DNA from: Planctomycetota bacterium
GTDB taxonomy: Bacteria > Planctomycetota > UBA8108 > UBA1146 > JAJFFE01
Direction of reading: 5' to 3'
Length of the DNA: 23,300 nt
Assembly: GCA_021776775.1 (NCBI GenBank)
Contig: JAJFFE010000244.1
Span: 1-23,300 of the forward strand
Shown: piece after piece, positions 1 to 23,300 of the stretch
How the letters are laid out: each line of letters begins with the position of its first letter
How positions within the stretch are numbered: position 1 is the first letter of the stretch
Translations under genes and position numbers: made by a program
Notes under the pieces: generated by a model
The model's input: only the letters and a program-made list of their open reading frames with translations
Database searches by the model: none
What the model was told of the DNA's origin: nothing

Positions 1-319
1 CCGAAGGTGAACTTCCTCACTGATTCTCTGCGTCACGCCGGCAGCATCAACCCTCGACTGGTAAACGGAGCGTAACTTTCTGAGACGCAGTGGTGGACCA
101 TTCAACCCACACCGATACGGGTTATCACGCACAACCTCGAATTGTGGGGGAGTTGCGCCTCCGCTGCTGTCCGGCATCAACCGCGATAAGCTACAACGAT
201 AGCTACGCTTACGGCAGACAGCACAACGCCGTTCCTCGAGCAGCGCTATCTCAGATTCCGCCGGGATAAACTCGGCGGCGCCGACGGTCGAGGCCGCGGT
301 TGCCGGCTGTTCGGTCTTC

Positions 320-1234
320 GTGGATAGCGCTCCCCGGAGTACGATGACGCCTCCCCCCACCCAACCGAGGAGTCGAGTAGTGACGCTGCGTCTCTGGATG
401 AGTGCCCTGGTCATCGTAGGGGTGACCAACGTGAACGGTGCCGCCGTGCGTGCGCACGGAACGGTTCACACCCGGCTCGCTCGAGTGAACGGGCGGCTCG
501 CGACGTCTCCTCGCGACCCATCGCTTTGGGTCATGCGAGCATCGCTGCATCGCGAGCACCGAGACCTCGATTCGGCGCAACGCGATCTCGATCATGCGTT
601 GGCCTTGGACGATCGACATCACGATGCGCTGCTCGCGCGAGCTGGCTTGGCGCTCGCCCGTCAGCGGTACGACGAAACCATCGATCGTTGTCGCGACCTT
701 ATCGATCATTCGCCCGACGATGCTGGCGCCACGCTCATCTTGGCCCGGGCGTTAACGGCATCGGGACAACTCGAGTCAGCGTTCGACAGCTACGAGCGGG
801 TGATCGAGTTGCTGCCGCGCCCTGCGCCAGACCTGTTCCTCGAACAAGCTCGCGTCGCCCGACGCGCGTTTCCGAACCACCCGTATCTCGCCGCGTGGAG
901 TTTGGAAGCGGGGGTCGAACGGCTCGGCCCGATCGTTTCTCTGGTCCTTCCTCTGATCGAACTCGAGGTCGCATCGGAACTGTACGCAGTGGCCGAAGCG
1001 CGGGTCGATACTCTCCTTCGACAGTCCACCCGCGCCGGTCGTTGGCTTGTTCTTCGCGCCGAGATTCGGCTAGCGGCCGGAGATCATGAACTGGCGCGTA
1101 ACGACGCGGCACTCGCGATCGAATCACTCGGCTCGTCGAAGCGGCGTCCCGGCTCCAAACTCACAACCCAACTTCTTGAACGCGCGAATCGAGTCGTGAT
1201 CGAATCGCACCTCAACCTGGAGAAGCAACCATGA
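320..1234 (+). CDS. TPR-like repeat protein with an N-terminal hydrophobic segment; true start uncertain (later in-frame starts possible)
   Basis: 304-aa ORF with repeated helical A/L/R-rich units typical of TPR/Sel1 proteins (e.g. 'DLDSAQRDLDHALALDDRHHDALLARAGLALARQRYDETIDRCRDLI'). The segment 'VVTLRLWMSALVIVGV' looks like a transmembrane or signal helix. Its stop TGA (1232-1234) overlaps the ATG of the next gene as ATGA, suggesting translational coupling. Family assignment is by eye. Confidence 0.6.
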   Translation: MDSAPRSTMTPPPTQPRSRVVTLRLWMSALVIVGVTNVNGAAVRAHGTVHTRLARVNGRLATSPRDPSLWVMRASLHREHRDLDSAQRDLDHALALDDRHHDALLARAGLALARQRYDETIDRCRDLIDHSPDDAGATLILARALTASGQLESAFDSYERVIELLPRPAPDLFLEQARVARRAFPNHPYLAAWSLEAGVERLGPIVSLVLPLIELEVASELYAVAEARVDTLLRQSTRAGRWLVLRAEIRLAAGDHELARNDAALAIESLGSSKRRPGSKLTTQLLERANRVVIESHLNLEKQP

Positions 1235-3321
1235 CTCGGCTCGTGATTCAGCTGTTGACGCTCATGCTCTTCAGTACGACGGTCTCGGCGGCGGACACGC
1301 TCGTCGGATTCGGTTCGACGTGGAAGTACCTCGACAACGGCACGGACCCGGGACCGCTGTGGACAACGGGTGGGTTCAACGACGCCGGCTGGGCGGAAGG
1401 ACCGGCCGAACTGGGATACGGAGACGGTGACGAATCCACCGTAGTCAGCTTCGGCCCCGACCCGGACAACAAATACGTCACGACATACTACCGGCACGAA
1501 GCCGTCGTCGCCGACCCGTCACTCTACGACAGCCTGATCCTGCGCTTGGTTCGTGACGATGGTGCGGTGGTCTACATCAACGGGACGGAGGTCTTTCGAA
1601 CCAACATGCACGCGGGAACGATCACCTCCACGACGTTTGCCGTCAGCACGATCGGCGGCTCGGAGGAGACGCTGTTCAACCTCGCGATCGTCAACCCTGC
1701 GATCCTCGACCCCGGTTCGAACACGATTGCGGTCGAGATTCACCAACGAGAACCGGACAGCTCAGACACGTCGTTTCGCCTGCAATTGGTGGGTCATCTG
1801 TCCACGGATCCTATCAACGTTCTCCGTGGCCCCTACCTGCAACGCATCGCGCCCGATCGTGCTGTCGTTTGCTGGCGCACGAACGCCTTCACTGACAGTC
1901 GAATCGCTTTTGGCGACTCACCGACGAACCTGACGACCGTGGTCGACGACACCGCGTTGACGTCGGACCACGCGGTCGAAGTCACGGGTCTGTCGCCGTC
2001 GACGGCCTACTTCTACGCCGTGGGCACAACGAACTCGCCCGCTGCACCGTGGCTGGCCGGGGCCGACGCTAGCCACAAGTTCACCACGTCGCCCGCCCCG
2101 AGCGACCCCGGCCCCATACGCGTGTGGGCCATCGGCGACTCGGGTACCGCGGACGCCAACGCCGCGGCGGTTCGTGACGCCTACCTCGGGCTGGCCGGTA
2201 GCGACGCGACCGATCTCTGGTTGATGCTGGGCGACAACGCATACGACGCCGGGACCGACACCGAGTACCAAGGCGCAGTGTTCGACATGTACCCGACGTT
2301 CCTGCGCGAGCTCTCGGTGTGGCCGACGCTCGGCAATCACGACGGGCGCAGCGCAAGTATCACGGGCGAAGGACCGTACTACGCCATGTTCGACTTGCCC
2401 ACGCTCGGTGAGAACGGCGGCTTGGCATCGGGAACCGAAGCGTACTACTCCTTCGACCACGGCAACGTACACTTCGTCTGTCTCGACTCGGAAGGAAGCA
2501 GCCGCTCCCCGGGAAGCGCGATGCTGACCTGGCTCGAGAACGATCTCGCCAGCACCGACCGAGAGTGGATCATCGCATTCTGGCACCACCCACCGTACAC
2601 CGACGGGTCTCACGACTCCGACGACCCGACCGACAGCAGTGGTCGTCTCTTCGACATGCGAGAGAACGTGCTTCCCATTCTCGAAGACGGTGGCGTTGAC
2701 TTGGTCCTATGTGGTCACAGCCACTCCTACGAGCGTTCGTTTCTTCTCGACGCCCACTACGGAGTTTCTTCGACGCTGACTGCCGGCATGACCGTCGACG
2801 GCGGCGATGGCGATCCCACCGGCGACGGGGCGTACGAGAAGCCCGCCGGCGTCACCTCGCACAACGGCGCGGTGTTCGTGGTCGCCGGGTCGTCCGGGAA
2901 AACCAGCTCCGCGACGCTCGCACACCCCGCCATGATCGTGAGCCTCGAAGAGCTAGGCTCGGTCGTACTCGACATCGACGGACGTGAACTTCAGGGACGG
3001 TTCCTACGGTCGAACTCAGCCATTGCCGATACGTTCGTGATTCGCAAGAACGGAGCGTTCATCCGCGGCGACGCCAACGACGACGGAGCGTTCGACGTCG
3101 CTGACCCCGTGACGATTCTCGGCCACCTGTTTCAGTCGGCGTCGGTGAACTGCCGATCAGCCTTGGATTCCAATGACGACGAGTCGCTGAACATCGCCGA
3201 CGCCGTGCACGCTCTTGCCGCGCTATTCTCGGCAGGTGCGCCGCCGACCGCACCGTACCCATCCTGCGGTGCAGACCCCACGCCGGGCGGGCTCGATTGC
3301 GTGTCGTCTTCATGCCCCTGA
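1231..3321 (+). CDS. Secreted purple-acid-phosphatase-like metallophosphoesterase. Layout: signal peptide, N-terminal beta-sandwich module, PAP-N fibronectin-like domain, calcineurin-like phosphoesterase core, C-terminal dockerin-type double Ca-binding repeat with a Cys-rich tail
   Basis: 696-aa ORF with strong GC3 bias. Signal peptide 'MTRLVIQLLTLMLFSTTVSAADT'. Metallophosphatase motifs appear in canonical order: GDSG, GDNAYD, GNHD, WHHPPY, GHSHSYER. A PAP-N-like segment 'VLRGPYLQRIAPDRAVVCWRT...AYFYAV' precedes the core. The C-terminus 'FIRGDANDDGAFDVADPVTILGHLF...LDSNDDESLNIADAVHALAALF' fits the dockerin type I repeat pattern (DxNxDGxxxxxD...L), followed by 'PPTAPYPSCGADPTPGGLDCVSSSCP'. 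Confidence 0.9.
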   Translation: MTRLVIQLLTLMLFSTTVSAADTLVGFGSTWKYLDNGTDPGPLWTTGGFNDAGWAEGPAELGYGDGDESTVVSFGPDPDNKYVTTYYRHEAVVADPSLYDSLILRLVRDDGAVVYINGTEVFRTNMHAGTITSTTFAVSTIGGSEETLFNLAIVNPAILDPGSNTIAVEIHQREPDSSDTSFRLQLVGHLSTDPINVLRGPYLQRIAPDRAVVCWRTNAFTDSRIAFGDSPTNLTTVVDDTALTSDHAVEVTGLSPSTAYFYAVGTTNSPAAPWLAGADASHKFTTSPAPSDPGPIRVWAIGDSGTADANAAAVRDAYLGLAGSDATDLWLMLGDNAYDAGTDTEYQGAVFDMYPTFLRELSVWPTLGNHDGRSASITGEGPYYAMFDLPTLGENGGLASGTEAYYSFDHGNVHFVCLDSEGSSRSPGSAMLTWLENDLASTDREWIIAFWHHPPYTDGSHDSDDPTDSSGRLFDMRENVLPILEDGGVDLVLCGHSHSYERSFLLDAHYGVSSTLTAGMTVDGGDGDPTGDGAYEKPAGVTSHNGAVFVVAGSSGKTSSATLAHPAMIVSLEELGSVVLDIDGRELQGRFLRSNSAIADTFVIRKNGAFIRGDANDDGAFDVADPVTILGHLFQSASVNCRSALDSNDDESLNIADAVHALAALFSAGAPPTAPYPSCGADPTPGGLDCVSSSCP

Positions 3322-3367
3322 ATTTGGCGCGTTCGGCAACGGCAACTCTTGCAACCGCACTGCACGA

Positions 3368-3493
3368 TCAACTAGAACGATCACGTTCTTCCCGGCGTAC
3401 CTCGGCCCGGCACTTGTCGCACAGCTTCCACCCACGCGTCACTTCGGACGCGGTCAACACCGTCTCGCACCGTTCGCATTTTCGATCGGCCAT
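3368..3493 (-). CDS. Candidate small (41-aa) zinc-ribbon protein lying in the gap between the convergent genes ending at 3321 and starting at 3550
   Basis: Minus-strand ATG at 3493 with GAGGGG seven nt upstream (SD-like). Translation 'MADRKCERCETVLTASEVTRGWKLCDKCRAEVRREERDRSS' carries CxxC-x16-CxxC. The ORF sits wholly in the 3322-3549 gap. The track's 130-aa version (to 3760) overlaps the well-supported gene on the opposite strand and is not favoured. Confidence 0.3.
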   Translation of the reverse strand: MADRKCERCETVLTASEVTRGWKLCDKCRAEVRREERDRSS

Positions 3494-3549
3494 GGATACA
3501 CCCCTCGAACTCAGATGACACGACAGGACGCACGATTCCCTCTCACTAC

Positions 3550-3942
3550 TTGAACACCGACTACCTGCTGACATCGACCAACGATCTGGCCGCGCTGCCG
3601 GCGGCGTTGGATTCGCACGTCGAGTTACTGCACTGCGAGCGAGACGAAGACGGCAAGTGGTACGCCACGATCGAAGCGGCAGATTCCGGCGAAGAGCACC
3701 GCACACCAACGCAGGACATCGAAAGTATCCTAGCCGCCCTCGACGCGATCGACCCCGCAATTGCCGAGCTCATCGCGGGCTGCGAGTCGAAAGAGATGAA
3801 CATCGGCTGGCAAGCGTCCTCCGATCGGCCGGAAGGCACCTTCGCCCTACAGCCGCGACTCCTCGGAGAACTGGCCGCTCGCGGAATCGAACTCGCCGTA
3901 ACGATCTACCCGTCGTCGGAGAACCTAGACGAAGACGAATAG
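3550..3942 (+). CDS. Hypothetical small acidic protein (130 aa), TTG start
   Basis: Very strong third-position GC bias along the whole ORF. No in-frame ATG or GTG lies between the upstream stop (3373) and the TTG at 3550. No recognisable domain. No obvious SD. Confidence 0.55.
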   Translation: MNTDYLLTSTNDLAALPAALDSHVELLHCERDEDGKWYATIEAADSGEEHRTPTQDIESILAALDAIDPAIAELIAGCESKEMNIGWQASSDRPEGTFALQPRLLGELAARGIELAVTIYPSSENLDEDE

Positions 3943-3964
3943 TCCGGACTCATAGGTTGAAGTT

Positions 3965-4340
3965 TAGGCGTAGCCAGGCATGGCGTTCAGGTTCTTGGGC
4001 CCGTGACAACAACACGCCACGATGGTGCGTCATCCGGCAAGGGCGCCGCGACCCCGCTTTTGTGGGCGCATCGTGGCGTGGCTCGAACACCAGTGGGTTT
4101 GGGGATGGCGGAGTCGATGGCTCGCCACCGACGATGAGGCACGGGAGTGGGATTGGTCGCCGGATTGCGTGTTGGCAAACAAGCACGGGTGTGAACGACG
4201 GACGGGCGCATCGGGGCGTGTCCGATTCTGTTCGGGGCGATGGGCAGCGGGGATGCCCGATGCTTGCGGGTGTGTGTTGGGTGATGAGAAATGTGCGCTA
4301 GGCGGCGTGATCCGTACCGGGCTGGGTCCGGTCTTCATGG
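3965..4340. repeat. Left arm of a long imperfect inverted repeat (palindromic non-coding element)
   Basis: By-eye alignment shows 3968-4340 is the reverse complement of about 4670-5055. Identity is about 90% over the 3990-4210 core and decays toward the centre. The arms differ by single-base indels (e.g. 'gggtttgggg' vs 'gggtt-gggg'), so the ORFs inside them are not conserved in frame. This argues against coding. Confidence 0.85.
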
Positions 4341-4669
4341 GCAAACGCGGGGCCTCGGCCGGTTGCGCTGATGGGTGCGGCATCGTGCAAACGATGTGAC
4401 GCGAACCGTGCCCACTCCCCGGCTTCGCAGGCGGAGTGTCTTTGCTGACGCATCGGGCTAGATCGCTAGTCGGTGAGGAACGCCTCGATCGACGAGCAAC
4501 AACCCCCGTACGCAAGAACCAGCACTGCCATAACACTCGCGCAACGAGCAGCAGACACCGTGACCAGCAGAGCGTGAAAACCCTGTCAAACGAAAGACGA
4601 CAAAGTTCTAAGATTCATCGTGCGAAACTGAGTCCAAAACAGAGGACCCATTGCGAACGCCAAACCTCG

Positions 4670-5055
4670 TCCGGACGGGATGGCCCAGCCGCATCTCCGA
4701 CAGGGATCACATAGCCCCTGCCAACATCCACATACCCCAACCGACACCCAACGGAGTCGGGCACCTTCGCTGCCCCTCGCACGGAACAGAATGGTTCACG
4801 CCCGATGCGCCGGTCCTTCGTTCTCACCCGTGCTTGTTTGCCAACCCGCGACCCGGCGACCGACCCCACTCCCGTGCCTCATAGTCGGTGGCGAGCCATC
4901 GACTCGGCCATCCCCAACCCACTGGTGTTCGAGCCACGCCACGATGCGCCTGCAAAAGCGCCGTCGCGGCGCCCTTGCCGGATGACGCACCATCGTGGCG
5001 TGTGGTTCAACCCTGGAGGGTCACGGGGCAAGAACCGTGAACGCTACGCCTGGCG
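4670..5055. repeat. Right arm of the same inverted repeat
   Basis: Reverse complement of 4798-5055 aligns base-for-base with 3968-4210 (e.g. 'ccacgatggtgcgtcatccggcaagggcgccgcgac', 'gcgcatcgtggcgtggctcgaacaccagtgggtt'). The outer ~35 bp overlap the 3' end of the minus-strand gene 5021-5356. Confidence 0.85.
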
Positions 5056-5356
5056 GCGAGGCCGACGCGAGCCTATCGACGAGCCGCGTTGTCTCGTCGT
5101 CGCCTCTGTCGGGATGGCCGTCGAGCGTATTGCACAGAAACTTCGGAGTTCCGTAGGTCACCGACCACGTGCCGTCTTCGAGGCGCGACGCCGTGACTTC
5201 GAACGTCGTCTGCACCCCTTCGCGTTCTTGCGACTCGGACAAGATGACCCAGCCCGAGATTGGGGACGGCCAGTCGAACTTCAGCTTCGGGGTGTCGCCC
5301 GTGTCGGACGACGCGATTGACAACACGGAGACCAAGAACGATGTGAGAATCAACAC
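5021..5356 (-). CDS. Small secreted hypothetical protein (111 aa), GTG start
   Basis: AGGAGG lies 8 nt upstream of the GTG at 5356 (minus strand). The N-terminus 'MLILTSFLVSVLSIASS' looks like a signal peptide. Strong GC3 bias. Same orientation as the RecQ-like gene and immediately downstream of it. Confidence 0.55.
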   Translation of the reverse strand: MLILTSFLVSVLSIASSDTGDTPKLKFDWPSPISGWVILSESQEREGVQTTFEVTASRLEDGTWSVTYGTPKFLCNTLDGHPDRGDDETTRLVDRLASASPPGVAFTVLAP

Positions 5357-5370
5357 GGAACAACCCTCCT

Positions 5371-7470
5371 CTAGATCATCCCACGCGAGCCGAGTCGCCA
5401 GCGAACTCGAGCGATCGTGAGCGGCACGATATCGTCCTTGAAGTTCGCCCCTTTGCGCAAGGCGCGAATCGCTTCCTTGAGGGTCACTCCGGAGCCCAGG
5501 TAGTCGTCCACGATCAACATGGCGCCTTGGGGAAGTCGTGTGTGCGCGGGGGTCAATTTGCCGTGCACGTTGTCACGGCGTTGGTCGTTGTTCAACAACT
5601 CGCCCTGCCGCGACTCCGGTTCGGGATCCCACTCCAGCAGGTCGTCGAACACCCGGATGCCCAGGACCCGCTCGATTCGGCGACCGATCGCGGCCCGCTG
5701 AGACCAGGTGCGACTCGGAATCATGACGGCAAACGTGAACGTCGTCGTTTCAGCCAAGCGCAGGAGCGCTGCCTCGAACTGTTCTGCGAGGTCATCGCTC
5801 AGGTCGTCCTGCTCGGCGCGCGACTGCATGAATGCGACGAACTGCGGACTCCGCACTTGCCCGTCGAGGAGTGACAGTCCCGCTTCCATCTTTGGCGCGC
5901 GGGTCGCCGGAATTGCAATGTCACGGTGCGTAACCCAACGACGCGCGGCGGCGAGTTCGGATTCGGCGATCGGCTCGACGGCAACTCCCGGTTGGCAGCT
6001 TCCGCAACGACCACACTCCGTCGCTTCGGTGTCGCCGAGCGCCAAGCGCAACCGCTGCATGGAACAACTCGTCGACGAGCGACCATACTCGAGCATCGCT
6101 TCTAGCTCTTCGGTCCGCACGACGTGTTGTCGTTCGTAGCGCGACAGGTCCGCACGATCTTGTCGATCGGTTTGCAAATACACCTGACGGCGTCCCGCGA
6201 GCCGCTTGACGACGAAGCCTTGCTCGACCAACTCGGCAATCACGACCGTCACCTTGGTCGGGTGCATCCCGGTCAAGGCGCCGATCTGTCGACGCGCCGG
6301 AGCGTTGTCTTCGGCGCCACGTCGCTCCTTCGGCATACACGACAACACAGTCGCAAAGTCTTCGACGGTCGGCTGCGCGGAGCGAATGAAGTACTCCTGT
6401 ACCTCTCGATCGCGCTCGTCGTAGAGAAGGATTCCGGTGGCGGGATCACCATCGCGACCCGCTCGGCCGACTTCTTGGTAGTAGGCGGTGATCGAACCGG
6501 GAACGTCGACGTGCACGATGAAGCGAATGTCCGGTTTGTCGATGCCCATGCCGAGCGCATTCGTGGCGGCGATCACACACTGCTCACCGGTCGTGAACCG
6601 CGCTTGCAGGTCTCGCTTGAGATCCGGCGCCAGCCCCGCGTGGTAGGCGACAACGTTGTGCCCGACGGACGACAGATAACCCGCGATGATCTCGGTATTC
6701 TCTCGCGTCGAGCAGTAAAGGACTCCGCACGCCTTCCCCGCCTGTCCGTACTCTTCGAGCAGCTGCGACAAGCGAACCAGCTTGGCGTCGAGGCCGGGCG
6801 TCGGGATGACCCGTAGCGAAATGTTCGGCCGGTCCATGGTCTGACGCTGGATCGCCGATTCGCCGCCGTCCTCTGCCCGGAACTGGACCAGTATGTCGGT
6901 TTCGGTCCGAGCATTGGCCGTCGCGGTGAGACCGAGCACGCGTAGCTCGGGGCGTACGTTCTGCAGCGCGTGCACCGCGTGCATGATCTGCCGATACGAC
7001 GGCCTGAAGTCATGCCCCCACGTCGAAATGCAGTGCGCTTCATCGACGACGAAGAGATCGATCGGGAGGCTAGTGATGAACTCGAACGTCTCCAAGTTGT
7101 CGAGCCGCTCCGGGGCGACGAACAAGATGCGCAGCTGGCCCTTGCGGGCCGCGGTCATGACCGCCGCGTTCTCTTCCTCGGTTTGGTCAGAGTTGATCGA
7201 CCCCGCGGCCATGTCGAAACGAGTCTTAAGCTGCCCGACTTGATCTCGCATGAGCGCAAGGAGGGGCGAGACCACGAGGGTCATGCCTTCGAGAACTGCC
7301 GCGGGCAGCTGATAGAGCAACGACTTCCCGTGGCCCGTCGGCTGAATGCAGACCAGCCGTCCAGTCTCGAACAGAGTCTCGATTGCCTCCCGTTGTCCGG
7401 GTCTGTAGCCGTCGAAACCGAACCGTTCTCGTAGTACGTCATCCATTGCGGGGGGGATAGCGCTTGCCAT
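5371..7470 (-). CDS. recQ: RecQ-family ATP-dependent DNA helicase fused to a C-terminal ComF/GntX-type phosphoribosyltransferase-like domain
   Basis: 699-aa ORF. N-terminus 'RPGQREAIETLFETGRLVCIQPTGHGKSLLYQLPA' (motif I), 'VVDEAHCISTWGHDFRPSY' (DEAH box) and a RecQ Zn-binding Cys cluster '...CSMQRL...ECGRCGSC'. It lacks the usual HRDC end. Instead the last ~200 aa carry a type-I PRTase signature 'GAMLIVDDYLGSGVTLKEAIRAL', as in ComFC. Confidence 0.9.
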   Translation of the reverse strand: MASAIPPAMDDVLRERFGFDGYRPGQREAIETLFETGRLVCIQPTGHGKSLLYQLPAAVLEGMTLVVSPLLALMRDQVGQLKTRFDMAAGSINSDQTEEENAAVMTAARKGQLRILFVAPERLDNLETFEFITSLPIDLFVVDEAHCISTWGHDFRPSYRQIMHAVHALQNVRPELRVLGLTATANARTETDILVQFRAEDGGESAIQRQTMDRPNISLRVIPTPGLDAKLVRLSQLLEEYGQAGKACGVLYCSTRENTEIIAGYLSSVGHNVVAYHAGLAPDLKRDLQARFTTGEQCVIAATNALGMGIDKPDIRFIVHVDVPGSITAYYQEVGRAGRDGDPATGILLYDERDREVQEYFIRSAQPTVEDFATVLSCMPKERRGAEDNAPARRQIGALTGMHPTKVTVVIAELVEQGFVVKRLAGRRQVYLQTDRQDRADLSRYERQHVVRTEELEAMLEYGRSSTSCSMQRLRLALGDTEATECGRCGSCQPGVAVEPIAESELAAARRWVTHRDIAIPATRAPKMEAGLSLLDGQVRSPQFVAFMQSRAEQDDLSDDLAEQFEAALLRLAETTTFTFAVMIPSRTWSQRAAIGRRIERVLGIRVFDDLLEWDPEPESRQGELLNNDQRRDNVHGKLTPAHTRLPQGAMLIVDDYLGSGVTLKEAIRALRKGANFKDDIVPLTIARVRWRLGSRGMI

Positions 7471-7624
7471 GTCACCTCTCTCAGAGAAATTCGGGAGCGA
7501 AGCTCCTTAGCTAGGACACGCGCGCTACCGCCACTCGCGAGCCAAACCCAAACGCTATTTGCCGTGTACGAATCGCCGGCCCCGGCAGTTCAGCTAGTCG
7601 GCGAGTAGGACCAGCCGGCGATCA

Positions 7625-7638
7625 TTGGGAATTCCCAA
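7625..7638. promoter_or_regulatory. Perfect 14-bp palindrome TTGGGAATTCCCAA in the divergent promoter region between the RecQ-like gene and gene 7704; candidate operator
   Basis: Exact dyad symmetry ~65 bp upstream of the ATG at 7704 and ~150 bp upstream of the RecQ start at 7470. A TATACT -10-like hexamer sits at 7667-7672. Confidence 0.3.
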
Positions 7639-7703
7639 ATCAAAGGCGTCGCAAGACCGGTCGCTGCTTATACTGGTGGCTTCCCCTAAGACAAGGAGAT
7701 CGC

Positions 7704-8486
7704 ATGATCATCCGTTCACTGTTGGCTTGTGCCCTGTCCCTTTGCCTCGTGAGTCCCGCCGTCGCGGGGTCACACCTCTGGCAAATCAACGAGATCTTTT
7801 CGAGTGCCGACGGCACCGTGCAGTTCATCGAAATGCGAGAGTGCTGCGGCGCCCCGAGCGAAACCGGTATCGGCGGCAAGTGGGTCCTCAGCGACGCGAC
7901 CGGAATGCAGTTCGACTTCCCGGCCAGCCTGACCGGCTCCACTGCGAACATGCACTTGCTGCTCGCCACAGCCGCCTTCGCAGCGCTGCCCGGTGCGCCC
8001 ACCCCAGACTACATCATTCCGGAGAACTTCTTTAGCCTCGACGCGGATACGTTGGACTACTGGTTCTACGCCGGTGCGACCATGACCTATACCTCTGGGC
8101 AGCTCCCGCTCGACGGACTCAACTCGCTCGATCGAAACGGTGTGGTCGAAGTCAACAGCCCGACCAACTTCGCCGGCGACTCCGGCTCGGTCACGCTCAC
8201 CCCGCCGACCGGGCCCGAGTTCATTCGTGGCGACGCCAACCAAAACGGTGGCATCGAAATCGCCGACGCAGTCTCGATTCTCGATGCACTGTTCGGCGGC
8301 GTGCCGCTAGCGTGCGCGTTGGCCGGCGACTCGAACGATGACAACTCGGCAGACATCTCGGATGCGATCTTCGAGTTGACATACCTGTTCGTCAGCGGCG
8401 CCGCGCCGCCCGCGCCGTTCCCCGCGTGTGGCGAAGATCCCACCGGTGGATCGACCCTGACGTGTGACACGCCCGCGTGTCCATGA
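7704..8486 (+). CDS. Secreted protein: signal peptide, lamin-tail-domain-like N-terminal module, C-terminal dockerin-type double repeat with a three-Cys tail
   Basis: GGAG lies 7 nt upstream of the ATG. Signal peptide 'MIIRSLLACALSLCLVSPAVAGS'. 'LWQINEIFSSADGTVQFIEMRE' matches the LTD hallmark (INEI...FIEL). The C-terminus 'FIRGDANQNGGIEIADAVSILDALF...GDSNDDNSADISDAIFELTYLF...PPAPFPACGEDPTGGSTLTCDTPACP' is the same module as in the PAP-like protein. Confidence 0.85.
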   Translation: MIIRSLLACALSLCLVSPAVAGSHLWQINEIFSSADGTVQFIEMRECCGAPSETGIGGKWVLSDATGMQFDFPASLTGSTANMHLLLATAAFAALPGAPTPDYIIPENFFSLDADTLDYWFYAGATMTYTSGQLPLDGLNSLDRNGVVEVNSPTNFAGDSGSVTLTPPTGPEFIRGDANQNGGIEIADAVSILDALFGGVPLACALAGDSNDDNSADISDAIFELTYLFVSGAAPPAPFPACGEDPTGGSTLTCDTPACP

Positions 8487-9154
8487 AGTCGCTTTCGTTG
8501 ATAGCGCTCTTGGTCGTGGTCGGCCTTCTCGGCTGCACCGAACGCGCATCGACGAACGAAGAGGCCTCCGGTGCGAACGCACCGGGGGCCTCTCTCGCAT
8601 CAGATCTACCCGCCGCGGATCAGCCTACGGCGCACGCGTGCGATGGTTGCGCCCTGGCGCGCCTCAGCAATCGCGAGTGCAAAACATGCGGCGTCCGGTA
8701 TGTGGCCGGACTCGAGATCCCGTCGGAGATGCTGTTCGAGCTGCTCGACGCGCACGGCCATACCTACAACCCGAGCTCGCTACCCTGCCAAGGCTGCCGA
8801 GAGGCGTCCGCGACGAATGGACTCTGCGCCGAACATCGGTGGGGATTCGCCAAGGGACAACTCTACTTTTCGAAGCTGTCGTACTTGCTCGCGCAAGGGA
8901 AGCCACAAACCCGTGAAACCCTACCGTGCACCACGTGCCAGGGTTCCGACGCCACGATCTGGTGTGACCGTTGCGGTCACGGCTGGGTCGGCAACGTCGC
9001 CTTCACCGATCCCGTGCAACACTCGCAAGCGATCGAAGAGTACGAGCACCTCGTCGCCTGCGTCGAAACCGCCGCCGTGTGTGAGAAGTGCGCTGCTGCC
9101 AAATTCAGCGGCATGAAGTGCCCCACCTGTAAGACGACCTACCCGCGCCGCTAG
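8483..9154 (+). CDS. Cys-rich lipoprotein with four tandem CxxC-pair (zinc-ribbon/rubredoxin-knuckle-like) repeats
   Basis: The ATG at 8483 overlaps the upstream stop as ATGA (coupled). Lipobox 'VVVGLLGC'. Seven CxxC motifs sit in a ~50-aa periodicity: CDGC-x10-CKTCG, CQGC-x9-CAEH, CTTC-x8-CDRCG, C-x7-CEKC-x9-CPTC. Each second knuckle is followed by G-x2-[YW]-[VG]. The track's GTG start at 8477 is less likely than the overlapping ATG. Confidence 0.8.
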   Translation: MKSLSLIALLVVVGLLGCTERASTNEEASGANAPGASLASDLPAADQPTAHACDGCALARLSNRECKTCGVRYVAGLEIPSEMLFELLDAHGHTYNPSSLPCQGCREASATNGLCAEHRWGFAKGQLYFSKLSYLLAQGKPQTRETLPCTTCQGSDATIWCDRCGHGWVGNVAFTDPVQHSQAIEEYEHLVACVETAAVCEKCAAAKFSGMKCPTCKTTYPRR

Positions 9155-9178
9155 CCCCTTCTCGTTGCTACCGGCGGT

Positions 9179-10033
9179 TCACTCACACCCTGCGAACGAA
9201 TCACACGACAGGCTGTCGGGAGTCGGGTCGCCACCACAATCGCTCGGCGGCTCGAGAGGTGGCGTCGAAGCGACGAACAACGTCTCGAGTAGACGCACGA
9301 CATCGGCAATATCCAGTGCGCCGTCGTCGTTGCCGTCGCACGAACTGTCACACGGAGGCACGGTTGCCGCGCCGCTCGGGAACAGCTTGCCGAGCAGGAA
9401 CACCCCGTCGGAGATATCGTACGACGCGTCGTCATTGCAATCGCCACGGATGAACACGCCGGAGGAGGGCATGAGGGTCAGTGTCCCGGAGTTCCACGTC
9501 GTAGGCGCACTCAAGGTCGGAAAGATGGTCACCAGGTTGATCACAACCGGCCCCCCCGGGACGCGGGACAACGCCTCACTGAATTCGAGGCTCGTCGACA
9601 GCACTCCACCGCTCAGCGTCGGTTGCACCTCGTACGTGATTTCGAGGACCGGCTCCGCGGAGGGGAACGTCAGAAACACAAGCGAAGTCAGATTGTAGAC
9701 GCACCCCAGTGTCACCCCGAAGTCAGTGACCGAGTCTCCCCAGAAGTCCGGACCCGCTCCGCTGTTCAACGCAGCGATGATCGGCCCCTGATTCGACTCC
9801 GTGGCGACCACGAACACGTCGTCGTGCGCGACCCCCATCGAGAACCCTTGAGTGTCGTTCACAACACCGCTCAACTCCTCGATGGTCACCGAAACGGTAA
9901 ACTCCGTCGCGAGACCCGGAACGTACGACACCGTCTGGTCGGCGATGGCGAACTCGAACAGAATCTGTCCGCTCGCGACCGCGGGGAAAGCAAACAGCAC
10001 GATGACAATCGCTCGACAACAGGCGTGGTGCAT
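9179..10033 (-). CDS. Secreted hypothetical protein ending in the same dockerin-type double repeat plus Cys tail
   Basis: Signal peptide 'MHHACCRAIVIVLFAFPAVASGQ'. GGAAAGG lies upstream of the ATG (minus strand). The last 91 aa 'FIRGDCNDDASYDISDGVFLLGKLF...CDGNDDGALDIADVVRLLETLF...PPSDCGGDPTPDSLSCDSFAGCE' match the module seen in two other proteins here. The N-terminal ~170 aa match no family recognisable by eye. Confidence 0.8.
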   Translation of the reverse strand: MHHACCRAIVIVLFAFPAVASGQILFEFAIADQTVSYVPGLATEFTVSVTIEELSGVVNDTQGFSMGVAHDDVFVVATESNQGPIIAALNSGAGPDFWGDSVTDFGVTLGCVYNLTSLVFLTFPSAEPVLEITYEVQPTLSGGVLSTSLEFSEALSRVPGGPVVINLVTIFPTLSAPTTWNSGTLTLMPSSGVFIRGDCNDDASYDISDGVFLLGKLFPSGAATVPPCDSSCDGNDDGALDIADVVRLLETLFVASTPPLEPPSDCGGDPTPDSLSCDSFAGCE

Positions 10034-10798
10034 TCGCTGCAGCCTTTCCGGGGTAACACGCGGGCCGGACTCGTTCGGAAAGTGTCACGGCTCGACCCGC
10101 CCGAGTCGAGAAATTCCTCGCCGTCCCCCCAAGCTGATGATGGGATAGCCAATAGTGAGTCGTCGCATCTCGGCGCGCAAGTCGAGCCGTATCGCCGCGA
10201 GGAAAACGATGATCAAGTTTCTTGGCGGCCTTTGCGGTTCTTGGCGGCTTTGCGAGAAGCTGCCAAGCGACAAGAACACAACGATCAACGTACCCAACTG
10301 CCAGAGCGCTTCGCCCGGTCAAGGACGAGCGCGTCCGACAGCGGTCTCTCAGCAAGCCGCCGAGCGGATAATGAGATCGCACATAGCCAAGCGGCGCAGG
10401 CTGGAAAACTTTCTCGGATAGCAGTGCGTGATCGTCGAAGGCACACCGTCCTACTGACTCAACCCATTTGATGAACGCTATGAAGTAGGACCGACATGAA
10501 CTCCAAACCACCTCGTTCGCAATCACGATCGCGAACCCACAACCGCCCGCCCCGTTCATTCGGGTTGCGCGGTAGGTGTGGAATAACGTTTGGAGCAAAC
10601 AAGCGAGCGGAGTATTCCGCGGACGATTGAGTCATGTCTTTCTATCGAGAGACGTCGAATTCAAACGACCGAGGGCTCCACTGCGGAGGCCGCGGTCGTT
10701 TTTCATTTGCCACCAACGACACGAAGCGCCAGTGGCACCAAGGGCTATGCCCTCACGGTGTTCCACGGGAGGCTTCGAAACGTCGTGCAGTTGGTGTT

Positions 10799-10873
10799 AG
10801 CGCTATAGCTCAGTGGATAGAGCATAGGACGGCAATCCTACGGGCGCAGGTTCGAATCCTGCTAGCACTACCA
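10799..10873 (+). tRNA. tRNA-like gene (75 nt with CCA) with a non-canonical anticodon arm; anticodon not assignable by hand (possibly a degenerate tRNA-Ala(GGC)-like sequence)
   Basis: Hand fold: acceptor AGCGCUA/UAGCACU (one C3:A70 mismatch), U8A9, canonical D-arm GCUC-AGUGGAUA-GAGC, T-arm GCAGG-UUCGAAU-CCUGC, discriminator A, CCA. The anticodon arm UAGGA-CGGCAA-UCCUA closes a 6-nt loop, one nt short and lacking U33. Total length is 75, not 76. Confidence 0.5.
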
Positions 10874-11182
10874 TCTCATTTTTCGAGAGTCGTTCGGAGC
10901 AGTCGCTGCCTCCGAGCCAGCGCATGCGAGTCGCTAGAGCATCTAGTCGTCTCCGCTTGCGCACTCGAGTCAACGCTTCGAAGGCTTCTGGATACCGTCG
11001 GAGTAACAGTATCGGAAAGAGTTCGATCGGGCGAACGCGCATAAGCGCGTGAGGCCGATCGTTCACCCCGACACTCGAGCGCCGACTCAAGGAAGACTCC
11101 GCCGAGACTCGAGGGCTACGACGGTACCGACGCTCCGGGCGCTCTCCCTCTTATCACGGAAGTCTCTGAAGGAGGCTATGAC

Positions 11183-12325
11183 ATGTACAAGCTCCTCGTC
11201 CGAATCCTCGAGGATCAATACGGACTGCTCTACCAGAACGGTGACTTCGTTCGCGTACTAAAACCCGGTCTGTACCGGTTGTGGCGGAACCTGCGGCCGT
11301 ACGGAACGCGAGACTCCGTCGAAGTCTACGATCGGCAGGACGCGCGGTTCGAGAACGATCGCTTGCGGTCGCTCGTCGAGAAGCCGGCCCTCGCCGAGCT
11401 TCTGGACGTGGTCGACCTCAAGGATGACGAACGGGCGCTCGTATGGATCGACGGGCGACTCGACTCGATTCTCGGGCCCGGCCTGCACGCGTTCTGGCGG
11501 GAGCCGCGGAAGATCCGCATCGAGCGGCACACCGTCGGCGCTGGCCGGTTCGTACACGATCAGATGGACACCGTCCTGAAGGTCGCCGGAAGCGCGTCGC
11601 ACCTGACGACGTTCATGGTCGACGCTTACCAGGTCGCGCTCGTCTTCGTGGACGGAAACCTTATCGAGTCGGTTGGTCCGGGTCGGTACGTTCACTGGCT
11701 GGGACGCGGCACGCTGAACATCCGCACCATCGACTTGCGAGAGCAGGTTCTCGATGTCAGCGGCCAAGAGATCATGACGCAGGACAAAGTTGGACTGCGG
11801 ATGAACCTCGTGGTTCAGTTCGTGGTCGCCAACCCGGAGATCGCGGTGACGGCGACGACGGACTACTCGCAAGCGCTCTACCGAGAAGCGCAGCTCGCGC
11901 TGCGGGCCGCGGTCGGTACGCGTGAACTCGATGCCCTGTTGACCGACAAAGAGTCGGTCGGCGCCGAGCTTCGGCGAGCGTTGACCGAGCGGGCGACGAC
12001 CCTGGGTCTTGCTCTGCACTCGGTCGGACTGCGGGACATCGTGCTGCCGGGTGAGATGCGGGCGATGCTCAACCAGGTGATCCTGGCGGAGAAGCAGGCG
12101 CAAGCGGACCAAATCCGTCGCCGCCAGGAAACGGCCTCGGCTCGGAGCCAAGCCAACACGGCGAAGCTCTTGGCGGAGAACCCGGTTCTCACGCGGATGA
12201 AGGAGCTCGAGCTCTTGCAGGACATCCTCGCGGGAACGAAGGCGACGTTCGTCTTCGGCCGGGGAGACATGGCCGAAGAGCTGCGGGCCACGTTGGGAAC
12301 GCAGTTGCAACCCGACGATTCTTGA
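11183..12325 (+). CDS. SPFH/band-7 (stomatin/HflC-like) family protein with a duplicated N-terminal beta module
   Basis: AGGAGG lies 8 nt upstream of the ATG. The C-terminal half reads 'GLRMNLVVQFVVANPEIAV...YSQALYREAQLALRAAVGTRELDALLTDKE...LGLALHSVGLRDIVLPGEMRAMLNQVILAEKQAQADQIRRRQE', a typical SPFH core with a coiled-coil tail. The segments 'ALVWIDGRLDSILGPGLHAFW' and 'ALVFVDGNLIESVGPGRYVHW' are an internal repeat. Confidence 0.85.
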   Translation: MYKLLVRILEDQYGLLYQNGDFVRVLKPGLYRLWRNLRPYGTRDSVEVYDRQDARFENDRLRSLVEKPALAELLDVVDLKDDERALVWIDGRLDSILGPGLHAFWREPRKIRIERHTVGAGRFVHDQMDTVLKVAGSASHLTTFMVDAYQVALVFVDGNLIESVGPGRYVHWLGRGTLNIRTIDLREQVLDVSGQEIMTQDKVGLRMNLVVQFVVANPEIAVTATTDYSQALYREAQLALRAAVGTRELDALLTDKESVGAELRRALTERATTLGLALHSVGLRDIVLPGEMRAMLNQVILAEKQAQADQIRRRQETASARSQANTAKLLAENPVLTRMKELELLQDILAGTKATFVFGRGDMAEELRATLGTQLQPDDS

Positions 12326-12327
12326 AC

Positions 12328-12369
12328 AAACCCGCTCGGCGTCACCGGACGCGGAGCGGGTTCTTTCTC
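12328..12369. terminator. Intrinsic terminator hairpin between convergent genes
   Basis: CCCGCTC-g-GCGTC-accg-GACGC-g-GAGCGGG forms a nested perfect stem, followed by TTCTTTCTC on the + strand. It sits 3 nt after the SPFH stop. The minus-strand side is also T-rich (TTTGTTCAAG), so it may act in both directions. Confidence 0.65.
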
Positions 12370-12519
12370 GTGGAGCAACGAATCACCGACAAACGCCGAC
12401 TACTTGGCCGGAACCTTCGCCGTGTGCTTGCCACTGCCGTGGAATGGACCGGTGTCGAACGAGAACATCACGACATTGGCGTCGCCTGGGCGCTTCACCG
12501 AAGCGCCAGCTGCCCCACC

Positions 12520-13284
12520 TCAGCCGTAACTCATCGGCCCTTTCGCCGTGACGCCTTCCGTCCCCAATAGCCGGTACTTCGTTTTGATGCGCTTGCCGGC
12601 CCTCATGATCGTCACGCCCATGCCCCCGTCGCCCGTCGGAGCCAAGCCTACCTGCAAGCCCACGTCGGTCCACATGGCCGTCGACGCCAGACGAACACCG
12701 GGGTTGAAGTTCAGGCGTGTTGGTTCTTCTGCAGCAGCGACAACGATCGTGCGACCCTTGGCACCCGATCCCCAAAGTTGCCATTCGGTGCCTTGCGTGT
12801 CGCGACGCGTGATCGCGTAATGCTGAACGCGATACCGACCCGCAGGAAGAGTACGTGCGGCCTTGCCGTCTTCGGCCTTCCACACCAGCCGAATCGGCGT
12901 CGCGCTTTTGCCGTCCGAGGCTATGGGTGTCAGGAGTACCGACAAGTTCTCCGGCTCGGAGAGCGCGATCTGGCCCTCTCCGGCTGCGGCGTCACGCACG
13001 GTCGACTCCCGCTTCGGCACGTCATCCTTGCCGAGCAGGTACGCTCGAAGCGCCCCGCGCAATGGCGCACTCTTCTTGCCGAGTGGCTGCACGCACGTCG
13101 TCTCCGAGACACGATCGATCCATAACTGGTCAGACGACAGCTCCGGGTCGGGTCGACCGTGACACGTCGTGCACGGTTGAAACTCCGCGCGCGCGTCGAT
13201 CTTGGCTGGCCGTGAATCCTGGCTATACACGGCGCCTGTCGAGAGCAAGCACGATGCGACGAACACGATACGAACGAGAGTCAT
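12520..13284 (-). CDS. Secreted protein with a single CxxCH haem-binding motif (putative c-type cytochrome-like domain protein)
   Basis: Preferred start is the ATG at 13284 (MTLVRIVFVASCLLSTGAVYSQD, a signal peptide, with GGAG upstream), rather than the track's 13368. It contains 'CTTCHG'. The rest matches no family recognisable by eye. GC3 bias is consistent with coding. Confidence 0.6.
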   Translation of the reverse strand: MTLVRIVFVASCLLSTGAVYSQDSRPAKIDARAEFQPCTTCHGRPDPELSSDQLWIDRVSETTCVQPLGKKSAPLRGALRAYLLGKDDVPKRESTVRDAAAGEGQIALSEPENLSVLLTPIASDGKSATPIRLVWKAEDGKAARTLPAGRYRVQHYAITRRDTQGTEWQLWGSGAKGRTIVVAAAEEPTRLNFNPGVRLASTAMWTDVGLQVGLAPTGDGGMGVTIMRAGKRIKTKYRLLGTEGVTAKGPMSYG

Positions 13285-13641
13285 GTCATCGTCCCTTTCT
13301 CCGGAGTGATGTATTCCACCACCATGAGGTCGCGTCCGCCAGATAACAAGAGGCGGTACACGCGGCACGGTCTCCCGAGACGAGTTTGCACGCCAAGTCG
13401 AGATCCGGCGGAGTCCCGCGGCCCGTAGAACGCGACCCGTGGACCAAGTCGGAACTGCGAACCAACCGAGGCCGAGCCGCGGGCCGACAACCCAACCCCC
13501 TACCCATCAATCACTTCGAACGCGCAGCGATGTCCGACAACGGCACACGTAACCGTCTCAGCTCTCGGATGTTATCTTTTGATGAAGTGACCTATTCCCT
13601 CACTCCGTGTATTCCCCGAACGTCGAAACAGGATCCTCAGA

Positions 13642-15570
13642 ATGCTCTCACGCCCCTTCGCGGCCTGCGCCATCGCACTGTCGTTGTTTGTTTGTTCCTG
13701 CACCGGTGGTGTCGCCCACGGCACGGCGCGTCTCGACTCGCCTCAGTCAGCGGCCGAGTCGATCGTAACGGCCATCGAAAACAGTGATCGCGCTGCGTTC
13801 CTCGCCTGCCTGACCGGCGGTGCTCGCGAGGCGCTCGAAGCAGGAGAAGGATTCGACCTCTCGTCCGGGGGTCAGCTTGCGACGAACATCGGCAAGGCCG
13901 TCGTCACGGGCAACGAAGCGGCGGTGCCACTCACCGCAGAAGACGACGGCGAAGCGCAATCGATGACCCTACTCCTGCGCAAGGTCGACTCCGAATGGAG
14001 AATGTACGGGATCCGCATGAGCGCGGGCACCGAGGGTGAAATCACCATCGACTTTCAAGAGATGGCCCGCATGACCAACATGATGGCCGAGCAGATGGCG
14101 TCGTCGATGCAAGACTCTTGGAACGAAGCGCTGGAGCGCCAGAAGGCGCACGCGATCGCCCAACGTGTTCAGGTCTTCGAACAACTCCGGGGGTTGGACA
14201 ACGCGACCTTCGAACAGTCTTGGCGAAACTCGACAGACTTCTCCGGTCAAACCGTCGAGCAGGCGGTCACCGCGCTCGCCGGCGAGTTAGGATTACAGAT
14301 CGAGACCGCCGCAAGTTCGTCGTCTTTGCAAGCCACCGTAGACACCGAGGTCGCGGGTCTCAGTAAGATCGAGGCGATCGAACGACTCTGCGCCCAAGTC
14401 TCGCTGGCCCCGGTGTGGCCTTCGGTACAGATGGCGTTGCAAGCAGAGATGTCCGGAGAGTCGACCGAAGAACACGATCGCATTCGGTTCGAACCGGCCA
14501 GCGACGACCGCCACGTTTCCTTCGCGGGACCGTTTGCCGTTCGGGTCACCGAGGTCGTGCAGAACGTCCCGTACGCCCGCGGATCACTCAGGCTGACCAC
14601 GTCGGCGTTCGGACTCGATATCGGGGTGCTCGGCTCACTGACCGGCCTCGGCGAAACCAATGTCATCGACCATGTGCGCGACGCATCGGGCGCGAGCCTG
14701 ATGGCGCAGGAAAACATCCGCTTCTGGGGTGGCGGCACTCAACGCGGGACGTCCTTCGATAGCTCAACCAAAGTCGAACTCAAGAACATGCTGCGAAGCG
14801 TAAACAGCATCGGCACTGCCGAGGGCTCACGACGCCTCCGACTCCCGCAGACGGTCGAGTCCATCGAGTTCGAATCGCCGAAGATCGGCGATTCAGGGCG
14901 CGTTGGCGACTACACGGTCAAGGTCAAGAGCATAGGAGCGTCGTTCTCGGCGGAGATCGAAGGCTCGCAAGAGCACATCGACGAAGTCGCGGTCTTCGGC
15001 CGAGCTCTCGACAGCTCCGGAAACGACATGGAAATTTCGTTCGACAGCGCCTCGAAATGGGGTCGAGACAAGGTCCTCTACAGCATGAACACCGACGGCA
15101 GTCCCGCCAAGTTCATGCTCAAGATCGTGACGCGATCCCAGGTCCTCGAGTACCCGTGGTCGTTCTCCGACATCGCGTTGGATCGTCACGCGGAGATGCC
15201 TGAAGCGCTCGAATCGCTCACGTTCACCGGATCGCAGCCGATCACCATGACGTTCGACGGCTTTCACAACGCCAGCAACCAGTTCCCCGAGGCAAAGCTG
15301 ACGATCACGAACCATACGAACAAGCTGATCCAATCGGCCACGGCTACGTTCGTCTATGTCGATGCTAAGCGTAAGAAGCTCGGCGACCACATGGCGACCA
15401 TTCAAGGCGACATGACCATGAATGGAACGCAACCGCTAGCCGAGCCCGGGGCGACGACGACCAAGAAGCAAACCGCGTTCTTCCGACCGGACGGCACCGA
15501 AAGCATGACCATCAAGCTCGAATCGATCGAGTTCATGGACGGCTCGACCTGGCCGGAAGAAAAAAAGTAG
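13642..15570 (+). CDS. Large (642-aa) secreted protein or lipoprotein, hypothetical
   Basis: N-terminus 'MLSRPFAACAIALSLFVCSCTGG' is a signal peptide, possibly a lipoprotein. The ORF is long and uninterrupted with GC3 bias. No domain recognisable by eye. Confidence 0.8.
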   Translation: MLSRPFAACAIALSLFVCSCTGGVAHGTARLDSPQSAAESIVTAIENSDRAAFLACLTGGAREALEAGEGFDLSSGGQLATNIGKAVVTGNEAAVPLTAEDDGEAQSMTLLLRKVDSEWRMYGIRMSAGTEGEITIDFQEMARMTNMMAEQMASSMQDSWNEALERQKAHAIAQRVQVFEQLRGLDNATFEQSWRNSTDFSGQTVEQAVTALAGELGLQIETAASSSSLQATVDTEVAGLSKIEAIERLCAQVSLAPVWPSVQMALQAEMSGESTEEHDRIRFEPASDDRHVSFAGPFAVRVTEVVQNVPYARGSLRLTTSAFGLDIGVLGSLTGLGETNVIDHVRDASGASLMAQENIRFWGGGTQRGTSFDSSTKVELKNMLRSVNSIGTAEGSRRLRLPQTVESIEFESPKIGDSGRVGDYTVKVKSIGASFSAEIEGSQEHIDEVAVFGRALDSSGNDMEISFDSASKWGRDKVLYSMNTDGSPAKFMLKIVTRSQVLEYPWSFSDIALDRHAEMPEALESLTFTGSQPITMTFDGFHNASNQFPEAKLTITNHTNKLIQSATATFVYVDAKRKKLGDHMATIQGDMTMNGTQPLAEPGATTTKKQTAFFRPDGTESMTIKLESIEFMDGSTWPEEKK

Positions 15571-15745
15571 TTGCACGATTCGCGATAAGCGGGGCTGGCC
15601 GAGCGAGTGAAGCGTTGCATTACTCGATGTTCGTAATAATCGACTGAGGCACCGTTTCACCGGCTCGCCGCGAGCGAAGTCGCAACTTATCGGACCACGA
15701 AACACCGACTAGGTAGTTTCAGGAACCCGAAGGCGGGCCCCGCTC

Positions 15746-15760
15746 GCGAGAAATTCTCGC
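15746..15760. promoter_or_regulatory. Perfect 15-bp palindrome GCGAGAAATTCTCGC beside the 11-bp palindrome GCGGGCCCCGC (15733-15743), ~100 bp upstream of the giant surface-protein gene
   Basis: Exact dyad symmetry read directly. It lies between the stop of the 13642-15570 gene and the ATG at 15860. It could be an operator or a terminator-like double hairpin. Confidence 0.3.
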
Positions 15761-15859
15761 AACTCGTTTCAATACTACCCACTACGAGGCTCCGGCATCC
15801 GATCAGCAACGTGCAGTAGCCGCCGATAACAAGGTGACCCTTGAGACGGCGGCACCGGC

Positions 15860-18800
15860 ATGAGTTTGCGCACGCACGTAGCGCTACTGACACTCGGGCT
15901 CCTGGCGACGACAGCGCCACCGGTCTGGGCCGCGGCCGATCTCGATCCGTCGACGACGTTCACTGCGGCGGACGGAGCGCGAACCACTCTCGACGTCGGT
16001 GGGGCGTGGGACGGCACCGCCGATGCCTCCGCATCCACCGGTGACACGCTCACCATCACCATCGACAACAACGCGAGCGGCCCCGCCGGATCAGACACCG
16101 CTTACGACCTCACGCTCGTGGTCACGTTACCGGTCGGTTTCAACTACGTGACCGGGAGCGCGAACGGCGTCGTCGGACTGACCGCCACGCAAGTGGGTCA
16201 GACTCTCACGTTCGCGGTACCCGCCGATACCGACCTCCCGCCGAGTACGTCGCTCGCCCTTACGTACGGCGTGGTCACCGCGACCACTGTGACCTCGGGT
16301 ACGTATGAGTTGACTTACACCATCGGCTACGGAACCACCGACGGCGCGACCGACGGCAGCGTGATTGCTTACCAGAACCTCGGTGTCACGGCCGGGGCCA
16401 CGGTGCTCACCGTCGATCGACCGGTGCAAACGCTGGCCGTGGGCGCCACCGCCTCATGGACCGTCGAAGTCACGAACTCGGGGGTGGGCGGGCTTTTCGA
16501 TGTCGTCCTCGAGGAAGCGCTGATCAACCCGAACCCGAGCGGCTCGCTTCAGATCACTTCGATCGTGCAGACGTTGCCGGTGACGCCGGTCGCCACCAGC
16601 GACGCCGACACCCTGACGCTCGCCTACTTGGCGCCGGGTGAAGTTCTGCGCGCGACAGTGCAAGCAACGGTCACCGGTTGCGACACGATCGACAACGAAG
16701 TGTCGACCACCGACCGCACGACCACCACCGCGAAGAGCACCACCGCCCACGTCGTGCTCGACCTCACTGAGCCGCTCATCGGATACACGCCGCCCACGAC
16801 GACGCTGCTCTACGACACTACCGGGAGCGTGAGCTTCGACGTCGACAATCTAGGCCTCGGCGACGCCGACGACATTGTTCTGCAGACCAACTTGGAGTTG
16901 TTGGGGGTCACGGTCACGGCGGTCTCCGGCGACTGGAGCTACAACTCTCTCGACGGCAACTTCACGCTGACGGCGGGAAGCGGAACCCTTTCGAACGGCG
17001 CATCGTCGACGTTGGCGTTCGACATCGCTCCGACTGACGTATGCGTCTCGCTCGGCGGAGGCACCGTGGTTTGGTCGTCGAGTTACGACAACGCCTGCGC
17101 GCAGAGCTACTTGACTCCCATCGAAATCTCGACGCTGAACGCCGTGTCGCTGGTTCCGTCGATCGCGCTCTCGATCGTTCCCGACGACGATCGCCTGGAA
17201 GTCGGAGCGACAAGCGCCTATCGAATCCGGTTCGACGCCACGCAGCTCGCGCTGATCCAGACCGATCCGATTGTCGTGACGCACACGTTGCCGACAGACG
17301 TTACCGCGGTGACGATCAGCGCTCCCGGCACGACCTCCTCGGGGTGCAGTGGCGTCTGCGCGGGTGGCGACACCGTCACGTGGACGATCGACCAGAGCGA
17401 CATCGGCGGAACGCTCGATCTGGTGATCGACTTCACGGCACCCGCGGACCCGTGTTTGGGCGGCACCGACTTGACCTATGCCGCAAGCTTGACCGCCAGC
17501 AGCACCGAGCTCTGCTCGCTGAACGCGTCTGTCAGCACAACGACGCTCCTCATCAATAATCCCGATGCCGGCGTCACGCAGAACTTCAACGTCGCGGCGG
17601 GCACCTTCGAAACGGGAGACCCGGATGACGGAGACCGAACCCGAAACTTCCAAGAGGGTGAGTTCCTCACCTACACCGTGACCTACACGTTCGGAGTGGG
17701 TAGCGCGGGCGTGTGGACCAACACGACGTTGAGCGACAGCTTCGGTGGCCTCGCCGGACAAACTTACGTCGCGGGTACCATGCAATACGAAGTCGATGGA
17801 GGCGGATTCTCCGGCGTAAATCCGGCGGACATCACAGCTGTACCCGGCGCCCTGTCGATAGATTTGGGCTTCCTCACCGCTCAAACCGGCGGGACAACGG
17901 TATCCGGGCATACAGTAACGCTGACGTACCAAACCACGATCCCCGACAGTGACCTGCTAGGGGCGACGAGCCGCACCTTCACGCAACTCGTCACGCTTGA
18001 CCTCGACGGCGGCGCAGGCGGTTGCGCCGGAGTGGGATCGACGTTCACCCAGGGAGCGTTCGTCACGATCGCTCGCGCGGCGCCGACCATCTCGGTAGCG
18101 ATGCCAAGCGATGTCTCCGTGTGTGAAGACTTCACGGTGACGCTGACCGTCGACAACTCGACCAGCGAGTTCCCGTCCAATCTACTCATGACGATCGACA
18201 CTAGCGGCAACTACCTCTACCCGACGGGACAAACTCCGACGTACGGGGGCGCGTTCACCGACGGCAACATCACTTACGTCGAGAACGGTGGCAGCAACCC
18301 TACGTTCGAGTTGACGCCGACGTCGACCGAGTTGACCGCGGCGGGCACGATCACGTTTCAGATGCACCGCGCCGCGGCGACCGGCACCACGCCGACATCG
18401 CTCGACGTCACGCTCGACTACGACGACCACCAAGAGGCCGACACCGCCGGGCGCGACTTCTCGACGAGCGGGTCTGCAACTCCCATTCTCGTCCGCGAAG
18501 GCGTGCTCGACATGATCGTCACGCCGCAGAGCTATACGGTGACCGGGAGCCAGGCGAGTTGGACGATCTACGTCACCAACACCGGCGCCGGCGCCGCGGT
18601 CGACGCGTCACTCACGGCGACGGTAGCGGCGGGACTCACACCGGACGCTACGGATAGCGACGCCCTGAATCCCGGCTACCCCGTCGTGGTTGCAAGTCAG
18701 GACATGACGTGGGATCTCGGCGACATGGCGTCGGGAACGACTCGAACCATCGAAGTCGTGGTCGACGTGACTTCGGCGATCGCCTGCTCGTTCACGCCGG

Positions 18801-21800
18801 GATCCAATTCAGCGACCGCCACCTGGGGTTGCGACGCGACTCCCCACCAAACGCTCAGTGAGAACTCCCCCGACCTGCTGTTCCTCGAGTCCGGAGTTCA
18901 GGCGTACCACGACACGACGCAGAGCCGCGCCCGACTGTGCGATACCGGCACGGTCATCATCACCGCACGCAACACCGGAGGCACTCACGTCTTCGATGTC
19001 GAAATCACCGAGGTGCTGAACCCGCTGACGAGTGGCGTCGACTACGTCGCGAGTTCGTCCGAGTTCTCGACCAACGGCGGCGGCTCGTGGAATCCCGCCG
19101 GCGACCCCTCAGGCGACGGAAGCGCCGGATCTCCTTACACGTGGGACTCGACTGACATCGCGGATCTCGTCGACTTGTCTCCTCTCACCGAAGGCGCTGG
19201 CGTCAGTGAAATCCTCCTGCGCTTCAGCGTCACCGCCGACGAAACCGCCAATCTAGGCGACCCCACGATCCTCGCCGGAATGAGTGGCGATTTGGCGTGC
19301 GGCGGGTCGGTGGCATCTCCGGGAACGCCGTTCACGTTGCCGGTCGAGAAGCCAGACATCCGAGTCACCATGAACACCCGCAATCTCACGAACGGTGGCA
19401 GCTTTGCAGCCTCGGCGTTCGGAGGCAACGGGGACACCGTCGAGTGGCAGGTCGCGGTACAGAACTCGGGGGATCACGACGCGCAAAACGTTCGCTTCGT
19501 CGTCAACCTGCCCAACAGCACTCCCACCTCGACGGTGATCGACGGTACGGGGTTCAGTTCAACTCCTTACACCGACAACTCAGTCATCACCGTTACCGAC
19601 ATCGCCGCCGGCACCACGGAGACGTTCACCATCACTGAAGTCCTGGGCTCCAGCTGTGTCGACGCAACGGCGACCGCCACTGTGACGTGGGGGTGTATCG
19701 ATCTCGGTGCGACGACACCGTCGGGGCTTTCAACACCGACCGACAACAGCGACACCGCGAGCTTCGTCATGGTTCCGGACTTCACGCAAGCCTCGGCGAT
19801 CACTCAAAGCTTCACCGCGCTCGAGAACGGCTTGACCCAAGTTCGTCTGACCATGACCAACAACGGCGGACGCGCCGAGAACTTGGTGCTGACGGACGCG
19901 CTCCCCGCTGGAATCGAGATAGACACCTCCTTCACGCCGACGCTTACCAGTACCGGAAACGTCACCAATGTCGCGGTGAATACGGCGGACGCGACAACAC
20001 CCGTGTTCACATTCACCGGCACCTTGATCAACAACACGAATGCTCGCGTGACGTTTCGCGTTCTACCGGTCACCGACTTCGACACCACAGTCTTGCCGCT
20101 GACAAGCCCCGAAACGGTCGGCTCCGGAGATACCGCGGTACCCGCGGGCGGGACCAATACCGCGACGCTGTCGTTCGACTCGTCGTGTGGTGACGCCGAC
20201 TCCGACGTCGACACCTCGACGCTGAATCCAGCCACGCCTGATCTCGACATGATCGTTTCTCCATCTTCCCAAGTCGTCGCCGACGGCGAAGCGGTCACCT
20301 ACCTATTCACGATCACCAACAACGGCGACGCGAGTTCCATCGCGGGCAACATCGATTTCACCCTGACGGCGGGCGCCGGTTGGACAAGCGTCAATAGCTC
20401 CATCACCACGCCGGGAACCGGCGGATCTGGTGAATCGTGCAGCGGATCGTGCTCGCTGACGGACTTCGGAACGCTCGCCCAAGGAGCGTCCGCCGTAGTC
20501 ACCGTGACAGCGGTCGCCAATGACAACGCAGGGTCCCTGCAGTTGATCGGAGCGGTGACGGGGAGCCTCACCGGCGGGAACTACAGCCTCGACCAAACCC
20601 AAGTACGAGTGGTGGGGTTCGAAACGACGCTCACCCGCCAGTCCACCAGTGAAACCTTCTCGACCGGCGCCGAGGTGGCGGTCGGTGAAGAGATCACGTG
20701 GCGGTTGACCGGCCGTTACTTCGGCGGCGAAGCGCTGACCGCGGTCTCGATTCGCAACACTCTGCCCACCGAACTCGGCTACGTCTCACACGCCACCGTC
20801 GGGAGTCACGACGTCACGATCTCCGGAGTTACCGGGGACACCGCAGTCACCTCGGGCACGATCAACTTTTCGGTGAGTGACTTCGCGGGGGTAGGAACGT
20901 TCGAAGTCGATCTGATCGCGCGAGTCCTCAACGTCGCGGGCAGCACCGATGGCGCGTCGCTCACCAACAACGTCGGATACACGTTCGACGCCTTCGGCGA
21001 CACTTACGCGTCCGATGCCGCCGCCGACGCCTTCGCCGGAGCGGAGTCGGATCTTCACGCCGACGACAGCGTCACCGTCAGACGACCTAACATCTCCGTA
21101 GCGAAGCTGGTCCGCAACGTGACGACCAGCGGGAGTTTCGCGACGTCGGCGGCCGGCGAAGCGGGCGACACCTTCGAATACCAAGTCACCGTCAACAACA
21201 GCGGCAACTTCCCCGGTCTCGATGTTTCGATCGTCGACACGCTCGCGACCAGCGAGCTGTTGATGGTCGACGGAGCGTCGGACGGTATCGACAACGACGG
21301 CGATGGAAGTATCGACGACGCCACCGAGGGCAGATACACGGTCGGAAGCGGCGGTGATGTCACGTTCGACCACACGTCAACAGTGCTCGCGTCGGGGTCG
21401 CCTTCGCAGACCTTGGCGCAACTCGACGCCGGTGAGTCACTGGTCTTCTTGTATCGAGTCACGGCCGGGTCCGGCGTGAACCCGGAGGAAGTCCTGGCCA
21501 ACAATGTGGTATCGACCACGACCAGCCTCCCCGGAGCCAGCGGATCTCAGTCGTCGTCCGCCGGTGTCAGCGGTGCGACCGACGGCGAACTGAGCCTGAC
21601 CGACAGCGATAGCATCGACGTCACGGTCGACTCAGTCGCGCTCGCCAAAACCATCGTCGCCACGGCGCTGGGAGCGGATACCTCGACCGACGTCGTCATC
21701 GGCGAACAGATCACCTTCGAACTGTCGGTAGTCTTGCCGTCGGGTACGGTGCCCGCGCTCGAGATCGACGACTCGCTCCCGGCCGGGCTCTCACTCGTCG

Positions 21801-23300
21801 CGACGCCGGCCGTTACGCTCGGATCCGCCATCCCAGGGGGTCAGCCGACCATCACCCCGGGCGCGTTGCCCGCCTCCGGCAGTCCGCTCGCCATCAACTG
21901 GGACTTCGGCAGTCGAATCGTCGCCGCCGGGACCACGGCGGAGCGCACCGTGACCGTGACCTACACGGCGCAGATCGAAAACGTAGTCGGCAACGTCGAA
22001 GGTACTGTGCTGACCAACACCGCGTCCTACAGCTACACCGGATCGCCGGCCAATAGCATGACGACCACCGTCACTGTGCGCGAACCGTCGATCGCCGTGA
22101 CTCAGACGGTCTCCCCCGACGCGAGCTTCGACGCCGGCGCAACGCTGACCTACACCGTGCAAGTCGTGAACTCGGGCAACGCCACTGCCTACGATCTGAA
22201 CATGGTCGAGACGCTGGCCGCGAGTTTGAGCTACGTCGCGAGCACGACCAACATTACATCGGGTCCCTCGTTCGGCGAACCCGATACGGGCGGCGGCGCC
22301 ATCACGTGGGGTCGAACGCAAGGCGTCCCGCAAGACATCGATCTACCCGCCGGTCAAACGTTGACGTTCACCTACGACGTGTTGGTCGAAGACAGCGTCG
22401 AGCCGAGCCAAGCGATGGGGAGCGACTTCGACTTGGATTGGACTTCGATCGACGGCGACCCGGGAGTTGATCTCGGTGTCACATTGGGAACGGCCGGAGA
22501 CGCCGACGGCGAACGCAACGGCGGCGCTGGCGCGGTCAACGACTTCGCGGCAAGCGACACGGATACCGCGACCTCTGCCGCGACCGCAACGATCAGCGTC
22601 GCCGAGAGCGGCGATACACTGGTACCGTCCGACTTTCGCATTGGTGATCTCGTCACATTCACGATCCAAACCACCGTCAGCGAAGGAACCTTCGACAGCT
22701 TCGAGATCGAAGACACTCTTCCCGCCGGACTTGCCTTCTTCGACGCCCAGTCGATCACGCCGGCCAGCGGAGGCGCGGCGTTCACTTACACGCAGCCAAC
22801 GGGAGGATCGTTACCTTCCGCCGGCGATACCGGGGTGCTGACGTGGAGCCTCGGCACGGTGGTGAACGCGGGCGACGACGACGGGACGAACAACACGCTG
22901 ACGCTCGTGTACCGAGCACGCATTCTCGACACCGGCGGCTTGGCGACCACGCGAACCACGCAGACGGTGAGCAATTCGTCGGTCGTCCGCTATCTCGACG
23001 CGGCGGACGGTGCCCAGGCAACGGCCGCCTCGACCAGCGATGTGACGGTCGATCAGCCTGCTCTCACCGCAGTCCTCGTTCTCGCCCCTGGCCAAACGGC
23101 GCCCGTGTCGGGCGGCGACACCGTCGACTACGTGTTGACCGTCACCAATGGTGGCGACGCACCCGCCTACAACACGTCTCTGATCGATGTCTTACCAGCC
23201 GACCTCAGGGGCAGCGCAGTCACCACGGTCAGCGCCACCGTCGACGGCTCGTCTATTGGCCTCGGCAATCCCACGTGGGTCGGCGCCACCGGCACCGCGA
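15860..23300 (+). CDS. Giant cell-surface protein with many DUF11-type ('conserved repeat domain') beta-sandwich repeats; 5' complete, 3' end beyond the window (>2,480 aa)
   Basis: ATG at 15860 immediately follows an in-frame TGA (15842). Signal peptide 'MSLRTHVALLTLGLLATTAPPVWAAADL'. Reading frame 2 by eye shows no stop to 23300 and strong GC3 bias. The protein is Thr/Gly/Ala/Val/Asp-rich with recurring DUF11 signatures: 'VTYLFTITNNGDASS', 'FEYQVTVNNSGNFPGLDVSIVDTLA', 'LTYTVQVVNSGNATAYDLNMVETLAASLSYV', 'VDYVLTVTNGGDAPAYNTSLIDVLPADL'. It is absent from the supplied track because it has no stop inside the window. Confidence 0.85.
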   Translation, partial: MSLRTHVALLTLGLLATTAPPVWAAADLDPSTTFTAADGARTTLDVGGAWDGTADASASTGDTLTITIDNNASGPAGSDTAYDLTLVVTLPVGFNYVTGSANGVVGLTATQVGQTLTFAVPADTDLPPSTSLALTYGVVTATTVTSGTYELTYTIGYGTTDGATDGSVIAYQNLGVTAGATVLTVDRPVQTLAVGATASWTVEVTNSGVGGLFDVVLEEALINPNPSGSLQITSIVQTLPVTPVATSDADTLTLAYLAPGEVLRATVQATVTGCDTIDNEVSTTDRTTTTAKSTTAHVVLDLTEPLIGYTPPTTTLLYDTTGSVSFDVDNLGLGDADDIVLQTNLELLGVTVTAVSGDWSYNSLDGNFTLTAGSGTLSNGASSTLAFDIAPTDVCVSLGGGTVVWSSSYDNACAQSYLTPIEISTLNAVSLVPSIALSIVPDDDRLEVGATSAYRIRFDATQLALIQTDPIVVTHTLPTDVTAVTISAPGTTSSGCSGVCAGGDTVTWTIDQSDIGGTLDLVIDFTAPADPCLGGTDLTYAASLTASSTELCSLNASVSTTTLLINNPDAGVTQNFNVAAGTFETGDPDDGDRTRNFQEGEFLTYTVTYTFGVGSAGVWTNTTLSDSFGGLAGQTYVAGTMQYEVDGGGFSGVNPADITAVPGALSIDLGFLTAQTGGTTVSGHTVTLTYQTTIPDSDLLGATSRTFTQLVTLDLDGGAGGCAGVGSTFTQGAFVTIARAAPTISVAMPSDVSVCEDFTVTLTVDNSTSEFPSNLLMTIDTSGNYLYPTGQTPTYGGAFTDGNITYVENGGSNPTFELTPTSTELTAAGTITFQMHRAAATGTTPTSLDVTLDYDDHQEADTAGRDFSTSGSATPILVREGVLDMIVTPQSYTVTGSQASWTIYVTNTGAGAAVDASLTATVAAGLTPDATDSDALNPGYPVVVASQDMTWDLGDMASGTTRTIEVVVDVTSAIACSFTPGSNSATATWGCDATPHQTLSENSPDLLFLESGVQAYHDTTQSRARLCDTGTVIITARNTGGTHVFDVEITEVLNPLTSGVDYVASSSEFSTNGGGSWNPAGDPSGDGSAGSPYTWDSTDIADLVDLSPLTEGAGVSEILLRFSVTADETANLGDPTILAGMSGDLACGGSVASPGTPFTLPVEKPDIRVTMNTRNLTNGGSFAASAFGGNGDTVEWQVAVQNSGDHDAQNVRFVVNLPNSTPTSTVIDGTGFSSTPYTDNSVITVTDIAAGTTETFTITEVLGSSCVDATATATVTWGCIDLGATTPSGLSTPTDNSDTASFVMVPDFTQASAITQSFTALENGLTQVRLTMTNNGGRAENLVLTDALPAGIEIDTSFTPTLTSTGNVTNVAVNTADATTPVFTFTGTLINNTNARVTFRVLPVTDFDTTVLPLTSPETVGSGDTAVPAGGTNTATLSFDSSCGDADSDVDTSTLNPATPDLDMIVSPSSQVVADGEAVTYLFTITNNGDASSIAGNIDFTLTAGAGWTSVNSSITTPGTGGSGESCSGSCSLTDFGTLAQGASAVVTVTAVANDNAGSLQLIGAVTGSLTGGNYSLDQTQVRVVGFETTLTRQSTSETFSTGAEVAVGEEITWRLTGRYFGGEALTAVSIRNTLPTELGYVSHATVGSHDVTISGVTGDTAVTSGTINFSVSDFAGVGTFEVDLIARVLNVAGSTDGASLTNNVGYTFDAFGDTYASDAAADAFAGAESDLHADDSVTVRRPNISVAKLVRNVTTSGSFATSAAGEAGDTFEYQVTVNNSGNFPGLDVSIVDTLATSELLMVDGASDGIDNDGDGSIDDATEGRYTVGSGGDVTFDHTSTVLASGSPSQTLAQLDAGESLVFLYRVTAGSGVNPEEVLANNVVSTTTSLPGASGSQSSSAGVSGATDGELSLTDSDSIDVTVDSVALAKTIVATALGADTSTDVVIGEQITFELSVVLPSGTVPALEIDDSLPAGLSLVATPAVTLGSAIPGGQPTITPGALPASGSPLAINWDFGSRIVAAGTTAERTVTVTYTAQIENVVGNVEGTVLTNTASYSYTGSPANSMTTTVTVREPSIAVTQTVSPDASFDAGATLTYTVQVVNSGNATAYDLNMVETLAASLSYVASTTNITSGPSFGEPDTGGGAITWGRTQGVPQDIDLPAGQTLTFTYDVLVEDSVEPSQAMGSDFDLDWTSIDGDPGVDLGVTLGTAGDADGERNGGAGAVNDFAASDTDTATSAATATISVAESGDTLVPSDFRIGDLVTFTIQTTVSEGTFDSFEIEDTLPAGLAFFDAQSITPASGGAAFTYTQPTGGSLPSAGDTGVLTWSLGTVVNAGDDDGTNNTLTLVYRARILDTGGLATTRTTQTVSNSSVVRYLDAADGAQATAASTSDVTVDQPALTAVLVLAPGQTAPVSGGDTVDYVLTVTNGGDAPAYNTSLIDVLPADLRGSAVTTVSATVDGSSIGLGNPTWVGATGTA

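What the first reader, a model, noticed from the sequence alone, without database searches (positions are those of the whole stretch)
3965..5055. ~1.1-kb non-coding imperfect palindrome filling the gap between two convergent genes
Sequence 3968-4340 is the reverse complement of 4670-5055. Identity is about 90% over ~220 bp of the outer arms and falls toward a diverged, lower-GC, CA-rich centre (about 4340-4670). Every long ORF inside the arms is broken between copies by single-base indels, so the arms are not duplicated genes. The right arm runs ~35 bp into the 3' end of gene 5021-5356. The left arm begins ~25 bp after the stop of gene 3550-3942. Arms of >350 bp are far longer than terminators, REP elements or typical MITE terminal repeats. 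Candidates: a MITE-like non-autonomous element, a long hairpin ncRNA gene, or an inversion or replication-slippage scar. If transcribed, the whole element would fold into a stem-loop of roughly 370 bp.
Basis: seen in the sequence. Interest (0 to 1): 0.65.

Follow-up and report, generated by a model that had tools for sequence, protein, structure and literature searches.

The report
Orphan non-coding 1.1-kb imperfect palindrome
A real but one-of-a-kind 1.1-kb stretch of non-coding DNA between two converging genes, made of two ~340-bp mirror-image arms around a unique middle, most likely left by an old inverted duplication of one gene's tail and downstream DNA rather than being a mobile element or an RNA gene.

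Summary
Window 3973-4314 is the reverse complement of 4703-5054: 360 aligned columns, 82.5% identity, local score 398 against at most 32 in shuffles. Identity is 90-95% at 4040-4199 and decays towards a unique 388-bp centre.

The whole 1.08 kb is non-coding. There is no codon signal in any frame, no Pfam hit, and no ORF from it was ever deposited as a protein.

It matches no Rfam family. Single arms and the centre fold no better than shuffles. Differences between the arms are not enriched for G·U-preserving changes, so nothing shows selection for a long RNA hairpin.

No second copy or relative turned up anywhere I could search. The rest of the source genome was not searchable. I found no convincing target-site duplication and no transposase or recombinase nearby.

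The right arm's outer 34 nt are the last 10 codons plus stop of gene B (5021-5356). A terminator-like hairpin+TTTT follows 49 nt later. The left arm carries frameshifted, decayed copies of both.

Best reading (confidence about 0.5): an old inverted partial duplication of gene B's 3' end and downstream DNA. It is probably neutral, or at most a barrier to read-through transcription.

A MITE-like or foldback element, a functional hairpin RNA, an invertible switch and a misassembly remain minor possibilities. Interest is low to moderate.

The parts
3973..4314 (.). Left arm of the inverted repeat (G-rich on the + strand)
   Evidence: Gapped alignment with the reverse complement of 4703-5054, 82.5% identity; GC skew +0.14 to +0.33
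4315..4702 (.). Unique centre (388 bp); its right half is lower in GC and CA-rich on the + strand
   Evidence: No residual inverted or direct homology; no special fold (z +0.3 and -0.4); no coding signal; no hits for its six-frame translation
4703..5054 (.). Right arm of the inverted repeat (C-rich on the + strand)
4040..4199 (.). Best-conserved core of the left arm (mirror about 4817-4975): 7.5 difference events per 100 nt. The longest exact matches, 4012-4052=4963-5003 (41 nt) and 4065-4099=4916-4950 (35 nt), lie at or near its outer edge
   Evidence: core versus inner part, 18.3 events per 100 nt, Fisher p = 0.008
5021..5054 (-). Outer end of the right arm = last 10 codons plus TGA of gene B (...PGVAFTVLAP*)
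   Evidence: ORF 5021..5356 with a clear coding signal; present as a protein in the NCBI and Logan annotations
3974..4006 (+). Decayed copy of the gene B tail in the left arm (PGMAFRFLGP*, two 1-nt indels, TGA at 4004-4006, preceded by an in-frame TAG at 3971-3973)
   Evidence: Read from the sequence and the list of differences
4954..4972 (-). Terminator-like site in gene B's sense, 49 nt after its stop: GCGCCG-CGA-CGGCGC followed by TTTT, inside a 70-nt local hairpin (4935-5002)
   Evidence: Sequence; fold of 4931-5007(-) gives z = -4.7, 0 of 200 shuffles as stable. It falls below the consensus scan's requirement of 5 T
4044..4062 (+). Left-arm copy of that site with the stem broken (GCGCCG-CGA-CCCCGC TTTT); the local hairpin 4013-4080 is weaker
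   Evidence: Difference block CC/GG at 4053; fold z = -2.9
5008..5019 (.). 12-nt segment (CCTCCAGGGTTG in arm orientation) just after gene B's stop, present only in the right arm
3550..3942 (+). Flanking gene A (130 aa, acidic, no family); converges on the palindrome
   Evidence: Coding score +0.39 per codon, GC3 0.75; two remote homologues at 54% and 51%
5021..5356 (-). Flanking gene B (111 aa, hydrophobic N-terminus); 15 nt downstream of the PsyrT-like helicase gene
   Evidence: Coding score +0.23 per codon, GC3 0.81; its only hits are repeat modules of giant proteins

Best explanation
This is a non-coding quasi-palindrome created by an old inverted partial duplication.

The copied segment was about 340-350 bp. 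It comprised the last 10 codons and stop of gene B, its 3' untranslated region with a terminator-like hairpin, and about 250 bp of downstream DNA. It was copied in inverted orientation to a point 31 bp downstream of the converging gene A, leaving a 388-bp unique spacer between the copies.

The right arm is the original and the left arm is the copy. The left arm has since collected frameshifts in the ex-coding tail and lost the terminator stem.

The low divergence of the middle of the arms compared with their inner part is most simply explained in one of two ways. Either occasional arm-to-arm gene conversion keeps the middle similar, or changes that desymmetrise the region next to the centre are preferentially tolerated because they stabilise a palindrome. 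Both ideas are inferred.

The element probably has no dedicated function. Its likely physical effects are these. Transcripts reading out of either gene meet the same sequence. Full read-through would fold into a stem of about 340 bp. The two arms are also a substrate for RecA-mediated inversion of the centre.

Shown: the structure, the non-coding nature, the orphan status, the gene-tail and hairpin asymmetry between the arms, and the absence of pairing-preserving substitutions. Inferred: the direction and mechanism of the duplication, gene conversion, and neutrality.
For: The repeat is real and highly significant.

It is non-coding. All internal ORFs have negative codon scores in all three frames and flat GC1/2/3, while genes A and B score like real genes. 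There are no Pfam hits. A six-frame query against 5.8 billion proteins returns nothing, not even a self hit. None of the five longest internal ORFs is in the 15-billion-protein collection, whereas genes A and B are.

The right arm's outer 34 nt are in-frame gene B sequence. The left arm holds a copy with two 1-nt indels (sequence).

In the right arm the hairpin GCGCCG-CGA-CGGCGC+TTTT lies 49 nt past gene B's stop, on gene B's strand, inside a local hairpin with z = -4.7. The left copy has the stem broken and z = -2.9.

No other copy exists in the 23.3-kb contig. There is no match in plasmids or phages. Exact 18- to 20-mers taken from three blocks that are identical in both arms found only chance matches in GTDB species genomes, JGI metagenomes and IMG/VR.

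No transposase or recombinase domain was found among the neighbours.

There is no Rfam family. Arms and centre fold like shuffles. Differences between the arms show no excess of G·U-preserving changes (7/37 and 5/37 against 6.2 expected), and there are 26 gap columns.

Divergence is heterogeneous: 7.5 events per 100 nt in the core against 18.3 in the inner part (p = 0.008).
Against: The direction of copying rests on one gene tail of 10 codons and one short hairpin. An element that inserted into the 3' end of gene B and donated a new C-terminus and stop would look the same. Gene B has no orthologue with which to test this.

Multicopy status could not be tested in the source genome, because the MAG is absent from the searchable genome collection (one search did not even find the window itself).

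Neutral 1.1-kb non-coding DNA that has diverged by 10-20% is unexpected in a bacterial genome with deletion bias, which hints at either maintenance or fast local mutation.

The substitution spectrum lacks the usual transition bias (12 transitions to 25 transversions). This is not explained.

The interior joins of the palindrome are supported by a single assembly.
Confidence: 0.5

Rival explanations
1. It is a non-autonomous mobile element of MITE or foldback type, or a decayed insertion sequence with unusually long terminal inverted repeats. It inserted between the convergent genes, clipped the 3' end of gene B and supplied its last codons and stop.
For: It has terminal inverted repeats with a sharp outer boundary at GCCAGGC on both sides. 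It encodes no transposase. It folds into a very stable stem-loop, as MITEs do (PMC3184786). MITEs are known to overlap and fuse with gene ends. A possible 4-bp direct repeat GGCG lies at 3967-3970 and 5055-5058 (sequence).
Against: No second copy was found in the contig or in any collection. The GGCG repeat is offset by 2 nt on the left and is expected by chance in GC-rich DNA. The length (1082 bp) and the 340-bp arms lie outside the range of about 80-440 bp listed for bacterial MITEs. Arm identity of only 82% with a gradient is unlike a recently active element. No IS or transposase is in the window.
Confidence: 0.2
2. It is a functional long-hairpin RNA locus, or a shared 3'-UTR module. Read-through from gene A or from the PsyrT-like/gene B operon yields a stem of about 340 bp that blocks convergent transcription, is cut by RNase III, or stabilises the 3' ends of both mRNAs.
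For: By symmetry both convergent genes are followed by the same G-rich sequence in their own sense. Each arm has a local 70-nt hairpin more stable than shuffles (z = -2.9 and -4.7). No strong intrinsic terminator precedes the arms, so read-through into them is plausible. The whole element folds at -748 kcal/mol. The persistence of 1.1 kb of non-coding DNA hints at maintenance.
Against: There is no Rfam family. Differences between the arms are not enriched for pairing-preserving changes, and they include 25 transversions and 26 gap columns. The terminator-like stem is intact in only one arm. Arms and centre as wholes fold like shuffles. No orthologue exists with which to test covariation.
Confidence: 0.12
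3. It is an invertible segment. The 388-bp centre flips by homologous recombination between the 340-bp inverted arms and switches an outward-reading signal between the two flanking genes.
For: The architecture fits: inverted repeats flank a unique, compositionally asymmetric centre. Exact matches of 41 and 35 nt between the arms are long enough for RecA-dependent exchange (established knowledge). Gene conversion, the sister outcome of such exchange, would explain the well-conserved core.
Against: No invertase or recombinase gene is in the window. There is no sigma-70-like promoter anywhere in 3300-5500. Known invertons use short repeats and a dedicated recombinase. Only one orientation has been seen.
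Confidence: 0.07
4. It is an assembly artefact. The contig wrongly joins two loci, or two strains, inside the palindrome.
For: The window is a complete 23.3-kb MAG contig. The independent Logan assembly of the same run does not span the interior: its contigs stop at 3988 and 4974. The stop at 3988 is not explained by the repeat.
Against: Assembler hairpin artefacts give perfect, not 82%-identical, inverted copies. Both flank-to-arm junctions are reproduced at 100%. L002 stops exactly at the first 30-mer shared by the two arms (4974-5003). That is the branch a k=31 graph must make if both arms exist in the reads. The Logan contigs also break inside ordinary genes (at 1193 and 6581), which indicates low coverage rather than conflict.
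Confidence: 0.06

Closest known systems
Interrupted palindromes and inverted duplications of bacterial chromosomes (e.g. the 246-bp interrupted palindrome studied in E. coli, PMC3315005)
   Same: Two closely spaced inverted copies of ordinary chromosomal DNA around a spacer. No genes, no mobility functions. Capable of hairpin formation and of seeding further inverted duplication or recombination.
   Different: The E. coli cases are engineered and perfect. This one is natural, has diverged to about 82% identity, and has a large 388-bp spacer, which should make it much less prone to hairpin extrusion and SbcCD cleavage (established knowledge, not tested here).
Bacterial MITEs and MITE-like palindromic repeats (Correia, ERIC, Nezha, Chunjie, NFM2-MITE; review PMC3184786)
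   Same: Non-coding, terminal inverted repeats, a very stable predicted stem-loop, a position downstream of genes and overlap with a gene's 3' end.
   Different: [quoted passage not shown] Here there is a single locus of 1082 bp with 340-bp arms and no convincing duplication.
REP/BIME-type extragenic palindromes and intrinsic (bidirectional) terminators between convergent genes
   Same: Located between convergent genes. Contains GC-rich hairpins, one followed by TTTT, at a sensible distance (49 nt) from a stop codon.
   Different: Those units are 20-40 nt and occur hundreds of times per genome. The terminator-like hairpin here is a small part of one arm and is degraded in the other.
Invertons (phase-variable invertible DNA segments)
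   Same: A unique segment bracketed by inverted repeats.
   Different: Invertons have short repeats (tens of bp), a site-specific recombinase and a promoter or gene part inside. None of these was found.

Membership tests
MITE / non-autonomous transposable element | Terminal inverted repeats | tested here: met
   Arms 3973-4314 and 4703-5054, though about 10 times longer than typical terminal repeats
MITE / non-autonomous transposable element | Multiple copies in the genome | tested here: inconclusive
   No other copy in the 23.3-kb contig or in the plasmid, phage, GTDB, JGI and IMG/VR collections. The rest of the source genome is not in any searchable collection
MITE / non-autonomous transposable element | Flanking target-site duplication | tested here: not met
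   Only GGCG at 3967-3970 and 5055-5058, offset by 2 nt from the left end; a chance-level match (sequence)
MITE / non-autonomous transposable element | Small size (generally <200 bp, up to about 440 bp; PMC3184786) | tested here: not met
   1082 bp
MITE / non-autonomous transposable element | Terminal repeats shared with an autonomous IS | not testable with these tools
   No IS database is available; no transposase in the window
Known structured RNA family (Rfam 15) | Covariance-model match at or near the gathering score | tested here: not met
   Only a tRNA elsewhere in the window. In 3850-5150 the best E-values are 0.32 and 3.2, far below the gathering scores
Functional long hairpin RNA | Pairing kept by compensatory or wobble changes | tested here: not met
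   7/37 (+ RNA) and 5/37 (- RNA) G·U-preserving differences against 6.2 expected; 26 gap columns. Only two sequences exist, so the power is low
Functional long hairpin RNA | Transcription across both arms | not testable with these tools
   No RNA-seq; no promoter-like site in 3300-5500
Intrinsic terminator | GC-rich stem-loop followed by a U-tract just downstream of a gene | tested here: inconclusive
   Right arm, - strand: 6-bp GC stem, 3-nt loop, TTTT, 49 nt after gene B's stop. It fails the scan's requirement of 5 T. The left copy has a broken stem
Inverton (invertible switch) | Inverted repeats flanking a unique segment | tested here: met
Inverton (invertible switch) | Nearby site-specific recombinase | tested here: not met
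   No recombinase domain among the window's proteins in the Pfam and PADLOC scans
Inverton (invertible switch) | Both orientations present in the population | not testable with these tools
Paralogous convergent coding genes | Intact frames or a coding signature in the arms | tested here: not met
   Negative codon scores in all frames, flat GC1/2/3; frames broken by indels; no protein relatives

The most novel reading that the evidence does not exclude
The palindrome is a selectively maintained element rather than a scar. It could be a long-hairpin RNA/DNA module that gives both converging transcription units the same 3' end and insulates them. It could also be a recombination-flippable spacer, or an RNA partner or substrate of the adjacent orphan PsyrT-like RecQ helicase, which lacks its usual PsyrA antitoxin gene.
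Probability: 0.08. Interest if true: 0.6.

Novelty: new member of a known kind. Interest (0 to 1): 0.25.

Why it matters
If the best explanation is right, the finding matters little. It is a natural example of a long interrupted palindrome tolerated in a bacterial chromosome. It shows how an inverted partial duplication can carry a gene tail and terminator to the far side of an intergenic region, and how such repeats break short-read assemblies.

It would matter more if the element proved to be maintained. Stems of 340 bp between convergent genes are not a described regulatory device in bacteria. The neighbouring PsyrT-like toxin-type helicase without a recognisable antitoxin would then make an RNA or DNA partner worth testing.

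Tried and rejected
1. Paralogous genes or pseudogenes in the arms. Rejected: no coding signal, no Pfam hit, and no hit for a concatenated six-frame translation of 3960-4702 among 5.8 billion proteins. Genes A and B are not paralogues (BLASTP E = 29).

2. Known RNA. Rejected: Rfam at gathering and at E <= 10; ARAGORN finds nothing in the region.

3. Each arm or the centre as a structured RNA in its own right. Rejected: z-scores of -0.3, -0.07, +0.3 and -0.4.

4. Tandem or iterated sub-structure. TRF finds nothing. The only feature is a 15-nt motif GCGCATCGKGGCGTG at 4066 and 4206, with a mirror at 4935; part of it forms the stem of the local hairpin.

5. Relatives by DNA. No hits in plasmids or phages. 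One GTDB scan returned a chance 20-mer in a Bifidobacteriaceae MAG that does not extend. Two JGI metagenome scans found nothing. Three IMG/VR scans returned only chance 18-mers that do not extend.

6. Synteny. The nearest PsyrT/RecQ homologues are at most 64% identical and have unrelated neighbours. Gene A has two remote homologues on short contigs with no arm-like DNA downstream. Gene B has no orthologues, so the test of whether its C-terminus is native could not be done.

7. Residual homology in the centre. None.

8. Excess of complement-type substitutions as a sign of template switching. Not significant (14/37 against 1/3, p = 0.34), although CC/GG at 4053 and TG/CA at 4063 are reverse-complement dinucleotide swaps.

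9. Organism name from cluster records. None given; all the neighbouring proteins looked up are singleton clusters.

Full report
**The observation**

The stretch between the converging genes 3550-3942 (+, gene A) and 5021-5356 (-, gene B) contains a long inverted repeat. The repeat finder reports arms 4008-4103/4912-5007 at 94% and 4096-4215/4801-4920 at 91%. blastn of the region against the window gives E = 8e-97 for the inverted match and finds no other copy in the 23.3 kb.

A gapped alignment of 3973-4314 with the reverse complement of 4703-5054 has 360 columns. Of these, 297 are identical (82.5%), 37 are substitutions and 26 are gaps. The local alignment score is 398, against a mean of 22 and a maximum of 32 in 200 shuffles.

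Identity in 40-column windows runs 0.78, 0.78, 0.90, 0.95, 0.93, 0.88, 0.82, 0.72, 0.68 and then falls to background. When each indel is counted as one event:
- the core 4040-4199 has 7.5 differences per 100 nt
- the outer 67 nt have 10.4
- the inner 115 nt have 18.3 (core versus inner, p = 0.008)

Beyond 4314/4703 there is no detectable homology, inverted or direct (score 12 against 11.9 +/- 2.0 in dinucleotide shuffles). The centre's right half is lower in GC and CA-rich. The window has no other inverted repeat of comparable size.

**Is it real DNA?**

The window is a complete NCBI contig of 23,300 bp. All neighbouring proteins looked up are singleton clusters among 15 billion proteins, so the organism has been sampled only once.

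An independent Logan assembly of run SRR15505515 yields two contigs that are 100% identical to the window. They end at 3988 and 4974. The longest exact match between the arms is 4012-4052 = 4963-5003. L002 stops exactly at the first shared 30-mer (4974-5003). A k=31 graph must branch there if both arms are present in the reads.

The stop of L001 at 3988 is not explained by the repeat. However, these contigs also end inside ordinary genes (at 1193 and 6581), which suggests low coverage.

Assembler hairpin artefacts give perfect inverted copies, not copies that are 82% identical. I put misassembly at about 6%. The interior joins remain unconfirmed.

**Coding or not**

I trained a codon-usage log-likelihood on the contig's long genes.
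- Gene A scores +0.39 per codon in frame, with GC3 of 0.75.
- Gene B scores +0.23 per codon in frame, with GC3 of 0.81.
- Every ORF inside the palindrome scores negative in all three frames, with flat GC1/2/3.

In a whole-contig map, 3973-5054 is the only stretch over 1 kb without coding signal. The internal ORFs have no Pfam family apart from two sub-threshold chance hits. A concatenated six-frame translation of 3960-4702 finds nothing at E <= 10 among 5.8 billion predicted proteins, not even a self hit. The five longest internal ORFs are absent from the protein collection, while genes A and B are present. Indels at 3990, 3997, 4098, 4213 and further in break each frame between the copies. 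Genes A and B are not paralogues. The "paralogous gene ends" refutation condition is therefore not met.

**RNA**

No Rfam family matches at gathering score or at E <= 10. ARAGORN and TRF find nothing in the region. A single arm folds like shuffled sequence on either strand (z = -0.3 and -0.07), and so does the centre (z = +0.3 and -0.4). The whole element folds into the expected long stem (-748 kcal/mol), but that follows directly from the repeat.

If the long hairpin were a selected RNA, differences between the arms should favour changes that keep G·U pairs. They do not: 7 of 37 for the + strand RNA and 5 of 37 for the - strand RNA, against 6.2 expected. In addition, 25 transversions and 26 gap columns disrupt pairing. 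With only two sequences the power is low, but nothing points to selection on pairing. No sigma-70-like promoter occurs in 3300-5500, and terminator-like consensus sites are at chance level.

**Internal anatomy that bears on origin**

The right arm's outer 34 nt (5021-5054) are the last 10 codons and the TGA of gene B (…PGVAFTVLAP*). The left arm's outer end (3974-4006) reads PGMAFRFLGP* in the equivalent phase. It has two 1-nt indels that shift the frame between them, and an in-frame TAG immediately upstream.

Just after the stop, the right arm has 12 nt that the left arm lacks.

Forty-nine nt past gene B's stop, on gene B's strand, lies GCGCCG-CGA-CGGCGC followed by TTTT (4972 to 4954). It sits inside a 70-nt local hairpin that is much more stable than shuffles (z = -4.7, 0 of 200 shuffles as stable). 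In the left arm the stem is broken by a GG-to-CC swap, and the local hairpin is weaker (z = -2.9).

So one arm looks like a working gene end with a plausible terminator, although it falls below the consensus scan's T-tract rule. The other arm looks like a decaying copy of it.

**Search for relatives**

No relative was found anywhere.
- There is no similarity in 72,556 plasmids or 50,697 phage records.
- Exact 18- to 20-mers from three blocks that are identical in both arms gave only chance matches that do not extend. This covers GTDB species genomes, JGI metagenomes (no hits) and IMG/VR.
- The GTDB scan did not even return the window, so the source MAG is not in that collection. Multicopy status within its own genome remains untested.
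- The nearest homologues of the adjacent helicase are at most 64% identical and sit in unrelated neighbourhoods.
- Gene A has two remote homologues (54% and 51%) on short contigs with no arm-like DNA downstream.
- Gene B has no orthologue. It only resembles repeat modules of giant proteins. The test of whether its C-terminus is ancestral could therefore not be done.

**Interpretation**

The most economical account is an old inverted partial duplication. A segment of about 340-350 bp was copied in inverted orientation to a point 31 bp beyond gene A, leaving a 388-bp spacer. The segment ran from 10 codons before gene B's stop through its 3' region.

The heterogeneous divergence is compatible with two inferred processes:
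- occasional arm-to-arm gene conversion (the exact tracts of 41 and 35 nt would permit RecA-dependent exchange)
- preferential fixation of desymmetrising changes near the centre, which stabilise palindromes

Long palindromes are known to be processed by SbcCD and to provoke inverted duplications in E. coli (PMC3315005). A large spacer should make this one tolerable.

I assign about 0.5 to this model. It implies no dedicated function, at most a barrier to convergent read-through.

**Rival explanations**

- **MITE or foldback-type element (0.2).** This would also explain a sharp outer boundary and a donated gene end. However, the defining features listed in PMC3184786 are not met. Multiple copies were not found. 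There is no target-site duplication beyond an offset GGCG. The size is far above the usual limit of under 200 bp (up to about 440 bp).
- **Functional hairpin RNA or shared 3'-UTR module (0.12).** This is not excluded and would be the interesting case.
- **RecA-invertible switch (0.07).** This lacks a recombinase and a promoter.
- **Misassembly (0.06).** See "Is it real DNA?" above.

**Context**

The "RecQ" gene 15 nt upstream of gene B matches the PADLOC PsyrT model end to end (E = 1e-153). PsyrTA is a validated toxin-antitoxin family whose toxin is a RecQ-type helicase (PMC8790059). No PsyrA-like partner was detected among the neighbours. This places the palindrome next to a defence or toxin-type gene. 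It does not by itself explain the palindrome.

**Verdict**

The feature is real, non-coding and an orphan. It is best read as a scar of inverted duplication. It is a new instance of a known kind of structure, and interest is low to moderate (0.25). The most novel reading still open, a maintained long-hairpin or insulator element possibly linked to the orphan PsyrT-like gene, has a probability of about 0.08.

Noticed in passing
window 5371-7470 (-): The RecQ-like helicase matches the PADLOC PsyrT model over its full length (E = 1.1e-153). PsyrT is the toxin of the PsyrTA toxin-antitoxin/defence family. No PsyrA-like partner was detected among the neighbours. The only co-directional neighbour is the 111-aa gene B, 15 nt downstream. 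The family is very large: 7917 proteins at E <= 1e-50.
   Followed up: partly
window 15860-23299 (+): A giant ORF of at least 2480 aa runs off the contig end and has a strong coding score. It contains DUF11 repeats (x5), bMG10 and integrin-Ig-like domains. The ORF listing does not list it because it is open-ended.
   Followed up: partly
window 10799-10873 (+): This is a tRNA gene (Rfam 59 bits) that ARAGORN cannot assign ('tRNA-???', 2-nt anticodon 'gc'). Read by eye, the anticodon stem TAGGA/TCCTA encloses only 6 nt (CGGCAA), and the acceptor stem has a C·A mismatch. It could be a pseudo-tRNA, an unusual tRNA or a 1-nt assembly error.
   Followed up: partly
window 5021-5356 (-): Gene B (111 aa, hydrophobic N-terminus) has no orthologues. 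It does hit repeated modules inside giant proteins (for example 12 stretches in a 1290-aa protein), so it looks like a stand-alone copy of a repeat domain.
   Followed up: partly
window 3068-3111 and 9296-9339: A 44-nt, 73% inverted match corresponds to the same D-x-N-D-D-G-x-x-D (dockerin/EF-hand-like) peptide motif in two proteins on opposite strands (the C-terminus of 1231..3321, and 9179..10033). It is a coding motif, not a DNA element.
   Followed up: no
L001 end = window 3988: The Logan contig from the left stops 24 nt before the first stretch shared by the arms. The repeat does not explain this stop. Possible causes are low coverage or a sequence variant at the left junction in the sample.
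   Followed up: no
window 3973-4314 vs 4703-5054: Substitutions between the arms show no transition bias: 12 transitions, 14 complement-type and 11 other transversions. They include two reverse-complement dinucleotide swaps (CC/GG at 4053, TG/CA at 4063) that remodel the local hairpin.
   Followed up: partly
window 3645-3661 and 5164-5180: A 17-nt, 94% inverted match lies inside genes A and B and encodes EDGKW and EDGTW. It is out of register with the palindrome, and the proteins are otherwise unrelated (BLASTP E = 29). It is probably chance.
   Followed up: yes

Follow-up and report, generated by a model that had tools for sequence, protein, structure and literature searches.

A dockerin-like module with a conserved cysteine tail on three putatively exported proteins of an uncultured planctomycete

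Three proteins encoded in the window (the whole 23,300-nucleotide stretch of Planctomycetota contig JAJFFE010000244.1 analyzed here) share a C-terminal module of ~90 residues, and we conclude that this module, rather than being a new sorting signal, is an uncharacterized version of a protein-assembly system already known. In the reading that we favor, to which we assign a probability of about 0.6, a dockerin-fold module with a disulfide-pinned tail most likely binds cohesin domains in a Ca2+-dependent manner and tethers the proteins that carry it into an extracytoplasmic or surface assembly. Cohesin-dockerin pairs are the best-understood bacterial route to extracellular enzyme complexes, and to our knowledge nearly all work on them has been in cellulolytic Firmicutes. 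The window is a compact example, from an uncultured planctomycete, of a dockerin subtype that is very common in metagenomes.

Three proteins with the same C-terminal module

Based on translation and Pfam matches, protein 1 (696 aa; 1231-3321, + strand) comprises a signal peptide, an N-terminal domain, a purple-acid-phosphatase-like metallophosphoesterase and the C-terminal module. The Pfam matches (Metallophos, 67.8 bits; Pur_ac_phosph_N, 36.4 bits) bear out its original annotation as a PAP-like phosphoesterase. Its module (3058-3318) includes putative Ca2+ loops at 3070-3105 and 3166-3201, Cys codons at 3151, 3265, 3298 and 3313, and a tail at 3265-3318 (CGADPTPGGLDCVSSSCP). The translation of protein 2 (260 aa; 7704-8486, + strand) has a signal peptide, a conserved N-domain (GSHLWxINE...) and the module at 8220-8483, with loops at 8232-8267 and 8328-8363, Cys codons at 8313, 8427, 8463 and 8478, and a tail at 8427-8483 (CGEDPTGGSTLTCDTPACP). 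Protein 3 (284 aa; 9179-10033, - strand; model pLDDT 81.8) is convergent to these and consists of a signal peptide, a cohesin-like domain and a six-Cys version of the module at 9182-9454, with loops at 9407-9442 and 9302-9337, Cys codons at 9437, 9350, 9338, 9236, 9203 and 9185, and a tail at 9182-9238 (CGGDPTPDSLSCDSFAGCE). Two enzyme-like passengers and a cohesin-dockerin adaptor thus lie inside 9 kb, with the cohesin gene 700 bases away from protein 2. A signal-peptide-like segment was found at the N-terminus of each protein, and all three end in ...C-x4-C-P/E with no hydrophobic segment past the module.

The original prediction of one module on three proteins agrees with the alignment, in which F-I-R-G-D starts exactly at 3058, 8220 and 9454, identity to the first sequence is 50%, and 31 of the 90 columns are invariant. 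An HMM built from unrelated family members retrieved exactly these three modules from the six-frame translation (E 1e-31 to 1e-35) and nothing else. The three copies are much less alike as DNA than as protein, indicating that they are old paralogous modules and ruling out a recent duplication. The N-terminal parts are indeed unrelated, i.e., Metallophos/Pur_ac_phosph_N in protein 1, an unannotated family in protein 2 and a cohesin-like domain in protein 3. The repeat motif as first written holds for the two dockerin-type loops, but protein 3 deviates from it at two positions (DDAS for DDG, and C for [GL] ahead of the second loop); all six loops keep D-x-N-x-[DN]-x6-D, i.e., a D at position 12. 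Likewise, the tail described earlier is conserved, but the register of the Pro-rich linker before it is not fixed.

Dockerin fold and family of the module

The dockerin-like character of the module, proposed from the letters alone, is supported at the level of sequence, profile and fold. A search with a profile built from the three modules matched a type I dockerin in the PDB (2y3n_B) with E 0.005, and this improved to E 5.8e-7 when the family alignment was used. Structure prediction placed a helix after each Ca2+ loop, and the fold search assigned the module to the helical dockerin fold, with at most 72-75 columns aligned to solved dockerins. The three-Cys tail was predicted, with high confidence, to fold as part of the domain. 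The module would accordingly consist of a pair of EF-hand-like (F-hand) Ca2+ loops, with a helix after each, then a Pro-rich turn and a tail of ~20 residues that folds back onto the core.

Pfam Dockerin_1 (PF00404; 57-position model, gathering threshold 22.9 bits) matched neither proteins 1-3 at E<=1 nor their modules taken alone at E<=10. Other members of the HMM family do pass this model, such as P0053 (134 bits) and P0056 (96.6 bits), and 61 of 133 isolated relative modules matched it at E<=0.01; the Pfam model thus misses this dockerin subtype about half the time, including all three window genes. Because direct Pfam and NCBIfam scans of the window proteins and their isolated modules returned no dockerin, cohesin or sorting-signal match, membership was established via profiles and relatives, and the assignment of both the window modules and the cohesin to their families draws on profiles, transitive homology and predicted folds.

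The three-sequence module profile matched 31,731 cluster representatives at E<=0.001, an upper bound as dockerins without the tail are included. The module family is large and mostly from Planctomycetota, with passengers that include FG-GAP, cytochrome c7, S8, M14 and M9 peptidases, GSDH and beta-helix proteins. A tail confined to the window proteins, which the original prediction had named as an outcome that would speak against it, was not what we found; the tail-bearing family is genome-wide.

Paired cysteines in the module and its tail

The tail had been described as carrying an invariant Cys triad, which proved to be part of a tetrad, with a fourth invariant Cys between the repeats (C641, C204 and C228 in proteins 1, 2 and 3, respectively). 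The protein 3 module has two additional Cys (C199 and C232). Of 396 modules, 95% have the inter-repeat Cys and 87% the L-x-C Cys; none of the 20 that lack the former has the latter. The C-G Cys and the last Cys are both present in 102 modules, both absent in 150 and mixed in 15 (odds ratio 306, p 7e-55, raw counts with kinship ignored), and the Cys of loop 1 co-occurs with that preceding loop 2 (odds ratio 256, p 1e-34, likewise from raw counts with kinship ignored). The Cys count is even in 145/164 and in 91/99 terminal modules.

This paired gain and loss across about 400 related modules argues for internal disulfides, and judging from these sequences the module Cys probably form one to three intramolecular bonds that would pin the tail to the core. 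The core disulfide would join the inter-repeat Cys to the tail Cys of L-x-C. The C-G Cys and the last Cys would form an optional second bond, and a third, also optional and expected in protein 3, would connect the Cys of Ca2+ loop 1 to the Cys just ahead of Ca2+ loop 2. In residue numbers, the predicted pairs are C641-C690 and C679-C695 in protein 1, C204-C254 and C242-C259 in protein 2, and C228-C277, C266-C283 and C199-C232 in protein 3.

A candidate cohesin partner in protein 3

The original prediction counted protein 3 as one of three cargo proteins, a view that we revise, as its N-domain is itself a cohesin, the canonical dockerin receptor, judging from profile and fold evidence. The predicted beta-sandwich (residues about 23-190; 9464-9967, - strand) was recognized by a leave-one-out cohesin HMM (51.3 bits, E 1.9e-15), and the family profile matched cohesin 2vn5_A in the PDB (E 1.9e-8). 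The top 47 Foldseek matches in the PDB were all cohesins, among them 5lxv_C (E 1.5e-9) and 1g1k_A, which had the highest TM (0.79). Direct searches did not reveal this relationship: protein 3 was unmatched by Pfam Cohesin (PF00963, gathering threshold 24.1 bits) at E<=1, a word-index search with its N-domain returned protein 3 itself as the sole match, and phmmer of the N-domain against the PDB found no match. The link first surfaced in an iterative search among module-bearing relatives, of which P0074 passes Pfam Cohesin with 58 bits. With a cohesin as its N-domain, protein 3 provides a candidate partner for the modules within the window. We identified no membrane- or wall-anchored cohesin carrier.

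Two other partners had been suggested, namely the giant DUF11 surface protein and the CxxC-rich putative lipoprotein (225 aa; 8477-9154, + strand), whose gene overlaps the 3' end of the protein 2 gene. The DUF11 protein, whose C-terminal part lies beyond the window, gave no cohesin-like match in the 2,480 aa inside it and was set aside as the receptor. The family of the CxxC protein has 16 invariant Cys and an LDAHGH motif, and its homologues adjoin protein 2 orthologues with three different C-terminal ends. It therefore goes with the N-domain of protein 2 and not with the module, and was rejected both as a partner and as a processing enzyme.

Protein 2 itself had no match in Pfam or NCBIfam, and its N-domain has 424 homologues. 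In some orthologues the module is replaced by IPTL-CTERM (TIGR04174, above the cut-off on P0250 and P0266), and in others by a GC-type dockerin-like end (NF041540, 23.8 bits). Such exchange, read from sequence comparison, suggests a tethering role for the module.

Alternative explanations

One alternative is that the module acts as a C-terminal secretion or sorting signal, similar to the T9SS CTD, PEP-CTERM or IPTL-CTERM, that is read by dedicated machinery, with a Cys tail that is cleaved or modified. The last module lies <=12 residues from the stop codon in 104 of 115 ORFs from unselected genome loci, and IPTL-CTERM, a true sorting domain, takes its place on protein 2 orthologues; however, a C-terminal position is equally the rule for classical dockerins. 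Module copies in the top 150 relatives were C-terminal in 129 cases, N-terminal in 122 and internal in 161, with 2-10 copies per protein, tandem arrays of up to 10, complete tail-bearing modules directly after signal peptides, and 40 of 103 three-Cys-tail copies that are not terminal. These placements do not fit the earlier idea of a tag that ends the protein and is perhaps cleaved, and neither does the tail predicted to be folded. The three proteins have no transmembrane helix, the NCBIfam scan at E<=1 returned no sorting-signal model, and the prior exclusion of PEP-CTERM and LPXTG is thus upheld. The helical dockerin fold is also distinct from the beta-sandwich of the T9SS CTD. We regard a sorting signal as very unlikely.

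A more serious rival, though still an unlikely one, is that the module is dockerin-like and binds Ca2+ but not cohesin, and instead recognizes another ligand (a cell-wall or outer-membrane glycan, or another protein), or serves as a Ca2+/disulfide-dependent folding or stability element of exported proteins. In its favor, 87 of 116 module-bearing ORFs have no cohesin in the same protein and a cohesin is present inside 3 kb at just 17 of 80 loci; for many non-cellulosomal dockerin-like modules we know of no demonstrated cohesin partner. Against it, every one of the 27 cohesin ORFs in genome loci also carries the module, D-C-D is the most frequent architecture in the top relatives, metagenome contigs (a scan with a narrow cohesin alignment gave only 15 loci) show tandem arrays of (Coh)1-3-Doc genes, the cohesin gene of the window is close to that of protein 2, and few cohesins with many dockerins is the normal ratio in cellulosomes. 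We consider it highly improbable, more so than a sorting signal, that the conserved Cys tetrad binds a metal (Zn or Fe) instead of forming disulfides. Proteins 1 and 2 have four invariant Cys within about 55 residues and the adjoining gene encodes the CxxC-rich protein, but most family members have just the inter-repeat and L-x-C Cys, and the remaining Cys vary strictly pairwise, which fits independent disulfides and not a tetrahedral site. Moreover, the signal peptides point to export to an oxidizing compartment, and the CxxC protein follows the protein 2 N-domain, not the module.

Proposed function and implications

In the cohesin-binding reading, Sec signal peptides would export the proteins and the module would be oxidized outside the cytoplasm. 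It would then most likely bind, with Ca2+, to cohesin-like domains such as that of protein 3, a pairing suggested by domain co-occurrence, and protein 2 and the phosphoesterase may thereby be tethered into an extracytoplasmic or cell-surface assembly. Cohesin carriers of this family nearly always end in a module of their own, so the parts could chain onto further cohesins.

A broader and more tentative possibility is that Planctomycetota have a phylum-wide non-cellulosomal cohesin-dockerin system with its own dockerin class, stapled by one to three disulfides and ending in the CG-DPT...C...CP tail. With a dockerin at the end of nearly every cohesin carrier, its parts might polymerize into chains or a mesh that would hold a diverse exoproteome at the cell (phosphatases, peptidases, cytochromes and FG-GAP proteins). 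The module would be interchangeable in evolution with IPTL-CTERM membrane anchoring, and the tail might provide another recognition surface or render binding redox-dependent. If the pairing is real, it would offer a testable handle on secreted-protein organization in Planctomycetota, as well as a disulfide-stabilized dockerin scaffold that protein engineers might exploit. Annotation of thousands of "hypothetical" proteins would benefit from a dedicated profile extended to the tail.

Comparison with known systems

Compared with type I dockerins (PF00404; Ruminococcus flavefaciens group 1, 5m2o_B; Clostridium thermocellum Doc48S, 2mte), the window copies fall below the Pfam model and have [IV]-[AS] as the recognition pair at loop positions 10-11, where clostridial dockerins have S-T. 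The conserved inter-repeat Cys sets them apart from type I cellulosomal dockerins, and their extension of ~25 residues (PPxP...CG-DPT...L-x-C...C-P) finds no equivalent in the aligned region of solved dockerins. That the Cys tail lies outside the classical dockerin is thus confirmed, as it is absent from solved clostridial and ruminococcal dockerins and from the 57 positions of the Pfam model. The passengers here are non-cellulases and the hosts are Planctomycetota, in contrast to cellulosomal type I dockerins. Among the titles and abstracts retrieved on dockerins with disulfides, dockerins in Planctomycetota and the "planctosome", none concerned such a tail.

The closest precedent in the phylum is the "planctosome" hypothesis for freshwater Planctomycetes, a non-cellulosomal cohesin/dockerin system for assembling secreted enzymes (peptidases) that was put forward on genomic evidence alone, with adaptor proteins that have both dockerin and cohesin (Andrei et al. 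2019, ISME J, PMC6461901). As described in the passages of that paper on dockerins and cohesins, the model is built on domains that Pfam detects in Nemodlikiaceae and on an anchor protein with an LTD, and the Cys tail does not appear in those passages (PMC6461901). Here, in contrast, no anchor protein was found, and the protein 2 N-domain is unconfirmed as an LTD.

IPTL-CTERM (TIGR04174/PF18203) occupies the same position on protein 2 orthologues as the module, but combines a short motif with a transmembrane helix and a basic tail, whereas the window module is a predicted folded, soluble domain with no membrane segment. The GC-type dockerin (NCBIfam NF041540) has the consensus D-x-D-x-D-G...L-L-x-x-W-G-x-C twice and, unlike the module, neither a Pro-rich linker nor a CG-DPT tail; it did not match the window proteins (NCBIfam, E<=1), which lack W-G-x-C ends. 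Like the module, it sits at the C-terminus of secreted proteins and is a short double repeat of dockerin-like character that contains Cys, and NCBI names its family "GC-type dockerin domain-anchored protein", i.e., as an anchoring domain.

A C-terminal module shared by three secreted proteins

Three proteins of the window (23,300 bases, G+C ~62%) have a signal-peptide-like start and end in one module of two dockerin-like Ca loops, a Pro-rich linker and a Cys-containing tail. Protein 1 (1231-3321, forward strand) carries a Metallophos and purple-acid-phosphatase N-domain (Pfam), protein 2 (7704-8486, forward) an N-domain annotated in neither Pfam nor NCBIfam, and protein 3 (9179-10033, reverse) a cohesin-like domain. 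The module begins with F-I-R-G-D in each (positions 3058, 8220 and 9454); these starts agree exactly with the original prediction, which also took the N-terminal parts to be unrelated. In the three-module alignment 31 of the 90 columns are invariant and identity to the first sequence is 50%, and an HMM built on relatives elsewhere matched only these three sites in a six-frame translation of the window (E 1e-31 to 1e-35). Likeness among the copies was far lower at the DNA level than at the protein level, which rules out recent duplication and indicates old modules maintained by protein-level selection.

Protein 3 deviates at two sites from the motif originally written for the module and contains two additional Cys. 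The proposed Cys triad is in fact a set of four, the additional invariant Cys lying between the repeats (C641, C204 and C228 in proteins 1, 2 and 3), and the register of the Pro-rich linker is not fixed.

Elsewhere in the window, the ~2 kb that separate protein 1 from a helicase gene (3322-5370) had no assignable gene and no Rfam match; the ORFs there, on either strand, are all short, rich in Arg and of low quality. The RecQ-like helicase (5371-7470, reverse; DEAD, Helicase_C, RecQ_Zn_bind) has a ~200-residue C-terminal extension with weak phosphoribosyltransferase likeness (PF00156, E 0.0014). A tRNA gene (10799-10873, forward; Rfam 59 bits), whose anticodon was not named by ARAGORN, has an anticodon stem (UAGGA/UCCUA) around six bases (CGGCAA), one below the normal loop, and one non-standard acceptor-stem pair; pseudogene status, an assembly error and a tRNA of unusual form are possible explanations. 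An SPFH/Band 7 gene (11183-12325) is also present, and two secreted or lipoprotein-like ORFs (12520-13368, reverse, 282 aa; 13642-15570, forward, 642 aa) gave no significant family match.

The module core resembles dockerins and carries an added tail

Dockerin identity was missed by direct Pfam and NCBIfam scans of the three proteins and their isolated modules, which gave no dockerin match even at E ≤ 10, but emerged from PDB profile comparison and from relatives that pass Pfam Dockerin_1. All six Ca loops retain the dockerin/EF-hand ligand pattern D-x-N-x-[DN]-x6-D. Solved type I dockerins were matched by a three-module profile (2y3n_B, E 0.005, with a series of further dockerins behind it), and the wider family alignment brought the match to E 5.8e-7. 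Two relatives found with the module profile are well above Pfam Dockerin_1 (P0053, 134 bits; P0056, 96.6 bits), and PF00404 was detected at E ≤ 0.01 in 61 of 133 isolated family modules. For the AlphaFold2 model of the protein 2 module (46 sequences; mean pLDDT 92.6, pTM 0.83), the top 27 Foldseek matches in the PDB were all dockerins. Given the loop pattern, profiles, relatives and fold matches, we conclude that the module core, as judged from sequence and modelled fold, is a dockerin that lies on the margin of Pfam's model.

The Cys tail had been considered foreign to classical dockerins, and the model bears this out. Of the 96 modelled residues, no more than 68-75 are covered in alignments with solved dockerins, and the Pfam model has 57 positions; the last ~20-25 residues thus go beyond what characterised dockerins contain. 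Tail residues 71-90 are not disordered in the model (block pLDDT 95 and 89), folding into a small hairpin whose bridges involve G79 and C90; F9 is also bridged to C40, the inter-repeat Cys.

Among 396 modules from 200 relatives (raw counts, ignoring shared ancestry), the inter-repeat Cys was found in 95% and the L-x-C Cys of the tail in 87%, and all 20 modules without the former also lacked the latter. The other two tail positions, the C-G Cys and the last Cys, were both present in 102, both absent in 150 and mixed in 15 (odds ratio 306, p 7e-55, kinship ignored), and the loop-1 and pre-loop-2 Cys also co-occur (odds ratio 256, p 1e-34, kinship ignored). An even number of Cys was counted in 145 of 164 representative terminal modules and 91 of 99 genome-locus copies. 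A Cys4 metal site is argued against by most family members having only two Cys. Coming and going in pairs is the pattern expected from one to three independent disulfides within a module, predicted as two each in proteins 1 and 2 and three in protein 3.

Probable docking rather than sorting

Modules of this kind occur far beyond the window. When 1.84 billion cluster representatives were searched exhaustively with the module profile, 31,731 proteins passed E ≤ 0.001 and 19,451 passed E ≤ 1e-10. Since plain dockerin repeats score with this profile as well, each count is a maximum for the type with the tail. The 80 loci examined in GTDB species genomes were nearly all from Planctomycetota MAGs (marine, groundwater, sediment), several sharing one genome (e.g., seven from P01_B01_bin.70), and 28 had at least two module genes within about 6 kb. 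Planctomycetota is also where the nearest relatives of the window place it. Passengers in 94 ORFs included FG-GAP repeats (12), cytochrome c7 (5), cohesin (5), subtilases (3), M14 and M9 peptidases, GSDH, beta-helix and PKD domains, with no cellulases; Dockerin_1 reached E ≤ 1e-4 in only 4 of these whole ORFs.

The original prediction read the module as a docking or sorting tag. In the genome loci, a less biased sample than the best search matches, a single C-terminal copy was usual: in 104 of 115 ORFs no more than 12 residues separate the end of the last module from the stop. C-terminal placement is the rule for classical dockerins too. The best 150 matches, skewed to multi-copy proteins, had 2-10 copies each, and their 412 copies (321 reaching into the tail) were C-terminal (129), N-terminal (122) or internal (161). 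Copies with the full three-Cys tail lay away from the C-terminus in 40 of 103 cases, and in two relatives (P0052, P0057) the ...C-x4-C-P of one module directly abuts the next F-x-R-G-D. None of the NCBIfam PEP-CTERM, IPTL-CTERM, LPXTG or T9SS models matched the window proteins, and no hydrophobic segment follows the module in any of the three, as expected from the original view that it is neither PEP-CTERM nor LPXTG. With internal, tandem and N-terminal full modules and no sorting-model match, the sorting-tag reading is not supported, while dockerin profile and fold matches and co-occurrence with cohesins support docking.

Protein 3 as a candidate partner

The cohesin-like domain of protein 3 (9464-9967, reverse; residues about 23-190) was recognized by HMM, PDB profile and fold search. 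A word-index database search with it found no homologue; an iterative search within module-bearing relatives linked it to domains between their modules (first-round match P0181, E 1.7e-4). An HMM of 21 such domains, excluding protein 3, recovered protein 3 as the sole match in the window (51.3 bits, E 1.9e-15). The family profile matched solved cohesins (2vn5_A, E 1.9e-8; 3l8q_A; 1g1k_A), certain relatives are recognised by Pfam Cohesin (P0074, 58 bits), and the top 47 Foldseek PDB matches of the whole protein 3 model (pLDDT 81.8) were all cohesins (E to 1.5e-9, TM to 0.79). Dockerin-cohesin-dockerin (D-C-D) was the commonest architecture in the top 150 (40 cases), alongside longer alternations. 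All 27 cohesin ORFs of the genome loci end in a module (C-D 15, C-C-D 11, D-C-D 1), and metagenome contigs retrieved by cohesin motif had (Coh)1-3-Doc genes arrayed in tandem, three to five at a time. This domain and these architectures make protein 3, previously taken as cargo, the likely receptor or adaptor for the modules.

On ten of the metagenome contigs (L086-L094 and L097), the array genes lie on the same strand, each with one to three cohesin-like domains and a terminal module, and in most a larger ORF (>1,350 aa) with weak cohesin matches comes after the array. Some array tails lack the DPT motif (CGVEVGSDCDATNYCP) and retain the three Cys.

Two other partners had been proposed. The giant secreted protein (15860-23299, forward; >2,480 aa) has DUF11-type repeats (141.8 bits, six stretches) and runs past the window end, where its C-terminus, with any anchor or module, would lie. 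The cohesin-like HMM matched neither its visible 2,480 residues nor the other window ORFs, which argues against it as the receptor. The second, a CxxC-rich protein with a lipoprotein-like N-terminus (8477-9154, forward), has a 10-base overlap with protein 2 that takes in the stop codon, and belongs to no Pfam or NCBIfam family. Its homologues at three loci (L082:3066-3689; L083:6776-7339, reverse; L084:7089-7715, reverse) have in common with it 16 invariant Cys, grouped as eight pairs of CxxC type, and an LDAHGH motif that is likewise invariant. Since the gene adjoins every protein 2 orthologue examined, across three kinds of C-terminal end and two gene orientations, gene context assigns the CxxC-rich protein to the N-domain of protein 2, not the module, and it is probably a functional partner of that domain.

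This N-domain (7770-8219, forward; mature N-terminus GSHLWxINE...) defines a family, without Pfam annotation, that counts at least 424 small secreted proteins in Planctomycetota and Phycisphaerales. Among the best 120 (55-72% identity), the full module is found on 4, a short double repeat resembling the GC-type dockerin on about 51 and an IPTL-CTERM-like membrane anchor on at least 26; the other ~39 are unclassified or fragments, several also resembling membrane anchors. For the double repeat, NCBIfam NF041540 gave 23.8 bits on one relative (P0205), under its cut-off of 29; for the IPTL-CTERM-like anchor, TIGR04174 exceeded its cut-off on two (P0250, P0266). That a membrane-anchor sorting domain can take the module's place on one and the same passenger suggests a tethering role, in which the module, like the anchor, may hold its passenger at the cell.

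Comparison with known systems

The module is a very widespread, uncharacterised dockerin variant, with predicted binding and Ca2+ dependence. Some relatives are labelled 'dockerin type I repeat-containing protein' by NCBI, and no published description of the tail was found in the open-access literature searched. By sequence and model, the module has the structure of a type I dockerin and probably its mode of working; it differs in that the window modules fall below the Pfam threshold, carry the inter-repeat Cys and a tail with predicted disulfide staples, have [IV]-[AS] at loop positions 10-11 and occur in a non-cellulolytic context. A non-cellulosomal cohesin/dockerin system, the 'planctosome', has been hypothesised from freshwater Planctomycetes genomes (PMC6461901), and the window is a small, partly different instance of the same idea.

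Follow-up and report, generated by a model that had tools for sequence, protein, structure and literature searches.

A predicted lipoprotein of four homologous cysteine-rich units and its secreted neighbor are a conserved pair of unnamed exported proteins

We found that a gene on the forward strand of the window (the whole stretch of Planctomycetota DNA that we analyzed, 23,300 nucleotides long) codes for a predicted lipoprotein made of four homologous cysteine-rich units. Judged from sequence, this gene and the one immediately upstream form an uncharacterized pair of unnamed exported or secreted proteins that are almost always adjacent. The cysteine-repeat family (292 representatives) and the partner family (more than 400 proteins) are both without a model in Pfam or NCBIfam and without a relative of solved structure, and the named members of both are all annotated as "hypothetical". 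Our preferred reading, to which we give a probability of about 50%, is that the cysteine-repeat protein carries four metal sites and would take part with its partner in metal handling outside the cytoplasm. The two genes are arranged as follows:

7704..8486, forward strand: partner gene, 260 aa, with a signal peptide, a conserved N-terminal domain of about 145 aa and a dockerin-like tail
8483..8486, forward strand: ATGA start/stop overlap between the ATG of the cysteine-repeat gene and the TGA of ORF 7704..8486
8483..9154, forward strand: cysteine-repeat lipoprotein gene, 223 aa plus stop, from the ORF and its translation

The cysteine-repeat ORF runs from an ATG at 8483 to a TAG at 9152-9154, and its translation agrees with the 223-aa lipoprotein with lipobox LLGC described in an earlier note on this DNA, the lipobox cysteine being C18. 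Translation could alternatively begin at a GTG at 8477, which would likewise overlap the upstream ORF. Compared with the 57%-identical homolog P0002, the ORF has 115 substitutions at third codon positions and 63 and 60 at the other two, and because the substitutions pile up at third positions we regard it as a real coding gene. We found no promoter-like or terminator-like sites in the interval 7300..10300, the sole Rfam match in the window was a tRNA at 10799-10870, and a check for plasmid or mobile-element origin gave no plasmid match.

The protein contains 17 cysteines: C18, C193 (a position occupied by alanine in 85 of 97 relatives), and 15 that lie, as the earlier note had counted, in four consecutive repeats. 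The period of the repeats is 49, 47 and 51 residues, and the units and an associated motif are located as follows:

8633..8776, forward strand: unit 1 (aa 51-98), C53xxC56-x9-C66xxC69, beta-hairpin and helix, pLDDT >90
8747..8761, forward strand: D89-A-H91-G-H93 motif at the end of unit 1, a candidate fifth, exposed metal site
8777..8920, forward strand: unit 2 (aa 99-146), C102xxC105-x9-C115xxH118, of CCCH type in the window protein
8921..9070, forward strand: unit 3 (aa 147-196), C149xxC152-x8-C161xxC164, with a long helix at 177-197; it holds the non-family cysteine C193
9071..9151, forward strand: unit 4, truncated (aa 197-223), C200xxC203-x9-C213xxC216

When the units were aligned to one another by hhalign across 97 homologs, five of the six pairs scored probabilities of 94-98.6% (E = 1e-7 to 1e-15)–for example, 97.6% and 98.1% for unit 1 against units 2 and 3, and 94% and 96.5% for unit 4 against units 1 and 2. 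By this comparison the four units are homologous, and the repeat pattern is beyond chance. Two CxxC knuckles per repeat had been proposed, and this is true of units 1, 3 and 4, but in unit 2 the second knuckle reads CxxH118. The two knuckles of each unit are 8-9 residues apart, and the motif CxxCG-x2-[YW][VG] noted in repeats 1 and 3 is there, as CxxCG-x2-YV in unit 1 and CxxCG-x2-WV in unit 3. All the ligand positions are conserved in the family of 292 cluster representatives. In every unit the first three cysteines are constant and the fourth ligand varies, CCCC being commoner than CCCH and CCCH commoner than CCCD. The counts (n = 97) are 73 CCCC, 17 CCCH and 1 CCCD for unit 1; 63 CCCC, 16 CCCH, 9 CCCS and 5 CCCD for unit 2; 82 CCCC, 5 CCCH and 2 CCCD for unit 3; and 85 CCCC, 10 CCCH and 0 CCCD for unit 4. 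The D89-A-H91-G-H93 motif is conserved at 91-97% among the same relatives (D89 in 88, H91 in 90 and H93 in 94 of the 97), and we infer that it binds metal.

This variation bears on the possibility that the cysteines pair as disulfides, up to eight of them, in a metal-free knotted surface protein of the EGF/laminin or TNFR type. Such a protein would suit an extracytoplasmic location in an oxidizing envelope, and a few relatives do weakly match the EGF_laminin, Laminin/attractin EGF and TNFR-like cysteine-rich models, and a laminin chain gave a weak match in the PDB search. However, single swaps of Cys to His or Asp occur in 5-30% of sequences per unit, with three cysteines kept and no partner cysteine lost, and intra-unit disulfides fit poorly because replacement of the fourth cysteine leaves an odd number of cysteines in many units. 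Together with the CxxC-x9-CxxC arrangement and the numbers of relatives matching zinc ribbons (30 of 97) as against EGF-like models (2-3 of 97), this makes the disulfide alternative very unlikely in our view.

Interchange of Cys and His at one ligand is also a property of zinc ribbons, and each of the four units has the two knuckles and four ligands of a zinc ribbon, conserved across the 97 relatives. In PF07191 (Zn_ribbon_6, YfgJ-like) and bL32, CxxC pairs about 9-12 residues apart similarly supply four ligands to one metal. PF07191 is weakly matched by 30 of the 97 relatives (best E = 1.2e-5), always below the gathering score (19.9 and 23.6 bits for the two with reported scores, against a cut-off of 25), and the window protein has no match to it at E ≤ 1. 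A single-unit profile matches the bL32 zinc ribbon over both knuckles (E about 0.013), and further PDB matches, to C2H2, LIM and RING proteins, are also at the level of the knuckle. The likeness to zinc-ribbon or rubredoxin-type knuckles that had been remarked on before thus gains support from the alternation of Cys, His and Asp ligands and from the weak zinc-ribbon matches, and we favor zinc sites because the only sequence similarities found were to zinc knuckles (PF07191, bL32, C2H2, LIM and RING). The protein nevertheless differs from zinc ribbons. It has four units where they have one or two, with a conserved hairpin and helix added to each; in the structural model the first CxxC appears to cap a helix and not a beta-hairpin; and the protein is, by prediction, exported and lipid-anchored, whereas zinc ribbons are cytoplasmic.

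The CR domain of DnaJ/Hsp40 (four copies of CxxCxGxG) also consists of four tandem CxxC-containing, glycine-rich repeats, which bind zinc, as ours are predicted to do. Our protein differs in its motifs, CxxCGxxY and CxxCGxGW, with xGxG following none of its seven CxxC motifs, and in being exported and lacking a J domain; PF00684 (DnaJ_CXXCXGXG) matches none of the 97 relatives. The DnaJ CR domain has two zinc sites, against four predicted metal sites here. The earlier note had held that placement in a characterized family, such as that of DnaJ-type CR proteins, would count against its view, and we found no such homology.

Rubredoxin (PF00301) shares with the units a tetrahedral Cys4 site, predicted in their case, and CxxCG and CPxC knuckles that follow an aromatic residue; the knuckles GWCxxCxxG[YFW] and CPxC may be compared with WxCPxCG of rubredoxin. 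The units might then be rubredoxin-like Fe(Cys)4 centers in a short extracytoplasmic electron-transfer chain that would reduce or oxidize the partner, for example at its vicinal Cys-Cys or at an N-terminal copper site. Four centers within one rigid domain, as the model predicts, would fit this idea, as would the fusion of one relative to a thioredoxin-fold domain and the many source habitats that, from record titles, are anoxic sediments or groundwater. However, the rubredoxin Pfam model matches none of the 97 members, and the 8-9 residues between knuckles contrast with about 30 in rubredoxin. The frequent use of His, Asp or Ser as fourth ligand is atypical, the signal peptide is of the Sec and not the Tat type, and no conserved redox enzyme is encoded nearby, so that we consider an electron-transfer chain quite unlikely. 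We also rejected an Fe-S or Tat-exported cofactor protein, there being no twin-arginine motif in the window protein, and haem binding, there being no CxxCH motif.

The cysteine-repeat family was defined by an exhaustive HMMER search, on which the figure of 292 cluster representatives (at 50% identity) rests; a word-indexed homolog search gave 2 matches with a single sequence and 6 with a profile. Identity within the family is 31-58%. No family-level match emerged when the window protein, its two neighbors and 97 members of the family were compared with Pfam and NCBIfam, and PDB sequence searches with a two-sequence cysteine-repeat profile and with the single-unit profile gave knuckle-level matches at most, which bears out the earlier statement that the repeats belong to no recognized named family. 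The AlphaFold2 model made from the 97-sequence alignment, which is the one used here, has a pLDDT of 87.6 and a pTM of 0.75, with block-mean pLDDT of at least 90 over residues ~51-220; a run with a two-sequence alignment reached a pLDDT of 55.7. In the model a helix begins at the first CxxC in units 1, 2 and 4, a hairpin follows the second knuckle, and a search with the predicted fold of the whole domain gave no PDB match. The protein is a member of a sizeable unnamed family, with a confidently predicted fold and no solved relative. Cysteine-thiolate metal sites are rare in exported proteins, and four in tandem within one rigid domain appear to be new. One relative, P0053, has a thioredoxin-fold domain and a His-rich linker fused to the cysteine-repeat module, and is the single case of this kind.

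Two features precede the units:

8483..8536, forward strand: signal peptide with lipobox L-L-G-C (aa 1-18), read from the sequence; C18 is the predicted lipidated cysteine
8537..8632, forward strand: low-complexity tether (aa 19-50), predicted to be disordered (pLDDT 51-62) and unconserved in sequence

The signal peptide, MKSLSLIALLVVVGLLG|C, has the features of a lipoprotein signal (M-K-SLSLIALLVVVGL-L-G-C18), with a positively charged n-region, a hydrophobic h-region and a lipobox in the first ~35 residues. The lipobox is retained in the eight closest relatives (P0002, P0003, P0005, P0009, P0014, P0015, P0019 and P0020) and, across the whole family, in only 36 of 147 members. The Sec-type signal peptide and lipobox, here and in the nearest relatives, support the prediction that the protein is exported and, in the window lineage, lipid-anchored, in line with the membrane-tethered, extracytoplasmic location suggested earlier. 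A His-rich tether (of HDHDH type) is present in 19 of 147 relatives; the tether of the window protein has no His-rich stretch.

To what extent the two genes travel together was read from a genome scan for cysteine-repeat loci that used a 12-sequence alignment and a pattern built on the D89-A-H91-G-H93 region (L[FHY][ED]x[LI]DAHGH). The portion of the partner that travels with the cysteine-repeat gene is its N-terminal domain, which adjoins that gene in 39 of 46 loci. Among the seven loci with no detected partner domain, five are interrupted at or close to the end of a contig (four have no room for it, and L001 has a truncated partner), and two, L003 and L031, have full flanks yet lack the partner. 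When the search was reversed and begun from partner proteins, the cysteine-repeat gene was next door in five of six cases. The gene pair, which the earlier note took to be possibly a functional one and for which synteny in relatives was the proposed check, is thus conserved, and relatives with the syntenic pair are many. The ATGA overlap at 8483..8486 is also real, but the translational coupling that was read from it does not extend far: the 4-nt overlap is confined to the window and its closest relative (the equivalent in L001 is GTGA), and the two genes are convergent in 20 of the 39 paired loci. Because overlap is rare and convergence so frequent, the link between the genes is one of adjacency, not of obligatory co-translation. 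Such orientation-independent adjacency marks what appears to be a functional module in phyla that are little studied and mostly uncultured. We looked for a third conserved neighbor, by all-against-all ORF clustering and Pfam analysis of 134 flanking proteins, and found nothing common to more than 3-4 loci; no Pfam family recurs in more than three (HupE/UreJ in only two), and these proteins include no conserved transporter, regulator, cuproenzyme or redox enzyme. Apparent ORF clusters (c2-c7) were rejected as shadow ORFs in other frames of the two real genes.

The conserved portion of the partner is:

7767..8204, forward strand: partner N-terminal domain (aa 22-167), with G-S-H24-L-W26 right after the predicted signal peptide

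Partner proteins are conserved at 50-70% identity, much above the range for the cysteine-repeat protein. Their N-terminal domain, for which a Pfam model was found in none of the more than 400 homologs, has as invariant residues H24, W26, E30, F32, F41, E43, E53, T80, L86, P99, P135, N151, P153 and N155. The N-terminus reads A-x-A-G-S-H-x-W, with the His in 118 of 118 sequences, these being the ones among 120 homologs listed that match the search motif H-x-W-x-[FIVL]-x-E. The residues before this His in the 118 are A (70%)-x-A (76%)-G (78%)-S (97%), and the two candidate cleavages, AxA|GSH and AGS|H, both satisfy the -3/-1 rule. Cleavage at AxA|G would make the N-terminus ATCUN-like, and cleavage at AGS|H would make it His-brace-like, though a classical His brace is doubtful because H24 is the sole invariant His. 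In the literature that we searched on periplasmic zinc ribbons, on ATCUN motifs after signal peptides and on LTD or dockerin proteins of Planctomycetes, neither family is described.

The anatomy of the repeats, the substitution pattern at the ligands, the export signals, the family size, the lack of a named or solved relative and the conserved adjacency of the two genes are observed; from them we infer which metal is bound, that the two proteins interact physically, and that they handle metal. The cysteine-repeat protein would be exported and, in the window lineage, lipid-anchored, hanging on a flexible tether of ~30 residues. Its core of ~170 aa would consist of four homologous mini-domains, each formed around a single metal ion in tetrahedral coordination, most probably Zn2+, with a CxxC that caps the N-terminus of a short helix and a CxxC or CxxH knuckle leading into a beta-hairpin as its ligands. 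The four units would pack as one rigid domain, with a fold unseen in solved structures, and display the conserved D-x-H-x-H patch where unit 1 ends. The protein would act with the secreted ~145-aa domain of its neighbor, whose invariant His would be 1-3 residues from the N-terminus of the mature chain. The pair would most likely serve to capture, buffer or pass on Cu, Zn or Ni outside the cytoplasm, with the cysteine-repeat protein as the membrane-proximal binding or chaperone component. We favor metal handling because of the conservation of D89, H91 and H93, the His-rich tethers in 19 of 147 relatives, the P0053 fusion, the partner His in 118 of 118 sequences and the MopE-type tails on 2 of 33 partner homologs. 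It is counted against by the scarcity of thiolate sites in oxidizing periplasms, the absence of a nearby transporter, regulator or cuproenzyme, the lack of a His-rich stretch in the window tether, the two loci without a partner, and the fact that the thioredoxin-fold fusion is a single case.

Some of these points would sit as well with four metal sites that are purely structural, zinc standing in for the hydrophobic core of small exported domains and metal traffic not being involved; the cysteine-repeat protein would then be a membrane-anchored receptor, scaffold, folding helper or inhibitor that keeps or regulates its secreted partner at the cell surface. The adjacency of the pair whatever its orientation, the lack of a conserved metal transporter or regulator nearby and of a His-rich tether in the window protein, and partner tails (dockerin-like and IPTL-CTERM) that are surface-anchoring devices are all in keeping with this, and a partner better conserved (50-70%) than the cysteine-repeat protein (31-58%) is what would be expected of an enzyme or ligand with its accessory protein. 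On the other hand, the DxHxH patch, the His-rich tethers and the N-terminal His of the partner are typical metal-binding features, and anchoring is excluded as a general role because no more than about one family member in four is lipid-anchored. We regard purely structural sites as possible, if rather unlikely; even so they would represent a new zinc-stabilized fold among exported proteins.

Metal handling by the pair would have parallels in NlpE (a CxxC lipoprotein), the copper storage proteins (Csp), CopG and the CopC/YcnI/LPMO-type proteins, which are extracytoplasmic, use thiolate or N-terminal His ligands, and are in some cases lipid-anchored or equipped with His-rich regions; the N-terminal-His copper proteins of the CopC/YcnI/LPMO type are the ones relevant to the partner. 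A two-protein hand-over logic is common in periplasmic metal systems. There is, however, no sequence relationship to any of them–for example, the NlpE model NF007814 scores 13.8 bits against the cysteine-repeat protein (cut-off 243)–neither protein of the pair has a PDB family match, and no CopD- or YcnJ-type transporter is found beside the genes. If the pair does handle copper or zinc at the surface of the cell, it would be a new type of periplasmic metallochaperone system. A bolder version, that the pair is a hitherto unrecognized, self-contained extracytoplasmic metal system, most plausibly for copper, in which a secreted or surface-anchored partner with an N-terminal-His copper site (ATCUN- or His-brace-like) is served by a tetra-Cys4 protein of new fold as its thiolate-based metallochaperone, buffer or redox partner, and which has spread horizontally among Planctomycetota, Acidobacteriota and other uncultured lineages, strikes us as unlikely. 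Whichever reading is right, the cysteine-repeat protein lends itself well to structure determination and metal analysis, and new database models could be built for both families.

The remainder of the partner is an optional module:

8217..8483, forward strand: partner C-terminal tail (aa 172-260), with two EF-hand/dockerin-like DxNxxG..D loops and a cysteine-containing end

The earlier note had called the upstream protein an LTD protein with a dockerin tail. The first label finds no support, as the domain is not recognizable from its sequence as a lamin tail: PF00932 has no match in the window partner at E ≤ 1, none in 33 homologs at E ≤ 0.1, and none in the precomputed Pfam annotation of the 120 homologs listed, where the recorded matches are to dockerin, EF-hand and IPTL-CTERM tails. 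An hhalign comparison with the human lamin A tail gave a probability of 0.15%, though this is a weak test. The second label may hold in part. The two loops, GDANQNGGIEIAD and GDSNDDNSADISD, are visible and 9 of 33 homologs have Dockerin_1 tails (best E = 1.4e-6), but the window copy itself has no Pfam match even at E ≤ 5. In the PDB the profile of the partner family matches dockerin chains (E = 0.047), its matches being at dockerin level at most. IPTL-CTERM tails occur in 4 of 33 homologs and MopE-motif tails in 2, and in these sequences the dockerin-like tail is one among several interchangeable C-terminal tails. The same tail is also present on two other ORFs of the window, at 1231..3321 and, on the reverse strand, at 9179..10033.

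The Cys-repeat protein carries 17 cysteines: C18 of the lipobox, C193, and 15 within four consecutive units, so that the 15 counted in the earlier note is correct for the repeats but not for the whole protein. Its N-terminus, MKSLSLIALLVVVGLLG-C18, begins with a short charged n-region, followed by a hydrophobic core of 14 residues and the lipobox L-L-G-C; the sequence contains neither a CxxCH haem motif nor a twin-arginine motif. The four-repeat architecture is as that note described it, with a period of 49/47/51 residues, 8-9 residues between knuckles, and CxxCG-x2-YV in unit 1 and CxxCG-x2-WV in unit 3.

The Cys-repeat gene, its four units, and the ligand sets of each unit among 97 family members
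8483..9154, + strand: Cys-repeat gene, ATG start, TAG stop at 9152-9154, 223 aa
Unit 1: C53xxC56-x9-C66xxC69; CCCC 73, CCCH 17, CCCD 1
Unit 2: C102xxC105-x9-C115xxH118; CCCC 63, CCCH 16, CCCD 5, CCCS 9
Unit 3: C149xxC152-x8-C161xxC164; CCCC 82, CCCH 5, CCCD 2, CCCS 1
Unit 4: C200xxC203-x9-C213xxC216; CCCC 85, CCCH 10

The closest homologue, P0002, has 57% identity and was the only hit apart from the query itself in a word-indexed search. It keeps all 16 mature cysteines and H118. The two genes use different codons at half of the identical residues and differ at 115 third codon positions, compared to 63 and 60 at the other two, so the reading frame is under purifying selection.

With a two-sequence profile, an exhaustive HMMER search at E<=1e-3 recovered 292 proteins, each representing a cluster at 50% identity (234 at E<=1e-10 and 75 at E<=1e-30), nearly all 200-260 aa long. 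The source names we saw are all "hypothetical protein", and the named sources are Planctomycetota and Phycisphaerales metagenome-assembled genomes (MAGs). In a 97-member alignment C66, C105, C115, C161, C200, C203 and C213 are invariant, and conservation is 90% or more at C53, C56, W65, G72, D89, H91, G92, H93, C102, G121, C149, C152, W160, C164, G167 and G170; C193 is Ala in 85 of 97 relatives and lies outside the family's residue set. D89, H91 and H93 (91-97% conserved) belong to a D-A-H-G-H motif that ends unit 1 and is found in no other unit. Profiles of the single units, excised from this alignment, matched one another with probabilities of 97.6% (U1-U2), 98.1% (U1-U3), 98.6% (U2-U3), 94% (U1-U4) and 96.5% (U2-U4), at E-values of 1e-7 to 1e-15, and only U3-U4 was weak; the four units are therefore true internal repeats.

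All family members begin with a signal peptide. The description as a lipoprotein fits the window protein and its eight closest relatives but only part of the family, since a crude pattern finds a lipobox in 36 of 147 members (about a quarter). A His-rich tether precedes the core in 19 of the 147, for example HDHDHAGHDHADHDHADHDHDHD and HGDEHGHAHDEHGEHEHTDHEHGDHEHG. In several members (P0028, P0037, P0088, P0093) the tether is long and of the HDHDH type, and an H-P-x-x-D-P motif recurs directly ahead of the core. In the metagenomic protein P0053 (423 aa), an N-terminal thioredoxin-fold domain (T4_deiodinase/AhpC-TSA, E = 1.9e-17) is followed by a very His-rich linker and then the Cys-repeat module; this domain has Ser in place of the active-site Cys (FGSSTSPIF).

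In each unit Cys fills the first three ligand positions with few exceptions, and the fourth varies; the window protein is of the CCCH type in unit 2. Exchange of Cys for His or Asp while three companion cysteines are kept is what marks a metal site. In a disulfide-knotted, metal-free protein such an exchange would leave a Cys unpaired, and we regard this explanation as highly improbable. Similarity to known proteins is confined to the knuckles and, as judged from sequence, is always to Zn-binding modules: the double zinc ribbon PF07191 gave sub-threshold matches in 30 of 97 members, and a one-unit profile matched the bL32 zinc ribbon over both knuckles (E about 0.013) as well as C2H2, LIM and RING knuckles. 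Neither the DnaJ-CR nor the rubredoxin model matched any of the 97 members scanned, and a rubredoxin-like Fe(Cys)4 electron relay seems to us improbable. The earlier note's view, that metal knuckles occur here in a place unusual for them, outside the cytoplasm, and in a protein of no named family, stands. We put at roughly 85% the probability that the protein is exported (in this case with a lipid anchor) and carries four predicted Cys3(Cys/His) metal sites in tandem.

An AlphaFold2 model built on the 97-sequence alignment has a mean pLDDT of 87.6 and a pTM of 0.75, with ten-residue block means of at least 90 over about residues 51-220 and low values over residues 1-50. Each predicted unit opens with a CxxC where a short helix starts; a loop leads to the second knuckle, and a beta-hairpin and a helix follow. 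A long helix (177-197) closes unit 3. The Cys4 knuckle pair is already known as a building block, but the libraries and literature searched hold no description of the four-unit domain, of its predicted fold or location, or of the two-gene module. Very probably the protein is one of a sizeable family that has no name and whose predicted fold is unrepresented in the PDB.

The partner, a secreted protein of 260 aa, is encoded immediately upstream (7704..8486, +), and its TGA shares bases with the ATG of the Cys-repeat gene. Scanning one genome per species gave 44 Cys-repeat loci, all in MAGs, mostly from Planctomycetota/Phycisphaerae, with several from Acidobacteriota (Polarisedimenticolia) and single Binatia, "Cryosericum" and Proteobacteria bins. 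When ORFs were clustered across these loci, the window and the closest relative's locus (L001), one conserved family emerged besides the Cys-repeat family: the partner's N-terminal domain of ~145 aa (residues 22-167; E = 1e-27 to 1e-87). TBLASTN places it no more than about 1 kb from the Cys-repeat gene in 39 of the 46 loci, which bears out the proposal of a syntenic, functional pair. It is downstream and convergent in 20 of these, upstream on the same strand in 10, downstream on the same strand in seven, and upstream and divergent in two. Five of the seven loci where it went undetected are truncated by, or lie close to, the end of a contig (four are too short to hold a partner, and L001 keeps a truncated one); only L003 and L031 lack it despite full flanks. 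In the reverse direction, the Cys-repeat gene is the immediate neighbor of five of six partner genes on long contigs (hmmsearch E = 1e-51 to 1e-81), the exception being P0254. Among 134 flanking proteins no further Pfam family is shared by more than three loci, so the module consists of exactly two genes that travel as a unit. The 4-nt overlap, taken earlier as translational coupling, is present in the window (as ATGA) and elsewhere only in L001; ORF coordinates suggest spacings of roughly 10-70 nt at other same-strand loci, an approximate range as start codons are not fixed.

One Planctomycetota MAG has two separate module copies (JBJXGE010000084.1 and JBJXGE010000025.1), and at L035 two partner-domain genes adjoin one Cys-repeat gene. 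A small sub-clade (L009, L011, L014, L015) has a reprolysin-type (M12B) metallopeptidase of 535-614 aa with a dockerin-like tail immediately upstream of the pair, and two loci have HupE/UreJ (Ni/Co transporter family) in their flanks; neither is frequent enough to be conserved context.

The partner domain has more than 400 homologs and is covered by no Pfam model; those that have a name are called hypothetical, except one "dockerin type I repeat-containing protein". The label "LTD" is without sequence support, because the lamin-tail model PF00932 matched neither the window partner, 33 homologs nor precomputed annotations, and hhalign against a human lamin tail, a weak test, gave a probability of 0.15%. 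The dockerin-like tail of the window copy shows two DxNxxG...D loops and is unrecognised by a Pfam scan. Such tails are optional and interchangeable: among 33 homologs we found Dockerin_1/EF-hand in nine, IPTL-CTERM in four and a MopE-type metal motif in two. The same ~88-aa tail occurs on three otherwise unrelated exported proteins of the window:

3058..3318, + strand: on a purple-acid-phosphatase-like protein (1231..3321)
8217..8483, + strand: on the partner (7704..8486)
9182..9460, - strand: on a 284-aa protein (9179..10033, -)

These copies (BLASTP E = 1e-11 to 1e-21) have two EF-hand/dockerin-like loops and a ...CGxDPTxxxLxCxxxxC end; Pfam Dockerin_1 recognised none of the three, and the tail seems to be a module for surface sorting or anchoring that is specific to the lineage. 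The secreted 284-aa protein is convergent and downstream of the pair. Its N-terminal domain, without a Pfam match, recurs beside the pair in no loci but those of the closest relatives, L001 (277 aa, E = 5e-41) and L036. The protein is outside the widely conserved module.

What stands out most in the partner family is a near-invariant A-x-A-G-S-H-x-W directly past its predicted signal peptide (homologs P0167-P0286), which in the window is:

7767..7781: G22-S-H24-L-W26 of the partner

Among 120 homologs examined, 118 match H-x-W-x-[FIVL]-x-E, with His in all 118 and the preceding Ser in 114. H24, W26, E30, E43 and E53 are among the residues invariant in a 33-member alignment, and about 70% of that sample has a vicinal Cys-Cys in FIE[LM]xECCG. 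Depending on the cleavage site, the mature N-terminus could be an ATCUN-type NH2-X-X-His or an N-terminal-His motif, which is a lead and not a demonstration. Motifs of both types bind copper in other proteins.

That the two proteins are functionally tied is very likely. We suggest tentatively that the task of the pair is extracytoplasmic handling of a metal. To this the Cys-repeat protein would bring four structural Zn sites, its exposed DxHxH patch and, in certain lineages, the His-rich tether, and the partner its N-terminal His site. A rival reading is a non-metal role, with the Cys-repeat protein as anchor, chaperone or inhibitor of its partner, which we consider somewhat unlikely. That the pair is a genuinely new extracytoplasmic metal system also seems to us unlikely.

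Elsewhere in the window, a tRNA gene at 10799..10873 (+) scores 59 bits with Rfam, and ARAGORN reports it as 'tRNA-???, anticodon (gc)', without anticodon or amino acid assignment. The ORF at 5371..7470 (-) encodes a RecQ-like helicase (DEAD, Helicase_C, weak RecQ_Zn_bind) whose C-terminal extension contains LIVDDYLGSGVT, a PRPP-binding motif of the phosphoribosyltransferase type (sub-threshold Pribosyltran match, E = 6e-4), and may be a RecQ-PRTase (ComF-like) fusion. An ORF of at least 2480 codons (15860..23300, +), which runs past the window end and has about 13 DUF11 repeats and Ig-like/MG10-like segments, probably encodes a giant surface protein.
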